A DNA stretch of 64,000 bases from Candidatus Multivoradales bacterium (GCA_965223855.1 CBDCXM010000009.1:3072001-3136000), one strand, 5' to 3'; counted from the first letter of the stretch, positions 1-64,000 are shown. Notes: generated by a model not told the origin, from the sequence alone. Numbers and translations: made by a program.

Positions 1-1059
1 GAAGAACAGCACCATCAGCGCGATGATCCCGCCGACCCTGCCGGAAGCGAGAAGCGTCGCCAGCGACTCCTTGATCACGTCGCCCTGGTCCCACAGCTCG
101 GTGACGTCGATCACGTTGAGCCGGGGGTTGGCCTCGAGCTGCTCGACCACCTCGTTGACCCGCGCCGCTACGTCCAGGGTGTTGGCATCCCCCTCCTTGA
201 CGACGGCAATCGCCACCGCCGGTCGACTCATGGCGCGAACCCTGAACTTCTGCTCGGGCAGCGCGTAGCGCACCGTGGCGATGTCCCTGAGGCGAGCGGT
301 GTCGCTGACCAGCCGGTTCTCGAGCTCCTCGACCGAACCGTAGCGCGCCATCGAGCGCAGCGTCAGCTTGCGGCTGCCGTCGAGGACGTGCCCCGACGAC
401 ATCGTGAAGTTGTCGGTGCCGAGCTCCTGCGCCAGCTCGAAGATGTTGAGCCCCGCGGCCGCCGTCTTGTCGCGGTCGAGCTCGATCAGGATTTCCTTCT
501 CGAGCAGTCCCTGCGGGTCGACCGAGGCGACGCCGTCGATCCGCGACAGCGGCAGCACGACCTCGTCCTGCACGAGGTTGTAGACGTCGATCACCGCCGG
601 GTCGATCGCCAGCCCGAGGAAGTAGATCGGGATGCCGGCAGCATCGTGTTTCTGCAGGAAGACCTGCTCGATGTCCTCCGGCATCCGTGCGCGGGCGCGC
701 TCGACCCGGTCACGGACCTCGCGGTAGGCGACGTCCATGTCGACGCCGTGCTTGAAGGTGAGCCACACCTGACCACGGCCGGTTCGGGCATGCGAGAAGA
801 CGTTGTCGATGCCGTTGACCGTCGAAAGCTCCTCTTCGAGCGGCCTCACGACCTTGTCGAGCGTCTCCTCGGCCGGAGCGTCGCGCCACGGCACGATGAT
901 GCCGAGCTCCGGCGCCTCGAAGCCCGACGGGAAGAGCTCGAGCGGAATGCCGACGGTCGCCACCGTGCCGAGCACGAGCATGGTGACGAGAGTCACCAGG
1001 ACGGTGATCCGCCGATGCAGGGAGAAGCGGGGGAGCCGGTCTTCCAGTCGCGACTTCAT
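1..1059 (-). CDS. RND efflux permease (AcrB/SwrC-like), 5' part; runs off the left end of the window
   Basis: ATG at 1059 overlaps the upstream stop (ATGA). Translates MKSRLEDRLPRFSLHRRITVLVTLVTMLVLG...IPLELFP...PEETLDKVVRPLEEELSTVNGI, a typical RND N-terminus. Confidence 0.88.
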   Translation of the reverse strand, partial: MKSRLEDRLPRFSLHRRITVLVTLVTMLVLGTVATVGIPLELFPSGFEAPELGIIVPWRDAPAEETLDKVVRPLEEELSTVNGIDNVFSHARTGRGQVWLTFKHGVDMDVAYREVRDRVERARARMPEDIEQVFLQKHDAAGIPIYFLGLAIDPAVIDVYNLVQDEVVLPLSRIDGVASVDPQGLLEKEILIELDRDKTAAAGLNIFELAQELGTDNFTMSSGHVLDGSRKLTLRSMARYGSVEELENRLVSDTARLRDIATVRYALPEQKFRVRAMSRPAVAIAVVKEGDANTLDVAARVNEVVEQLEANPRLNVIDVTELWDQGDVIKESLATLLASGRVGGIIALMVLFF

Positions 1060-4000
1060 GGCGTGTCTCCGAGAAGGGGTTGGCCGCTGCCTCCGGTCGG
1101 GGCTTCCGGGGAGCCGTCGGCGAGGTCGGAATCCGCGAAGGAGCGTTCGCGCCCGGTCAGCCGATAGCGGGTGCGCTCCAGCAGCGAGTAGAGCACCGGG
1201 ATGGCGAAGAGCGTCAGCAGGGTGGAGACCACAAGGCCGCTGATCACGGCGATCGCCATCGGCGTCCGCAGCTCCGCACCGTCGCCGAGCCCGAGCGCCA
1301 TCGGCAGCAGCCCGAGGGTCGTCGTCGCCGTCGTCATCAGGATCGGCCGCAGACGGGCGCTCCCCGCTGCCTCGAGCGCCTGCAGGTAGTCGAGCCCGCG
1401 GCGGCGCAGCGTGTTGACGTAGTCGACCAGCACGATGGCGTTGTTCACCACGATGCCGGCGAGCATGATCATGCCGAGGAAGACGACGATCGAGAGGGTG
1501 ATCCCCAGGAGCTTCAGCGTCAGCACGGTGCCGAGAAAGGCGAGCGGGATGGAGAAGAGGATCACCAGCGGGTGGAGCAGCGACTCGAACTGCGCCGCCA
1601 TGATCACGTAGACGAGGAAGATCGACAGCGCCATGACGAGCCACAGGCTGTTCTTGCTGCGCTCCCACTCCTCGTTCTGACCGGCGATGTAGAAGGTGGT
1701 CCCCGACGGCCAGGTCATCCGGTCGAGTCGCCCGCGGATCGCCGTCACGGCACCGCCCATCGAGCCCTCGGCGATGTTGGCGGTGACGAGCGCCACCCGC
1801 CGGCCGTCGACGCGGCGCACCTCACTCGGACCCTCCCCGAGCTCGACGCGGGCGACCGCCTCGAGCGGGATCGGCCGCTCCCCGCCGGGATTGACGATCA
1901 GGTCGCGGACGTCGTCGACCGTCTCGCGATCGGACTCCATCAACCTCGCGACGATCGGGATCCGCCGATCTTCGAGATTGAAGCGCGTCGCCTCGAAGCC
2001 CTGCACCTTGTCGCGGACCAGCCGCGCCACCACGTTGGGGTTGAGGCCGTAGCGCGCCAGCAGGTCGCGGTCGTAGACCACCTGGACCTCGGGGGCGCCG
2101 CGACGCAGCGTCGTCTCGACGTCGGCGAGCTCGGGCATCGCCCCCATCGCGCTCGACACCACCTCGGCCTGGCGGCGCAGCTCGACGAGGTCCTCGCCGT
2201 GCACCTCGACCTCGATCGGAGCCTTGAAGCTGAAGAGCACCGGCCTCACCACCTGGGCGTCGAGGTCGGGGATCTCCTCGAAGCGCCGCCGCAGACGCGC
2301 CACGACGGCGTCCTCGATGCGCGGGTCGGCGCGGTCGAGCAGCACCTTGAAACGTGCGGTGTGCTCTCCCTCGTCGGAGCGGTTGGAGTTCGCGGCGTCA
2401 TAGCCCACCGTGAGGAGCAGCGAGTCGATGTGCTCGCGTTCCTCGAGGATCGCTCTCTCGACCGGCGCGACCGTCGCCTCGGTCTCCTCCAGCGGGGTGC
2501 CGACCGGGAGGGTCACCTCAACGGTGAACTCGCCCTGCCTCACTTCCGGCAGCAGCTCGGTGTCGAGAGTGACGAGCACTCCGGCCGTCAGGGTGAAGGA
2601 GAGCGCGACGATCAGGATGACGAGTCCCGGACTGGCGAGAGCGCGACGAAGCGCCGGTGGGTAGGCCCGCTGGACCGCGCCCAGGAACACCTCCGCTCCT
2701 CGGAGCGGCCACTTCATCAGCACCGAGAACACCCGGGTGAGGGCGGGCCGCAGCAGCTTCCGCCAGCTGAAGAGGACTCCGGCGACGACCAGCAGGATCA
2801 GCTTGCCGAGCGTCTCCAGCACCAGCGCGAGGACGCCGCGCAGCGCCAGATACAGCCACAGCGGCAGCAGGGCGACCCTCTTCACCCAGGAGCTTCGGCT
2901 CCAGGCAGATCGGAAATCGTCGAGCACCGCTCGGAGGAGCGGGAAGCGCTTCCAGTTTCGGGAAACCGGCTGGCCGCCGACGTCCGAGAACGGATCGCCC
3001 TTGCGGCTCGCCAGCATCGGAATGAGGAAGAGAGCGACGACCAGTGCCGCCAGGAGTGACATGACGACCGCAAAGCCGAGATCGCCGAACGCCTGCCCGG
3101 CGACCCCTTCGACGAACACCATGGGGAAAGAACACCGCGATGGTGGTCAGGGTCGAGGCGATCACCGCGCCCCGCACCTCCGAGGTGCCTCTGACGGCCG
3201 CTGCATCGACGCTGTCCCCCTCCTCGCGGCAGCGGAAGATCGACTCGAGGACGACGATCGACGAGTCGACCAGCATGCCGATACCGAGAGCGAGACCGCC
3301 CAGGGACATCACGTTGAGGGTCACGCCGAGCAGATTGAGTGGCGCGAAGGTCACCATCAGCGACACCGGAATCGACACGCCGACGATCAGCGTCGTCCGC
3401 AGGTCGCGGAGGAAGAGGAACAGCACGACGATCGCCAGCAGGCCACCGAGGACCGCCGTCTGGATGACTTCGCTGATGCTGCTCTCGATGAAGAGAGACC
3501 GGTCGGCCGCGATCGTCAGCTCGACCTCCTCCTCGCGAAACAGCCGCGCCACGAGACCCTCCGGCTCGCCCCCGCCTGCGGCACCCCGACCTGGGGCGCC
3601 CGCCTGAGGCTTCTTCTCCTCTGGCTGGTCAGGATCGAACTCGCCCAGCTCGTCCCGGACCCGCTTGGCCAGGGCGACGATGTTGGCGTCGGCCTCCTTG
3701 AAGAGGTCGATCTGGACGCTCTCGCTCGAGTCGGTGCGGGTGAGGATCTGGCGCTCCTTGTGGCCACGCCGGACCTCGCCGAGGTCGCGGATCCGGACCT
3801 CGCGCCCTTCGAACGAGGCGACGACGGTGTCGCCGATCTGCTCGAGGTTCTCGTACTCGTTGAGCGTGCGGACCATGTACTCGGTCCGCCCCTCGGTGAG
3901 CGTGCCGCCGGCGAGGTTGATGTTCTCCTGGGCGAGGCGGTCGATCACCTGCTGGATCGAGACCCCGGTGCGCCGCAGTTGCTCCTCGTCGAGCAGGACG

Positions 4001-4683
4001 TGGATCTCCTCCTCGAGACCGCCGCGGACTCTCACCGCGGCGACTCCCTTGATCGGCTCGAGAGCCCTCTTGATCTGCAGATCGGCCAGCCGGCGAAGGC
4101 GGCGGAGCCCTTCTTCGCCCTCGAAGCGCTCGCCGCGACCCGACAGCGACAATTCCATCACCGGGTCGAGCGACGGGTCGAAGCGCAGGATGAGAGGCCG
4201 CTCCGCCTCTTCGGGCAACAGGATCAGGTCGAGCTTCTCGAGCGAGTCCTGAATCGCATCCGCCATCGGCGTGTCCCAGGTGAACTCGAGGATCACGTCG
4301 CTGACTCCGGCACGGGAGACGCTCGAGATCCGGCGCAGACCGCCGACGACGCCGAGCGCCTCCTCGACCGGGCGGCTGACGTCGTTCTCCACTTCTTCGG
4401 GCGCCGCTCCGGGGTACTCCGTCCTCACCGTCAGGGTGGGGTAGGAGAGCTCCGGCATCAGCGTCACCGGAAGGCGGCCGTAGGAGAAGAAGCCGAAGAC
4501 GACCGCGGCGACGAACACCATGGTGATCGCCACCGGGCGGCTGGTCATGAAGCTGGCCGCTGCCCCCAGTGGCCCCGGTGACGCCGGCGCTTCGGCCGGA
4601 ACCGTCTCCCGCTCTACCGCGTCGTGCTTCTCGTCGTTTCCTTCCGAGGCCGGCTTCGACGCCTCGGAGCGCTCTTCGCTCAA
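1056..4683 (-). pseudogene. RND efflux permease (AcrB family) interrupted by a +1 frameshift at about 3123 (real lesion or assembly indel)
   Basis: N-half (ORF 2518..4836, TTG at 4683 overlapping the MFP stop) reads ...GIGMLVDSSIVVLE...STLTTIAVFFP. C-half (ORF 1056..3122) continues MVFVEGVAG...RLRPILMT. Junction is TTC TTT CCC C ATG with one extra C. Confidence 0.85.
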
Positions 4684-5831
4684 GTGGACTCTCCCACAAT
4701 CCTGACCGGTGCCTGATTCTTGAGCCCGGCCTGGCCCGCGACGACGATCCGGTCTCCCGCCTCGACGACGCCGGCGGGCTCGATGTTCTGCCGGTCTTCG
4801 AGCGCTGCGGTGATCTGAAGCCGCTCGACCGCCCATTCGACGTCGTCCTCACCTTCGACGAGACGGAAGACGTAGATCTGATCGTCGTCGTAGACGAGCG
4901 CCTTCTTCGGCAGCAGGACCGCGTCCTCGCGCACCGCCGTCACCAGCTCGACCGAGACGTACATTCCCGGCAACAGCTCCTGGCTACGAGGGATGGCCAC
5001 CGTCACCTTGACCGTGCCGGTCCGCGAGTCGACCACCGGAGCGATGCGCTCGACCGCTCCCTCGCGCCGGTCGTCACCGAAGGCGTCGGCGAAGAGGTTC
5101 GCCTGCTGACCGACCTCGAGCCGCGGCAGCACCTTTTCGGGCACGTAGATGCGCGCGACGATCGAGTCGAAATCGACGAGGTCGAAGAGGTGCTGGTTGA
5201 CGGTGACCTGGTCGCCGACGTTGACCAGCCTCCGGGTCACGGTGCCGGTGATCGGAGCTCTCACCTGGGTGTAGGAGAGCTCGCGCTGAGCATCGGCGAG
5301 AGAGAGCTCGAGCTGCTCGAGCTCGTAGGTCGCCTCGTTGAACACCTGCTCGCTGATCAACTGCTGCCCGTAGAGCCGCTCCTGACGCTCGTACTCGCGG
5401 CGCGCCTTGGCGAGCTGGCTCTGGACCCGCGAGAGCTGGGTCCGCTGCTGGTCGTCTTCCAACTCGAGCAGCACCGTCCCCTTGCGCACGTCGTCCCCTT
5501 CCTCGACCAGCAGGCGCTTCACCAGCCGCGCCGCCTGCGAGAAGACCTGCACCTCGCTCTCCGCCTCTAGATTGGTGGAGAAGCGAAGGACCTCGGCAAT
5601 CCGGCCGCGTCCGATCTGTGCCACCTCGACCGGCACCCGGTCGTCGGCCTCTTCCTCTTCGCCTTCGGCCTTGTCCCGCCCTCGACGCGAGGAGTCCTTC
5701 GTCTCCTCGCTCGACTCGGCCGTCTCGTCTCCCGCCGGAGCCTCACTGTCGGCGGACGAGCAGCCCGCCCCCACGGCGATCACCAACATCATCACGGACC
5801 CGAGGGCCCATCGCTGCCATCCACGCGTCAT
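4680..5831 (-). CDS. RND efflux periplasmic adaptor (membrane fusion protein), lipoprotein
   Basis: Lipobox-like AGC, VEEGDDVRKG lipoyl-like motif, VRAPITGTV, LLPGM; GGAG RBS 6 nt before ATG 5831. Confidence 0.9.
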   Translation of the reverse strand: MTRGWQRWALGSVMMLVIAVGAGCSSADSEAPAGDETAESSEETKDSSRRGRDKAEGEEEEADDRVPVEVAQIGRGRIAEVLRFSTNLEAESEVQVFSQAARLVKRLLVEEGDDVRKGTVLLELEDDQQRTQLSRVQSQLAKARREYERQERLYGQQLISEQVFNEATYELEQLELSLADAQRELSYTQVRAPITGTVTRRLVNVGDQVTVNQHLFDLVDFDSIVARIYVPEKVLPRLEVGQQANLFADAFGDDRREGAVERIAPVVDSRTGTVKVTVAIPRSQELLPGMYVSVELVTAVREDAVLLPKKALVYDDDQIYVFRLVEGEDDVEWAVERLQITAALEDRQNIEPAGVVEAGDRIVVAGQAGLKNQAPVRIVGEST

Positions 5832-5921
5832 CTGCGTCTCCAAACGGGGTAGAGGAAGGCCGACCGCTCGATCCGAGTCCGCCCTCCATTCGATCTCCGG
5901 TGAACACCCTCACTAGAACCC

Positions 5922-5947
5922 TACGCTGGGCCGAGCGGGTTGTTTCT
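5922..5947 (-). promoter_or_regulatory. Putative ECF-sigma promoter for the RND operon
   Basis: Minus strand AGAAAC-N16-CGTA, matching the ECF (SigW-like) GAAAC-N16-CGTA pattern. Confidence 0.5.
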
Positions 5948-6024
5948 TACCGGCTTGTGAACCGAGTCTACAATCAGCGCATGGTTCGACCCACGTCGGC
6001 GACGCGACCCGAGCGAGTCTCGCG

Positions 6025-6504
6025 GTGAGCTGGGTCTTCGGGCTCGGCATCCTGATCCTCGTCGTCGGCGTAGCTGGCACCGTCCTGCCGGTCCTTCCCG
6101 GACCGCCGTTCGTCTTCCTCGGCATGCTGATCGCGGCGTGGGCCGACGGGTTCGCGCGGATCGGCTGGCCCACCCTCGCAGTGCTGGGCCTCCTCACCCT
6201 CGCTACCGTCGCGATCGATCTGCTTTCGGCGGCCTGGGGCAGTCAACGCGCTCAGGCGAGCCGCCAGGCGTTCTTCGGCGCCGCGATCGGCTCGATCGTC
6301 GGGCTCTTCTTCGGCATCCCCGGCCTGATCCTCGGCCCCTTCATCGGGGCGGTCGCCGGCGAGTACGTCGCCCATCGGGAACTGCGTCGCGCCGGCAAGG
6401 TCGGCCTCGCCGCCTGGCTCGGCATGCTCGTAGGGGGCGCCGCTCGCGTCGCCATCGTGATGGCGATGCTCGCCGTGTTCGTCGTCTCCTACCTCTGGAT
6501 CTAG
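6025..6504 (+). CDS. DUF456 family membrane protein
   Basis: GVAGTVLPVLPG and GLILGPFIGAVAGE motifs; hydrophobic. Confidence 0.85.
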   Translation: MSWVFGLGILILVVGVAGTVLPVLPGPPFVFLGMLIAAWADGFARIGWPTLAVLGLLTLATVAIDLLSAAWGSQRAQASRQAFFGAAIGSIVGLFFGIPGLILGPFIGAVAGEYVAHRELRRAGKVGLAAWLGMLVGGAARVAIVMAMLAVFVVSYLWI

Positions 6505-6512
6505 TCCGAACT

Positions 6513-7184
6513 TCAGGGGCTGCCGGTGTCGGCCGCTCCCGCAGGCATCGGGCAGCTGACCCCCGTGCCCCCGAGACCACAGTAGCCACCCGGATTCTTG
6601 TGGAGGTACTGCTGGTGGTACTCCTCGGCGAAGTAGAAGTCCCGCGCCGGCGCGATCTCCGTCGTCACCTCACCGAAGCCGCTCTCCGCGAGCTTCGCGG
6701 CGTAGCGGTCGCGGGACGCGCGGACGGTCCCCTCCTGAGCCGGCTCGGTGAAGTAGACCGCCGAGCGGTATTGGGTCCCACGGTCGTTACCCTGACGCAT
6801 CCCCTGCGTCGGATCATGCCCCTCCCAGAACGCAGAGAGCACGGTCTCGAGCGGTAGACGCTCCGGGAAGAACACGACACGCACCACCTCGGTATGACCG
6901 GTCGCTCCCGTGCACACCTCTTCGTAGGTCGGATTCGGTGTCAGGCCTCCCGCGTATCCGACCGCGGTGGTGTGGACTCCCTCGAGCCGCCAGAACAGCC
7001 GCTCGGCCCCCCAGAAGCACCCCAGCCCGAGCCAGATCTCCTCGCTTCCCTCGGGGTAGGGAGGGACGAGCGTCGTTCCCAACACCGGGTGGACGGCTTG
7101 CGGGACGAGCGGCGTGTCGCGCCCGGGAAGAGCCGAGCCCAGATCCGGGAGCTGCTGCGTGTCGAGCTTCCACCATGCGGTCAT
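6513..7184 (-). CDS. msrA: Peptide-methionine (S)-S-oxide reductase
   Basis: GCFWG active site, [26 protein letters not shown]. Confidence 0.97.
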
Positions 7185-7387
7185 CGTTCCGATCTCCTTC
7201 GTCCATACGGGTGAGTGGCCCGTTTCTGAATCCTATGGGATGGCCACGGGCTCCCGGGGGCGGGGCCTGCGCCCCTGAGTACTCCCTGATAGGGTCTCGC
7301 GCGCCCTCGGGGAGCGTGCGGCCTGCGAAAGGCCCGAGCACCATCCCTCGGACGCGATACGGCCACCCCTGGCGAAGACCCGGTCTC

Positions 7388-8140
7388 ATGGAACCTTCCT
7401 CAGCCTCGCAGCCACTGTCCGCATGGCTGTTCCGCTGGAGGAGCCTGCTGCCGCTCGGGGCCGTTTCACTGCTGGCATTCGGCGCCGCATCCGGTCGCGC
7501 CTCCGCCGACACCCTGGAGATACGGATCGCCGTCGTCGTTGGATGCCTACTGGCCGCCCTCGGGCTCGCGGTGCGGCTCTACACAGTCGGCTTCGCCCCC
7601 GAGGGAACTTCGGGGCGGCATCGTCGCCAGCACGCCTCGCAGCTCAACACCTTCGGCATCTATTCCGCGGTGAGGCACCCTCTCTACCTGGGCAATCTCC
7701 TCGTCTGGGCCGGAGTCTCACTGACCTCCGGCTGGTGGCTCGGCACCGCCGCGAGTCTGCTTCTCGGAGCGATCCTCTTCGTTGCCATCCTCCGGCACGA
7801 GGACCGCTTCCTGCGCGACAGCTTCGGCGCTGTCTGGGAGGAGTGGGCCGCCGCCACGCCGGCGCTCGTGCCCCGGCTCTCGCTGTGGCGTACGGCCCGC
7901 AGGCCGTGGGACCTCCTCAAGGCCGTCCACTCCGAGTACTCCACACTCCACTCGATCGTGCTGCTGGTGACGCTCTTTTCGATGCTGCGCCGGTGGTCGT
8001 GGGAGGGGTTGCCCCCCTCAACGACCCAGTGGCTCGTCGTCGGCGTCAACTTCGCCGTCTACGCGACCCTGCGTCGATTGCGACGGCGCAGCCGCGAGGC
8101 CCGGTTGCCCCGCGCGACGCATCGGAACGCCGGCCGCTAG
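7388..8140 (+). CDS. ICMT/PEMT-family membrane methyltransferase (lipid A phosphate methyltransferase LmtA-like)
   Basis: WLFRWRS N-terminus, GTSGR...LNTFGIYSAVRHPLYLGN motif, several TM segments. Confidence 0.75.
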   Translation: MEPSSASQPLSAWLFRWRSLLPLGAVSLLAFGAASGRASADTLEIRIAVVVGCLLAALGLAVRLYTVGFAPEGTSGRHRRQHASQLNTFGIYSAVRHPLYLGNLLVWAGVSLTSGWWLGTAASLLLGAILFVAILRHEDRFLRDSFGAVWEEWAAATPALVPRLSLWRTARRPWDLLKAVHSEYSTLHSIVLLVTLFSMLRRWSWEGLPPSTTQWLVVGVNFAVYATLRRLRRRSREARLPRATHRNAGR

Positions 8141-8544
8141 CGCGACGCGGCCAGCGCCTGGAGCAGGTTCCTGCCCTCGGTGCCGAGGTCCGAGAACTCG
8201 AAGAGCACGGAGTAGAGGCCGTCCGGGCGGACCTGCACGTGCAGGACTTCGCCCGATCCTTCGATGAGCCTCGACTCGACGGCCATCTCCAGGCGCAGCT
8301 TGTCGCCTGTGTGAAGCGGGCAGTCGGTCTCGAACAGAAGGCCCGAAGCGAGCACCTCCATCGTGCGGCCGAGCCAGGAACGGTTCTCGACGATCAGCTC
8401 GTCCGCGAGGGTTCGCGAGAGGCAGACCAGATAGTTGAGTTCTCCCGCGACCGGCTCGAGATCGACGAACCGCCGATCTGTGAGGTGTTCGGTCTCGGTT
8501 TCGGTGATGCGGGTCTCGGAGAACAGCGACGCGAGTAAGGACAT
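8137..8544 (-). CDS. Hypothetical protein, degenerate PilZ-like domain
   Basis: DRR motif and PilZ-like beta pattern (SGLLFETDCPLHTGDKLRL...GEVLHV...VLFEF); c-di-GMP motifs imperfect. Confidence 0.55.
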   Translation of the reverse strand: MSLLASLFSETRITETETEHLTDRRFVDLEPVAGELNYLVCLSRTLADELIVENRSWLGRTMEVLASGLLFETDCPLHTGDKLRLEMAVESRLIEGSGEVLHVQVRPDGLYSVLFEFSDLGTEGRNLLQALAASR

Positions 8545-8559
8545 GAGGTTCCTCCTTGT

Positions 8560-9180
8560 TCAGTCCTGGTCGAGACGGACGACCGCGGGTTCCAACGCGG
8601 TCATCGCCTCCCGAACCAACGTCCCGAGAGAGGGGCTTCGCGGTGAGCGATGCCACCGTCTCAGTGCGGCCATCAGGCAGGCGGTCACGGCGGCCGCCAA
8701 TACCTCGGCCCGCCAGGGGCGCGAGGCCCCCGGTGCCAGCCGCCGAGTGAAGACTTTGGCCAGTCGAGTCTCGGCGGCGTGGAATCGGTGAACGAGCTGG
8801 CCCAGCAGGGCCGGCTCGGTCAAAGCATGGGGGAGGCGGGGGAGCAGCTCTTCGCTCCTCGCCTCGATCGCCTCGGCGAAAGCCTCGAACGCCTGGGCCA
8901 GCACGGTCGGCAGGTCCCCCTCGAGGCGGGCGCGGCTCAGGACCGCCTCGAAGGCGGGGAAGCCGTGGAAGAACGCGTCTTCCTTGGCGGGGAAGTAGCG
9001 GTAGAAGGTCCGCGGTGACACCAGAGCCCTGGCTGCGATCTCGTCGACCAGCGTGTCGCCGTAGCCCTTGTGCTGAATCAGATCGAGAGCTGCACGGGCG
9101 ATCTCGTCACGAGTGCGCTCACGACGAAGGCTCCGGAGGGAGGGCGTCGCGGGAGCTGTCTGGGCGGATCCGGTCGGCAT
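8560..9180 (-). CDS. TetR family transcriptional regulator
   Basis: RTRDEIARAAL...KGYGDTLVDEIAARALVSPRTFYRYFPAKED HTH; ATG at 9180. Confidence 0.92.
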   Translation of the reverse strand: MPTGSAQTAPATPSLRSLRRERTRDEIARAALDLIQHKGYGDTLVDEIAARALVSPRTFYRYFPAKEDAFFHGFPAFEAVLSRARLEGDLPTVLAQAFEAFAEAIEARSEELLPRLPHALTEPALLGQLVHRFHAAETRLAKVFTRRLAPGASRPWRAEVLAAAVTACLMAALRRWHRSPRSPSLGTLVREAMTALEPAVVRLDQD

Positions 9181-9235
9181 GTGACTTAGCTCGAAGAGGC
9201 CTAACTTCGATGGATAAACGCACAATACGCACAAA

Positions 9236-9251
9236 TGACAGTCTCTGTCAA
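9236..9251. promoter_or_regulatory. Inverted repeat TGACAG-N3-CTGTCA overlapping a minus-strand TTGACA -35; likely TetR autoregulatory operator
   Basis: Perfect 6-3-6 palindrome 56 nt upstream of the TetR start; minus strand TTGACA-N18-TATTGT. Confidence 0.6.
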
Positions 9252-9418
9252 GTCGACAGGGAACGTCATTTGGACAGGCCTTGTCTCCACAGTGACGCCC
9301 TTGCCTCCGGAGGGAGGCGGGCGGTAGGTTCACGACCGCCGGAGACGGGGTGCGGCGGCGAGAGCCGCCGGCGCCAGCCGGCACCCTCCCCGAGAACCGA
9401 CCACCCCGGAGCTCCAAG

Positions 9419-10480
9419 ATGCAGATGGGAATTCTCGGCCTGCCGAAGGCGGGCAAGACAACGCTCTTCAATCTCCTGACGGCCTCGAGTGAGACGACCG
9501 ACAAGTTCGCTCGCTCGAAGGACGCCAACGTCGGCGTCGCCAAGGTGCCCGACCGACGACTGGAACAGCTTCGCGATCTCTTCCAGCCGAAGCGCTACGT
9601 TCCGGCGACGGTGCAGTTCGTCGACATCCCCGGTGTGGAGCGAGGGCAGGGAAGCGCCAACCTCGATCTGGTCAAGCTCAGGGAGGTCGACGCCCTGGTG
9701 CATGTCGTGCGAGCCTTCGACGACCCGGAGATCCCCCATCCGGACGGGTCGGTCGATCCCGTCCGCGACCTCGAGAGCCTCGACCTCGAGCTCGTGTTCG
9801 CCGACCTCGAGTTGATCGAGAGGCGACTCGAGAAACTGACCGCCGCCCAGAAGCGAGGCCTCAAACCGCACGAGGTCAGAGAGCGGGAGCTGCTGGAGGG
9901 CACCCTGCTCCCTGCGCTGGAGTCCGAGACACCGTTGCGGGAGGTCGAGCTCGACGACGACCAGGAGAAGCTCCTGCGCGGCTTCCAGCTGCTCTCCGCG
10001 AAGCCGTTGCTGGTGGCGGTGAATCTCGACGAGGATGCGCTCGGCGGCGGCAGCGAGGAGACGCTCTCCGGCATGCCGGCATCGGCGATCGCCACCAGTC
10101 TGCCGATCGAGGAGGAGATTTCCCGTCTGCCGAACGAAGAGGCGGAGGAGTTCCTCGCCGACCTCGGCCTCGAAGAGCCGAGCGTCGACCGGATCATCCG
10201 TGCCAGCTACGAGCTGCTCGGCCGGATTTCATTCTTCACGGTAGGAGAGGACGAGGTCAGGGCCTGGACCATCCGCGACCACACGGCGGCACGCGAGGCC
10301 GCGGGTGCGATCCACTCCGACATCGAGCGCGGCTTCATCCGTGCCGAGGTCGTGGCCTGGGACCGGCTCCTCGAACGCGGCAGCCTCGCCGCCTGCAGGG
10401 AGCAGGGGGAGCTTCGCCTCGAAGGGAAGGACTATCCCGTTTCCGACGGCGAAGTGGTGCATTTCCGCTTCAACGTGTAG
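9419..10480 (+). CDS. ychF: Ribosome-binding ATPase YchF
   Basis: GLPKAGKTTLFN P-loop, FVDIPG, FFTVGEDEVRAW, IHSDIERGFIRAE, HFRFNV end. Confidence 0.95.
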   Translation: MQMGILGLPKAGKTTLFNLLTASSETTDKFARSKDANVGVAKVPDRRLEQLRDLFQPKRYVPATVQFVDIPGVERGQGSANLDLVKLREVDALVHVVRAFDDPEIPHPDGSVDPVRDLESLDLELVFADLELIERRLEKLTAAQKRGLKPHEVRERELLEGTLLPALESETPLREVELDDDQEKLLRGFQLLSAKPLLVAVNLDEDALGGGSEETLSGMPASAIATSLPIEEEISRLPNEEAEEFLADLGLEEPSVDRIIRASYELLGRISFFTVGEDEVRAWTIRDHTAAREAAGAIHSDIERGFIRAEVVAWDRLLERGSLAACREQGELRLEGKDYPVSDGEVVHFRFNV

Positions 10481-10555
10481 CGGTCCGCCTCGCGCTCCTC
10501 AGCCTCCCTCAGACCTCCGGGGGAGGGCGGCGGTTGAGGTAAGGTTGGCGGTCCG

Positions 10556-11908
10556 ATGACCGAGCCTCTGGCCGCACAGAAGAGCCTCCCTCACAGCGAG
10601 GAATCGGAACGCGCCGTTCTCGCCGGAGTCCTGCTCGACCCGGGGAGGCTGCCGGCCGTCTCCGAGCGCCTGACCGCGGAGGATTTCTACTCCGATCGCC
10701 ATCGCCGGCTCTATCAGGTGATGCTCGATCTGCAGCACGCGAGCACGACGATCGACCTCAGGACCGTCCAGGCGAGCCTCGAACAGGCGGAGCTGCTCGA
10801 CGCCGTCGGCGGTGTCGCCTACCTCGCCAGCCTCGATCTCGACCTGCCCGACCTCGCCCGGCTCGATACCTATGTCGAGCTGATCAAGGAGCGCTCGGTC
10901 CGCCGCCGGCTGATCGCCGCCTGCGGTGAGATCACCCGGCTCTCGTTCGACGGCGGCGTCGAGGCGGCCGAGGCACTCGACCAGGCGGAGCGCGTCGTGC
11001 TCGAACTGGGGGAGGAGGCGATCCGCCGCGGCTTCGTGCCGCTGGGCGAAGTCTTCACCTCGACCCTCGCCGAGCTCGAGGACAAGCCGGAGCGGATCCT
11101 CGCCGGCGTACCGACCGGCTACACCGACCTCGACCGCATCACTCTCGGCTTCCACCCCGGCAATCTCGTCATCCTCGCTGCCCGGCCCGGGATGGGTAAA
11201 ACCAGCCTCGCACTCAACATCGCCCAGCACGTCGCCTTCCGCGAGGGCCGCTCGGTCGGTGTCTTCTCGCTCGAGATGAGCCGCGAAGAGCTGACCCTGC
11301 GCATCCTGTCGGCCGAGGCCAACGTCGAGTTCCACCGCCTGCGCTCGGGCCACCTGTCGCAGAACCACTGGAGCCGCATCCTCCGCACGGTCAAGACCAT
11401 GTCGGACAAGCAGCTTTTCATCGACGACACCGCAAACCCGAGCCTGCTCGAGGTCGCATCCAAGACCCGCCGTCTCAAGGCGGAGCGCGGCCTCGACCTG
11501 CTGGTGATCGACTACCTCCAACTGATGGAGGCGGGCGGCCGCTACGAGAACCGCAACCTCGAGATCGCGGCGATCACGAGGCACTTCAAGCAGCTCGCCA
11601 AGGAACTCGACCTGCCGATCCTCTGCCTGTCGCAGCTCTCCCGCCGTCCCGAGCAGCGGGGCAAGGACCATCGCCCGCAGCTCTCGGATCTGCGTGAGTC
11701 AGGGTCGATCGAGCAGGACGCCGACCTCGTGATGTTCATCTACCGCGACGACATGTACAACGAGAACAGTGAGTTTCCCGGCGAAGCCGAGCTGATTCTC
11801 GGCAAGCATCGCAACGGCCAGACGGGCACGGTGAGACTCGTCTTCCTCGGCGAGATGACGAAGTTCCTCAACCTGTCGCGCGACCAGCCGCCGCCTGAAG
11901 CGTTCTGA
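10556..11908 (+). CDS. dnaB: Replicative DNA helicase
   Basis: AARPGMGKT, IDYLQLM, LSQLSR, LSDLRESGSIEQDAD, KHRNG. Confidence 0.97.
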   Translation: MTEPLAAQKSLPHSEESERAVLAGVLLDPGRLPAVSERLTAEDFYSDRHRRLYQVMLDLQHASTTIDLRTVQASLEQAELLDAVGGVAYLASLDLDLPDLARLDTYVELIKERSVRRRLIAACGEITRLSFDGGVEAAEALDQAERVVLELGEEAIRRGFVPLGEVFTSTLAELEDKPERILAGVPTGYTDLDRITLGFHPGNLVILAARPGMGKTSLALNIAQHVAFREGRSVGVFSLEMSREELTLRILSAEANVEFHRLRSGHLSQNHWSRILRTVKTMSDKQLFIDDTANPSLLEVASKTRRLKAERGLDLLVIDYLQLMEAGGRYENRNLEIAAITRHFKQLAKELDLPILCLSQLSRRPEQRGKDHRPQLSDLRESGSIEQDADLVMFIYRDDMYNENSEFPGEAELILGKHRNGQTGTVRLVFLGEMTKFLNLSRDQPPPEAF

Positions 11909-12344
11909 TCGGACCTGCTCGGGAAAGGCTCCCTGCTGCGAGTTCCTCCAGCTCCATCAGAATGGAGTTACGCCAGGGCGGAGAAGACTTCAGGTAGGCA
12001 GGAGGCCTGCGGTGCTCGACTGCGAAGCCCGGGGTCGGGGATCAGCGAAGGCCGGGCTGAAGGACCTCTGGCCGTCCTGCCAGGCGAACGGCGAGCCGGC
12101 CTGTGCAAGTCTCGGCAGGCCGAAGCGCCGCCGTCGAGCTGGAGACGCACGGCGGGGCAGAAGTGAGTCGCGACGAGGTGCGACACCCGCATGCGGTCGT
12201 CCCTGTTGCCGCACCCGGAAGAGCGGCCTCTCGCGAAGGCTGCACCGTCGCCCGCCGGGAGCACGAGCCGGCCGCCTGCGAGGAACTCGAGGAAAGGAGA
12301 CAACGGCGCCGGCCTGCGAGCGCCCGACGCCGTCCTCCCTCCGC

Positions 12345-13238
12345 TCAGAGCTGAGGATCGCTACCGGTGATCCGCTGGAACGCCTCGACGTAGCGGTTGA
12401 GCGTTCCGAGCACGACCTCGTCGGGAAGGCTGGGTGCCGGAGCCTCGTGGTCCCAGCCGGACTCGTCGAGCCAGTTGCGGACGAACTGCTTGTCGAGCGA
12501 CACCGGCTCGGTGCCCGGTGACCACTGGTCTTTCTCCCAGAAGCGCGACGAATCCGGGGTGAGCACTTCGTCGATGAGGATCAGCTCGTCGTCGATGACG
12601 CCGAACTCGAACTTGGTGTCGGCCAAAAGGATCCCCTTCTCGGCGGCCATGTCGGCGCCGCCCTCGTAGAGGTCGAGCGTCAACTGGCGCAGTTCGCGCG
12701 ACACCGCTTCGCCCGCCCCTTCGCACATGACGTCGAAGCTGACGTTCTCGTCGTGCCCCGTCTCCGCCTTGGTGGCCGGAGTGAAGATCGCCTGCGGCAG
12801 CTTGTCGGCGCGCACAAGGCCGGGCGGCAGCGGGATGCCGCAGACCTCGCCCGTCTCCGTGTACTCGCGAAAGCCGCTACCGGCCAGATAGCCGCGCGCC
12901 ACGCACTCGAACGGCACGACCTCCGCCTTGCGAACGATCACGGAGCGCCCGCGAAGCTGGTCCGCGTACGGATCCAGCTCGCGAGGGAAGTCCTCGACGT
13001 CGGTCGCGAGGAGATGATTGGACACACGGTCCGAGAAGTAGTCGAACCAGAAGTTCGTCAACTGGCTGAGGATCTTCCCTTTGCCCGGAATCCCCGGATG
13101 AAGCACGTGATCGTAGGCCGAGATCCGGTCGCAGGCGACGATGAGCAACTCGTCGCCGAGGTCGTAGATATCGCGTACCTTGCCGCGCTTCGGCTTGCCG
13201 AAGCCCTCGAGGTCCGTCTGCCACACCACATCGGTCAT
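12345..13238 (-). CDS. purC: SAICAR synthase
   Basis: GKVRDIY, DRISAYD, ECVARGYLAGS, ADTKFEFG, DEVLTPDSSRFW. Confidence 0.97.
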   Translation of the reverse strand: MTDVVWQTDLEGFGKPKRGKVRDIYDLGDELLIVACDRISAYDHVLHPGIPGKGKILSQLTNFWFDYFSDRVSNHLLATDVEDFPRELDPYADQLRGRSVIVRKAEVVPFECVARGYLAGSGFREYTETGEVCGIPLPPGLVRADKLPQAIFTPATKAETGHDENVSFDVMCEGAGEAVSRELRQLTLDLYEGGADMAAEKGILLADTKFEFGVIDDELILIDEVLTPDSSRFWEKDQWSPGTEPVSLDKQFVRNWLDESGWDHEAPAPSLPDEVVLGTLNRYVEAFQRITGSDPQL

Positions 13239-15329
13239 TCAGACTGTCTCCCTGGTCTCTGAGATCGGTTCCTGGTCTGCACCGGGAGCTTCCGCCGGCG
13301 GAGTCTCCGCCCCGGCCTGCCGGAGAAACGTCTCCGAGCGGGCGATCGTGTCGAGCGCCGCCGTCAGGCGCGGCGACCTCAAGGTCATCATCGCCCCCAG
13401 CTCCCAGTCTGCGCCGTCAACAATCTCATAAATCGACGAAGATTCGATCCCCTTGAGATTGGGTGTCCCGAGCCTACGGATACCGACGGGCACGCGGCCG
13501 CCCGCCTCGTCGATCTCGAGCGCCACGTACTTGCGCGAGCCCTCGACCGCCAGGCGATAGGGGGCGAGCTGCCCCTCCGGATCGATCTCTGCGAGGAACC
13601 GATCGGTCGCGACGATCCCCTCGTTGATCAGCTCGCCGGTCTCATTGATGTAGGCGTAGAGGTCGCGATCCTCCTCCCCCCTGTCGACCAGATCGACCCG
13701 GCGCTCCAGCAAAGGCCGGAAGAACGTCTCCACCTCGTCGGCGCCGTAGCCGAGGGAAAGCAGCATCCGCTTGACCGTCTCGAGAGCGTGGCTCGCCTTG
13801 CCGGTGACGAGCCTCGAGAGCTCGATGATGCCGTGACCGAAGAACTCGTAGCGCCGCTCGGCGTCGCGCTTGCCCTCTTCGATCGGCAGCAGCCGGTACT
13901 GGCCATAGTTGAGCGCCATCCGGATTCCCCGGTCGAAGGGGAAGCGCTCGCGAATCGCCTTGCGGTAGAAGCGCTGGACGTGGATCGCCGTGACGAGCAG
14001 GCGTCTCGGGTCGCGCCCGGAGTAGAGGGCGCCGTCGCCGAGGTACTTCTCGAGCTTGAGGTGATGGAGTCGCGCCATCTGGTTGACCCGTCGCTGGAAG
14101 CGGAAGATCGACCGGTACGACTGGTCTTCGTCGCGGCGCCCGCTGTACTTGAGCAGCGACACGATCGACGAGAACTCCGCGATGTCGTAGATCAGGCCGA
14201 AGCGACGCACCAGCGGATCGACCACCCACGGCGTCAGGAACTCGAACGGGCGCGTGCTGTCCGACAGCGTGACCGTCCGCGAAAGGAGCCCTCCGCTGCG
14301 CGGATTCGGAGCCTGGCATACCAGCGTGTCGCCCTCCCGGCGCACAGGGATCACCAGCTTACGCAGCGACAGCAGCAGCTCGTACTCGCGGAGGCGCTCC
14401 ATGAGGCTCGCCCACAGGTCCCTCTCGCGCGGGTCGGGCAGGCGCTCGTGGTCGTAGCCGCGATGATCGGCCAGGAACGCGATGTATCCCGGACGCCGGA
14501 GCAGTTGATCGGGGTCCTCCATCGGGTCGAGACCGGTCATGTGGCGCGACAGCGATCTCAGCGACTTGTCGGCCTCGAGCATCGCGCGGTGCCAGTGGTG
14601 GAGGTAGTCGACCCGGCGCAGGAAGGTCTCGCCGTCGATGTCCAGGCAGCCGCGAAAGTACGCCTTGAGCTCGCTCAGGTCCGGGCTGATGTGATCCTCG
14701 GTGAGGATCAGCAGGTTGTCGCGCATCTTGTCGAGAATCGCCGGAAAGAGACCGCGCTGCTCTTCCTCGGTCTCGGTCGCCACCCGGTGCACCGTGTCGT
14801 AGGTCGTGGCGAGAACGTGGTCGAGATACTTCTCGAAGACCTGGTACTTGATCTGGTACCCGTGGCGCCGGCCCGCCTCGGCGTCCAGCCGACTGACGCG
14901 GCGCGGCAGCTCACGGAAGAGTCGCGACACGGCGATCGAGTGATAGAGCCAGAAGATGTCGGTGTAGCGGCGCCCGAAACTCGATCTCGTCGTGCTTTCG
15001 GTGATGCGGACGAGAAACTCGCGATAGGCGTGCCACGCCTTGTCGCGCTCGCGCACATCGACCGCTTCGGTGCCGAACATCGCCGTCTGTACCCGGGTCT
15101 CCTGATCCAGGTAGGTCTCGAGCACGTCCCGCAACTGCTCGCTCTTCTCGTCGGTCAGGATCGGGAACCCGACCAGCGGCGTCGCCTCCTCGTCCTCGAG
15201 GAAGATGCGCTGCGGCTCCGGCAGGACCTCGGTCGCGTCGGGCATCACCCGGCGCAGCTCTTCCTGACTACGCCGCAGGAAGGTCGAAGATCCCCCCACG
15301 TGGTCGAGGAACGAGAATAGGCTGGTCAC
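13239..15329 (-). CDS. Uncharacterised ~696-aa protein with a divergent class III nucleotidyl cyclase domain
   Basis: YDIAEFS...LEKYLGDGALY...IRMALNYG...FFGHGIIELSRL aligns to class III cyclase motifs; GTG start at 15329 inferred. Confidence 0.65.
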   Translation of the reverse strand: MTSLFSFLDHVGGSSTFLRRSQEELRRVMPDATEVLPEPQRIFLEDEEATPLVGFPILTDEKSEQLRDVLETYLDQETRVQTAMFGTEAVDVRERDKAWHAYREFLVRITESTTRSSFGRRYTDIFWLYHSIAVSRLFRELPRRVSRLDAEAGRRHGYQIKYQVFEKYLDHVLATTYDTVHRVATETEEEQRGLFPAILDKMRDNLLILTEDHISPDLSELKAYFRGCLDIDGETFLRRVDYLHHWHRAMLEADKSLRSLSRHMTGLDPMEDPDQLLRRPGYIAFLADHRGYDHERLPDPRERDLWASLMERLREYELLLSLRKLVIPVRREGDTLVCQAPNPRSGGLLSRTVTLSDSTRPFEFLTPWVVDPLVRRFGLIYDIAEFSSIVSLLKYSGRRDEDQSYRSIFRFQRRVNQMARLHHLKLEKYLGDGALYSGRDPRRLLVTAIHVQRFYRKAIRERFPFDRGIRMALNYGQYRLLPIEEGKRDAERRYEFFGHGIIELSRLVTGKASHALETVKRMLLSLGYGADEVETFFRPLLERRVDLVDRGEEDRDLYAYINETGELINEGIVATDRFLAEIDPEGQLAPYRLAVEGSRKYVALEIDEAGGRVPVGIRRLGTPNLKGIESSSIYEIVDGADWELGAMMTLRSPRLTAALDTIARSETFLRQAGAETPPAEAPGADQEPISETRETV

Positions 15330-15417
15330 GCGCTCACCGGCGATGCGCTCCGGACGGGCCCGCCGAAGCTGAGATCGGAGGCAGTCTATCCCGCAGCCGC
15401 TGCTAGACTCCCGCGCC

Positions 15418-16893
15418 GTGGTTCGATTGCTCCAGCCCACCGTCGCCAGAAACGGCCTTCTCAAGGCCGGCACACTCGCCATCGGCTGCTTCGAGGACCG
15501 GCCGGTGCCGATCGGCGCTCTCGAGCCCGCCGTCGGACGGCGCCTGCGCAAGGCGGCGCGAGGACGGGCGTGGCGTGCGAGTGCGGAGCGCCGTCTGGAG
15601 CTGCCGGTCGGTCCCAACGACCGCGTCCAGACCGTGCTCTACGGCCTGGGTCCTGCCGAAGACTTCGACCTGCACGGCCTCAACGGCTGGATCGATCGAC
15701 TGCGGCTCGACCTCGAGGCGACGGCGCCCTCGGAGTTGCTCTTCGCCGTGCCGCGTCACCGTGCCCTGCACTCGAAGGAGGGGGCGGAGACGGTGCTCAG
15801 GCGCCTCGCGCTGCTCGGCTACCGCTTCGACACCTTCCGCGAGACCCAGCCGGCCACGCTCAAGCGGGTCCGGGTACTGCCGCCTGCCGGTGCGGAGGCG
15901 GCCTATCGCGCAGCGAGGGCAGGGGCGCTTGCCGTTGCTCGCGGAACCGCGCTCGCCAGGGAGCTCGCCGACACGCCGCCCAATCGCGCCACCCCGGCCT
16001 GGATGGCCGCACGGGCGAGAAGCGTCGCCCGCGACCTCGGTGCCAGAGCCAGGGTGCTCGAGCCCAAGGAGCTCGGCCGCCTCGGGCTCCACGCCCTCCT
16101 GGCCGTAGGACGCGGCTCTTCCAACACGCCGCGTCTCGTGAGGCTCGAGCACGGCACACGAGGGCCGGTCGTCACCCTCGTCGGCAAGGGCATCACCTTC
16201 GACACAGGAGGCATCTCGCTCAAGCCGGGAGCCGCGATGGACGAGATGAAGTACGACAAGTCGGGCGCCTGCGCGGTACTGGGAGCGTTCGCCGCCGCCG
16301 TCGAGCTCGACCTGCCGCTGCGACTGCGCGCCTACCTCGCGCTGGCCGAGAACATGCCCGACGGAGCCTCCTACCGGCCAGGCGACATCATCCAGACGCG
16401 CTCCGGCAAGACGGTGGAGATCCTCAACACCGATGCCGAGGGGCGTCTCGTGCTCGCCGACGCCCTCGCCCTGGCCGCCGAGGAGGAGCCTTCGGCGATC
16501 GTCGAGCTGTCGACCCTTACCGGCGCCACCGTCGTCGCCCTCGGCCACCACGGTGCGGCGCTCTACTCACCGGACGACGGCCTGGCGCGCGACCTCCTGA
16601 CCGCGGCGGAGCAGGGCGCCGAGCGGCTCTGGCGGATGCCGTTGTGGCCTGAGTTCCGCGGTGAGATGAAGGGACGCCACGCCGACCTGAGGAACCTCGG
16701 GATCCGCTGGGGCGGCGCCAACTCGGCGGCCGCCTTCGTCGGCGAGTTCATGGGGGAGTGCAAGCGCTGGGCGCACCTCGACATCGCCGGAACGGCGTGG
16801 CGCCCGGCCGAAGCGGGACCCGATTTCGGCGCCACCGGATACGGCGTCGCCACGGTGACCCGCTGGCTGGTGAACGAGGCGGCGAAGGGTTAG
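15418..16893 (+). CDS. pepA: Leucyl aminopeptidase (M17)
   Basis: GKGITFDTGGISLK, MKYDKSG, NTDAEGRL, WAHLDIAG. Confidence 0.93.
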   Translation: MVRLLQPTVARNGLLKAGTLAIGCFEDRPVPIGALEPAVGRRLRKAARGRAWRASAERRLELPVGPNDRVQTVLYGLGPAEDFDLHGLNGWIDRLRLDLEATAPSELLFAVPRHRALHSKEGAETVLRRLALLGYRFDTFRETQPATLKRVRVLPPAGAEAAYRAARAGALAVARGTALARELADTPPNRATPAWMAARARSVARDLGARARVLEPKELGRLGLHALLAVGRGSSNTPRLVRLEHGTRGPVVTLVGKGITFDTGGISLKPGAAMDEMKYDKSGACAVLGAFAAAVELDLPLRLRAYLALAENMPDGASYRPGDIIQTRSGKTVEILNTDAEGRLVLADALALAAEEEPSAIVELSTLTGATVVALGHHGAALYSPDDGLARDLLTAAEQGAERLWRMPLWPEFRGEMKGRHADLRNLGIRWGGANSAAAFVGEFMGECKRWAHLDIAGTAWRPAEAGPDFGATGYGVATVTRWLVNEAAKG

Positions 16894-16920
16894 AGTCCAT
16901 CGCGGTTGCGGCGCGGCCGC

Positions 16921-16946
16921 GGAACTTTCCCAGGGACTCTGCGTAA
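16921..16946 (+). promoter_or_regulatory. Putative ECF-sigma promoter for the TolC-Yip1-MacAB operon
   Basis: GGAAC-N16-CGTAA about 105 nt upstream of the TolC start. Confidence 0.55.
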
Positions 16947-17052
16947 GAGGAGACAACCCGGTGAACACCGCCCTCGCGGCGTCCCGACCAGTCGGCACCG
17001 GCGATCTCCACCATCCCGACATCACGCTGTGTTGAACACGAGGCCTTCTCTC

Positions 17053-18684
17053 ATGAGCGATCGTCCCAGCACCCTTCCACCCCTGAATCTCTGGCTCGTC
17101 GCCATCGCCGTCCTGCTGACGGCCGGTACTCCCGGCATCGTCGCTCAGGTCGAGGTTTCGGCAGCGATTCCGACCGCCGACACCGAGCTCCCGGTCGCGG
17201 TGGCGGACGGCGAACTGCCGCTGACCATCGAGGACGCGATTCAGATCGCTCTCGGGCAGAACCTCGGCCTCATCGTCCAGCGCTACAACCAGGAGGAGAG
17301 TCGCCTCAACCTCGCTCAGTCGATGGGCATCTACGACCTGATGACGACCGCCTTCCTGTCCTCGTCCGACGAGACGACTCCCTCAGCGAGCAACCTCGAC
17401 GGTGCCGACATTCAGACGAGCAACAGGCAAGGGTGGAACTTCGGCCTCGACCAGCTCGTCAAGACGGGCGCCACGTTCTCCCTCGACTTCAACAATTCGC
17501 GGCGCGAGACCAACTCGACCTTCTCGACCCTCAATCCGGCGTACAGCACCGACTTCGATCTTTCGCTCACCCAGCCGCTGCTCAGAGGGCTCGGACAGCG
17601 CAACACCGAGCGCAACATCCTGCTGGCTCGGACCAACCTCGAGATCTCGAGAGAGCAGTTCGAGCAGCAGGTCAACTCGACCATTCAGCAGGTGGTCGAC
17701 GCCTACTGGCTGCTGGTCGGCAACCGCAACCAGTTGACCGTCGCCGAGCGCAGCCTCGCGCTGGCCGAACAGCTCCACGAGCAGAACCAGGTGCGGGTCG
17801 AGGTCGGAACGCTGGCGCCGCTCGAGCTGGTCCAGAGCGAAGCCGGAATCGCCACCCGCAAGGAAGAGATCATCCTCGCCCGGGCGGCGGCCGAAGACGC
17901 GCAGGACACCCTGCGGCAGTTGCTCAACCTGGACCGGTCGTCCTTGTGGGACGTGACGATCGCCACGACGACCTCGGGGGAAACCGAGCGCCCGACGGTC
18001 GATCTCGACGAGGCGATCTCAACCGCGCTCGCCGAGCGCCCGGACGTCGTGCAGCAGCGCCTGACCCTCGACAACCTCGAGCTCGACGTCGGCTACTTCT
18101 CCAACCAGCAGCTCCCGCAGCTCGACTTCACCGCCACCTACGGCTACAACGGCCTCGGCGGTCCGGTGACCGAACGCGACTTCTTCACCGGTCAGATCCT
18201 CTTCCAGGCGCCGGGCGACTACGGTGACGCGCTCTCCCAGATCACGGACGGGGAGTTCGCCGGCTGGAACGTCGGTCTGAACTTCGCCTACCCGCTGCAG
18301 AACCGGGCGGCGGAGGCGCAGACTGCGAAGGCGGAAGTGGCCCTCGAGCGTGGTCAGGCACGGATGCGCGACCTCGAGCTCGCGGTGATCACCGAGGTTC
18401 GCAAGGCGGCTCGCGCCCTCGACACGGCAGCGCAGGCGATCGACTCGGCAAGGGTCTCGCTGCGGCTCGCCGAGCGCAATCTCGAGGCCGAGCAGAAGCG
18501 CTACGACAACGGGCTGTCGACGAGCTATCGCGTGCTCGAGATTCAGCGCGACCTGACGAACGCTCAGAGCCGAGAGGTCGCGGCCAGTACCGGCTACCGG
18601 AGAGCGCTGGCATCCTTCTACCGTTCGACGGGCACGCTGGCCGAGCAGAGCGGCGTCTCCATCTCGCACCCGGAAGGCGAATAG
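17053..18684 (+). CDS. TolC family outer membrane efflux protein
   Basis: Signal peptide, LTIEDAIQIAL, LSLTQPLLRG, two OEP repeats. Confidence 0.9.
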   Translation: MSDRPSTLPPLNLWLVAIAVLLTAGTPGIVAQVEVSAAIPTADTELPVAVADGELPLTIEDAIQIALGQNLGLIVQRYNQEESRLNLAQSMGIYDLMTTAFLSSSDETTPSASNLDGADIQTSNRQGWNFGLDQLVKTGATFSLDFNNSRRETNSTFSTLNPAYSTDFDLSLTQPLLRGLGQRNTERNILLARTNLEISREQFEQQVNSTIQQVVDAYWLLVGNRNQLTVAERSLALAEQLHEQNQVRVEVGTLAPLELVQSEAGIATRKEEIILARAAAEDAQDTLRQLLNLDRSSLWDVTIATTTSGETERPTVDLDEAISTALAERPDVVQQRLTLDNLELDVGYFSNQQLPQLDFTATYGYNGLGGPVTERDFFTGQILFQAPGDYGDALSQITDGEFAGWNVGLNFAYPLQNRAAEAQTAKAEVALERGQARMRDLELAVITEVRKAARALDTAAQAIDSARVSLRLAERNLEAEQKRYDNGLSTSYRVLEIQRDLTNAQSREVAASTGYRRALASFYRSTGTLAEQSGVSISHPEGE

Positions 18685-18737
18685 ACTGGCGAGCGGCCCC
18701 GTAGGCCGCAAGGCAGGACAACAGAGGAGGGAACGTG

Positions 18738-19439
18738 ATGGATTCGGGAATCGGTCGTGTCGTAGGAGTCCTCACCTCACCGGGCCGCGCCTTCGAGTCG
18801 CTCAGGGAGCGACCCGCCTGGGTGCTGCCGCTGGTGCTGCTGATCGTCGCCGGGCTGGCGAGTTACACCATGATCAGCGGCAAGCTCGACTTCGAGGACG
18901 TCGTCCGCGAGTCCATTCTGCGCAGCAAGCCGGACGCCGCAGAAGACGAGATCCAGCAGGCGATCGACGTCTACGAGAAGGTCGGCAAGCCGGTCAGCTA
19001 CGTCTTCCTGCTCGTCGGCACGCCGATCTTCCTGTTGCTGGGAGCCCTCGGTGTTCATGTCGCCGGCCGCCTCGTGGCGGGGGAGGCGACCTTCCGCCAG
19101 ACGTGGGCGGTCTTCACCCATGCCCAGATGCCTCAGGTCGTGGCGGCGCTGCTGTCGTTGCCGAAGATCCTGACGACGGACGAGTTCGACTACGAGAGCG
19201 TGCAGACGGGTAGCGTCCTCCCCTCCAATCTCGGCATCTTCGCGCCGGAGGAGGTGGGCGCCGGCATGCTCTCGCTCTTGTCGAGCATCGACGTCTTCAG
19301 CCTGTGGACCGTAGCCCTGCTCGCGATCGGCTGCGCGGTCGTCGGCCGGATCAAGACCGGCACCGCGGCCACGGCCGTCGGTGTCCTGTGGCTGCTCTAC
19401 ATCGGCGGCAAGGCCGGCTGGGCGGCGCTCTTCGGCTGA
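18738..19439 (+). CDS. Yip1 family membrane protein (YknW-like)
   Basis: SPGRAFESLRERPAW Yip1 motif; about 5 TM helices. Confidence 0.8.
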   Translation: MDSGIGRVVGVLTSPGRAFESLRERPAWVLPLVLLIVAGLASYTMISGKLDFEDVVRESILRSKPDAAEDEIQQAIDVYEKVGKPVSYVFLLVGTPIFLLLGALGVHVAGRLVAGEATFRQTWAVFTHAQMPQVVAALLSLPKILTTDEFDYESVQTGSVLPSNLGIFAPEEVGAGMLSLLSSIDVFSLWTVALLAIGCAVVGRIKTGTAATAVGVLWLLYIGGKAGWAALFG

Positions 19440-19458
19440 TCTCAGGGAGACTGCAACC

Positions 19459-20682
19459 GTGAAACGGATATGGATCGGCGCCATCGTCGTGCTGGTGCTC
19501 GGCGCGATCGTCGTCGGCAGCCTGCTCGGCGGCAGTCGCGAGAAGGGCGCGCGGGTCTACGTCGAAGCGGCGGAGCGCCGCGACATCGCGCGCGTGGTCA
19601 AGGCGACCGGCGAGATCGACCCGCGAGTCAAGGTCAATCTCTCCGCCCACGTGATCGGCAAGATCGAGCATCTCCATGTCGAGGAAGGACAGAGCATCGA
19701 GGCGGGGCAGCCGGTCCTGCAACTCGAGCGCGAGGCGTTCCAGGCGACCCGCGACCGCGCCGCCGCCGAGCTCGAGATCGCCCGCTCCCGCGCCCGGCAG
19801 GCCGACATCAACGTCGAGGACGCGGCGATCCAGCTCCGCCGCACCGAGCGCCTGCGGGGCGAGCAGATCGCCTCCGACTCCGATCTCGAGGCGTCGCAGC
19901 TGCGCCACCGCTCGCAGGAGCTGGCCGCCGAGCAGGCTCGCGAGGCGGTGCTCCAGGCGAAGGCGTCGCTAGACAAGGCCGAGGACGACCTCTACAAGAC
20001 GACGATCTACGCGCCGCTGACGGGGCGCGTCACCGCGCTCAATGCAGAGGAAGGGGAGGTGGTCGTCTCGGGGACCATGAACAACCCCGGTTCGGTGATC
20101 GGCACGATCTCGGACCTTTCGGAGATCCTCGCCGAGGTCGACGTCGACGAAACCGAGGTCGCCTTGCTCGAGGTCGGGCAGCAGGCCACGGTGCATGTAG
20201 AGGCGCTGCTCGACCGCGAGTTCAGCGGTCGGGTGGTGGAGATCGGCAGCTCCGGATTTCAGCGCGCCGGCAATCCCGACGTCACCTTCTTCAAGGCCAA
20301 GGTCCTTCTCGACGCCCCGGACGCGACCCTGCGGCCGGGCATGTCGACTCGGGTGGAGATCGTCACCGCCGAGTCGGCGAACGCGCTTGTCGTGCCCGTC
20401 CAGTCGGTCGTCGAGCGCCATCCGCTCGGTGAGGACGGCGAAGCGGACGACGACGCGGAAGAGGTCGATGTCGTGTTCGTCGTCGAGGACGCCCGCAGCG
20501 TCCAGCGGCCGGTCGAGACCGGGCTCGCCGACATCACCCACATCGAGGTGCTCTCGGGTCTCGAGGAGGGCGACTCGGTCGTCATGGGCCCCTACCGGTC
20601 GCTCAAGGACCTCGAGCACGACGAACCGGTACGCGTGCGCAGTCGCGCCGACGAGGATGGGGACGACTCCGAGGACGACTGA
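19459..20682 (+). CDS. MacA/YknX-like periplasmic adaptor
   Basis: VKATGEIDP, VEEGQ, IYAPLTG, LRPGMS; GTG start after GGAG. Confidence 0.9.
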   Translation: MKRIWIGAIVVLVLGAIVVGSLLGGSREKGARVYVEAAERRDIARVVKATGEIDPRVKVNLSAHVIGKIEHLHVEEGQSIEAGQPVLQLEREAFQATRDRAAAELEIARSRARQADINVEDAAIQLRRTERLRGEQIASDSDLEASQLRHRSQELAAEQAREAVLQAKASLDKAEDDLYKTTIYAPLTGRVTALNAEEGEVVVSGTMNNPGSVIGTISDLSEILAEVDVDETEVALLEVGQQATVHVEALLDREFSGRVVEIGSSGFQRAGNPDVTFFKAKVLLDAPDATLRPGMSTRVEIVTAESANALVVPVQSVVERHPLGEDGEADDDAEEVDVVFVVEDARSVQRPVETGLADITHIEVLSGLEEGDSVVMGPYRSLKDLEHDEPVRVRSRADEDGDDSEDD

Positions 20683-21390
20683 GTGGCGCTGATCGAGCTC
20701 CGCGGGATCCGCAAGATCTACGAGGTGGGGGCCGAGCTCGTCCACGCCCTCGACGGCGTCGATCTCGACCTCGCACGCGGCGAGTACGTCGCCATCATGG
20801 GCGCGTCCGGCAGCGGCAAGTCGACGCTCATGAACGTGATTGGCTGCCTCGACCGGCCGTCGGAGGGGACCTACGTCCTCAACGGCAACGCGGTCGAGGA
20901 GTTGAGCGAGGACGAGCTCGCGACCGTGCGCAACCGGGAGATCGGTTTCGTGTTCCAGACCTTCAACCTCCTGGCCCGGACGACGGCGCTGGCCAACGTC
21001 GAGCTGCCGCTGACCTACGCCGGCGTGTCGCGCAAGGAGCGCCGCGAGCGGGCGCAGACGGCGCTCGAACGGGTCGGTCTCGGCGACCGGATGCTGCACC
21101 TCACGAACGAGCTCTCCGGTGGCCAGCGCCAGCGGGTCGCGGTCGCCCGGGCGCTCGTCAACGGTCCGTCGATCCTGCTCGCCGACGAGCCGACGGGCAA
21201 CCTCGACAGCGCGACCTCGCACGAGATCATGGAGCTCTTCGACGCGCTGCACTCCGCCGGCAACACGGTGATCCTCGTCACCCACGAGGACGACATCGCC
21301 GCCCACGCGCTCCGGCGGATCGTGCTGCGCGACGGCAGGATCGTGAGTGACGTAGCCACGACGAAGGTCGGCGCAGGAGCGCGGACATGA
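20683..21390 (+). CDS. ABC transporter ATP-binding protein (MacB/YknY type)
   Basis: [27 protein letters not shown]. Confidence 0.95.
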
Positions 21391-22607
21391 TCTTCACCGA
21401 GAACTTTCGCATCGCCCTGCGCGCCCTGTGGGCGAACAAGATGCGTTCGGTGCTCACCACCCTCGGCATCATCATCGGCGTCGCCGGGGTGATCGCGGTG
21501 GTGTCGATCGTCCAGGGGCTGCAGGCGCTGATTACCAATCAGGTCGCCGGCCTCGGCGCCAACTTCATGATCATCCAGCCGCGGCAGCAGGCGTTCTCAG
21601 GGCCGGGCATGGTGCAGAAGCCGGTGCGACTGACCTGGGAGGACGGACAGGCGATCCGCGACACGATCGCCGGCATCGACATGATCACGCCGCAGATGTT
21701 CGGCGCCAGCCAGGCGAAGTACAAGGAGCGGGTGCACAACACCTTCATCATCGGCGTCAATCAGGACTGGCCGGAGGTGCACGACTTCTCGGTCGACAGC
21801 GGCCGGTTCTTCAACAAGATCGACCTCGACACACGGCAGAAGGTCGCGGTGCTGGGGCTCGACGTGATCGACGAGCTGAGGCTCGACGACCCGGTCGGCA
21901 AGGAGATCACCCTCGGCACCCTGCCGGTGACGATCGTCGGCGTGATGGAGGAGAAGGGGCAGTCGCTCGGCCAGAACCTCGACGACCTGGTGTTCGTGCC
22001 GTTCGACACCGCCCTCGGCGTCTTCGGCCGCCGCGCGGCCGAGCAGGTGCAGCTGCGCCTGCGCACCACCTCGACCGACAACGTCGATCAGGTGCGCGAG
22101 GAGATCCGGCAGCTGCTGCGCAATCGCCACAAGATCGTCGGCGACGACCCGGACGACTTCCAGATCGTCGTCCAGGACGAGATCCTGGAGCAGACCAACG
22201 CCCTGCTGGGCGGCGTCACCGCGGTCGTCGGCGGCGTCGTCTCGATCGCACTGATCGTCGGCGGCATCGGCATCATGAACATCATGCTCGTGTCCGTGAC
22301 GGAGAGGACGCGCGAGATCGGCATCCGCAAGTCGGTCGGCGCGCGGCGCCAGGACATCCTGCTGCAGTTCCTGATCGAGGCGGTGACGCTGTCGCTGCTG
22401 GGAGGGGCGATCGGTCTTCTGCTCGGTTTCGGCATTGGAAGAGGCGCTACCGCGCTCATCCCCGGGGATCTGCCGCCGGCCGTCGTCCCGTTGTGGGCGA
22501 TCCTGCTTTCGTTCGGCTTCTCGACCGCGGTCGGGGTGGTGTTCGGCATCTACCCGGCGAGCAAGGCGGCGCGGCTCGATCCGATCGAAGCGCTGCGCTA
22601 CGAGTAG
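21387..22607 (+). CDS. ABC transporter permease (MacB/YknZ type)
   Basis: [43 protein letters not shown]. Confidence 0.95.
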
Positions 22608-22624
22608 CCCGGCAGCGGCGCCAC

Positions 22625-23815
22625 TCAGCCGAAGTCGCGCAGCATCCGCCTGGCGAGGGCGATCTTGTGGACCTCGTCCGGGCCGTCGTAGATCCGCGCC
22701 GCACGCTCTTCGCGAAAGAACCAGGCGATCGGCGTGTCGTCCGACATGCCGAGCGAACCGTGGACCTGGAGGGCACGGTCGAGCACCCGGCCGAGCATCG
22801 CGGCGACGTGGAACTTGATCGCCGAGATCTCGCCCCGCGCCGCCCGCCAACCGTCGCGCTCGATCCGCCAGGCGGTGGCGAGGGTCATCCAGCGCGACGC
22901 CAGCCGGTCCGCCTCGCACTCGGCGATCCAGGCGCGGACGATGTCCCTGTCGCCCAGCACCTCGCCCTCGGCGATCCGCCGTGTCGCCGCCCGCTCGCAC
23001 ATCAGATCGAGCACCCGGCGGGCGATGCCGAGCCAGCGCATGCAGTGGTGGATCCGTCCCGGTCCGAGGCGATCCTGGGCCAGCTGGAAGCCGGCACTCT
23101 CTTCGCCGATGCGGTGGTTGAGCGGCACCCGGCACTGCCGGTAGCGGATCTCGGAGTGACTCGCCCAGCCGTCGCCGGCGTGCCCCATCACCGGGATGTT
23201 GCGCACGATCTCGAAGCCCGGCGTGCCGGTCGGCACGATCAGCATCGAGGCACGCCGGTGAGGGGCCGCGTCGGGATCGGTGACCGCCATCACCACCGCG
23301 AACGCGGCGCCGTCGGCAGCGGTGGTGTACCACTTCTCGCCGTTGATGACGTAGCCGTTACCGTCACGCTCGGCCGTCGTCGCAAGATCGACCGGGTTCG
23401 AGCCCGGCCGCTCGCGCTCTGTCATCGAGAAGCAGCTCCGCAGTTCGCCGGCGGCCAGCGGTCGCAGCCAGCGCTCCTTCTGCTCGCCGCTGCCGTGCTC
23501 CCACAGCAGCTCGAGGTTGCCGGCGTCGGGCGCCTGAGCGCCGACCGCGTAGTGGCCGAGCGGACTCGCGCCGACGACCTCGGAAACGAGCGCGTAGTCG
23601 ACCAGCCCGAGCCCCAGGCCGCCCAGTTCCTCGGGGATCTGCGGCCCCCAGAGGCCGAGCGACCGCGCCGCGGCGCGCGCCTCCTCGAGGGCAGACTCGG
23701 CGGCGGTGAAGGAGCGCCCGAGGGTGGTCGCTTCGAGCGGCAGCACGTGCCGCTCCAGGAACTCGCCGTAGCGGGTCAGCAGATCCTCGGTGGTCGCTGA
23801 GAGGCCGAAGTCCAT
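22625..23815 (-). CDS. Acyl-CoA dehydrogenase (ACAD10/11-like)
   Basis: APDAGNLELL, CFSMTE, INGEKW, AQDRLGPGRIHHCMR, RIYDGPDEVH. Confidence 0.93.
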   Translation of the reverse strand: MDFGLSATTEDLLTRYGEFLERHVLPLEATTLGRSFTAAESALEEARAAARSLGLWGPQIPEELGGLGLGLVDYALVSEVVGASPLGHYAVGAQAPDAGNLELLWEHGSGEQKERWLRPLAAGELRSCFSMTERERPGSNPVDLATTAERDGNGYVINGEKWYTTAADGAAFAVVMAVTDPDAAPHRRASMLIVPTGTPGFEIVRNIPVMGHAGDGWASHSEIRYRQCRVPLNHRIGEESAGFQLAQDRLGPGRIHHCMRWLGIARRVLDLMCERAATRRIAEGEVLGDRDIVRAWIAECEADRLASRWMTLATAWRIERDGWRAARGEISAIKFHVAAMLGRVLDRALQVHGSLGMSDDTPIAWFFREERAARIYDGPDEVHKIALARRMLRDFG

Positions 23816-23881
23816 CAGCGGGATCTTACGGCAGAGCTCGTCGGGGCGAGACGCTCGGGTCCGCGCCTGTATGCTCGCCTC

Positions 23882-24964
23882 ATGTCCTCTGTCGATCGTC
23901 CGACCGCGCCAAGGGCCGGTGAAGCTCTCGACGCAGAGGCACTCGGCGCCTACCTCGAGGCGACGCTGGGCGGAGCCTCGGAGCCACCCGTCGTGCGTCA
24001 GTTCCCCTCGGGTTTCTCCAACCTCACCTATGCGGTGCGATGGGGCGAGCACGACCTGGTTCTGCGACGGCCGCCGGTCGGATCGAAGGTCGCCTCCGCT
24101 CACGACATGGCGCGCGAGTACCGCATCCTCTCGGCGCTCGCCCCCGTCTACCCGAAGGCGCCGCGACCGATCGCACTGTGCGACGACCCGGCGGTCCTGG
24201 GCGCCACCTTCTACCTGATGGAGCGGCGCCGCGGAGTGATCCTGCGCGGTGCGATGACCGGCACGGGTACTCCGGCCCCGGAGTCCATGCAGGCGGCCGC
24301 ACGCGGCTGGCTCGACACTCTCGTCGACCTCCACGCCCTCGACCCCGAGGCCCTCGGCCTCGCCGACCTCGACCGCGGCGACGGCTACGTTGAGCGCCAG
24401 ATCGGCGGGTGGACGCGGCGCTGGGAGGGATCGCGGCTCGACGGGCAGGACGAACCACGGGTCGACGAGGTCGCAGCCTGGCTCGGCGCCAACCTGCCGC
24501 CGGAAGCGGCCCATCGCCTGGTGCACAACGACTTCAAGTACGACAACGTCGTCTACGACCCCGAAGATCCGGGGCGGGTGACCGCCGTGCTCGACTGGGA
24601 GATGGCGACGATCGGTGACCCGTGGATGGATCTCGGCACCTCGCTCGGCTACTGGGTCGATCCGGACGACGATCCCGCGTTGCTGGCGCTGGCGCTCAGC
24701 CCGACCGCGCTGCCGGGCAACCCGAGCCGACTCGAAATCGCGCGCAGCTACGAGGAGGCGAGGGGAGAGGAGTGCCCGGCGCTCGTCTTCCACTTTGTCT
24801 ACGGCCTCTTCAAGATCGCCGTCATCGTGCAGCAGATCTTCTTCCGCTATCGTCGCGGCCTGACCCGCGACCCGCGGTTCGCGAAGCTCGACCTGGCGGT
24901 CGCCGCACTCGGCCGCACCGCCGGCCACGCGATCGACCGCGGCCGCATCGATCGACTCCACTGA
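23882..24964 (+). CDS. APH-fold phosphotransferase (ACAD10/11 kinase-like)
   Basis: QFPSGFSNLTY, VLRRPP, AHDMAREY, HNDFKYDN, LDWEM. Confidence 0.92.
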   Translation: MSSVDRPTAPRAGEALDAEALGAYLEATLGGASEPPVVRQFPSGFSNLTYAVRWGEHDLVLRRPPVGSKVASAHDMAREYRILSALAPVYPKAPRPIALCDDPAVLGATFYLMERRRGVILRGAMTGTGTPAPESMQAAARGWLDTLVDLHALDPEALGLADLDRGDGYVERQIGGWTRRWEGSRLDGQDEPRVDEVAAWLGANLPPEAAHRLVHNDFKYDNVVYDPEDPGRVTAVLDWEMATIGDPWMDLGTSLGYWVDPDDDPALLALALSPTALPGNPSRLEIARSYEEARGEECPALVFHFVYGLFKIAVIVQQIFFRYRRGLTRDPRFAKLDLAVAALGRTAGHAIDRGRIDRLH

Positions 24965-25008
24965 AGCGCCCACTGATGGAAGCTGAGAGCGAGGAAGGCC
25001 GGACCACC

Positions 25009-25497
25009 ATGCAGACCGTCACCATCGAAGAGCTCCGCGCCCTCGTCGGAGCCGAGGCCGAGCTCGGACCGTGGCTCGAGATCGATCAGGCTCGGGTCGA
25101 TCGCTTCGCCGACGCGACCGACGACCACCAGTTCATCCACGTCGATCCGGAGAAGGCGGCGGCGACCCCGTTCGGCGGCACGATCGCCCACGGGTTTCTC
25201 ACCCTCTCACTGGTGCCGCACCTCGTCGCCCCGATCACCCGGGTGCCGGAGCGGCTCGAGATGGGAATCAACTACGGCCTCGAGAAGGTGCGCTTCGTCC
25301 AGCCGGTGCCGGTCGGCAGCCGCATCCGCGCGGCGGCGAAGCTGCTCGACGTCTCCGCAAAGGGCCCGGGGCGGATCCTCGTCCGCAGCGAAGTCGAGGT
25401 CGAGATCGACGGCGAGCGCCGGCCGGCGATGATCGCCGAGGCACTCACCCTCTTCATCGTCCGCCCTCAGCAAGGCGACACGGAGGCAACCTCATGA
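25009..25497 (+). CDS. MaoC family (R)-enoyl-CoA hydratase
   Basis: FADATDDHQFIHVDP, TIAHGFLTLSL, NYGLEKVRF. Confidence 0.93.
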   Translation: MQTVTIEELRALVGAEAELGPWLEIDQARVDRFADATDDHQFIHVDPEKAAATPFGGTIAHGFLTLSLVPHLVAPITRVPERLEMGINYGLEKVRFVQPVPVGSRIRAAAKLLDVSAKGPGRILVRSEVEVEIDGERRPAMIAEALTLFIVRPQQGDTEATS

Positions 25498-26414
25498 CCC
25501 TCGATCTTTCCGGACAGGTCGCGATCGTCACCGGCGCCGGCCACGGGCTCGGGCGCTCGCACGCCCTCGGGCTGGCGGCACACGGTGCGCGGGTGGTCGT
25601 CAACGACTTCGGCGGTGCGCGCGACGGCACAGGCGGCTCGTCAGCGGCTGCCGAGCGGGTCGCCGCGGAGATCGAGCAGGCCGGCGGACAGGCGCTCGCC
25701 AACGACGCCGACGTCACCGAACTCGCCGAGGTCGAGGCGATGGCGGCAGCGGCGCTCGAGTGCTGGGGCCGGATCGACATCCTCGTCAACAACGCCGGCA
25801 TCCTGCGCGACAAGACGTTCGCCAAGGTGACGATGGAAGACTTCTGGAAGGTGGTCGACGTCCACTTCCGCGGCAGCGTCCATTGCACCCGCGCCGTCTG
25901 GGCGTCGATGTGCGAGGCGGGCTACGGCCGGGTCGTGATGACGACATCCTCGACCGGGCTGTTCGGCAACTTCGGTCAGGCCTCCTACGGCGCCGCGAAG
26001 ATGGCGGTCGTCGGCTTGATGAACACGCTGGCGCTCGAAGGGGCGAAGTACGACGTCAGGATCAACACCCTGGCTCCGTGCGCCGCCACCCGCATGACCG
26101 AGGACCTGCTGCCACAGCCGGTGCTCGATCTCATCGCCCCCGAAAAAGTCACCGCCGGCCTGCTCCACCTGGTCGGCCCCGATGCGCCGACCCGGACCAT
26201 CCTCTCTGCCGGGGCCGGCGTCTTCAGCCGGGTCCAGATCCGCGAGTCGCCGGGTGTCTTCCTGGCGGGCGACGACTGCTCGGCCGAAGGGGTCGCCGAG
26301 CACTGGGAGGCGATTGCCGGCGGCGAGCCGGTGGAGGAGCCGGCCAACGGCCCCGCGGAGACCCGTCTGCTGCTCGAAACCGCAGCGCGGCAGCTCGGCA
26401 TCGACTTCGGCTAG
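25494..26414 (+). CDS. SDR family 3-hydroxyacyl-CoA dehydrogenase-like
   Basis: TGAGHGLG, VVVNDFGG, NNAGILRD, YGAAK. Confidence 0.93.
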   Translation: MTLDLSGQVAIVTGAGHGLGRSHALGLAAHGARVVVNDFGGARDGTGGSSAAAERVAAEIEQAGGQALANDADVTELAEVEAMAAAALECWGRIDILVNNAGILRDKTFAKVTMEDFWKVVDVHFRGSVHCTRAVWASMCEAGYGRVVMTTSSTGLFGNFGQASYGAAKMAVVGLMNTLALEGAKYDVRINTLAPCAATRMTEDLLPQPVLDLIAPEKVTAGLLHLVGPDAPTRTILSAGAGVFSRVQIRESPGVFLAGDDCSAEGVAEHWEAIAGGEPVEEPANGPAETRLLLETAARQLGIDFG

Positions 26415-26447
26415 GGCCGTTCCCGCGCCCGGCTCGTCGGCACCCGG

Positions 26448-27235
26448 TCAGTCGCGCCGCGGTCCGAGAAGGTCCCACCGATTGCCGGCCAGGTCGACAA
26501 ACACGGCCACCTTGCCGTAGGGCTCGTCACGCGGCGGACGGACGATCTCGACGCCGGCCGCCTCGAGCCTCGCGAACGCGCGGTCGAAGTCGTCCGTCCG
26601 CAGGAAGAGTCCCACGCGTCCGGCAAACTGCGCCCCGACCGCCAGCTCCTGCGTGTCACCGTCGGCCTTGGCCAGCAGCAGTCCGGTGCCGCCATCCGGC
26701 GGCGTCACGACCACCCAGCGCTTCGGCCGTCCGTCCGTGGTCAGAGAAGGGGAGTCCTCCGCAAGGTCGAAGCCGAGCACGTCGGTGAAGAAGCGGATCG
26801 CCTCGTCGTAGTCCTCGACGATCAGAGTCACCAGTTCCAGCCGAGACCCTCCGCGTGCGGGCGAAATCGTTCCGGGAACCTCCTCGACGACCGAGGAACC
26901 CGAGCCCTCCCGCCCACCGGTCCAGTGCCACTCCTCGTGGAGCCGCAGCCGTCCGTCGGCCAGCACCTCGGGGGTCGAGCGACAACGACCGGTGCACAGC
27001 TCACCGTCGACGCCTACGTGCTGGTAGCGCATGTCGAGCCGCCCCTCGCCGTCGGCGACGGCCATCAGCTCGAGCCGCCCTGTTCGGCGGCCATCACTCC
27101 GCCGCCCGAGTAACTCGCCTGGACGACCTCGCCCTGCTGGCGGTAGTCGAAGGTCGTCTCCGCCGATACGTCGCCGCCGGGACTGTTCGAGACGCTGCGA
27201 AAGCGCCTGCCGTCGTAGTCGATCTTCGTCGCCAT
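26448..27235 (-). pseudogene. Small beta-rich domain fused to a VOC/glyoxalase domain, frameshifted near 27070-27095
   Basis: ATG 27235 gives MATKIDYDGRRFRSVSNSPGGDVSAETTFDYRQQGEVVQASYSGGGV then a stop. The domain continues in another frame (LMAVADGEGRLDMRYQH...RLHEEWHW) and runs into a VOC domain (VEDYDEAIRFFTDVLGF...PYGKVAVFVDLAGNRWDL). Confidence 0.7.
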
Positions 27236-27289
27236 GCCGCCAGCATCTCATCCGAAGCGTTGCCGAGCTGCCGCGCGAACGCCGCACGA

Positions 27290-27311
27290 TTGTCGAAGGA
27301 TCGTCACACGA
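27290..27311 (+). promoter_or_regulatory. Possible degenerate Pho box
   Basis: 11-nt spaced direct repeats TTGTCGA/TCGTCAC upstream of pstS. Confidence 0.3.
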
Positions 27312-27446
27312 GCCCGCCACGATGTGCACGACCCGAAGGAGCAGCGCGCGTCCTGCGCCTGCCCAACCACGTGGAATCTTGTCTTCACCGAGCCCTGGCT
27401 CGATCCGATCGAAGCCCGGGGCAACGAAAGCTGGAGGAGTAACGAC

Positions 27447-28556
27447 ATGAAGAACAGCTACACCTTCCGGGCGTTGATCGTCCTCGCCGCCGTGGCGATC
27501 GCGGGCGTCGGCTGCTCGAGCCCGTCGCAGGAACCGGCGGCCGAATCGAGCGCCGCGAGTTCGACCGGCACCGTCAGCGGCGGCGGTCGCGACCAGATCC
27601 GCATCGTCGGATCCTCGACCGTCTACCCGTTCGCCACCAAGGTCGCCGAGAGCTTCGGCCGCAAGACCGAGTTCAAGACCCCCGTCATCGAGTCGACCGG
27701 CTCAGGCGGCGGCATCAAGCTCTTCTGCGCCGGCATCGGCGTCGACCACCCCGACATCACCAACGCCTCGCGGGCGATCAAAAGCTCCGAGGTCGAGATG
27801 TGCGCCGCCAACGGCGTTGAGCAAGTCACCGAGGTCAAGATCGGCTACGACGGCATCGTACTCGCGAACGCCCGCTCGACCGACGTCCTCACCATCACCC
27901 TGCAGCAGCTCTGGCTGGCTCTCGCCAAGGACGTTCCCGGCGACGCCGAGGGCGAGCTCAAGCCCAACCCCTACCAGCGGTGGAGCGAGATCGACCCGTC
28001 GCTGCCGGATGCCCGCATCGAGGTGCTCGGCCCGCCGCCGACCTCCGGCACCCGCGACGCCTTCGCCGAGCTGGCGCTCGAGGGCGGCTGCAAGAGCTTC
28101 GACTGGATCAAGGCCGTCAAGGACGAGGACGGCGACCGCTACAAGGCTATCTGCCACTCGATCCGCGAGGACGGCGCCTACGTCGAGGCCGGTGAGAACG
28201 ACAACCTCATCGTCCAGAAGCTCGAAGCCAACCCGGCCGCCTTCGGTGTCTTCGGCTTCAGCTTCCTCGACCAGAACTCCGACAAGGTCCAGGGCTCCGT
28301 CGTCAACGGCGTCGAGCCGACCTTCGACACCATCGCCGCCGGCGACTACCCGGTGTCGCGCCCGCTCTTCTTCTACGTCAAGGGTGCGCATGCCGACGTC
28401 ATCCCCGGCATCCGTGAGTACCTCGCCGAGTTCACCAGTGATGCGGCCTGGGGGGACGACGGCTACCTCGGCGACGCCGGCCTGATCCCCCTTCCCGTCG
28501 AGGAGCGCGCCGCCGTCGGCGAAGCCGCGCGGTCGCTCGCCAGCAACGTAGGCTGA
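27447..28556 (+). CDS. pstS: Phosphate ABC transporter substrate-binding lipoprotein
   Basis: Lipobox VGC, GSSTVYP, ESTGSGGG, GPPPTSGTRDAF, YPVSRPLFFY. Confidence 0.92.
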   Translation: MKNSYTFRALIVLAAVAIAGVGCSSPSQEPAAESSAASSTGTVSGGGRDQIRIVGSSTVYPFATKVAESFGRKTEFKTPVIESTGSGGGIKLFCAGIGVDHPDITNASRAIKSSEVEMCAANGVEQVTEVKIGYDGIVLANARSTDVLTITLQQLWLALAKDVPGDAEGELKPNPYQRWSEIDPSLPDARIEVLGPPPTSGTRDAFAELALEGGCKSFDWIKAVKDEDGDRYKAICHSIREDGAYVEAGENDNLIVQKLEANPAAFGVFGFSFLDQNSDKVQGSVVNGVEPTFDTIAAGDYPVSRPLFFYVKGAHADVIPGIREYLAEFTSDAAWGDDGYLGDAGLIPLPVEERAAVGEAARSLASNVG

Positions 28557-28604
28557 ACGCGACGACCTCCGTCCCTCCCCGGAGAGAGGTCTCGCAGTCC
28601 CAAC

Positions 28605-28638
28605 CGAGGCCCCGCCGCCAACGCGGCGGGGTCGTTTT
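28605..28638 (+). terminator. Rho-independent terminator after pstS
   Basis: CCCCGCCGC-CAAC-GCGGCGGGG stem followed by TCGTTTT. Confidence 0.75.
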
Positions 28639-28671
28639 GCGTCTGCGCATGGAAGTCCCTACCGGCCCCGA

Positions 28672-28700
28672 TTGACAGCCCGCCGGGCGCTGCCTACGAT
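28672..28700 (+). promoter_or_regulatory. Sigma70 promoter of tRNA-Leu
   Basis: TTGACA-N17-TACGAT, 16 nt before the tRNA. Confidence 0.85.
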
Positions 28701-28716
28701 GCACGACGCCCACCAG

Positions 28717-28803
28717 GCCGGAGTGGCGGAATTGGCAGACGCGACGGGCTCAAAATCCGTTTCCCATTAGGGAGTGGGGGTTCGAGTCCCCCCTCCGGCA
28801 CCA
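28717..28803 (+). tRNA. tRNA-Leu (CAA)
   Basis: GCCGGAG acceptor stem, D-loop GGCGGAATTGGCAGACGC, anticodon loop CTCAAAA, long variable arm, GGTTCGAGTCC T-loop, encoded CCA. Confidence 0.96.
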
Positions 28804-28883
28804 GGTGGCGTCGCCACCTGGTGGTGGAGGGGGGACTCTGACGGCGGTCCGCGTCTCGCGACGCGAACCGGCGGCGAGTCCCC
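28784..28883. repeat. tRNA-derived inverted repeat and nested hairpins in the tRNA trailer
   Basis: 28812-28838 is the reverse complement of 28784-28810 (25/27). A second hairpin GGGGACTC...GAGTCCCC spans 28831-28883. Confidence 0.8.
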
Positions 28884-28934
28884 TTGCGCGGGCATACGGT
28901 CTAGAGTAGGGCTTAGATCCGGCGTCATCGCCCC

Positions 28935-29705
28935 ATGCCCGACGACCGTCAACCAACCGAGAACGAGACACCCTACCTCCGATACTTCGGCTTTGTTGGT
29001 GCCGCAGTGCTCGTGGTGGCGGTAGGGTGGGGTACGGCTCCGTGGTGGGCGCCCAGTACGCTTGAGGGCCGCGGGCAGTTTGGCGACTGGTTCGGAGCCG
29101 TCAACGCTCTATTCTCAGGGCTGGCGTTGGCCGGGGTGATCGTCGCGCTCGTGATGCAACGCAAGGAACTCGGCTACCAAAGGAAGGAGCTGAGTCTCAC
29201 TCGCGCGGAGATGGAACTCAGTCGCGGAGAGCTAAGGAGGCAAGCCGAGTCGTCGGAACGCCGCCTTCAGTTCGAGAGCAATCTGGCTATCGCTAACGTC
29301 CAACCGTACTTCCAGCTACGGCTCTGGCAGAGAAGCGACCTGCTCCTGCGCCTCCGACTAAGCAACCACGGAGAGAAGGTCTTCAATCTAGAGGTCAGAG
29401 TCCTAGACGGGCACGCCAAGGCCCGCGACTTGCGCGCGCCAGTGGTGACAAAGGACGAGGTAGTTCTCGAGCTGGAGTGGCCCAGTGACGTTGGTTTCGG
29501 ACCAACCACACTTGGCTTGGTCTACACCGACCTCCTAGGCAAGGAGAAATTCCAGTTGCTTCGGATCGAGAACCCCGTAGGCCACGAGCCCTGGAGGCGC
29601 TTGGACCCCGAATCTGACGAGGAACTCACAGAGGCAGCCCTGGCTCGCAAGCTCGACTGGGCTAGGCGGGCAAGCCTCTTTCCGCCACCTAGCATCGAGC
29701 GCTAG
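28935..29705 (+). CDS. Horizontally acquired membrane protein with GxFGDxFG..NxLFSGL motif (putative abortive-infection-like N-terminus)
   Basis: GQFGDWFGAVNALFSGLALAGVIVALVMQRKEL followed by a coiled coil; many A/T-ending codons (CTA, CTT, CAA, GTA), unlike its neighbours. Confidence 0.65.
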   Translation: MPDDRQPTENETPYLRYFGFVGAAVLVVAVGWGTAPWWAPSTLEGRGQFGDWFGAVNALFSGLALAGVIVALVMQRKELGYQRKELSLTRAEMELSRGELRRQAESSERRLQFESNLAIANVQPYFQLRLWQRSDLLLRLRLSNHGEKVFNLEVRVLDGHAKARDLRAPVVTKDEVVLELEWPSDVGFGPTTLGLVYTDLLGKEKFQLLRIENPVGHEPWRRLDPESDEELTEAALARKLDWARRASLFPPPSIER

Positions 29706-29730
29706 GTCTCCGTGCTGGACTAGGGCTCTG

Positions 29731-29757
29731 TTCCCGCTGGAGTGGGGATTCGAGTCC
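29731..29757 (+). repeat. Degenerate copy of the tRNA-Leu 3' part (attR-like)
   Basis: GGAGTGGGGATTCGAGTCC (29739-29757) vs tRNA GGAGTGGGGGTTCGAGTCC (28771-28789), 18/19; both preceded by TTCCC. Confidence 0.65.
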
Positions 29758-29911
29758 ACGCCCGCGACAGGCAAGGGACTCAACTAGCTTGTCCGCACAG
29801 TGCTCTCAAGGTAGGAAGTCAGTATCCGAGAGCAGGAAGGGGCAAATTAGGCGTAAACCGTCCTCATAGAAGGCCAAAGCCGCCAAAGTGGCGCAGTTAG
29901 GGTACTAAATC

Positions 29912-29940
29912 TTGACAATCGGCCGCAATTCTGCTACCTT
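29912..29940 (+). promoter_or_regulatory. Sigma70 promoter of carD
   Basis: TTGACA-N17-TACCTT with an extended TG. Confidence 0.7.
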
Positions 29941-30076
29941 CCGCTAGCTAAGTACTGGGTTCTAAAGCGGTTTCCGCTCTTCAGCCGCCCCCGCCGGAAC
30001 CCTGCCGCCATCCCGCCCAGCCTGCCAGAGAGCCGCAAAGCGAGCTGTCAGAGAGCCTTCAGAGAGGAAGTTGCCT

Positions 30077-30598
30077 GTGCCCTTCAAGATCGGTCAGAAA
30101 GTCGTGTACCCGAACCACGGGGTTTCCCTCATCGAGAAGATCGAGGCCGCCACGTTCGACGACGTGGAGCAGACCTTCTACCACCTGCGGCTGTTCTCCA
30201 ACGAGTCGAAGGTGATGATCCCGAAGGAGAATCTCGATCTGGTCGGCCTGCGGCCGCTCAATGCGCAGAAGGAGATCAACAAGCTCTTCCGGGTGCTGCG
30301 CAACGACACGTTCGAGACCTACAAGGACTGGAAGGGTCGCTACAAGCAGAACCTCGACAAGATGAAGACCGGGGAACTGGGCGAGGTCGCCAAGGTGCTC
30401 AAGAACCTCGAGCTGGTGAGCTCCAAGAAGAGCCTGTCGTTCCGCGAGAAGAAGATGTACGAGCGGGCGAAGTACTTCATCGTCAGCGAGGTGGCGCACG
30501 TCAAGGACATCGACGAGCCGGACGCCGAGAAGCAGGTCGACAAGGCGCTCGCCACGGGGATGTCGAAGCTGATGGCGGCGAACGCCGAAGAGAACTGA
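30077..30598 (+). CDS. carD: CarD family RNA polymerase-binding regulator
   Basis: FKIGQKVVYPNHG, VGLRPL, WKGRY, LSFREKKM. Confidence 0.93.
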   Translation: MPFKIGQKVVYPNHGVSLIEKIEAATFDDVEQTFYHLRLFSNESKVMIPKENLDLVGLRPLNAQKEINKLFRVLRNDTFETYKDWKGRYKQNLDKMKTGELGEVAKVLKNLELVSSKKSLSFREKKMYERAKYFIVSEVAHVKDIDEPDAEKQVDKALATGMSKLMAANAEEN

Positions 30599-30758
30599 CG
30601 GCTGCGCCGCGATAGCGGCAACAGAGTTCCAGTTCCCAACGGTTGCGGCCTGAGCTCTCTCCAGGCAACGCGGGGAGAGCAGGCGCCGACGGTATCCGTG
30701 CGCTCGCTCCTCCGACATCCATCGGCCTGGGTCGCTGCGGAGTAGGATCTCGACTCTC

Positions 30759-33182
30759 GTGGATGCGCCGATCTTCGTCGATGTCGCCGTTCCGCTGCCG
30801 CTCCCGGAGCCGCTCGCCTACAGCGTCTCGCCGGAGTTCGCGGCGCTCGCCCGGCCCGGAGCGCGGGTGCGGGTGCAGGTCGGCGCCCGCCGTGTCGTCG
30901 GGCTGATCGTCGCCCTCAGGGACGAAGCTCCCGAGGGTGTGCGGCTGCGTCCGGTCGACTCGGTGCTCGACCGCATCCCCGTGCTGCCGGAGGAGCTGCT
31001 CGAGCTGGCGCGCTTCGTCGCCGAGTACTACATGGCACCGATCGGCGAGGTCGTGCGGACGATGCTGCCGGCGAAGCTGCCGCCGTGGGGAGACCAGCGA
31101 GTCTGGCTGACGGATGCTGGCGCGCTCGGGAGGCCGGCGGACGACGACGAGGCGCGGGTGCTCGAGGCGCTCTCGGACGGCGCCCGGCGCTCCCTCGCCG
31201 AGCTGCTGGAACAGACCGGGCTCGACACCCTGCACGAGGTGGTCGAACGGCTGCGCGAGCGCGGCCGGGTGGCGATCGCCGAGCGTCGCACCACCGGGAC
31301 GCGCTACGCCCAGGCGGTCGAGCTCGCCTCGGGCCCGCGCGACGAGCTTCTCGAGCGCTGCGGCCGCTCGAAGCCGGGCCGCGCCGTCGTCGAGCTCCTG
31401 GCCGAGCTCGGGCGGCCGGCGACCACCCGCGAACTCGAGGACCGTGTCGGCTGCGGACCGGGTGTCGTCCGCCGCCTCGTCTCGCTGGGCGTGTTGCGCA
31501 AGTTCACGCAGATCGAACGGCTCGACCTCGACGCACACCGCACCCGTCCGCGGCGCTCGGGCGACGCGATCGTGCTGCGACCGGGGCAGGAGCGAGCGGT
31601 GCGCCGCCTCACCGAGAGCCTCGACGCCGGTGCCTACCGCGGTTTCCTGATGCGCGGCGTGACGAGCTCCGGCAAGACCGAGGTCTACCTGCGGGCGGCG
31701 AGTCATGCGCTCGACGCCGACCGCGGCGTCATCCTGCTGGTGCCGGAGATCGCGCTCGTGCCGGCGCTGGCGAGCGCGGTGCGCCAGCGCTTCGGCGACC
31801 GGGTGGCGATCCTCCATTCCGGCCTCTCGGCCGGCGAGCGGCACCAGGAGTGGGAGCGGATCCGCAGCGGCACCGCACGGGTCGTCCTCGGGCCGCGCTC
31901 GGCGCTCTTCGCTCCGGTGCGCTCGCTCGGCCTGATCGTTGTCGACGAGGAGCACGACGGCTCCTTCAAGCAGGACGCGGTGCCGCGCTACCACGGCCGC
32001 GATCTCGCCCTCGTTCGGGCGTCGAGGGCCGGAGCGGTGGCGGTGCTCGTCTCGGCGACCCCGAGTCTCGAGAGCCGCCGTAACGCCGACATCGGCAAGC
32101 TCGAGCCGCTGACTCTCGAGGGGCGGGTCGGCGACGCCGCTCTGCCGGAGGGGATCCTCGTCGACCTCAAGGCCGAGGGGGAGCCGCGCCGGCCCGGCGA
32201 GGTGCAGTTCAGCGAACGGCTGTCGACCGAGATCGAGGCGACGCTGGCGGCGGGCGACCAGTTGATCCTGCTGCGCAACCGCCGCGGCTACTCGCCGGTG
32301 CTCCTGTGCCGCGCGTGCGGCGAGGACTTCCGCTGCGACGACTGCGGCCTCGCTCACACCTACCATCAGCGCGAGGCCCGGCTGCGCTGCCACTACTGCG
32401 GCGCTCAGCGGCCGGTACCGCGCCAATGCCCGGCCTGCCGGGAGAAGGCGCTCGAGCCGATCGGCGCCGGCACCGAGCGGGTGGAGGAGGACTTCGTCGA
32501 GCGCTTCCCCGGAGCCTCGGTGGCGGTGCTCGACCGCGACGCGGTGCGCCGTCGGGGGAGCGCGGCGGCGGTGCTGGAGGCGTTCGCCAGCGGCTCGGCG
32601 CAGGTGCTCATCGGCACCCAGATGGTGGCCAAGGGGCATCACTTCCCCAACGTCGCGCTGACCGGCGTCCTGCTGGCCGACAGCTACCTCGGCTTTCCCG
32701 ACTTCCGGGCGGTCGAGCGCACCTACAGCCTGCTGGTCCAGCTGGCCGGTCGGGCGGGCCGGGGCGATCGCCCGGGGAGGGTGGTCATCCAGACCTACCA
32801 TCCGGATCACTACGGGATCCAGGCGGCGCTGCGGCACGACGACGAAGCCTTCGTCCGCCAGGAGATGCGCTTCCGCGAGGTGTTCCATTACCCGCCGTTC
32901 AGCCGCATGGTGCAGCTGCTGTGTCGCGACACGGTGCGCGATCGGGCCGCCGAGACCCTGCGCTCGATCGCCACGGCGATGCGGGCGCACCCGCTGGCCG
33001 CCGGCCTGCGGATCCTCGGCCCGGCACCGGCACCGCTCGAACGGTTGCGCGGCAAGTGGCGCTTCCAGCTGCTGGCACGGGGTGGCTCGGCCCGCCGGCT
33101 GCGCACCCTGGTGGCCGAGTCGATGCCCGCTCGCCTGCGCTCGGAAGTGATCGTCGACGTCGATCCGTTCGAGCTGCTGTGA
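30759..33182 (+). CDS. priA: Primosomal protein N'
   Basis: GVTSSGKTEVY, VDEEHD, two CxxC zinc pairs, GTQMVAKG, QLAGRAGR, VDVDP. Confidence 0.96.
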   Translation: MDAPIFVDVAVPLPLPEPLAYSVSPEFAALARPGARVRVQVGARRVVGLIVALRDEAPEGVRLRPVDSVLDRIPVLPEELLELARFVAEYYMAPIGEVVRTMLPAKLPPWGDQRVWLTDAGALGRPADDDEARVLEALSDGARRSLAELLEQTGLDTLHEVVERLRERGRVAIAERRTTGTRYAQAVELASGPRDELLERCGRSKPGRAVVELLAELGRPATTRELEDRVGCGPGVVRRLVSLGVLRKFTQIERLDLDAHRTRPRRSGDAIVLRPGQERAVRRLTESLDAGAYRGFLMRGVTSSGKTEVYLRAASHALDADRGVILLVPEIALVPALASAVRQRFGDRVAILHSGLSAGERHQEWERIRSGTARVVLGPRSALFAPVRSLGLIVVDEEHDGSFKQDAVPRYHGRDLALVRASRAGAVAVLVSATPSLESRRNADIGKLEPLTLEGRVGDAALPEGILVDLKAEGEPRRPGEVQFSERLSTEIEATLAAGDQLILLRNRRGYSPVLLCRACGEDFRCDDCGLAHTYHQREARLRCHYCGAQRPVPRQCPACREKALEPIGAGTERVEEDFVERFPGASVAVLDRDAVRRRGSAAAVLEAFASGSAQVLIGTQMVAKGHHFPNVALTGVLLADSYLGFPDFRAVERTYSLLVQLAGRAGRGDRPGRVVIQTYHPDHYGIQAALRHDDEAFVRQEMRFREVFHYPPFSRMVQLLCRDTVRDRAAETLRSIATAMRAHPLAAGLRILGPAPAPLERLRGKWRFQLLARGGSARRLRTLVAESMPARLRSEVIVDVDPFELL

Positions 33183-33227
33183 GGCCGCCCTCCGGCGGCC
33201 GTCGGGACGGCGGTGCGTGGGCGCACG

Positions 33228-33256
33228 TTGACGCTCCCGCGACCGCTTGCTAGCTT
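33228..33256 (+). promoter_or_regulatory. Sigma70 promoter giving a leaderless accA mRNA
   Basis: TTGACG-N17-TAGCTT, 6 nt before the ATG at 33263; no SD. Confidence 0.65.
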
Positions 33257-33262
33257 CCCGGC

Positions 33263-34216
33263 ATGCCGACCCCCGAGGCTCCTTTCGAGCAGCCGCTGGC
33301 CGATCTGCGTCGCAGGATCGCCGAGCTTGCCGACTACCCGGAGGGTGCCGGCCGCCGGCGCGAGATCGGCAAGCTCGAGCAGGAGCTCGCGCGCAAGACG
33401 AAAGAGACCTACTCGAAGCTCACACGGTGGGAGAAGACCCTCGTCGCCCGCCATGCCGAGCGGCCCTACCCGAACGACTACATCGAGCATCTGACCGAGG
33501 AGTGGCTCGAGGTCCACGGCGACCGCGCCTTCGCCGACGACCCGGCGATCGTCGCCGGGTTCGCCCGCTTCAACGGTCGCTCGGTCGCCATCCTCGGCCA
33601 CCAGAAGGGTCGGAGCACGCAGCAGCGGATCACCCGCAATTTCGGTCAGCCGCGCCCGGAGGGCTATCGCAAGGCGCTGAGGGTGATGAAGCTCGCCGAG
33701 CGCTTCGGTCGGCCGATCCTCACGTTCGTCGATACTCCGGGCGCCTATCCGGGCATCGGTGCGGAGGAGCGCGGCCAGGCGGAGGCGATCGCCCGCAACC
33801 TCGTCGAGATGGCGGCGCTCAAGGTACCGGTCGTCGTCACGGTCACGGGCGAGGGGGGGAGCGGTGGTGCGCTGGCGCTCGGCATCGGCAATCGGGTGCT
33901 GATGCTCGAATACTCGATCTACTCCGTGATCTCCCCCGAGGGGTGCGCGGCGATCCTGTGGAAGGACCAGTCGAAGCGCGAAGAAGCCGCCGAAGCGATG
34001 AAGATCTCCGCTCCCGACCTCGAACAGCTAGGCGTCGTCGATCAGGTGATCGAAGAGCCGGCGGGAGGCGCGCACACCGACGTCGCCGAGACCTGCCGCC
34101 GGGTCGGGGAGGCGGTGGAGCAGGCGCTCTCGGAGCTCGAGTCGATGTCGCCCGACGAGCTGCTCGAGCAGCGCTACCGGCGATTCCGCGGCCTCGGGGT
34201 CTTCGTCGACGGTTGA
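33263..34216 (+). CDS. accA: Acetyl-CoA carboxylase carboxyltransferase alpha
   Basis: HGDR, PEGYRKA, DTPGAYPGIGAEERGQ, GEGGSGGAL, YSVISPEG. Confidence 0.97.
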   Translation: MPTPEAPFEQPLADLRRRIAELADYPEGAGRRREIGKLEQELARKTKETYSKLTRWEKTLVARHAERPYPNDYIEHLTEEWLEVHGDRAFADDPAIVAGFARFNGRSVAILGHQKGRSTQQRITRNFGQPRPEGYRKALRVMKLAERFGRPILTFVDTPGAYPGIGAEERGQAEAIARNLVEMAALKVPVVVTVTGEGGSGGALALGIGNRVLMLEYSIYSVISPEGCAAILWKDQSKREEAAEAMKISAPDLEQLGVVDQVIEEPAGGAHTDVAETCRRVGEAVEQALSELESMSPDELLEQRYRRFRGLGVFVDG

Positions 34217-35919
34217 GTACGCGCTGGGCTCCGGCCCCGACGCCGGAAGAAGCCCGGCAACTCGAAGCGACCGGCCTGCCGCGCTGGCAAGCCGATGTCC
34301 TCGCCCGCCGTGGCGTGACGACCGCGGAAGAGGCGCAGGCGTTCCTCGCCCCGTCGCTGGGCCAGCTCCACGACCCGGCGCTCCTGCCTGATCTCGAGGC
34401 GGCCGTCGCCCGCCTCATCGCGGCGCGGGACGCACAGGAGACGATCGCCGTCGTAGGGGACTACGACGTCGACGGCGTCACTGCGAGCGCCCAGCTTCTC
34501 GCCGTCTTCCAGGCGGCCGGTATTTCCGCGCAATCGATCCTGCCGGATCGCCAGCGTGAGGGGTACGGCTTCCAGCCGCTCCATGCCGAGCGTGCGCACC
34601 GGGCGGGGTGCACGCTGGTCGTCACCGCCGACTGCGGCAGTGCGTCGATCGAGGCGGTCGAGCGGGCACGCGAGCTGGGGATCGACGTCATCGTGACCGA
34701 TCACCATCTGACCGACGGCGTGCTGCCGGAGGGGACGCTCGAGGTCAACCCGAATCGCAGCGACAGCGACTACCCGTTCCCGCAGCTGTGCGCCGCCGGT
34801 ATCGCCTTCAAGCTCGCTACCGCGTTCTTCGAGGCGATCGGCCGCCGGGCGCCGACCGGCTCGCTGTTGCGGATGGCGGCGCTCGGCACGATCGCGGACC
34901 TGGTGCCGCTCGTGGGAGAGAACCGGGTGCTCGCCGCGCTCGGTCTGCGGGAGCTGCCGACGACTCCGTCGCCAGGGCTGCGGGCCCTGATGGCTGGAGC
35001 GGGCGTCGGTCGCCGGGTGACGGCGGAAGACGTCGGCTACCGGATCGGCCCGCGTCTCAACGCCGCCGGCAGGATGGCGGCCGCCGACTCCGCTCTCGAG
35101 CTGCTGATGACTCGCGATTCCGATCGAGCGCGCGCGGCAGCGGCGCAGCTCGAGGAGTGGAACCGCGATCGGCGCGACGCGCAGCGCAAGGTCACCACCG
35201 AAGCGATCGCCCGCTGGGAGGAGGTCACCGAGCTGCCGCCGATCCTCGTCGCCTGGGACGCCGAGTGGCACGCCGGAGTCGTCGGCATCTCCGCCGGCCA
35301 GGTAGCTCGCCACTACCACCGGCCGGCGCTGTTGCTGCAGGTCGATGGCGACACCGCCCGTGGCTCCGGCCGGAGCCTGCGTGAGATCGATCTCCACGCC
35401 TTCCTCAAGCGATGGGACGGCGAGCTCGATCGTTTCGGCGGGCACTCGCAGGCGGTCGGCCTGACGGTCGAGACCGGGCGGCTCGAGGGCCTGACCCGGG
35501 AGTGGCAGGAGACGGCGGAGAAAGAGTGGCCGCCGGAGGCGCTCGAGCGGGTCCTCCATTACGAAGCACAGTTCGAGCCCGACGCCCTCGACCGAGAGCT
35601 CCTCGCCTCCCTCGAACGCCTCGAGCCGTTCGGAATGGGCCACCGCCGGCCACGGTTGCGAACCGGTGTGCTCGAGCTTCGCCAGCCCCCGCGATGCTTC
35701 GGCGACGGCCACGCGAGCGGCGTCGCGACGACGCCCGGAGGAGGGCAACTCTCCTGGCTCGGGTGGGGGTGGGAGGCGCGGCTCGACGACCTCGAACGCC
35801 CGTTCGAAGCGCTCGGCTATCTCGAGTACGACGACTATCGGGGCGCTCCGGTCTTTCGCCTCGAGGACGTACGACCGGTCGAGCGCGACGAGCCGACCGC
35901 GAACGGCGACGGCGCATAG
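34213..35919 (+). CDS. recJ: ssDNA exonuclease RecJ
   Basis: [47 protein letters not shown]; TTG start overlaps the accA stop. Confidence 0.95.
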   Translation: MSTRWAPAPTPEEARQLEATGLPRWQADVLARRGVTTAEEAQAFLAPSLGQLHDPALLPDLEAAVARLIAARDAQETIAVVGDYDVDGVTASAQLLAVFQAAGISAQSILPDRQREGYGFQPLHAERAHRAGCTLVVTADCGSASIEAVERARELGIDVIVTDHHLTDGVLPEGTLEVNPNRSDSDYPFPQLCAAGIAFKLATAFFEAIGRRAPTGSLLRMAALGTIADLVPLVGENRVLAALGLRELPTTPSPGLRALMAGAGVGRRVTAEDVGYRIGPRLNAAGRMAAADSALELLMTRDSDRARAAAAQLEEWNRDRRDAQRKVTTEAIARWEEVTELPPILVAWDAEWHAGVVGISAGQVARHYHRPALLLQVDGDTARGSGRSLREIDLHAFLKRWDGELDRFGGHSQAVGLTVETGRLEGLTREWQETAEKEWPPEALERVLHYEAQFEPDALDRELLASLERLEPFGMGHRRPRLRTGVLELRQPPRCFGDGHASGVATTPGGGQLSWLGWGWEARLDDLERPFEALGYLEYDDYRGAPVFRLEDVRPVERDEPTANGDGA

Positions 35920-35931
35920 AATCCATTCCCC

Positions 35932-38138
35932 ATGCGGGCCCGAAGAACAGGCAACCACCTGCGCCGGCTGCGGCGTGTTCTGTTGCTGGGGGTGGTCGGC
36001 TTCGTCGCACTCCTGTTCGGGCTCTATCTGTTCGGCCGCCGCCCGAGTGGAGATGTACCCGCCGGGGTTGCCAGCGATCAGGCGCCGATCGGCGAGGAGA
36101 TCGTCATCGGCAACAACTTTCACTACGAGGTGACGGAAGAGGGCGTCACGCTGTGGGAGATCGACGCCGACCGGCTGGTCTCGACCCAGGACGGCCGCTA
36201 CTCGCTCGAAGGGGTGGCAATGGCCGCCCAGCGCGAGGACGACAAGGCGTACTCGATCCGCGCCGAGCGCGGCGAGTACGACCTCGAGGCCAACGAGGCG
36301 CGCCTGACGGGCAACGTGGTGATCGAGGACTCGCGAGGCCTGCGACTCGAGACCGAAGGGCTCCAGCTCGTGAGGAAGGGGCACATCGTGCTGAGCGACG
36401 CGCCGGTCGACTTCAAGATGGGAGAGATCTACGAAGGGCGGGCCAACCGCCTCGAGGTCCACTTCCCGCGCGACCGGATCCGTCTCGCGGGGAGAGTAGA
36501 GATCCGTACCGCGCCGGGTATCTACCCGACCGCCTCGATCGACGCTCGGCGCATCGTCGTCTTCCGTGACACCCACAACATCGTCGCCGAAGGATCTCCG
36601 GACGAGGGATCACGGCTGGTCGATGTCCGCCATGGCCGCAACCGCCTCGTGGCACGTCGGATCTCGCTGAACTTCGACGAAAACGACGACGAGATCCTCT
36701 TCGCCCTCGCGAGCTGGCAGGTGCAGGCTTCTTTCGAGCAGGACGACGGTGACGGCGTGCCCACCCGCGCGACGGTGGAGGGGGACAAGCTCTCCGTCGT
36801 CTTCAGCGAGACGACGGGAGACCCCGAGCGGCTCGAGATGGATGCGCCGGCAGGGGGCCTCGCCCGCCTCACCCAGGCCGACGAGTCGGGCCTCATCCGA
36901 TCGATGGAGGCCGACTATCTGTGGGCCGACTTTGCCGGCGGCCGGGTGCGCTCAGCTCAGGGGATGGGCGGTGTCACCCTCGAGGAGCGGCTTCGCCACG
37001 CCCCCGAAGTGCTGCTCCATCAGGTCTGCAGCGAGTCGGTCGAGGCTCTCTACGACGCCGCGGGTGAAATCACCCGTCTCGAGCTGCGGGATTCGGTGAG
37101 CTTCGCGCAGCGGGACCTGCAGGCGGGGGGATCGCGGCTGACGGCCGTGGGCGATGAAGGTCCCGTCGAGCTCGTCGGTCGGACCGCCTGGGTGTCGAGC
37201 CGCCAGGGGCGCCTCGAGGCGCCGAGGATCGAGATCGACCGGGTGGCGCGGCAGGTCCGGGCCGAGGGTGGCGTGCGCGCCGAGATGGCCGAGGACTCCT
37301 CTCCCGACCTCGAAGACAGCGACGAGGCGCAGGGTCCGGTGCGGGTCCAGGCCGACTCCGCCGTGTGGACGGACGAGCCCCGGGAGGTCGAGTTTCGCGA
37401 CGAGGTACGGGCGTGGCAGGGGGAGAGTTTTCTCGTGAGCGACACCCTCGGAATGGAGGAGGGCGACCTGCTAGCCTCCGGCAACGTTCGGTCGGTATGG
37501 CACGAGCGTGAGCCGGTAGGCGCGGCGACCGCCGCGGAAGACGGCAGCGCGGCCGAGGAGCCGCAGCCTCCGGTCCAGATCAGCTCCGACGACATGCGGT
37601 TCGACCGCGAACTGGGGCGGCTGATCTACGACGGCAACGCCAAAGTCGTCCAGGGACCGAAGAGCATGGCGTGCCCGCGACTGCAGCTCCAGATGGACGA
37701 CAACGAGGATTTCGAGCGGATGTACTGCGAGGCGGGCACGAAGATCGACGACGGCGAGGCGGGGAATCGGCTCTCCGGCGACGTCGCGATCTTCAACCAG
37801 ACCGTCGGCAAAGTGAAGGTGATGGGTGAGCCGGTACGGATGAACCAGGCCGACGGCGGCAGCATCAGTGCCCGGCTGATGATCTACGACTTCGACACCG
37901 GCATCGCCGAGATCGACAGCGTCGCCTCCGAGGAAGCCGACCTCTACATGAGCGCAGAGGACTACTTCGCCCAGCGGCGCGCCGAGCTCGGGCTCCCCGA
38001 GGAGCCGGTCGACGGTCAGGAGGCGCCGGCGGCGACCGGCGAGACGGACGGCGGGGGGGCCGGGACCGGGGCGTCCGAGGCCGAGACCGAAGCCGACCCC
38101 GTCGCAGCAGCGCCGCCGGACGCTGACGGAGAAGGCGC

Positions 38139-38142
<4 letters not shown>
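35932..38142 (+). CDS. Fused LptC/LptA(OstA)-like multi-beta-jellyroll LPS export protein
   Basis: N-terminal TM, LptC-like AERGEYD...LTGNV..., several OstA-like repeats; directly upstream of lptB. Confidence 0.8.
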
Positions 38143-38870
<728 letters not shown>

Positions 38871-38890
38871 GGTGGAGTCGCTCTTTTTCG

Positions 38891-40333
38891 ATGGCTCTCG
38901 AACAGAAACTGTCGCTCAAGCTGGCGCAGAAGCTGGTGATGACGCCATCGCTGCAGCAGGCGATCAAGCTGCTGCAGATGACGAGGATGGAGCTGCAGAG
39001 CGTCGTCACTCAGGAGCTGGTCGAGAACCCGGTCCTCGAAGACGGCGATTTCGAGGAGGCCTCCGACTCGGACCCGGAGCAGAAGAACGAGGAGGCCGAG
39101 GCCGAACAGGAGACCGGCGAGGAGGAGTTCGACCTCGAGGCCTACCTGACCAACGTCTGGGACAGCTCGAGCGAGCCGCGGACCAACGAGTACCGCGAAG
39201 CGCCGCCGATCGAGAACACCCTCACCCAGGAGGAGGATCTCTACGATCACCTTCTGTGGCAGATTCACATGGCGGACCTGTCGCCGCGGCAGTGCCGCAT
39301 CGCCGAGTTGATCGTCGGAAATCTCGACCCGGACGGTTTCCTCGTCGCCACGGTCGAGGAGATCGCCGCTCTGGGAGAAGGGGAGCCCGAAAGGGCCCGG
39401 TACAACGAGGAAGAAGTCCACGAGGCTCTAGCCTTCGTGCGCGGCCTCGACCCGCCGGGGATCGCCTGGGGCGACCTCCGCGAGAGCCTCCTGCACCAGC
39501 TCGACGTTAGCGGCGAGCCCGAGGATTCGCTGGCGCGCAGGATCGTCGCCGAGGACTGGGACCATTTCCTCAAGCGCCAGTTCCCGGCGCTGGCGAAGAA
39601 ATACGGCGTGCCGCTGGGAGATCTCGAGCCGGTGGTCGAGTCGATCAAGTCGCTCGAGACCCGCCCCGGCCGGGAGTTCAACGCCGAGCGCACCCAGTAC
39701 GTCACGCCCGACGTCTACGTCGTCAAGGTGAGCGGCGACTACGTCATCCAGCTCAACGACGACGGCCTGCCGAAGCTGCGCATCAGCAACGCCTACCGGC
39801 GGATGCTCGCCGAGCTCAAGGCGGAAGGGGAGAAGAGCGACGCCAAGACCTTCCTCAACGACAAGCTGCGCTCGGCGCTGTGGCTGATCAAGAGCCTCGA
39901 CCAGCGGCAGCGCACCATCTACAAGGTCGCCGAGTCGATCGTCCGCCAGCAGCGCGACTTCCTCGATCGGGGGATCGACTTCCTGCGGCCGATGGTGCTG
40001 CGGGACGTCGCGCTCGACATCGGCATGCACGAATCGACGGTCAGCCGCGTCGTGTCGAACAAGTACATCCATACCCCGCGTGGCCTGTGCGCAATGAAGT
40101 TCTTCTTCCACAGCGGGATCGACCGCGAGTACGGCGCCGACATCTCGTCGCTCACCGTCAAGCGCAAGATCGAGCAGTTGATCCAGGAAGAGGATCCGAA
40201 CAAGCCGATCTCCGACAGCGGACTCGCGGCCGCGCTGAAGCGCGAGGGGATCAACATCGCACGCCGGACGGTGGCAAAGTACAGGGACGAGTTGGGCGTG
40301 CCGTCATCGACCCATCGCAAGAAGATTTTCTAG
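38891..40333 (+). CDS. rpoN: RNA polymerase sigma-54
   Basis: TPSLQQAIKLLQ, HESTVSR, RpoN box ARRTVAKYR. Confidence 0.97.
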   Translation: MALEQKLSLKLAQKLVMTPSLQQAIKLLQMTRMELQSVVTQELVENPVLEDGDFEEASDSDPEQKNEEAEAEQETGEEEFDLEAYLTNVWDSSSEPRTNEYREAPPIENTLTQEEDLYDHLLWQIHMADLSPRQCRIAELIVGNLDPDGFLVATVEEIAALGEGEPERARYNEEEVHEALAFVRGLDPPGIAWGDLRESLLHQLDVSGEPEDSLARRIVAEDWDHFLKRQFPALAKKYGVPLGDLEPVVESIKSLETRPGREFNAERTQYVTPDVYVVKVSGDYVIQLNDDGLPKLRISNAYRRMLAELKAEGEKSDAKTFLNDKLRSALWLIKSLDQRQRTIYKVAESIVRQQRDFLDRGIDFLRPMVLRDVALDIGMHESTVSRVVSNKYIHTPRGLCAMKFFFHSGIDREYGADISSLTVKRKIEQLIQEEDPNKPISDSGLAAALKREGINIARRTVAKYRDELGVPSSTHRKKIF

Positions 40334-40357
40334 AACGCGTCTCAGGGAGCCCGAGCC

Positions 40358-40903
40358 TTGCAAGTCGACTACGTTGGAAGAGGTCTTCAGATCACCGACG
40401 AGGTGCGTGATTACGTCGCCTCGAAGCTCGAGAGCGCTCATCGGTTTCTCGAGGAGCCTGTCGAGATTCACGTCATGCTCGAAGAGGAGGGGCACCGCCA
40501 GATCGCGGAGATCCACGTGCACCACCGCTTCGGGTCGCTGCAGGCGGAGAAGGAAACCGACGACCTGCGGCAGTCGATCCACGACGCGGTCGAGAAGATC
40601 GAGAAGCAGGCCCGCCGGTCGCGCAAGAAGTACATGGATCGGCGCCGCAAGGAAGACCGCAAGCGTGTGCACGAGTGGCCGGTCGAGGTGGTGGAGCGCG
40701 ACAGCGTCGGCGGTCGGGAAGAAGTACGCATCATCAAGCGCTCGTCACTGACGATCGAGCCGATGACGATGGAGGAAGCCGCCGCGCGTCTCGAGGACGC
40801 TTCCAACGACTTCGTGGTCTTCCGGGACGCCGCGCTCGGGCAGATCAACGTGCTCTACAAGCGCCGCGACGGCCACTACGGCCTGATCAGTCCCGAGGCC
40901 TGA
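40358..40903 (+). CDS. hpf: Ribosome hibernation factor (long HPF/RaiA)
   Basis: S30AE N-domain plus C-terminal PMTMEEAA...NVLYKRRDGHYGLI. Confidence 0.92.
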   Translation: MQVDYVGRGLQITDEVRDYVASKLESAHRFLEEPVEIHVMLEEEGHRQIAEIHVHHRFGSLQAEKETDDLRQSIHDAVEKIEKQARRSRKKYMDRRRKEDRKRVHEWPVEVVERDSVGGREEVRIIKRSSLTIEPMTMEEAAARLEDASNDFVVFRDAALGQINVLYKRRDGHYGLISPEA

Positions 40904-40909
40904 TCTTCG

Positions 40910-41380
40910 ATGGACTCGAAGGACCTTGCCGCCTGGACGGAGCCTGCGCTCATCTTCCCCGACCTGTCGGCCATCGACGCCAACCAGGTGCTGGTGCAGG
41001 TGGCGGAACGGTTGGGTGAGCTGGGCCGGGTGCGCAAGCCGCGGGTGCTTCTCGACCGGCTCCGCGAGCGCGAGGAGCTCGGTTCGACCGCGCTCGGCCA
41101 TGGGATCGCCGTGCCGCACTGTCGGCTTCAGGGACTCTCCCGACTTACGGTGGCGGTCGGCCTGTGCCGCGAAGGAGTCGATTTCGCGGCGGAGGACGGT
41201 GAACTCGTGAAGCTCTTCTTCGTCGTCATCTCACCCAACAACGCGGCCGCCGAGCACCTGCAGTGCCTGGCGGCCATCTCGAAATGGGTTCGTGGCGGTT
41301 CGGTCGATCGGGTCCTCGAACTCGAAGACGCGGCCGAGATCTATGCCGCGCTCGAGTCCTCCGCCAACGGCGAGGACTGA
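40910..41380 (+). CDS. ptsN: PTS EIIA(Ntr/Fru-type)
   Basis: REELGSTALGHGIAVPH with the phospho-His; in the rpoN operon. Confidence 0.88.
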   Translation: MDSKDLAAWTEPALIFPDLSAIDANQVLVQVAERLGELGRVRKPRVLLDRLREREELGSTALGHGIAVPHCRLQGLSRLTVAVGLCREGVDFAAEDGELVKLFFVVISPNNAAAEHLQCLAAISKWVRGGSVDRVLELEDAAEIYAALESSANGED

Positions 41381-41426
41381 GGTCCGGCACCGAGGCCGAA
41401 AGCCGAGAAAGAAGAGACAGAGCGCG

Positions 41427-42407
41427 ATGACCGAGAAGGCCGCTGCAGTCGTTCACGTCCGGGAGCTCCTCGGCGACGAGCTCCGGGACCTCGACTTCGA
41501 GATCCTCAGCGGCGAGCAGGCGCTCGAGCGCCGCATCACTCACCCGAGGGTCCAGAAGCCGGGCCTCGCGTTCGCCGGCTACTACGACTACATCAAGACC
41601 GGGCGGGTGCAGATCGTCGGCGCGAGCGAGACCGCCTACCTCGACTCGCTCAGCGAGAAGACAAGGAGGGAGAGATTCACGAAGATCCTCGAGCGCGACA
41701 GCCCGGTCTTCGTGGTGACCAAGGGCCTCGAGCCGCTGCCCGAGCTGCTGGCGATGACCCGGGAACAGGAAATCCCGATGCTGCGTTCGCCGGCGCTCTC
41801 CTCGACCGTCATCAAGCGGGTGAGCTACTTCCTCGAAGAGCACCTCGTGCCGTCCGAGCACCTTCACGGAGTCCTCCTCGACATCTACGGCCTCGGCGTA
41901 CTCCTGATCGGCCAGAGCGGCGTCGGCAAGAGCGAATGCGCGCTCGATCTCATCACCCGGGGGCACAGCCTGGTCGCCGACGACCGCGTGACCGTCAAGC
42001 TCTATCCGGGCGGCGATCTGATCGGCTACTGCGAGAAACCGCTCCGGCACCACATGGAGCTGCGCGGGCTGGGCATCGTCAATGTCCACGACCTCTTCGG
42101 CCTCGCCTCGGTGCGCGAGCGCAAGCAGATCGACCTCGTGGTGGAACTCGAGAAGTGGGACGAAGCGCGAGCCTATGATCGGCTGGGGCTCGACGAGAGC
42201 GTCTATCCGATCCTCGACACGCCGTGCCCCTACATCAAGATGCCCGTCGCGCTCGGGCGCAACCTGTCGATCCTCGTCGAGATCGCCTCGCGCAATCATC
42301 TCCTCAAGATGCAGGGTCACCATTCCGCTCGCGAGTTCGCTCGGCGGCTCGAGGAGAAGATGAACGGCGGCCGCTCGGAGGCCGACGCACGGGAGAGCGA
42401 GGAGTGA
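41427..42407 (+). CDS. hprK: HPr kinase/phosphorylase
   Basis: HGVLLDIYGLGVLLIGQSGVGKSE, LVADD, ELRGLGI. Confidence 0.96.
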   Translation: MTEKAAAVVHVRELLGDELRDLDFEILSGEQALERRITHPRVQKPGLAFAGYYDYIKTGRVQIVGASETAYLDSLSEKTRRERFTKILERDSPVFVVTKGLEPLPELLAMTREQEIPMLRSPALSSTVIKRVSYFLEEHLVPSEHLHGVLLDIYGLGVLLIGQSGVGKSECALDLITRGHSLVADDRVTVKLYPGGDLIGYCEKPLRHHMELRGLGIVNVHDLFGLASVRERKQIDLVVELEKWDEARAYDRLGLDESVYPILDTPCPYIKMPVALGRNLSILVEIASRNHLLKMQGHHSAREFARRLEEKMNGGRSEADARESEE

Positions 42408-43291
42408 ACTCCGCCCGCGAAGGCGCCGGTACCGGTCAACTCATCTTCGTCACCGGTCTCTCCGGTTCCGGCAAGTCGACGGTCGCCAAGTGCCTGGAAG
42501 ACCTCGGCTTCTACACCGTCGACAATCTTCCCTTCGACCTTCTCGAGTCGTTCGTCGCCGATCCGTTCCGGCACGCCGGCGAGGCGGAGGGAGTGGCGAT
42601 CGTCACCGACATGAGGGCCGAGGGCTTCGCCCGCCGGTTTCCACGACTCGTGGAGAGCGAAACGGTGCAGCGGCTCGACCCGGTGGTGCTGTTCCTCGAG
42701 GCCGACGACGAAACGCTCGTGCGCCGGTTCTCCGAGACGCGCCGCAGTCATCCGATCGCCGGCGCGGAGTCGGTGATCGCCAGCATCCGCACCGAGCGGG
42801 AGATGCTCGCAGAAGTCCGCGGCATCGCCGACAGGGTCTACGACTCGAGCGAGTGGAACCTGCACGAGCTTCGCCACCAGGTGCGACTCGAGTTCGGACC
42901 GCGGGAGGCGGGGGAGGCGGGGCCGGTCGTCACCCTGATGAGCTTCGGCTACAAGTACGGAATTCCGTACGCTTCCGATCTTCTCTTCGACGTCCGCTTT
43001 CTCCCCAACCCCTACTTCGAGGAGGGACTGCGGGAGCTGACCGGCCGCGACGAGCCGGTGCGGAAGTTCCTCGAGGCTCAGCCGGAGTACGAGGAACTGG
43101 TCGAACGCCTCGACGGCTTCCTCTCCTACCTGCTGCCGAAGTATGCAGGCGAGCAGCGCTCCTACGTCTCCGTCGCCGTCGGATGCACAGGCGGCCGGCA
43201 CCGGTCGGTCGCGATCGTCGAGGCTCTCGAGGGGCGTCTCGACGCGGCCGGCTGGACGCTGCGCGTCAGCCATCGCGACGCCGAGCGCTGA
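42404..43291 (+). CDS. rapZ: RNase adapter RapZ
   Basis: TGLSGSGKS, VDNLP, RRFSETRR, FDVRFLPNP, GCTGGRHRSV. Confidence 0.95.
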   Translation: MNSAREGAGTGQLIFVTGLSGSGKSTVAKCLEDLGFYTVDNLPFDLLESFVADPFRHAGEAEGVAIVTDMRAEGFARRFPRLVESETVQRLDPVVLFLEADDETLVRRFSETRRSHPIAGAESVIASIRTEREMLAEVRGIADRVYDSSEWNLHELRHQVRLEFGPREAGEAGPVVTLMSFGYKYGIPYASDLLFDVRFLPNPYFEEGLRELTGRDEPVRKFLEAQPEYEELVERLDGFLSYLLPKYAGEQRSYVSVAVGCTGGRHRSVAIVEALEGRLDAAGWTLRVSHRDAER

Positions 43292-43350
43292 GCCGGCGCG
43301 GCGCCCCCGGCCCGCCACCCCGAGGCTCCCGATTTCGGTACTCTTGACCG

Positions 43351-43770
43351 ATGGAGACGAACGGTCGCGCCCAGGTACTGCTGCTCACCCGCGGTGAGCT
43401 CGCACGCGAGTGGCTGCGCGCCACCGAGTCGGTGTGCGGCTGCCCGCCCGACGGCATGAGCGCCGTGACACTGGCGTACGATTCGACTTGCGAGGAGGAT
43501 CGTAGCCATGTGCAAGACATTCTCCATAAAGTTCGCGAGGGTGGGCCGGTCCTGGTCCTTACCGACCTCCACGGCAGCACGCCGACGAACCTTGCCGTAG
43601 AGTTCGCCGAGGATCCGGGGATCGTCGTCGTAGCAGGCGCCAACCTCGCCATGGTGGTGCGGCTCGCCTGCGACCCGATGCGGGACCGCCCGCTCGACGA
43701 GCTGGCCGCCTGGATCTGCGAAAAGGGGCGCACTGCGATCCGGACCGTCTGCGGCGGGGCCGCCTCTTGA
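43351..43770 (+). CDS. PTS EIIA-Man-type protein (phospho-His replaced by Arg)
   Basis: LLLTRG (family consensus THG), VLTDLHGSTP, AGANLAM. Confidence 0.8.
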   Translation: METNGRAQVLLLTRGELAREWLRATESVCGCPPDGMSAVTLAYDSTCEEDRSHVQDILHKVREGGPVLVLTDLHGSTPTNLAVEFAEDPGIVVVAGANLAMVVRLACDPMRDRPLDELAAWICEKGRTAIRTVCGGAAS

Positions 43771-44036
43771 CCGAGCGCGAGCTCACGCTCACGAACCGAC
43801 TCGGCCTCCACGCCCGCGCCGCCGCCAAGTTCGTCAACGTCGCCGGACGCTTCGAGGCCGCCATCACGGTCGAGAGCAACGGCGACTCGGTCGAGGGCAA
43901 GAGCATTCTCGGGCTCCTGCTGCTCGCCGCGCCGGTCGGAAGCAAACTCGTCGTCCGTTGCGACGGGCGCGACGAAGTGGACGCGATGGCTGCGCTCGCC
44001 GAGCTGATCGAGGATCGCTTCGGAGAGGGCGAATAG
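43767..44036 (+). CDS. ptsH: HPr phosphocarrier
   Basis: GLHARAAA (His15), GKSILGLL (Ser46). Confidence 0.93.
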   Translation: MTERELTLTNRLGLHARAAAKFVNVAGRFEAAITVESNGDSVEGKSILGLLLLAAPVGSKLVVRCDGRDEVDAMAALAELIEDRFGEGE

Positions 44037-44037
44037 G

Positions 44038-45781
44038 GTGGGGGAGCGACGCCACGAAGGGCGATCGATCGTCGCCGGATGCGCCGGAGGCCGCTTCGTC
44101 GCGATCGACCGCGAGCTGGACGAGATCTACCGCCTGGCGATCGAACCTTCCGACGTGCCGGCGCAGATCGAGCGGTTGCACCGCGCGATCGGCCTCGCGC
44201 GACAGGAGATAGAGCGCACCCGGCTGGCGGTGCCGGACCCGGTGTGCGACGACCTTGCGCCGATCTTCGACGCCCAGAAGCTCCTCCTCGACGACAGCGC
44301 GCTCCAGCGGCAGATCATCGGCCGCATCGAGGCGGAAAAGGTGAACGCCGAGTGGGCGGTGCGCGAGACCTTCGGCGAGCTCGCGAAGCGCTTCGCCGAC
44401 TTCGAGGCCGCGCACCTCAGAGAGCGGGCGCAGGACCTGCGCGACGTAGCCCGCGCCCTGCTGCGGGCTCTCGGTGACGATCAGGAGACCGGGCGCCCCG
44501 ACCTCGAGCGATTCGGCGAGCCGATCGTCCTCTTCGGACACGACCTCACCCCCTCCGACGCCATTCGCCTGGCACGTGCGGGGGTCGCCGCCTTCGCGCT
44601 CGAGATCGGCGGCGAGGCGTCGCACACCGCGATCATCGCGCGGGCGTTGAATCTGCCATTGGTCTCGGGCCTCGCCGGGCTGACCGACCACGACCTCGAG
44701 GCGGAGCGAGCCATCGTCGACGGCGATCTCGGGCTCCTGATCCTCGACCCCGAAGCGGCCACCGAAGCGCACTACCGGCGCCACGCGGCGGAGTCCGAGC
44801 GCCGCGAGCACGAGCTGGAGGGCGAAGCCGCGGCCGAGGCCCGCACGCTCGATGGCGAGTCGGTGCGGCTGATGGCCAACATCGATCTGCCCCAGGAACT
44901 CGGAGATGTCCGGCGCTACGGTAGTGAAGGGGTGGGGCTCTACCGCAGCGAGTTCCTGTTCATCGAGAAGAGCCCCGAACTGCCGACGGAGGAGGAGCAG
45001 CTCGCGGTGCTCCATGAGCTGATCGACGCCTCGGCTCCGCACCCGGCCGTGGTCCGTACCTTCGACCTCGGCGGGCGCAAACTCGCCAAGGAGGTGATCG
45101 AGACCCGGGAGGAGAACCCCGTTCTCGGTCTGCGCGGAATCCGACTCACCCTGCAGCGCAGCGAGATCTTCAAGTCGCAGCTCCGCGCGATCCTGCGCGC
45201 CGGAGCGCATGGCCGGCTGCGAGTCCTGCTGCCGATGGTGACGGGCGTCGCCGAGATCCGGCAGTTCCGGGAGATCGCGCACGAGGCGGCGGAGGAGCTG
45301 CGCGCCGAAGGCGCCGACTTCCGCGAGGATTTCCGTCTCGGCGCCATGATCGAGGTGCCCTCGGCGGCGATGATGGCGGATCGCATCGCCAGCGAAGTCG
45401 ACTTCCTCTCGCTGGGTACGAACGACCTGGTGCAGTACGCGCTGGCCGTCGATCGCAACAACGAACAGGTCGCCTACCTCTACCAGCCGCTCCACCCGGC
45501 GATTCTTCGCATGGTACGCTTCGTAGTCGACAGCGCGCGCAAAGCAGGCATCGAAGTGGTCGCCTGCGGCGAGGTTGCGGCCGATCCGAGAATCACTCCG
45601 CTGCTGCTCGGCCTCGGCCTCCGTCGACTCTCCGTCACGCCGAGGGCTATCCCCCGGATCAAGAAGAGGGTTCGAGAGGTATCTGCGGAGGAACTGGCCG
45701 CCGTCGCCGACCGTTGTCTCGATGCCGACTCGCCCGAAGACGTCCAGGAAGCTCTCAGGCAGTCCGGGAATCGAGGTCTGA
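44038..45781 (+). CDS. ptsI: PTS enzyme I; probable 1-nt indel near 45767 (as assembled, the ORF reads on to 46026)
   Basis: SHTAIIAR, GVGLYRSE, ENPVLGLRGIR, MIEVP, GTNDL, CGE. Removing one base from CCGGGAA gives ...SGIEV-stop at 45781. Confidence 0.92.
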
Positions 45782-45832
45782 GCCACCACCCACAACCACC
45801 ATCGACGCACCCAGACTCCGGAGATCTTCAGC

Positions 45833-46186
45833 ATGCTAAAGCCCGTCGAGACCATCGACAAGCCGTGGGGATACGAGTTGATCCTCGCTCACACCGATCG
45901 TTACGTCGGCAAGATCCTGCACGTGGACGCCGGGCACGCGCTGTCGCTGCAGTACCACGAGAAGAAGGACGAGACCCTTTACCTCTATCGCGGCGAGTTC
46001 GAGCTGGTCGTCGAGGAGGACGGTGAGATGGTGCAGCGCACGATCAAGGAGGGCGAGTCGTACCACATCCCTCCGTTCACCAAGCACCGGATGATCGCCG
46101 GCCCGGACGGTTGCGACATCTTCGAGGTCTCGACACCGGAACTCGACGACGTGGTGCGGATCGAAGACCGCTATGGACGGAGCTGA
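45833..46186 (+). CDS. Cupin domain protein (mannose-6-P isomerase type II C-terminal-like)
   Basis: DKPWGYE, LSLQYHEKKDE, EVSTPELDDVVRIEDRYGR. Confidence 0.88.
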   Translation: MLKPVETIDKPWGYELILAHTDRYVGKILHVDAGHALSLQYHEKKDETLYLYRGEFELVVEEDGEMVQRTIKEGESYHIPPFTKHRMIAGPDGCDIFEVSTPELDDVVRIEDRYGRS

Positions 46187-47048
46187 CCGCCGGCCCGAGA
46201 TCTTGCGTGCCGCCCTTGCCGTCGGCTCCCTGCTGGCCGCAACGGGCCTTACGGGTTGTGGCGGACAGAAGGAGCCCGAAGTCGGCGAGCGTCCGACCCG
46301 GGCAGCTCAGGAGATCGCCGCTGCCAAGGCCGAGGCCGAGGCGACCGAGGCCGCAGACGCCGCTGAAGCTGCTGCGCCCCCGGCGGAGGAAGGCGAGAAG
46401 CCTGCGACGTTGGTGCTGCGGGAAGGTGAGCGCTTTCCGGCCGTCCGCGTCGAGGAACCGCCCGAGGAGGAACCTTCGCTTTGGGAGGCCTCCCAGGCCG
46501 AGCGGCGTCGCCGGGCAGAGTCGGGAACGTCGAAGATCGTCATTACCGACGAGAACCTGCAGGAATACTCGTCGAAGGGGCAGCTGACAGAGCTCATCAC
46601 GGAACCTCTGCCCGGAGAGAGCCTGGAGGCGGAGGTTGCGGAGGAGACGGAAGACCTCGAGACCTACTGGCGCGACCGGGTGCGCGACGCCCGTCTCAGC
46701 TGGCGCGCCGCCGCCGACAGAGTTGTCGAGCTCGAGAGCGAGGTCGCGCGCCTGCGCCATGAGTTCTACGCAGCGGTCGACGCCTTCTACCGCGACTCCG
46801 AAATCAAGCCGGCGTGGGACCGCGCAGCTCTCGAGCTGGAAAGGGCTCGCGCGTCGGTCGAGGAGCGGCGGCTCGAAGTGCAGCTCGTGCTCGAGGAGGG
46901 GGTGAGAGACGACGCCCTTCCCGGTTGGCTGCGCGAGGGTATCGAGTTCGAGCCGGAGGTACCGGACGAGCAGCGGCCGCAAGCCGGCGGCGAGCTCCCG
47001 ATCGTGGAGGCGATCGAGACGCCGATCGCCGAGGAGCCGCCGAAGTGA
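46173..47048 (+). CDS. Hypothetical lipoprotein
   Basis: Lipobox LTGC; acidic coiled coil; PGWLRE near the C-terminus. Confidence 0.7.
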   Translation: MDGADRRPEILRAALAVGSLLAATGLTGCGGQKEPEVGERPTRAAQEIAAAKAEAEATEAADAAEAAAPPAEEGEKPATLVLREGERFPAVRVEEPPEEEPSLWEASQAERRRRAESGTSKIVITDENLQEYSSKGQLTELITEPLPGESLEAEVAEETEDLETYWRDRVRDARLSWRAAADRVVELESEVARLRHEFYAAVDAFYRDSEIKPAWDRAALELERARASVEERRLEVQLVLEEGVRDDALPGWLREGIEFEPEVPDEQRPQAGGELPIVEAIETPIAEEPPK

Positions 47049-48436
47049 GCGGCACCGAAAACCCTGCCGCGCAGACTCCGCGCCGGTTCTTCGTCGAGAC
47101 CTGGGGCTGCCAGATGAACGAGCTCGACAGCCAGCGGATGGCGGGGCAGCTCATGCAGCAGGGGTTGCTGCCGACTCGCGAGGTCGGCGAGGCGGACGTG
47201 GTGCTGCTGAACTCCTGCAGCGTGCGCGACAAGGCGGAGCAGAAGGTCTACTCGCGGCTCGGTCAGTACCGCCTGCTCAAGCAGTCGCGGCCGGGGATGA
47301 TGATCGGCCTGTGCGGTTGCGTGGCTGAGCAGGAGGGGCAGCGCGCCCTCGACCGTGTGCCCGACCTCGACTTCGTGCTCGGCACTGCCCGCGTCGGCGA
47401 GCTGCGGGACGTACTGGCGCGACGGCGCGCGGGCGAGCGCCTCGTCGCTACCGGCTTTTCCGACACGCGCCACTACGAGATCGACGCGATCTCGCGCCAC
47501 GGCGAGTACAAGGGGATGGTGACGATCATCGAAGGATGCGACAAGAAGTGCACCTTCTGCATCGTGCCGCAGACCCGCGGGCCGGAAATCAGCCGCCCGA
47601 TGCGAGAGATCCTGCGCGAGGTCAGGCATCTGGTCGACTACGGCTTCCGTGAGATCGAGCTCCTCGGCCAGACCGTCAACCACTGGCGCCAGCCCGCCGG
47701 CGAGGAGGGGCACGGCGAGTGCGACTTTGCCGACCTGCTCGATGCGGTCGCACGGGTCGATGGGGTGGAGCGGCTGCGCTTCGTCACCTCCTACCCGCGT
47801 GACTTCAGCCAGCGGATGGTCGATCAGTTCGCACGGCACGAGAACCTGTGCCCCTACCTTCATCTGCCGGTGCAGTCGGGCTCCAACCGCATCCTGCGAC
47901 TCATGGCTCGGGGCTATACGGTGGAGGAGTATCGCGACCTCGTCGCGAGGCTGCGCGAGGCGCGACCCGATCTGGCCCTCTCCACCGATCTGATCGTCGG
48001 CTTTCCGGGGGAGACGGACGAGGACTTCGAGGCGACCCGCAGCCTGGTCGAGGAGACCCGGTTCGGCTCGTTCTTCGCCTTCAAGTACTCGCCGCGACCC
48101 GGCACAGCGGCGCCGAAGCTGCCCGATCCGGTCGACGACGTGACGGCGAGTCGCCGGCTGCAGGAACTCTTCGCCGTCCAGGAGCCGATCCAGCGCTCCC
48201 TCAACGAGGCGCTCGTCGGCAGCCGCCAACGGGTGCTCGTGACCGGCTGGGGCAAGGAGCCGGGAACGCAGGTCGGCCGCACCCCGTGCCACCGCGTGGT
48301 GCACTTCGCCGCCGCAGACCCCTCGGGAGCCGAGCCGGTGCGCACGGGCGAGTTGACCAACGTCGTGATCGAGTCGGCGCTGCCGCACTCGCTGCTCGGC
48401 CGGCTTGACCGTGTCGCGAAGGCACGCGCACAATAG
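47045..48436 (+). CDS. miaB: tRNA methylthiotransferase MiaB
   Basis: TWGCQMN, NSCSVR, GCDKKCTFC radical SAM motif, HLPVQSGS, TRAM domain. Confidence 0.96.
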   Translation: MSGTENPAAQTPRRFFVETWGCQMNELDSQRMAGQLMQQGLLPTREVGEADVVLLNSCSVRDKAEQKVYSRLGQYRLLKQSRPGMMIGLCGCVAEQEGQRALDRVPDLDFVLGTARVGELRDVLARRRAGERLVATGFSDTRHYEIDAISRHGEYKGMVTIIEGCDKKCTFCIVPQTRGPEISRPMREILREVRHLVDYGFREIELLGQTVNHWRQPAGEEGHGECDFADLLDAVARVDGVERLRFVTSYPRDFSQRMVDQFARHENLCPYLHLPVQSGSNRILRLMARGYTVEEYRDLVARLREARPDLALSTDLIVGFPGETDEDFEATRSLVEETRFGSFFAFKYSPRPGTAAPKLPDPVDDVTASRRLQELFAVQEPIQRSLNEALVGSRQRVLVTGWGKEPGTQVGRTPCHRVVHFAAADPSGAEPVRTGELTNVVIESALPHSLLGRLDRVAKARAQ

Positions 48437-48443
48437 GTCGGTC

Positions 48444-48941
48444 ATGGGAGACGCGCCGATCCGCATGGAGATCAAGGGTCTGATGCTAGACCCGAACTCC
48501 AACACGCCGATCGTGATCCTCCGCAACGAAGACGAGACCCTCTTCCTGCCGATCTGGATCGGGGTCTTCGAGGCCAATGCAATCGCGATGCAGCTCGAAG
48601 ACGCCAAGCCGGCGCGGCCGATGACCCACGATCTCTTCCACACGACCCTGAGCGAGGCGGGGCTCGCCCTCGAGCAGGTCCTGATCCGCGACCTGAAGGA
48701 CAACACGTTCTTCGCGACGTTGCGCCTGACCGGGGAAGGGGATCGCCGCCTGGAGATCGACGCACGGCCCAGCGACGCGCTCGCCCTTGCCCTGCGCTCC
48801 GAGGCCGAGGTGCTCGTGCTGCCTTCGGTGCTCGAAAAGGCGGAGGCGATCGAGCTCGTGCAGCAGATCGAGGGCGAGGACGAGCTCAAGAAGTGGCTGG
48901 CCGAGGTCGATCCCGACGATCTCGGCGAGTACCCGATGTAG
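48444..48941 (+). CDS. Bifunctional nuclease family (DUF151)
   Basis: LPIWIGVFEANAI, RPMTHDL, IDARPSDA. Confidence 0.92.
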   Translation: MGDAPIRMEIKGLMLDPNSNTPIVILRNEDETLFLPIWIGVFEANAIAMQLEDAKPARPMTHDLFHTTLSEAGLALEQVLIRDLKDNTFFATLRLTGEGDRRLEIDARPSDALALALRSEAEVLVLPSVLEKAEAIELVQQIEGEDELKKWLAEVDPDDLGEYPM

Positions 48942-48998
48942 GGCGCCCGCTCCTCTCTGATTCTCCGCTTAATCGACTGAAAACATTGCACTTGCACC

Positions 48999-49020
48999 CG
49001 ATGTCGGCGCGCCGACATCG
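48999..49020. promoter_or_regulatory. Perfect 22-bp palindrome upstream of parA; candidate non-canonical parS or operator
   Basis: CGATGTCGGCGCGCCGACATCG with 16-bp core TGTCGGCGCGCCGACA. Confidence 0.55.
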
Positions 49021-49045
49021 TCGCAGGGCCCTGTCGCGCGGTTTC

Positions 49046-49074
49046 TTGACCCCTCCGGGGGCATGTCCTACACT
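49046..49074 (+). promoter_or_regulatory. Sigma70 promoter of parAB
   Basis: TTGACC-N17-TACACT. Confidence 0.7.
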
Positions 49075-49103
49075 GGCGGCGCTCGAATGAGACCGCGCAC
49101 CGC

Positions 49104-49862
49104 ATGATCCTCGCCATCGCCAACCAGAAGGGCGGAGTCGGCAAGACGACGACGGCGATCAACGTCGCGGCGGCCATGGCCTCGAAGGGGCTCAAGACCC
49201 TGCTGATCGACCTCGATCCGCAGGCGAACAGCTCGATGACGTTCCTGCCGCCAGAGCAGGTAGGGAAGACCGTCTACGACGCGCTCTCCGACGACGCGAC
49301 GAGCCTCGAGGAGGTGACCTACCGGGTCAGCGACCTGCAGAGCCTTTGGGTGGCACCCTCGTCGATCGCGCTCGCCAAGATCGAGGCGAAGCTGATCGGC
49401 GAGTTCGACAGCTACTACCGGCTGCAAGACAAGCTGGGGCCGGTGCGGGGCGACTACGACTACATCGTCATCGACACGCCGCCGACGCTCGGCATCATCA
49501 CCGTCAACGCCCTCGTGGCATCGACGCACATTCTGATCCCGATCCAGGCGTCCTACTTCGCGCTCGAGGGGACCGACGACCTTCTGGAGACGATCGACAA
49601 GATCAAGGCTCGGGCGAATCCCGAGTTGCAGATCCTCGGCGCGGTGCTGACCCTGTTCGACAAGCGCACCAACCTTTCCAAGGACGTGCGTGAACAGGTG
49701 GAGGAGGTCTTCGGCGACAAGGTTTTCGACACCGCGATTTCGAGGAGCGTCCGGCTCGAAGAGAGCCCCGCCTACCGGGAGTCGATCTTCAGCTTCGCGC
49801 CCAAGTCGAGCGGAGCGTTCGAGTACTACAAGCTTTCCGAGGAGATTCTCAGCCGCGTCTAG
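49104..49862 (+). CDS. parA: ParA/Soj family ATPase
   Basis: ANQKGGVGKTTT, DLDPQAN, IDTPP, VRLEESP. Confidence 0.93.
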   Translation: MILAIANQKGGVGKTTTAINVAAAMASKGLKTLLIDLDPQANSSMTFLPPEQVGKTVYDALSDDATSLEEVTYRVSDLQSLWVAPSSIALAKIEAKLIGEFDSYYRLQDKLGPVRGDYDYIVIDTPPTLGIITVNALVASTHILIPIQASYFALEGTDDLLETIDKIKARANPELQILGAVLTLFDKRTNLSKDVREQVEEVFGDKVFDTAISRSVRLEESPAYRESIFSFAPKSSGAFEYYKLSEEILSRV

Positions 49863-49900
49863 CGGCCGTGACCGCCCTCCGGAAAGAGGGGGAAGCAACC

Positions 49901-50815
49901 ATGAGCGATTCGCGAGACGACCGCCGCGGCCTGCCGTCGCGACTGAAGATGCGGCACGACACTCACTTCGTCGAGGAGCTCGCCAGCCGCCACGTCGATC
50001 CGATCGGCCAGCGGGTCGACATCGGCAGAGTAGAGCCCGATCCCGACCAGCCGCGCAGCCGGATGGGGGAGCTGGACGACCTCGTCTCCTCGATCCGCGA
50101 GAAGGGGATCCTCGAGCCGATCCTGGTGCGCGAAGTGAGTGGGGGAGAGCCGGGCATCGACTACCGGATCATCTCGGGGGAGCGACGCTATCGCGCTGCG
50201 CTCGAGGCCGAGCTCACCGACCTGCCGGTGATCGTCCTCGACGTCGACCCCGACGAGGCGCTCGAGATCGCGCTGATCGAGAACCTCCAGCGCAAGGACC
50301 TCACGCCGTTCGAGGAGGCGCAAGGCTTCCACGCACTGGCCGAGCGACACCAGTACACCCATCAGGAGATCGCCTCGGCGGTCGGGCGCTCGCGCAGTCT
50401 CGTCTCCGAGACGCTGAAGTTGCTCGAAATGCCGGAAGACGTGCGGCGGATGGCGGAGCGGCACGAGGTTCTGTCGCGCTCGATGCTCCTCGAGATCCTC
50501 AAGGCCTCCGGCGGCGACGAGGAGGCGATGCTGCGGCTCATCGAGCAGGCGGCACACGGCACACTGCGGCGCGACGACGTTCGCGACGAGATCCGCAGCC
50601 GGAAGCCCCGCGCCAGCGCCCGCAGAAAGCCCTACACCTTCAAGTTCCGAGACCCGGAGAAGAGCTTCCACCTGGCGCTGTCGTTCCGCCGCAGCGAGGT
50701 CGAGCGGTCCGACCTGATCTCGGCCCTGGAGCAAATTCTCGGGGAGCTGCGCCGCGCCGAGGTGGACGATGTCGGCCCGGCAGCCTTCGGCGGGGAAGAG
50801 CGCGAGGAAGAGTAG
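49901..50815 (+). CDS. parB: ParB/Spo0J family partition protein
   Basis: PDQPR, SIREKGILEP, ISGERRYRA (CTPase), LIENLQRKDL, HTH. Confidence 0.92.
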   Translation: MSDSRDDRRGLPSRLKMRHDTHFVEELASRHVDPIGQRVDIGRVEPDPDQPRSRMGELDDLVSSIREKGILEPILVREVSGGEPGIDYRIISGERRYRAALEAELTDLPVIVLDVDPDEALEIALIENLQRKDLTPFEEAQGFHALAERHQYTHQEIASAVGRSRSLVSETLKLLEMPEDVRRMAERHEVLSRSMLLEILKASGGDEEAMLRLIEQAAHGTLRRDDVRDEIRSRKPRASARRKPYTFKFRDPEKSFHLALSFRRSEVERSDLISALEQILGELRRAEVDDVGPAAFGGEEREEE

Positions 50816-50897
50816 CGGCCGGCGCGGCATCCCCGCGTGGTCACGGTCCCGGCGCGCCAGGCTCGCGATCGTGCTCGCGGCCGCCCTGCTCGCCGCC

Positions 50898-51557
50898 ATG
50901 GCGGAACGAGGCTCGACCGAGAGCGGTCCCGAGATGCCCCCTCCTGAGATCGATCACCTCCTCTACGCCTGCCCCGACCTCGAGAGGGGGATGGACGAGA
51001 TCGAATCCCTACTCGGCGTCAGGCCGTTCCCGGGAGGCCGTCATTCTCGATACGGCACCCACAACGCCCTGGTGTCCCTGGGCAAGGGCGTCTACCTGGA
51101 AGTCATCGCACGCGACCCGGAACTCGAGGCTCCCGAACGAGGAGCGCTCGTAGAGGTCGAGGGCCCCTGCCGGCTTCTGACGTGGGCAGCGGGGACGGCG
51201 CACATCGAGTCGACAGCTGCGGCCGCGCAGCAGGCAGGTATCGGCCTGGGCAGCGTCGAAGAGGGGAGCCGGGAAAGGCCGGACGGCAGCCTCCTTCGCT
51301 GGCGGCTGACCGATCCCTACGCCATGCCCCTGGGCGGAGCCGTCCCGTTCCTCATCGACTGGGGAGACACGACGCACCCCTCGACCGTCGCGCCCCGGGC
51401 AGGGGAGCTGATCCGACTCGAGATCGGCCACCCCGCACCTGGGGAGGTCCGCAGAGCGCTTGCCGCCCTCAGCATCGAGATCGACGTGGTCGAGGAGCAG
51501 GAAACCCGCCTGTCCGCAACGATCTCCACAAGCAACGGCCCGGTGGCCCTCCGCTAG
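50898..51557 (+). CDS. Glyoxalase-like (VOC) protein
   Basis: IDHLLYA, GGRHSRYGTHNALV, YLEVIA, PFLIDW; start uncertain. Confidence 0.85.
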   Translation: MAERGSTESGPEMPPPEIDHLLYACPDLERGMDEIESLLGVRPFPGGRHSRYGTHNALVSLGKGVYLEVIARDPELEAPERGALVEVEGPCRLLTWAAGTAHIESTAAAAQQAGIGLGSVEEGSRERPDGSLLRWRLTDPYAMPLGGAVPFLIDWGDTTHPSTVAPRAGELIRLEIGHPAPGEVRRALAALSIEIDVVEEQETRLSATISTSNGPVALR

Positions 51558-51621
51558 GTTGCGGAAGCCGCGGCTCGTCAAACCTTCCTGAAGACGCAGC
51601 CTCTCCCTACTTGGACTCTCT

Positions 51622-52245
51622 GAACATTCACCCGGCACTCGCCGAGGTAGCACTCGTCGAGGTAGCCCGGCACGAACCAACACGAGCGGTGGTGACGACG
51701 ACCCGATGAGTGGCGACGGCGATGGTCGAGTTCCTCGAGGGAGAGGGCGCTGGAAAAGGGCGTGGAGAAGAGCTCCAGGTAAGCAGGGACCAACTCAACG
51801 GAAGGTGCGAGCACAGCAGTCCCACCTCTTCCAGGCCTACTTGAAGCCCTTCGCGTGGACCGAGTTCCAGGCCTCAGGGTCCTCCTCGGGGAGGCCCGAA
51901 CATTCACCTGGCACCTACGTAGCAGGCCTACTTGAAGCCCTTCGCCTGGACCAAGTCTCAGGCTTGGGGGGCCTCCTCGGGAGGCCCGTACATCCTCACC
52001 TGGCACCAGGCCCGAACATTCACCTGGCACCTAGCTAGCGGCGTGGAGAAGAGCTCCAGGTAAGGAGCCAACCGAAGGTGCCAGCACAGCAATCCCACCT
52101 CTTCTACGCCTACTTGAGGCCCTTCTCGTCGACCGAGCTCCACGCTTGAGGCGCCCCTCCTAGGGGAGGCCAGAACATTCACCTGGCACTTAGCGAAAGC
52201 AGAACATTCACCGGGCACCTAGCGAAAGGGCGCCTAGCGAGAGGC
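51622..52245. repeat. Non-coding repeat cluster: six copies of GAACATTCACCTGGCAC plus ~150-bp duplicated units (REP/MITE-like)
   Basis: 17-mer copies start at 51622, 51898, 51988 (variant), 52014, 52173 and 52202. Long units at 51759-51914, 51923-52006 (partial) and 52040-52189. Confidence 0.85.
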
Positions 52246-52267
52246 GGCTGCGGTCCCTTGCGGGTCT

Positions 52268-53008
52268 CTAGCTCGAGCTCTCGGGCAGGTAGTCGCCGAG
52301 GAGGTTCCATTCCATGCCGTTTCCCCAGCCTGCGCCGTGGTCGCTCTCGTACCTGCCGGGAGGGGTCGGCTGGACGTGGTGAGAGCCGAACGTGAGCAGG
52401 CTCAGGAGCCGACGAGGGCGAAGATGCCTGCTGGCCCAGGCAAGAGGAGAGTCTCCGTGGGCATCTCGCGCCTCCGGATCGGCGCCGGCATCGAGGAGCA
52501 GGCGAATCGTCTCTTCTTCGGCATAGGCGGCTGCGCGATGCAGCGGCGTCTCGCCGCAGGTTCGGACGTCCCGCATGAAGGCACCGGTCTCGACACCGGG
52601 AGTGGTTCGAGCGTCGACCCGCGCACCACGCTCGAGGAGCAGCCGCACGACACGACTGTAGTAAGGCCTTCCGGCCTTGCAGAGGGCGCTGTGCAGCGCC
52701 GTCTCGCCGGTGTCGGCTTCTGAACCGTTGACGTCGGCCCCCTGAAGGAGCAGGAAGTCACAGACCTTCCAGTGACCGAAGAACGCTGCGTGGCGCAGTT
52801 CCTGGTCCAGGTCGAGAACGGTCAGGTCGCCACCGGCCCGCAGGACCGCCTTGAGCGCCGTCACGTCGTCGTAGTACACGAACCACGACAAGGGGCCGTG
52901 AGGGAGTCCGTCCGACAGAGCCTCTCGCCAGTCGGGAAGATCGAGGAGGTCGAGGACGAGGTCGGTTCTGCCGCGGCGAATGCGATCGACGATGACGGAT
53001 CGGTCCAT
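52268..53008 (-). CDS. Ankyrin repeat protein
   Basis: GETALHSAL, GETPLHRAA, GDSPLAWA ankyrin motifs. Confidence 0.9.
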   Translation of the reverse strand: MDRSVIVDRIRRGRTDLVLDLLDLPDWREALSDGLPHGPLSWFVYYDDVTALKAVLRAGGDLTVLDLDQELRHAAFFGHWKVCDFLLLQGADVNGSEADTGETALHSALCKAGRPYYSRVVRLLLERGARVDARTTPGVETGAFMRDVRTCGETPLHRAAAYAEEETIRLLLDAGADPEARDAHGDSPLAWASRHLRPRRLLSLLTFGSHHVQPTPPGRYESDHGAGWGNGMEWNLLGDYLPESSS

Positions 53009-53091
53009 GAAGGAGAGAGTAGCGCAGCCCCTTTACCGCGGATTCCCTGACGCCCGCTCACGAACGCCTCGATCCGCCGTTCTCGATTTGA

Positions 53092-53119
53092 AGTTGACAT
53101 AATATATCTTATCAGACTC
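53092..53119 (-). other. dif-like XerCD recombination site
   Basis: Minus strand GAGTCTGATAA-GATATA-TTATGTCAACT in 11-6-11 layout (E. coli dif GGTGCGCATAA-TGTATA-TTATGTTAAAT); an AT-rich island in intergenic high-GC DNA. Confidence 0.85.
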
Positions 53120-53351
53120 CATCTGCGCGCACTCAGAATGGGTCCGGCGCGCCTCTCCGGCTCGCCGGCTCTCCAACCCCTATCGCTGGACGATCGGATC
53201 GAGCCCCGGACCGACACTCTCCCTCGTGCCATCTCCCCTTCGGAATCTGTCCCCGGCGGCTCGTAGGCTCTATGGAGCCGCGCCCGACGACGCTCACGGT
53301 GCGAGTCCCGTAACCCGCCTGTCGTCAGACACTTGAGCCGATGCCGCGAAC

Positions 53352-53367
53352 TGGCTCGTCCCTTGCT
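53352..53367 (+). promoter_or_regulatory. Sigma54 -24/-12 promoter
   Basis: TGGCTCGTCCCTTGCT (GG-N10-GC) upstream of an operon encoding a sigma54 activator. Confidence 0.65.
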
Positions 53368-53509
53368 CCAGCAAGGCACCCGAGCGAACACCGGGCGTGA
53401 CGACCATCCCGGCACGCTGCAGGACCGCACTCGGCCTTCCGCACACCCCTCATCAGGCCGAGACGCGGCCGGCACGCCTCGAACGACTTCCGACAGGAGC
53501 CTTCTCCCC

Positions 53510-54430
53510 ATGCCACGGCGACAGACCCCCTTCCTACCCTCGACCCTCCTCATCCTGCTGTGTCCCCTCCTGGCGCCGCTACCGGCGCTCGCGGGAGGCG
53601 CCTGGCTTCCGGCGCCCGGCGACGGGGAGTTCGCCGTCGGCTACAGCCGCAAGACCGCACATACTTCCTGGGACGATTCCGGCGACGGCTTCGTCAACAC
53701 CGGCCGCTTCGAGAACCACGACTTCCGCTACACGTACCTGTCGGGCGAGTTCGGCCTCAGTGAGCGCTGGGCGGCCCACTTCCTGATCACCCATCTCGAC
53801 GGCCGCGAGGGGCCCACCGGAGAGCTCGAACGCAACAGCGGCCTTTCCGACGCCTGGTTTGGAGTCAAGTACGCGCTCACCACGGGCGAGCTGCGCACAG
53901 CCCTCGACCTCACCCTGCGGACTGCCGAGTTCTACGACATCGACGGACCCTACTCCCGCGATCTCTTCGATGATGACGGCGAGTTTCTCGGCCACAGCCC
54001 TGAGTGGCGCGGCCTTCTCAAGGAGGATCTCACTCTCGAGTGGCAGGTCGGCCGCTCTCTGCGCCAGGGCCGGCAATGGTTCGGAGGCTCGATCGGCTAC
54101 ACCTACCGCACCGGTGCACCGGCCGACCAGATCCCTCTCTCCCTCGAAGGAGGCTGGTGGCACCCCTCGAGGAAGGTCGCCGGCAAGCTCGCCGTCCTGG
54201 CGGTGAGGAGCCTCGGCAACGACTCGGAGCGTCGCGAGGGCGATCGCTTCGGCTCGCGGCCCGGATTCAACTTCAACGACGCCAGCATGGCCAGGCTGGG
54301 TGGCTCGATCCTGGTGCCGCTCGGAAGCAGTACTTCCTGGACGGTCGAAGCCGGGTATAACGTCTGGTTATGGGGCCGCTCCGCACGCCAGTACGAGGAA
54401 CCCTTCTTCGCCGTGAGTCGCCGGTTCTGA
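53510..54430 (+). CDS. Hypothetical outer-membrane beta-barrel protein
   Basis: Signal peptide (ALA-GGAW), alternating aromatic strands, C-terminal Phe (FFAVSRRF). Confidence 0.7.
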   Translation: MPRRQTPFLPSTLLILLCPLLAPLPALAGGAWLPAPGDGEFAVGYSRKTAHTSWDDSGDGFVNTGRFENHDFRYTYLSGEFGLSERWAAHFLITHLDGREGPTGELERNSGLSDAWFGVKYALTTGELRTALDLTLRTAEFYDIDGPYSRDLFDDDGEFLGHSPEWRGLLKEDLTLEWQVGRSLRQGRQWFGGSIGYTYRTGAPADQIPLSLEGGWWHPSRKVAGKLAVLAVRSLGNDSERREGDRFGSRPGFNFNDASMARLGGSILVPLGSSTSWTVEAGYNVWLWGRSARQYEEPFFAVSRRF

Positions 54431-56064
54431 GCCCACGCACGTCCGGCGGCCCGTGGAGCGCTTCGGTGGCGCTCCTTCTCATCGTCGGTCTTCTCGTTCT
54501 CAACGGCGCGGCAATCCGAGAAATCGTCAGTGCACGCGACCGGGCGCGCGCGCTCGCGCAACTCGAGCTCGACCTGCGGGTCGAAGAGCGCTCGCAGGCG
54601 CTGCGTGCCACTCTGGCAGGCCTGCTCCGGGACCTCGCTCAGCTCGCCGACTCCCCACCCCTTGCGGCTGTGCCGGAGCGACTGACGGGCGACGACCCCC
54701 TCGCCAGCCGCTGGGCACGACTCGACGCCGAGGGAGCCTTGCTCCTGTTCGCTCAGCCCCGCCCGGCGGTGAAGGCTCTGGCGCTGGTGGACGAGAGAGG
54801 AGCCGCGGTTCTCGGCGTCCACCGGCGCGGAGACACCCTCCTGTCCGGCCCCTCACTGCGGCCGGGGCCCTCAGCGCTGATCGAAGGGGACGGTCCAGCT
54901 CTCCCGGCGGCTTCGTGGCTCGCCGCCTCCGTTCCGCTCCCCTCCTCCGCTGCGCGCCTCGAAATCCGCATCGACCCGGACCTCGCCCTTCCCGAGGAAC
55001 CGGCGGGCTACGAGCTCGCCGTGTCACCGATCGGCGGCCAGCCTGCGGAATCCACAGGCGAGACCGCCCTTGCAGAAGGCACGGCCGCTCCAATCGAAGC
55101 GAGCCGCAACATCCCCATCGAGGGCTGGCAGCCGGCCTCCGAGCTTCAGATCGTCGGTCGCCAGCAACCGTCCGGCGGTCAGCTGACGACAATGGAACTC
55201 GCCTCCCGGTATCGCCGCACGGTGCTGTGGAACCTGGTCGTCATCGCCGCCCTCTCCGCGACCGTCCTGCTGGCGCTCATCCAGCTCCGCCGGCGCGCCC
55301 GCGCCGAGGCCGCCGCAGCCCACGAGCGGCGGGTCCGGGACCTGGAGCGAGGCCTCGTGCACAAAGAGCGGCTGGCGAGCGTCGGCCGGTTCGCGGCCGG
55401 CATCGCGCACGAGGTCAACAACCCGCTCACCGGATCGTCAAACCACCTGAGCCTGCTGGAAAGCCGCCTCGACGACAGCGACATCGAAGCCGCCCGCAGC
55501 GAGGTCGGCAGGGTGCGCGAGGGGCTCGAGCGCGCCGCCGGCATCGTGCGCCGGACGCTGACCTACGCCGATTCCGGCGCCGAGGTGCGCACCCCGGTAA
55601 GCCTGGTGGAGTCGGCGGAGGAGGCGATCCGCTTTCTGCGCCCCCGCTTCCCGGAGATCCGCTTCGAGCTCGGCTCCCCCGCCGCGCCGATCGTCGTCGC
55701 CAACCCCGTCGCCCTCGGCCAGGTGTTTCTCAATCTGCTGACCAACGCCTGTGAGGTTCAGCGGGGTACCGGAGAGGTGGCGATCCGCCTCGACCTGTGC
55801 GATAGCGTCGCGAGCGTGACGATAGAAGATTCCGGTCCCGGCCTTTCGGACGAAGCGCTGGAGCGGCTCTTCGAGCCGTTCTTCTCCACCCGCGGCTCGA
55901 CCGGCCTCGGGTTGTCGATCTGCCACGGAATCGTCACCGAGCACGGCGGCACGCTTCGAGCGGCGAATCGCGCCGGTGGCGGGGCTCGCTTCACCATCGA
56001 GTTGCCCGCCGCCGAACCCTCCGGGCCAACAGCTGCCGTCTCCTCCACCGGGCTTGCAGGATGA
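54427..56064 (+). CDS. Membrane sensor histidine kinase (NtrB-like)
   Basis: Two TMs; GIAHEVNNPL H-box, NLLTNA, DSGPG, FEPFFSTR, GLGL; start uncertain. Confidence 0.92.
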   Translation: MSPRTSGGPWSASVALLLIVGLLVLNGAAIREIVSARDRARALAQLELDLRVEERSQALRATLAGLLRDLAQLADSPPLAAVPERLTGDDPLASRWARLDAEGALLLFAQPRPAVKALALVDERGAAVLGVHRRGDTLLSGPSLRPGPSALIEGDGPALPAASWLAASVPLPSSAARLEIRIDPDLALPEEPAGYELAVSPIGGQPAESTGETALAEGTAAPIEASRNIPIEGWQPASELQIVGRQQPSGGQLTTMELASRYRRTVLWNLVVIAALSATVLLALIQLRRRARAEAAAAHERRVRDLERGLVHKERLASVGRFAAGIAHEVNNPLTGSSNHLSLLESRLDDSDIEAARSEVGRVREGLERAAGIVRRTLTYADSGAEVRTPVSLVESAEEAIRFLRPRFPEIRFELGSPAAPIVVANPVALGQVFLNLLTNACEVQRGTGEVAIRLDLCDSVASVTIEDSGPGLSDEALERLFEPFFSTRGSTGLGLSICHGIVTEHGGTLRAANRAGGGARFTIELPAAEPSGPTAAVSSTGLAG

Positions 56065-57431
56065 CAGCCGCCTCCGGCAGTCCGCCGGCGCGGGCGACCA
56101 TTCTGGTCGTCGACGACGAGCCGTACGTCCGCGACTCGTTGGCAGCTCTCCTCGAGAGTCGAGGTTTCCGCACCCGTAGCGCCGGGTCGGTCTCCGAGGC
56201 GCTCGAGGACGGTCGGCTGGCCGGAGTCGATCTGGTGTTGAGCGACCTCAGCATGCCGGAGGCCGGAGGGCTCGAGCTGGTTCGTGCTCTCGCCAGGGCG
56301 GGAGGGCCACCGATCGTCATCCTCACCGCCCACGGGACGGTCGGCTCCGCCGTCGATTGCATGCGAGCCGGTGCCGTCGACTATCTCCTCAAGCCGACCG
56401 ATCCCGACGAACTGACCCTGAAGCTCGACCGGGTCCTGACTCGGACCGAGGAGCACCGCGAGCTGGAGTACCTACGCTCCCGGACCGAGTCCGCCGACGC
56501 ACGGCGCCGTCTCGTCGGCAGTTCGAAGGCCTGGACGAAGGCGGTCGGGCTCGCCCGTACCGCAGCCCCCGCCGACACCTCTGTCCTCCTTCTCGGCGAG
56601 TCCGGGACCGGCAAGGAGATGCTCGCCGGGTTGCTCCACCGCGAGAGCCCGCGGGCGGAGCGACCGTTCGTCGCCGTCAACTGCGCAGCGATTCCCGACG
56701 AGCTGTTCGAGAGCGAGTTCTTCGGCCATCGCAAGGGCGCCTTCACGGGCGCGGTCAGCGATCGCGACGGCCGCTTCCGGATCGCTCACGGCGGGACGCT
56801 CTTCCTCGACGAGGTCGACTCCCTCTCCCCCACCGCCCAGGCGAAGGTGTTGCGGGTGCTCGAGGAGGGAACCTTCCAGAGGGTCGGGGATTCCGAGTCG
56901 ACGCTCGTCGACGTTCGCGTCGTCTGCGCCACCAACTCCGACCTCAGAAGTCGCGTCGCCGAGAAGCTGTTCCGCGAGGACCTCTACTACCGCATCGCGG
57001 TGTTCGAGATCATGGTGCCGGCGCTCCGCGATCGGCCCGGCGACATTGCGGAGCTCGCCGCACACTTCGCCCGCACTCTGGCGCCAAGGCTCGGCAAGGC
57101 GGTCGCACCGCCGGACGAGGAGACCCTGGAGCTGCTGGAGGCCTACTCCTGGCCGGGCAACGTCCGCGAACTGCGCAACGTCATCGAGCGGGCCTTGCTC
57201 CTCGAACAGGGCGAGCGACTGCGGCCCGAGAGCCTCCCTTCGCTGGTCGTCGAAGGCGCCGCCGAGGGGCGCCCCGGCACGCTGCGCGAGGCGCTGGCGG
57301 CGGAAGAGCGGCGGCTCATTCTCCGCAGCCTCGAGGAGGCCGACGGGGTGAAGCGCGAGGCGGCGAGGAGGCTCGGAATCGATGAGCGGAACATGGGCTA
57401 CTACCTGCGCAAGCACGGGCTGCGCAAGTGA
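56061..57431 (+). CDS. Sigma54-dependent response regulator (NtrC family)
   Basis: REC domain (VDDE, SDLSMP), GESGTGKE, GAFTGA, WPGNVREL, HTH. Confidence 0.95.
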   Translation: MTAASGSPPARATILVVDDEPYVRDSLAALLESRGFRTRSAGSVSEALEDGRLAGVDLVLSDLSMPEAGGLELVRALARAGGPPIVILTAHGTVGSAVDCMRAGAVDYLLKPTDPDELTLKLDRVLTRTEEHRELEYLRSRTESADARRRLVGSSKAWTKAVGLARTAAPADTSVLLLGESGTGKEMLAGLLHRESPRAERPFVAVNCAAIPDELFESEFFGHRKGAFTGAVSDRDGRFRIAHGGTLFLDEVDSLSPTAQAKVLRVLEEGTFQRVGDSESTLVDVRVVCATNSDLRSRVAEKLFREDLYYRIAVFEIMVPALRDRPGDIAELAAHFARTLAPRLGKAVAPPDEETLELLEAYSWPGNVRELRNVIERALLLEQGERLRPESLPSLVVEGAAEGRPGTLREALAAEERRLILRSLEEADGVKREAARRLGIDERNMGYYLRKHGLRK

Positions 57432-59173
57432 AGCCGATCGCGCCCGGGGCGGCGGCGCAGGAAACCGCAGGCGACAGGAAGCCGACCTCGACAGCACTCT
57501 TCGTGGCCGGCTGCCTGACGCTGTGTCTTCTGGGCGTCGCCTGCGACGAGCGCAGGACCGCCCGGTCCGCCCGGGCCGCCCTTGGGGCGCCCGAAGCCTC
57601 TGACGAAGCGACGGCGGCCGGTGCCGCCTTCGACGTCCTGAGCCCGCCCCCCGGGATCGACTTCTCTCACGACAACGGAGCGACTGTCGACCGCCTCCTG
57701 CCGGAAACGATGGGGTCCGGCGTCGCCGTCTTCGACTACGACGGCGACGGCCGCTACGACCTCTTCTTCGTCAACGGCTCGCCGCAGAGCGCCGCCGCCC
57801 TCTACCGCAACCTCGGCGACGGCCGCTTCGAGGACGTGACGTCGCGTGCCGACGCCGGTGTCCGCCTGACGGGCATGGGCGTCGCAGCGGCGGACGTCGA
57901 TGGGGACGGCGCCGTCGATCTCTTCGTTTCGGGGGTCGGTGGGGATCTGCTGCTGAGCAACCGCGGCGACGGCACGTTCCGCTCCGAGCCCGGCTGGATC
58001 AGTGCCCTGGAGCCCGGTTTCTCCTCGAGCGCCGCCTTCCTCGACGTCGATGCCGACGGCCGGCTCGACCTGTTCGTCGGTCGCTATGTGACGTGGTCGC
58101 CGGAGAGCGACGTCGCCTGCCGTCCGGACGGCGAGCACCGTACGTACTGCACCCCCGAGGTCTATCCCGGAGCAAGCAACCGCCTGCTGCGCAATCGTGG
58201 AGACCGCCGCGGCTTCGCCGCCGCGACCGCCGCCTCCGGGCTCGACCTCTCCGAAGGCAAGACGCTCGGGGTCGTCCCGCTCGACTTCGATCGCGACGGG
58301 CTCGTTGACCTCGCGGTCGGCAACGACACGGTGCGCAACTTCCTCTTCCGCAACCTGGGCGGAACGTTCGAAGAGGTCGGAATGGAGCGGGGCATCGCCC
58401 TGAGCGACTCGGGCGCACCGCGCGGCGCGATGGGGATCGACGCCGGCGACCTCTCGAGTCGCGGAGACGTCGACCTCGTGATCGGCAATTTCGCTCTGGA
58501 GATGGCGGGTCTTTACCGCAACCGCGGCAGCGGTTTCTACAGCGACGGGGCCGCCCTGCTCGGGCTCGGCATCCCGACCCTCCAGACGCTCGCCTTCGGC
58601 ACGGTCGCTACCGACCTCGACCTCGACGGCCGATGCGACATCGTCTTCGCCAACGGCCACATCGAGCCGGACATCGCCGTCGTCCGACCCGGTCAGAGCT
58701 ATGCACAGCCGCTCCAGGTCTTCCGCCAGCGCGGCGACGGCACCGGCTTCGATCTGCTCGACTCGGGCGAGCTGGCAGCCGGCTACGTCGGCCGCGGACT
58801 CGCCACCGGCGATCTGGACGGCGACGGAGACGCCGACCTCGTCCTGACCCAGAACGGAGGCCGACCGGTGATCCTCGCCAATCGTCTTGCCGAACGACCC
58901 GGCCTGACGGTGCGCCCGGTCGCCGTCCGCTCGAGCCCCGCCTTCGGCACGGCCGTCTCGGCCGTCAACGCCCGCACGCCGTCGGGCTTCGAACAGGCAC
59001 TCGTCGCCGGCGGTTCCTATCTGTCGGCCTCGGCGCCGGAGCTCATCTTCGCTCCGTCGGCTTCCCAGGAGCCGACGACGCTCGACGTCAGATGGCCCGA
59101 CGGCCGCCGGTCTCGACTGGCGGCGGCTGCGGCGGGCGGGCACACTCTCGTCCTGCCGAGCCCTGGGGGCTGA
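57428..59173 (+). CDS. CRTAC1-family lipoprotein (FG-GAP repeats plus ASPIC/UnbV)
   Basis: Lipobox VAC, PETMGSG, repeated DxDGDGxxDL, GSYLS...VRWPDG. Confidence 0.9.
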   Translation: MKPIAPGAAAQETAGDRKPTSTALFVAGCLTLCLLGVACDERRTARSARAALGAPEASDEATAAGAAFDVLSPPPGIDFSHDNGATVDRLLPETMGSGVAVFDYDGDGRYDLFFVNGSPQSAAALYRNLGDGRFEDVTSRADAGVRLTGMGVAAADVDGDGAVDLFVSGVGGDLLLSNRGDGTFRSEPGWISALEPGFSSSAAFLDVDADGRLDLFVGRYVTWSPESDVACRPDGEHRTYCTPEVYPGASNRLLRNRGDRRGFAAATAASGLDLSEGKTLGVVPLDFDRDGLVDLAVGNDTVRNFLFRNLGGTFEEVGMERGIALSDSGAPRGAMGIDAGDLSSRGDVDLVIGNFALEMAGLYRNRGSGFYSDGAALLGLGIPTLQTLAFGTVATDLDLDGRCDIVFANGHIEPDIAVVRPGQSYAQPLQVFRQRGDGTGFDLLDSGELAAGYVGRGLATGDLDGDGDADLVLTQNGGRPVILANRLAERPGLTVRPVAVRSSPAFGTAVSAVNARTPSGFEQALVAGGSYLSASAPELIFAPSASQEPTTLDVRWPDGRRSRLAAAAAGGHTLVLPSPGG

Positions 59174-59213
59174 CGGCTCCCGCCCGCAAACAGGAGTTCG
59201 CTACCGCAGCTCT

Positions 59214-59831
59214 CTACTCCGAGACGGCGAGACTCCCGATCCAGGCGTCAAACGCTTCGGCGTTCGCGGTCACGGTCCCCTCCGGTCCGGTGAGCTTGAA
59301 GAACCAGTTCGAGTCCGGGCCCTGCGCGATCGCCCCCAACAGCATGTAGCCCGGGAACGGGCCGGACGGCCCGGCACCCATCCGCATGCCGCCGTCGTAG
59401 GTCCCACGGGTTTCCACCCTCAGAATCCCGAGCCCGCTCACCTCGAGGTCACGCACCGACGAGTCGCTGCTCGGGCCGCCGTCGGCGCCGGTGAACTGCT
59501 GCAACCACCGGTTCACGTTCGCCTCGACATCTCCCCCCTGGCCGGGGCCGAAATAGAAGACGACCGCCTCGGCATCGGCATCGCCCTCGACACCAGGCAC
59601 CCGGAATTGAGCACGCCTCATCGAGGACGAGGGACGCTCCTCCACCCAGCCGTCCGGGGCGGTCCATTGCAGCCGGCCGCCCGGGCCTGCGGTCGACGTC
59701 GCCGGCGGCACCTCGGACACCGGCGACCCGGCGTTCTCTGACGACGACTCCTTCGCGCACGCCGCTCCGAAGAGCGTCCAGGCGACTACGACAACGGCAA
59801 GACCGAACCCGTCCTTCGAGTGTTTGCTCAT
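59214..59831 (-). CDS. Hypothetical lipoprotein
   Basis: Lipobox AAC; SSMRRAQF, GGDVEANVNRW, WFFKLTGP. Confidence 0.75.
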   Translation of the reverse strand: MSKHSKDGFGLAVVVVAWTLFGAACAKESSSENAGSPVSEVPPATSTAGPGGRLQWTAPDGWVEERPSSSMRRAQFRVPGVEGDADAEAVVFYFGPGQGGDVEANVNRWLQQFTGADGGPSSDSSVRDLEVSGLGILRVETRGTYDGGMRMGAGPSGPFPGYMLLGAIAQGPDSNWFFKLTGPEGTVTANAEAFDAWIGSLAVSE

Positions 59832-59869
59832 CGGTCGAGGCTACCGCACCCGACCGGTTCCGGCTGCGG

Positions 59870-62059
59870 TCAGTAGACGACGACCGGGATCGTACCGACG
59901 GCCGGTGAAGAGCCGCCGGCACCCGTAGCGACAACCTCCAGCGTGTAGTCGCCGGGGGAGATCGATCCCAGGAGCAGTGTGGCCGCCAGGCGCTGCGCTC
60001 CACCGAGCGTCCCCTGGCCGCCCAGGCTGACCGACGCGTCCAACGGCTCTCCGCCCTCCGCCGGCACGAAGCGCGCCGAGAGCTCCGGCTCCTCGCTATC
60101 GAATCCGTGGGCGAGCAGCATCAGCGGAACCGCCTGACCGGCCGGCAGGATCGGCGCGGCCGCCGGCGCCAGATTGCGCCCCGACGAGGTCTTCAACGGT
60201 TCGCGCACTTCACGCCCCTGTTGGCTCGACTCCTTCCCCATCAGCCAGAGCCCCTGCGGCTCGATGAAGAGCGGCGGCGAAACGATCGGTGCGCCGGCTG
60301 CGAAATCGGGTACGACCACCGTCGCCGCCGCCAGCCCCGACGCCCCGGTGACGGCATTGCGCGCCAGCGCCCGGATCTCGTAGCGGCCGGCGCCGAGCTC
60401 GAAGTGACCGGCGAACTTGAAGCCCCGGGCATCGAGCGCCGACCCGACCCGCGGCAGGTCGAGCAGGACCCCCTCGGAGAAGTAGTCGGTGGCCGTGCCG
60501 CTCGCCGAGATGGCGTAGGCGAAGATCTCGACCGGGAGACGATCGCCGGCGTGGTCCTGCCGCAGCGCAAAGCCGTCGACCTCGACCCAGGTCGACACGT
60601 ACGCCCTACCCCCCTCGCCTCGGAACGGCACGGCGAGGACGGAGACCGGGATCTCGCCACCGACCTCGCCACCCAGCACGCGCTCCGCCGTGGCGAACTG
60701 ACGCTCCTCGGGCGAGAGGTCGGCGTACGAGCGCGGCGCGTAGTAGCCCGGGCGATGCGACACGCGAGCCCCCTTCCCCGCCCCCTTCAGCCGCACCTCG
60801 ATCGGGTGGTAGCTGCCATCGAAGGCGAGCCCCTCGGGCGCCACGCTCAGCAGGTAGGTGACGCTGGTGCGCTCGAGCATCTCGCCCATCGCCACCGACA
60901 GGTCGTTGTAGTTGCGATAGAACTCGCCGCCGGTCTGGTCGGCCATGATGAAGAGGCCGTCCTGCCCGGCCGAGCGGTCCTGGGCGGTCCCTCCGGCCAC
61001 CGTGCCCGCCCGCAACCCGGCGATATCGACCGCCTGGATGGCGCAGTCGCAGCGCCGGAACCGCTCGAGCATGTCGAACACCCCATCCTGAGCCTGCGAG
61101 TTGCCGAAGCGCTCGTCGGAGTCGACCCGGTGTACCTCCCCGAACTGCGCGTCGAGCGTCATCTCCCGCACCCGCTCCTGATCCTCGGTGCCGAGCATCA
61201 CCGAGCTGTCGAACCCTTCCGACAGATAGACGACGTGCTTGCGGCCGCTCGTCGCCGCCAGGTATCCGGCGAGTTCCTCGAGCGAGCCGCTGAGGTTGAG
61301 AATCTGGTTGATCTGCTGGGTGCGCTCGTTGCGCGCGGCGAAACCGCTCAGGTCGCGAATGATCTCGAGGAAGATGCCGTCGCGGTTCGCGCCTTCGCCT
61401 CCTGCCGGACCGAACGTCGCCCCTCCCCCCTGGCCGATCAGATCCTCGAGCCCCGGCTGGATCACCAGCTTGAGTGGGTCGCCCTTGCGAGCGACGGGGT
61501 CGAGCAGGCCGAGCGAGTCGATGGCGGCGCCGAGCTGCAGACGATCGCTGGTGAAGCCGAGCACCAGGTCGGCACCGCGCGTTTCCGCGTAGGTCGCCAC
61601 GGCGACGAAGTCGGTCGCGTGCAACCCCTCGGCGACGAAGTCGTGTGCCGCCGCGCGCGCCTTGACGACCGAACCCGGATTCGAGAAGGAAAGATCGAAC
61701 AGCAGCAGGAAGTGCCGCCGCGCCGCCACCGGCACGCCGGGACCGACCGCAGTTTCCACCGACTCCTCGACCTCGGCCAGATCGACGACCTCGAAGCCGA
61801 CGATCGGCAGCTCCTTCTTCCCCTCGACGACGCGGAAGTCCTCCGCATCCAGCCCCCGGACCGGGTCGCCGTCCCTGACGACGTGGACGGGGATTTCGAC
61901 CTGAAGCACGTCGGCTCGCGAGCCGAACGGACGATCGGCTCCCCGCTCCTGGGCGCCGACGGGCATTCCGGAGCCGACGCCTGCCGCAAGCAGCAGGAGG
62001 GCGGCTGCCCGGACAGGAATCCTCGAGGCGGTTCCGCTGTATTCTCTCTTCGTGCGCAC
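59870..62059 (-). CDS. VWA domain-containing secreted protein (acidobacterial VWFA-related)
   Basis: PVRGLDAEDF, FDLSFS, GRKHVVYLSEG, ADQTGG, HRPGYY; start uncertain. Confidence 0.85.
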   Translation of the reverse strand: MRTKREYSGTASRIPVRAAALLLLAAGVGSGMPVGAQERGADRPFGSRADVLQVEIPVHVVRDGDPVRGLDAEDFRVVEGKKELPIVGFEVVDLAEVEESVETAVGPGVPVAARRHFLLLFDLSFSNPGSVVKARAAAHDFVAEGLHATDFVAVATYAETRGADLVLGFTSDRLQLGAAIDSLGLLDPVARKGDPLKLVIQPGLEDLIGQGGGATFGPAGGEGANRDGIFLEIIRDLSGFAARNERTQQINQILNLSGSLEELAGYLAATSGRKHVVYLSEGFDSSVMLGTEDQERVREMTLDAQFGEVHRVDSDERFGNSQAQDGVFDMLERFRRCDCAIQAVDIAGLRAGTVAGGTAQDRSAGQDGLFIMADQTGGEFYRNYNDLSVAMGEMLERTSVTYLLSVAPEGLAFDGSYHPIEVRLKGAGKGARVSHRPGYYAPRSYADLSPEERQFATAERVLGGEVGGEIPVSVLAVPFRGEGGRAYVSTWVEVDGFALRQDHAGDRLPVEIFAYAISASGTATDYFSEGVLLDLPRVGSALDARGFKFAGHFELGAGRYEIRALARNAVTGASGLAAATVVVPDFAAGAPIVSPPLFIEPQGLWLMGKESSQQGREVREPLKTSSGRNLAPAAAPILPAGQAVPLMLLAHGFDSEEPELSARFVPAEGGEPLDASVSLGGQGTLGGAQRLAATLLLGSISPGDYTLEVVATGAGGSSPAVGTIPVVVY

Positions 62060-64000
62060 GCTGCTCCGATATGTATTCAGGGAACTGCTGGGACCGTCGA
62101 TCCTCGGCACCCTGGTGTTCACGTTCCTGCTGATCCTGCAGCTACTCTACCGGTTGGCGCGCCTGATTATCGTCAGCGACGTCTCCTTCGGCCAGGTCGG
62201 CCTGCTGCTGCTGCGCTCCCTGCCCAACATCGTCGTCCTCACGATCCCGATGGGGCTCCTGTTCGGCATCCTCGTCGGCATGGGCCGGCTCGCCGCCGAC
62301 AGTGAGCTGACGGCGATGCGGGCCGCCGGGATCAGTCTGACGCGGCTCTACCGGCCGATCCTGCGGCTCGCGACACTCCTGACGGTGGTCACCGCGGTGA
62401 TCTATCTCTTCATCCTGCCGCGGGCCAACTCCGCCGTTCAGCTCCAGTATCTGGAGATCGCCGCCGCGCGTCCGACCAAGCAGGTGCAGGCGGGACAGTT
62501 CTACGAGGAGTGGCCCGGCAAGGTGCTCTACGTCTTCGACGCCCCGCCCGAAGAGAGCCGCTGGTACGGGGTCTTCCTCGCCGAGGACCTGCCGAGCGGC
62601 GAGACCAAGGTGACGACGGCGCGCACCGGCGAGCTGCGCCTCGACCCGGCCAACGACCGGCTGCTGCTGCTGCTCGAGAACGCGATCACCCAGGAGGTCA
62701 ACCTCGAAGCGCCCGAGGGGAAGGTCAAGGTCTCTGTCGTCGAGTCCTCGAGCCAGGTGATCGAGGACAACTTCACCAGCAACCAGCGCGAGAAGTTCGG
62801 CTTCTCGAAAGACGTGCGCTCGATGACCGTTACCGAGCTGCTCACTCAGTACCAGCGCACCGGGAGCTCGCCGACCCTGCGCCGCGCGGCCGAGGTCGAG
62901 CTCCACAAGCGCGGCGCCATTCCCGCCGCCTGCCTCGTCTTCAGCCTGCTGGCGCTGCCGCTCGCCTTCTCGGTACAGCGTGCCGCCGGGCGTTCCAGCG
63001 GCTTCGCGATGTCGGTCGGGATCATCGTCGTCTACTGGATCCTGCTCGCCAACGCCGAGGAGGGGGCGATCACCGGGCAATGGCCGGTCGGGCTGGCGAT
63101 GTGGTCACCCAACCTGCTGCTGACGGCGGTCGGCTTCTTCCTGATGTGGCGGCGCAATCGGGACCGCACCCTGCTCGGCTTCGTAGGCGAGGCTGCCTCC
63201 CGGGTCCGGCGCTGGGCGGAAACGCATCTGCGGTCGCGACGCGAGCGACGCCGCATCGCCGCCTCGAATCGCAAGGCCGCCTCGAGTGACCGCGCCGTCA
63301 CCGTGCGGCTGCCCCACTTCAACTGGAACGCGGGCTCGCTGCTCGATCGCTACGTACTGCGCACCTTCCTGGGGACGTTCCTGCTCGTCGAGCTGTCGCT
63401 GGTGGCGGTCTTCATGGTCGCCAACCTCACCGAGACGATGGACGAGATCCTCGCCAATTCGGTCCCCGGCGAGGTGGTCTTCGACTACTTCAAGTACTTC
63501 TCGATCCAGGTGTTCTACGAAGTCGCGCCGATCGCCGTCCTGCTGACGACGCTCGTCACCTTCGGGCTGCTGTCGCGCAGCAACGAGGTGACGGCGGCGA
63601 AAGCGCTCGGCGTCAGCCTCTATCGGCTGTCGATTCCTGCCGCCGTGGGCGCGATGCTCGTCAGCCTGCTGTGCCTCGCTCTCCAGGCTTCCGCGTTGCC
63701 GGCCTCGCAGCAGAAGGTTGCCCGGCTCAAGGATCAGATCCGTGGCGAAAAGATCCGCACCTACCGCCGGGCGGATCGCAACTGGCTCTTCGGTCAGGGG
63801 CGCTACATCTACAACTACCGCTCCTACGACCCGCAGACCCAGGCGCTCTCCAACCTCCAGGTGTTCGAGTTCGACGACGACACCTACGAGCTCACCCGAC
63901 GGCTCTACTCCCAGCGCGCGCAGTACATCGGCGACTCCTGGCTCTTCGAGCCCGGCTGGACGGCGCAGTTCGACGGCAGGGAGATGCTCGACTTCGACGC
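62052..64000 (+). CDS. Fused LptF-LptG permease; runs off the right end of the window
   Basis: VRTLLRYVFRELL...GRLAADSELTAMRAAG, then a second, in-frame LLDRYVLRTF...LSRSNEVTAAKALG from 63339. Confidence 0.88.
   Translation, partial: MRTLLRYVFRELLGPSILGTLVFTFLLILQLLYRLARLIIVSDVSFGQVGLLLLRSLPNIVVLTIPMGLLFGILVGMGRLAADSELTAMRAAGISLTRLYRPILRLATLLTVVTAVIYLFILPRANSAVQLQYLEIAAARPTKQVQAGQFYEEWPGKVLYVFDAPPEESRWYGVFLAEDLPSGETKVTTARTGELRLDPANDRLLLLLENAITQEVNLEAPEGKVKVSVVESSSQVIEDNFTSNQREKFGFSKDVRSMTVTELLTQYQRTGSSPTLRRAAEVELHKRGAIPAACLVFSLLALPLAFSVQRAAGRSSGFAMSVGIIVVYWILLANAEEGAITGQWPVGLAMWSPNLLLTAVGFFLMWRRNRDRTLLGFVGEAASRVRRWAETHLRSRRERRRIAASNRKAASSDRAVTVRLPHFNWNAGSLLDRYVLRTFLGTFLLVELSLVAVFMVANLTETMDEILANSVPGEVVFDYFKYFSIQVFYEVAPIAVLLTTLVTFGLLSRSNEVTAAKALGVSLYRLSIPAAVGAMLVSLLCLALQASALPASQQKVARLKDQIRGEKIRTYRRADRNWLFGQGRYIYNYRSYDPQTQALSNLQVFEFDDDTYELTRRLYSQRAQYIGDSWLFEPGWTAQFDGREMLDFD

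Follow-up and report, generated by a model that had tools for sequence, protein, structure and literature searches.

A conserved ParAB locus beside dif in Acidobacteriota, with a palindrome as candidate non-canonical parS

We describe a parA-parB operon that is probably part of a conserved chromosomal ParABS system in a Thermoanaerobaculia-like clade of the Acidobacteriota, with a location at the replication terminus and a centromere that is probably a palindrome read by a diverged ParB. It is the combination of conserved locus, palindrome, changed ParB helix, dif site and sequence polarity that leads us to treat it as the conserved ParABS of the phylum, with a non-canonical candidate centromere at the terminus. 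The operon is in a stretch of 64 kb from a soil-type bacterium of the Acidobacteriota, referred to here as the window. The comparison covers the window and related loci (1.37 Mb), and elsewhere in these genomes there may be origin-proximal palindromes or a second ParB.

The parAB operon and its relatives

An earlier note on this DNA had described a parA-parB operon with an intact CTPase motif, embedded among the core genes miaB and DUF151, and all of this is found in place. The tRNA methylthiotransferase gene miaB (46814..48436, plus strand; TIGR01574 at 441 bits, cut-off 355) is followed by a BFN/DUF151 bifunctional-nuclease-domain gene (48405..48941, plus strand; Pfam BFN_dom, E = 6e-38) and then by a sigma-70-like promoter for parAB, TTGACC-17-TACACT (49046..49074, plus strand), which is a consensus match only, with one such site found and 0.0 expected in shuffles. 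The parA gene (49104..49862, plus strand) encodes a Soj-type ATPase of 252 aa with matches to Pfam AAA_31 (E = 7e-56), CbiA and ParA, and has the deviant Walker A motif KGGVGKTT at residues 9-16, of the form KGGxGK[ST]. The parB gene (49901..50815, plus strand) encodes a CTPase-type protein of 304 aa with Pfam ParB_N and HTH_ParB matches, at 150 bits on TIGR00180 (cut-off 58). The CTP-binding motifs of its N-domain are intact (ISGERRYRAA and IENLQRKDL, with the GERRxRA and ENLQR boxes) and are invariant across a 19-sequence alignment, the HTH domain (PF17762, E = 2.5e-14) aligns with solved ParB DNA-binding domains, and the nearest solved relatives are 1VZ0 (E = 2e-35) and 6T1F (E = 1.5e-31). 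The predicted function is that of a ParB forming CTP-dependent clamps on parS and stimulating the ATPase of ParA.

Assignment to other ParB families was rejected on model scores. For Noc the score is 139.8 bits with a cut-off of 315 (TIGR04285), and for the plasmid or ICE partition proteins of RepB, KorB and PRTRC type it is 50.6 against 201.5 (TIGR03454), 97.4 against 278.6 (TIGR03734) and 48.6 against 640 (PRK13832).

A ParB profile search of genome contigs gave more than 585 loci, of which the best 80 were kept. These best 80 come from 80 different assemblies, no two from one; the genome of the window is absent from them, and the nearest ParB is 63% identical. All 80 are of Acidobacteriota type, with ParB 43-63% and ParA 58-77% identical to those of the window, and the gene order miaB-BFN-parA-parB is conserved in them: miaB is 5' of parAB in 70, and the BFN gene is immediately 5' of parA on the same strand in 72, while seven of the other eight contain no upstream sequence. 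Core genes flank the locus, with miaB and ptsI to its left and lptFG to its right. The loci are mutually related, so the counts given here and below are not counts of independent events. The ParAB of the window is thus of a conserved, core-gene-embedded type present in at least three acidobacterial classes. Of 7671 ParB matches at E <= 1e-10, the best 120, which are those listed, are from Acidobacteriota wherever the source is named, and the family therefore looks like the main lineage copy.

The palindrome as candidate centromere

The palindrome (48999..49020, CGATGTCGGCGCGCCGACATCG) ends 26 bp from the -35 element of the parAB promoter. It is perfect and just upstream of the -35 element, as the earlier note had it, but longer than given there, being 22 bp with a 16-bp core, TGTCGGCGCGCCGACA, at 49002-49017. 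It is the longest spacer-less palindrome of the window, and of 100 first-order Markov simulations three produced arms of at least 11; by itself it is only moderately unusual, and its significance comes from its conservation in relatives. The core occurs once in the window, and the other matches there have three mismatches each, within chance expectation. Canonical parS, TGTTNCACGTGAAACA, has no match in the window with up to three mismatches allowed, which bears out the earlier observation, and has only six matches with up to two mismatches in the 1.37 Mb of loci.

The palindrome TGTCGGCNNGCCGACA is in 72 of the 80 orthologous loci (the best 80 of more than 585), in parAB or a few kb from it. 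Counting 81 sources, 73 have at least one perfect-armed site and there are 90 such sites in all, with a chance expectation of about 0.005 by our own arithmetic from a uniform-base estimate. Its position differs between clades. In clade 1, which includes the window, 20 of the 21 loci covering the region have a perfect-armed copy 58-180 bp 5' of parA, and the 21st has a copy with one mismatch. Clade 2 has the palindrome inside parB with further copies several kb off, one locus (L069) having four copies in 20 kb. In clade 3 it is inside parB at codon 172 and/or 5' of parA; the copy within parB is exact in 34 of 40 loci, at a mean ParB identity of only 66%, and third-codon entropy at its six codons is 0.29-0.72 bits, compared with a mean of 1.09 for 109 other conserved codons. 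By this comparison of sequences the copy within parB is under constraint at the DNA level in clade 3. Four of the six clade 3 loci with no exact in-gene copy have perfect-armed copies 5' of parA instead; of the other two, L028 has only a one-mismatch copy 5' of parA, and L049 has none.

The palindrome thus behaves as a lineage-specific candidate parS, being tied to parAB in varied positions and copy numbers, and this supports the proposal in the earlier note that the operon has its own centromere sequence. We consider that the centromere is probably the TGTCGGCGCGCCGACA palindrome 5' of the parAB promoter and not canonical parS. We connect ParB with the palindrome on the grounds of their co-occurrence and of the altered helix described below.

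Two properties suggest other roles. The flanks of the non-coding copies are often symmetric with varying sequence (60, 48, 54 and 48% at positions 9-12 from the centre, 52 sites), which may point to hairpin formation or to some mutational process; ParB binding does not account for the symmetry. In the window there is one copy in 64 kb, beside a promoter, and the palindrome here could therefore act mainly as an operator.

The ParB recognition helix

The recognition helix is changed in all 81 ParBs, with TE where the canonical protein has AN; that of the window ParB, GRSRSLVSETLKLL, reads …VSETLKLL at the point where canonical ParB has …VANxLRLL. There is Glu in all 81 at the position of Caulobacter N178 (Asn), and the Arg that corresponds to R173 is retained. 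Jalal et al. 2020 (PMC7383237) describe N178 as a parS contact whose conservation extends to Noc as well as ParB. Two alignments place the second DNA-contact element, canonical GHAR, one to two residues apart, so that a base-by-base recognition code cannot be claimed.

The dif site and its surroundings

The dif-like site reported at 53092 is a 28-bp XerC/D-type dif at 53092..53119 on the minus strand (GAGTCTGATAAGATATATTATGTCAACT), with two 11-bp arms and a 6-bp spacer. Its core, ATAA-N6-TTATGTNAA, occurs once in the window, with 0.03 expected. On a matrix made from 47 sites of relatives it scores 49 bits, and among the matches listed the only other is the opposite-strand reading of the same site, at 2.7 bits. 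The consensus of the relatives is GAGTCyGATAA-N6-TTATGTTAACT. In Ellin345 and Solibacter the predicted dif is at what we take to be 46-48% of the chromosome, the genome sizes behind this percentage being assumed. The predicted dif positions and sequences for these two complete acidobacterial genomes are those in supplementary file 2 of Kono et al. 2011, and both the window dif and the consensus fit them.

The parAB-dif distance in orthologues, which the earlier note had proposed as a check, gave a strongly positive result: dif is 3' of parB in 60 of 77 informative loci, in 51 of those 60 no more than 500 bp from the parB stop. In the Thermoanaerobaculia-like and Vicinamibacteria-like clades it usually begins tens to a few hundred bp past the stop codon; the gap has a median of 65 bp for clade 1 and 195 bp for clade 3. 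In nearly all loci of the Thermoanaerobaculia-like and Vicinamibacteria-like clades with both elements, the palindrome and dif are 0.35-2.9 kb apart, and in the window they are 4.1 kb apart. No dif was found within the sequence at the locus in 12 of 14 informative Blastocatellia-like loci and in 5 of 40 clade 3 loci, so adjacency of parB and dif is not obligatory.

The 2.3-kb parB-dif spacing of the window, on which the earlier note had remarked, is real but atypical, being the largest gap in clade 1 and the result of insertion. The inserted DNA includes a glyoxalase-like gene (50769..51557, plus strand; Pfam Glyoxalase_3, E = 5e-39), non-coding nested direct repeats (51560..52260) with five copies of GAACATTCACCNGGCAC, which is absent elsewhere in the window, and an ankyrin-repeat gene abutting dif (52268..53008, minus strand; Pfam Ank, E = 1.5e-20). 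Neither gene has a counterpart in the 80 loci (the best 80 of more than 585), and by that comparison the gap is a lineage-specific insertion. There is a further insertion on the far side, as judged from related loci: the fused lptF/lptG gene (61905..63998, plus strand; Pfam LptF_LptG, E = 3e-120) starts 68-473 bp past dif in four sampled clade 1 relatives (L001, L002, L006 and L011), while in the window about 8.8 kb of other genes intervene.

G-rich polar words converge on dif. In 46 loci GGGGGAG is oriented toward dif in a ratio of 121:19 on the left side and 102:14 on the right, and in the window, which was held out, 18:2 and 4:1 (Fisher p = 0.0055). Among 7-mers with z of at least 4 on both sides, 19 are convergent and 1 is co-oriented. 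The polarity tracks the side of dif independently of gene strand, and as a negative control there is no switch at parB in six clade 3 loci with no nearby dif. Convergence reaches at least 10 kb to either side of dif; in the window it extends over 53 kb. In 38 of 48 loci the left side of dif has the higher GC skew; in the window the skew is weak, and negative over 1-30 kb, though a terminus to the right predicts positive skew. Overall the data support a genuine dif at the point of polar-word convergence. No DnaA-box cluster or dnaA gene was found in the 64-kb window, and with dif 2.3 kb away and converging polar words the locus does not have the features of an origin-proximal ParABS. No XerC, XerD or FtsK gene was found among the scanned genes of the window.

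Relation to known systems

Chromosomal ParABS systems are normally oriC-proximal, and dif marks the terminus. The canonical systems (Bacillus subtilis Soj/Spo0J, Caulobacter crescentus ParAB, Thermus thermophilus Spo0J) share with the present one the two-gene operon, the Walker-type ParA, a ParB with the CTPase N-domain (GERRxRA, ENLQR), HTH and C-terminal region, and a 16-bp palindrome with TGT…ACA ends that adjoins parB or is within it. They differ in the central 10 bp of this palindrome (CGGCG|CGCCG in the window type), in the helix, where canonical AN and R are replaced here by TE/SE and S/A/K, and in location, the locus here being terminus-proximal and adjoining dif and the canonical one origin-proximal. 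The sites of Noc are scattered and avoid the terminus. Noc and its NBS site, in a ParB paralogue of Firmicutes, are a precedent for a few changes in the DNA-binding domain retargeting the protein to another 16-bp palindrome (PMC7383237). Unlike Noc, the window ParB is paired with a parA and scores below the cut-off of the Noc model.

The site also shares with the dif/XerCD/FtsK system, with its KOPS-type sequences, the 28-bp length, ATAA-N6-TTAT centre, TTATGTnAAC arm, single copy and convergent G-rich polar words. Here parB is linked to dif, as is lptFG in sampled clade 1 relatives, whereas to our knowledge no conserved dif-flanking genes have been reported in other phyla. MatP/matS of enterobacteria is a functional analogy only: MatP is a site-specific DNA-binding protein acting at Ter around dif and linking this region to division, but it is of an unrelated family, has no ATPase partner, and has many matS sites over hundreds of kb.

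Alternative explanations

It may be that parAB is merely encoded beside dif, with the local palindrome serving in autoregulation or transcription termination, the segregation sites (this palindrome or another) near oriC, and the adjacency an inherited gene order with no function. We think this rather unlikely. It would fit the single palindrome in 64 kb, 26 bp 5' of the -35 element, the flank symmetry, which is compatible with a hairpin, and the several lineages that have lost the parB-dif adjacency yet keep parAB, and the comparison covered the window and related loci. However in clade 3 the site is in parB coding sequence under DNA-level constraint, and not at a promoter, clade 2 has up to four palindromes over 20 kb, and a search for terminator-like sites gave none at the palindrome. 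In addition parB-dif gaps of tens of bp persist in two clades with ParB identity to the window down to 43-63%, although both sides of dif do accept insertions.

The view in the earlier note was of a second ParABS, dedicated to the terminus, beside a canonical origin-proximal one in the same genome. The non-canonical parS and terminus location would suit this, and ParB paralogues of new specificity are known, Noc being an example (PMC7383237). We nonetheless find it improbable, and the designation "second" is unsupported, as this is the sole ParB type in 80 assemblies (the best 80 of more than 585 loci, no two sharing an assembly) from at least three classes, in a constant core-gene context; the family looks like the main lineage copy on the 120 of 7671 matches listed, Acidobacteriota where named; and there is no further parA or parB among the genes of the 64-kb window. 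Plasmids often have partition and multimer-resolution functions adjoining, and variable cargo separates parB from dif in the window and a few loci, as might be expected if the dif-like site belonged to a mobile or plasmid-derived module carrying parAB and served it for Xer-type attachment or resolution. This we regard as highly improbable, given one dif per locus with no second dif-like site in the window to mark an integrated element, the core-gene flanks, the extent of polar-word convergence, and the match to the dif predicted in two complete acidobacterial genomes (Kono et al. 2011).

Proposed mechanism and significance

Under the conserved terminus-located ParABS that we favour, parAB would be at the very end of one replichore and transcribed toward dif, a layout that the Thermoanaerobaculia-like and Vicinamibacteria-like clades, at least, probably inherited from their ancestor. 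ParB with its diverged recognition helix would read TGTCGGCGCGCCGACA, where its dimers would be loaded as clamps gated by CTP and from where they would slide across the adjacent kilobases, including dif, so that the partition complex would assemble on the terminus and not the origin. ParA may then position or separate the terminus complex, and/or ParB may load SMC there, which would link segregation of the terminus to the resolution of dimers by FtsK/XerCD at division. The suggestion in the earlier note that the module positions or segregates the ter region is in keeping with this. We found no published report of this.

It is possible, and we put it forward only tentatively, that the Thermoanaerobaculia-like and Vicinamibacteria-like Acidobacteriota have no chromosomal centromere but the one at the terminus, with a ParB-CTP complex physically covering dif. 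If so replication would reach the centromere last, and the terminus would be the starting point both for separation by ParA and for any SMC loading that depends on ParB. Segregation would then follow replication and be tied directly to division and to the resolution of dimers by FtsK/XerCD, in the opposite order to the origin-first rule known from all model bacteria.

The parAB operon and its surroundings

The parA gene (49104-49862, with the deviant Walker A motif KGGVGKTT) and the parB gene (49901-50815) form an operon, and ParB carries the CTP-binding boxes ISGERRYRAA and IENLQRKDL, so that the intact CTPase motif reported in the earlier note is indeed present. The protein reaches the ParB/Spo0J domain model with 150 bits, against a cut-off of 58, and reaches none of the cut-offs of the Noc, RepB and PRTRC models. 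Upstream of parA lie miaB (46814-48436) and, on the same strand as parA, a gene for a BFN/DUF151 nuclease domain (48405-48941). The embedding of parAB among these core genes, which had also been proposed, is thus directly confirmed, and the order is stable in relatives. The remaining genes of the window are for core metabolism and the envelope (dnaB, priA, accA, lptC/A/B, rpoN, hprK, ptsI and a fused lptFG), and dnaA, xerC/D and ftsK are absent from the genes in this 64 kb. The only match to a DnaA box in the 64 kb has one mismatch, and there is therefore no oriC in the window. The contig carrying this ParB is 3,226,005 bp long.

The C-terminus of ParB (encoded at 50780-50815) is a variable extension with a conserved acidic EEE at its end (EEG in one protein), both in the window and in P0002-P0016, the closest relatives of the window's ParB. 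The extension is missing from more distant members of the family, and may be a partner-binding tail.

Relatives of the locus

The ParB family is large, and among the best matches listed identity to the window's ParB is 58-73%, the named sources of these matches being Acidobacteriota or Thermoanaerobaculia. One scan of genome contigs with a profile of 19 members gave the loci used here (L001-L080), which are the best 80 of more than 585 relatives, with 43-63% identity, each from a different assembly and with the window's own genome not included. A FastTree tree of the 81 ParBs has three groups, labelled here by the classes that the record titles name: clade 1 (Thermoanaerobaculia-like) has 24 loci and the window, clade 2 (Blastocatellia-like) 16 loci and clade 3 (Vicinamibacteria-like) 40 loci.

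miaB is upstream of parAB in 70 of the 80 loci. In 72 of the 80, across all three clades, parA is directly preceded by the BFN gene, which has the same strand and always follows miaB; seven of the other eight have no upstream sequence present. This stable linkage suggests a functional tie of the BFN gene to partition or terminus processing.

The titles of eight loci (L006, L024, L033, L038, L039, L044, L059 and L064) name Polyangiaceae, Heliomicrobium, Heliobacteriaceae, Bifidobacterium, Bifidobacteriaceae or Acidimicrobiia. The ParB tree, synteny and palindrome put all eight among Acidobacteriota-type loci, and because of this disagreement with the titles the assemblies are probably mislabelled.

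The palindrome as candidate parS

The perfect palindrome upstream of parA is 22 bp long (48999-49020), with the core TGTCGGCGCGCCGACA at 49002-49017. It lies just before the -35, as the earlier note had it, with a promoter-like site (TTGACC-17-TACACT) beginning 26 bp past its end. The core has one copy only in the window, and half-sites are scattered in coding DNA with no clustering near parAB. By itself the palindrome is only moderately improbable, arms of at least 11 being found in 3 of 100 Markov simulations. An intrinsic terminator was considered at this position and none was found.

The palindrome is conserved in relatives, with 90 perfect-arm sites (TGTCGGC-NN-GCCGACA) in the 81 sources and at least one in 73 of them. 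Three of the remaining eight have a one-mismatch copy (L011, L026 and L028), four have too little upstream sequence present (L007, L016, L017 and L077), and in L049 no palindrome was found. In clade 1 the palindrome is 58-180 bp upstream of parA in 20 of the 21 loci that cover the region, and the 21st has a one-mismatch copy there. In clade 3 parB itself contains a copy with a TG centre (codon 172 of the match); 34 of the 40 loci have it exactly, the ParBs of this clade having a mean identity of 66%. For its six codons the third-codon entropy is 0.29-0.72 bits, below the mean of 1.09 bits at 109 other codons with a conserved amino acid, which points to selection on the in-gene palindrome at the DNA level. 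Of the six clade 3 loci lacking the exact in-gene copy, four have, in the region upstream of parA, one or two copies with perfect arms and CG as their centre, L028 has its one-mismatch copy upstream of parA only, and L049 has none. Clade 2 has copies within parB, 5-6 kb upstream and elsewhere, with four in 20 kb in L069.

In other phyla canonical parS is a conserved 16-mer tied to parAB, sometimes within parB, and present in one to several copies. The acidobacterial palindrome has the same pattern of distribution, and we think it likely that the palindrome is the centromere of the locus.

With regard to canonical parS itself, the window has no match even at three mismatches, in agreement with the earlier note, and among the loci there are a few weak or near matches, in Blastocatellia-like loci. 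Two of these, L031 (6415-6430) and L037 (6970-6985), have a near-canonical parS with one mismatch just upstream of miaB, and also carry the acidobacterial palindrome within parB. The near-canonical sites could be due to chance, a relic or a second specificity.

The 52 non-coding copies of the palindrome in L001-L080 and the window have flanks that are symmetric in 60, 48, 54 and 48% of cases at positions 9-12 from the centre, well above the chance level of about 25%, although the flank sequences differ between loci, and perfect palindromes extend up to 28-30 bp. Possible origins of the symmetry are the formation of hairpins or cruciforms and quasi-palindrome correction; ParB binding alone does not explain it.

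The ParB recognition helix

The recognition helix of the solved canonical ParBs (Thermus, Caulobacter and Myxococcus) reads GK(S/A/E)RSxVANxLRLL, and that of the acidobacterial ParBs reads G(K/R)SR(T/S)x(V/I)(T/S/A)E(S/T/A)L(S/A/K)L in all 81. The Arg that matches Caulobacter R173 is retained, and the Asn that matches N178 is replaced by Glu in 81 of 81 sequences. According to Jalal et al. (PMC7383237), N178 contacts parS and is conserved in ParB as well as in Noc. In the acidobacterial ParBs S-(R/K)-S replaces the canonical GHAR element (with G201 and R204); a residue-to-base code for this second contact element was dropped, because its position differs by one to two residues between two alignments. 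That the DNA-reading surface has changed in just the lineage whose palindrome has changed is the signature that co-evolution would be expected to leave, which is a lesser claim than proof of binding.

dif and its distance from parB

The dif site is on the minus strand at 53092-53119 and reads GAGTCTGATAAGATATATTATGTCAACT. Its core, ATAA-N6-TTATGTNAA, occurs once in the window with 0.03 expected. On a matrix built from 47 sites in relatives it scores 49 bits, and the sole other match listed, at 2.7, is the same site on the opposite strand. The dif-like site seen at 53092 thus stands as a single site, and it is at a switch of polarity. The consensus of the relatives' sites, GAGTCyGATAA-N6-TTATGTTAACT, agrees with the dif predicted for two Acidobacteria (Kono et al. 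2011, PMC3025954 supplementary file 2); the available part of the main text of that paper makes no mention of parB or of flanking genes.

The proximity to dif that had been noticed in this one stretch extends to orthologues, dif being downstream of parB in 60 of 77 informative loci (the other three, with less than 2.5 kb of downstream sequence and no site, were scored as uninformative). In clade 1 it is found in 23 of 23 informative loci, with a median gap from the parB stop of 65 bp (15-1099) and 21 gaps of at most 500 bp, and in clade 3 in 35 of 40 loci, with a median gap of 195 bp and 30 gaps of at most 500 bp. Of the 14 informative loci in clade 2 only 2 have it. Relative to parB, dif does not have a fixed orientation. 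The nearest palindrome is at a median of 1771 bp from dif in clade 1 and 530 bp in clade 3, centre to centre, and at 4.1 kb in the window. The distance of 2.3 kb in the earlier note is accurate for the window, where the gap from parB is 2276 bp, but this is the largest gap in clade 1 and the figure therefore understates the ancestral proximity.

The window's gap reflects about 2.3 kb added to the left of dif, comprising a glyoxalase-like gene (50769-51557), about 700 bp of non-coding nested direct repeats (51560-52260) and an ankyrin-repeat gene on the minus strand (52268-53008), which is followed by the AT-rich gap with the dif site. The window genes between parB and dif have a counterpart in none of the 80 loci. 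To the right, the fused lptF/lptG gene starts 68-473 bp from dif in the four clade 1 relatives sampled (L001, L002, L006 and L011) and is at 61905-63998 in the window, so that about 8.8 kb (53120-61904) has been added there, with an unknown ORF, a histidine kinase, a sigma-54 activator, an FG-GAP/ASPIC protein and two unknown minus-strand genes. New genes seem to be inserted at either flank of dif. An integrated Xer-dependent element around the 2.3-kb insert was considered and rejected, as there is no second dif-like site in the window. The repeats, which have no Rfam match, comprise 83-nt units (three), 37-nt units (four) and five copies of GAACATTCACCNGGCAC, a sequence absent from the rest of the window.

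Polarity around dif

We ranked 7-mers and 8-mers on 46 loci with dif, with the window held out, and G-rich words point to dif from both sides. For GGGGGAG the ratio toward dif is 121:19 on the left and 102:14 on the right, and for CGGGGGAG it is 57:8 and 60:2. There are 19 convergent 7-mers with z of at least 4 on both sides, against one that is co-oriented. In the held-out window GGGGGAG is found 18 times on the plus and 2 on the minus strand left of 53.1 kb, and 1 and 4 times respectively to the right (Fisher p = 0.0055). The polarity tracks the side of dif and not gene strand, as assessed with a crude gene caller: for CGGGGGAG the counts right of dif are 2:31 in plus-strand and 1:33 in minus-strand genes, and left of dif 16:2 in minus-strand genes. 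As a negative control, six clade 3 loci with no nearby dif have no switch at parB, the counts (51:19 to the left, 61:9 to the right) favouring the plus strand on either side. GGGGGAG, CGGGGGAG and GCGGGGGA have a strong polarity toward dif and GGGNAGGG a less strong one, and these words are candidates for the FtsK-orienting sequences of Acidobacteriota.

Aggregated GC skew changes from +0.010 on the left side of dif to -0.012 on the right side, the left value being the greater in 38 of 48 loci. As a terminus locator in the window alone GC skew is too weak and noisy, and is usable only when aggregated over loci. Window skew is negative over 1-30 kb, which is a weak point against placement at the terminus. 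Near a tRNA-Leu(CAA) gene (28717-28803), the sole match in an Rfam scan of the whole window, skew turns at about 30000 from mostly negative (1-30 kb) to positive (30-48 kb), with the polarity of GGGGGAG unchanged.

Since the polar words converge on it, we take dif to be a real terminus marker, and the site next to parAB is very probably the chromosome's dif at the terminus. Two loci on records titled 'chromosome' lie 35% and 37% of the way along, and a third 51% along a 2.25-Mb contig; such positions depend on where each record starts and are uninformative about placement.

A partition locus at the probable terminus

We conclude that the locus is the conserved chromosomal ParABS of the lineage and not an add-on, and, from the comparison of loci, that in two clades parAB and dif have stayed together through a long span of evolution. 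In textbook models of segregation ParB-parS marks the origin region, which is duplicated first and separated first, and is the site of SMC loading. For the locus described here we infer partition of the terminus, in which ParB-CTP clamps would load at the palindrome and slide over a region that includes dif. The partition complex would thereby sit on the terminus, where ParA, and possibly SMC loading, would act, with separation tied to FtsK/XerCD resolution.

In the main alternative, the sites relevant to segregation are near oriC and the local copy of the palindrome is regulatory. This is possible, and the copy in the window does lie close to a promoter-like site; the distribution of the palindrome over the 81 sources is not that of a promoter operator or terminator. 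A less probable alternative is that, as the earlier note proposed, this is a second ParAB in the same genome, with its own centromere.

ParABS, dif and KOPS-like words are of known kinds; what is new is the specificity of the site, the helix variant and above all the location. We found no paper with the 14-bp palindrome core, and the literature searched on acidobacterial parS or ParB, the terminus, dif and origin-distal systems gave no terminus-located ParABS and no parB-dif linkage. The matching passages of one review (PMC7022226) likewise do not describe such a system.

Together with the matching N-to-E helix variant, the new 16-bp site would widen the known range of specificity in the ParB family, and the two could be used as an orthogonal ParB/parS pair to label DNA loci. 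Where acidobacterial assemblies are fragmented, the parB-dif pair is also a simple landmark for the terminus. In an abundant and little-studied phylum of soil and sediment, a whole branch has its partition operon and candidate centromere close against dif. If the centromere acts there, the branch is a natural experiment on whether segregation has to begin at the origin or does so by habit, on the interplay of ParB spreading with FtsK/XerCD and on the place of SMC loading. The gain would be substantial if the terminus centromere is the only one in the genome.
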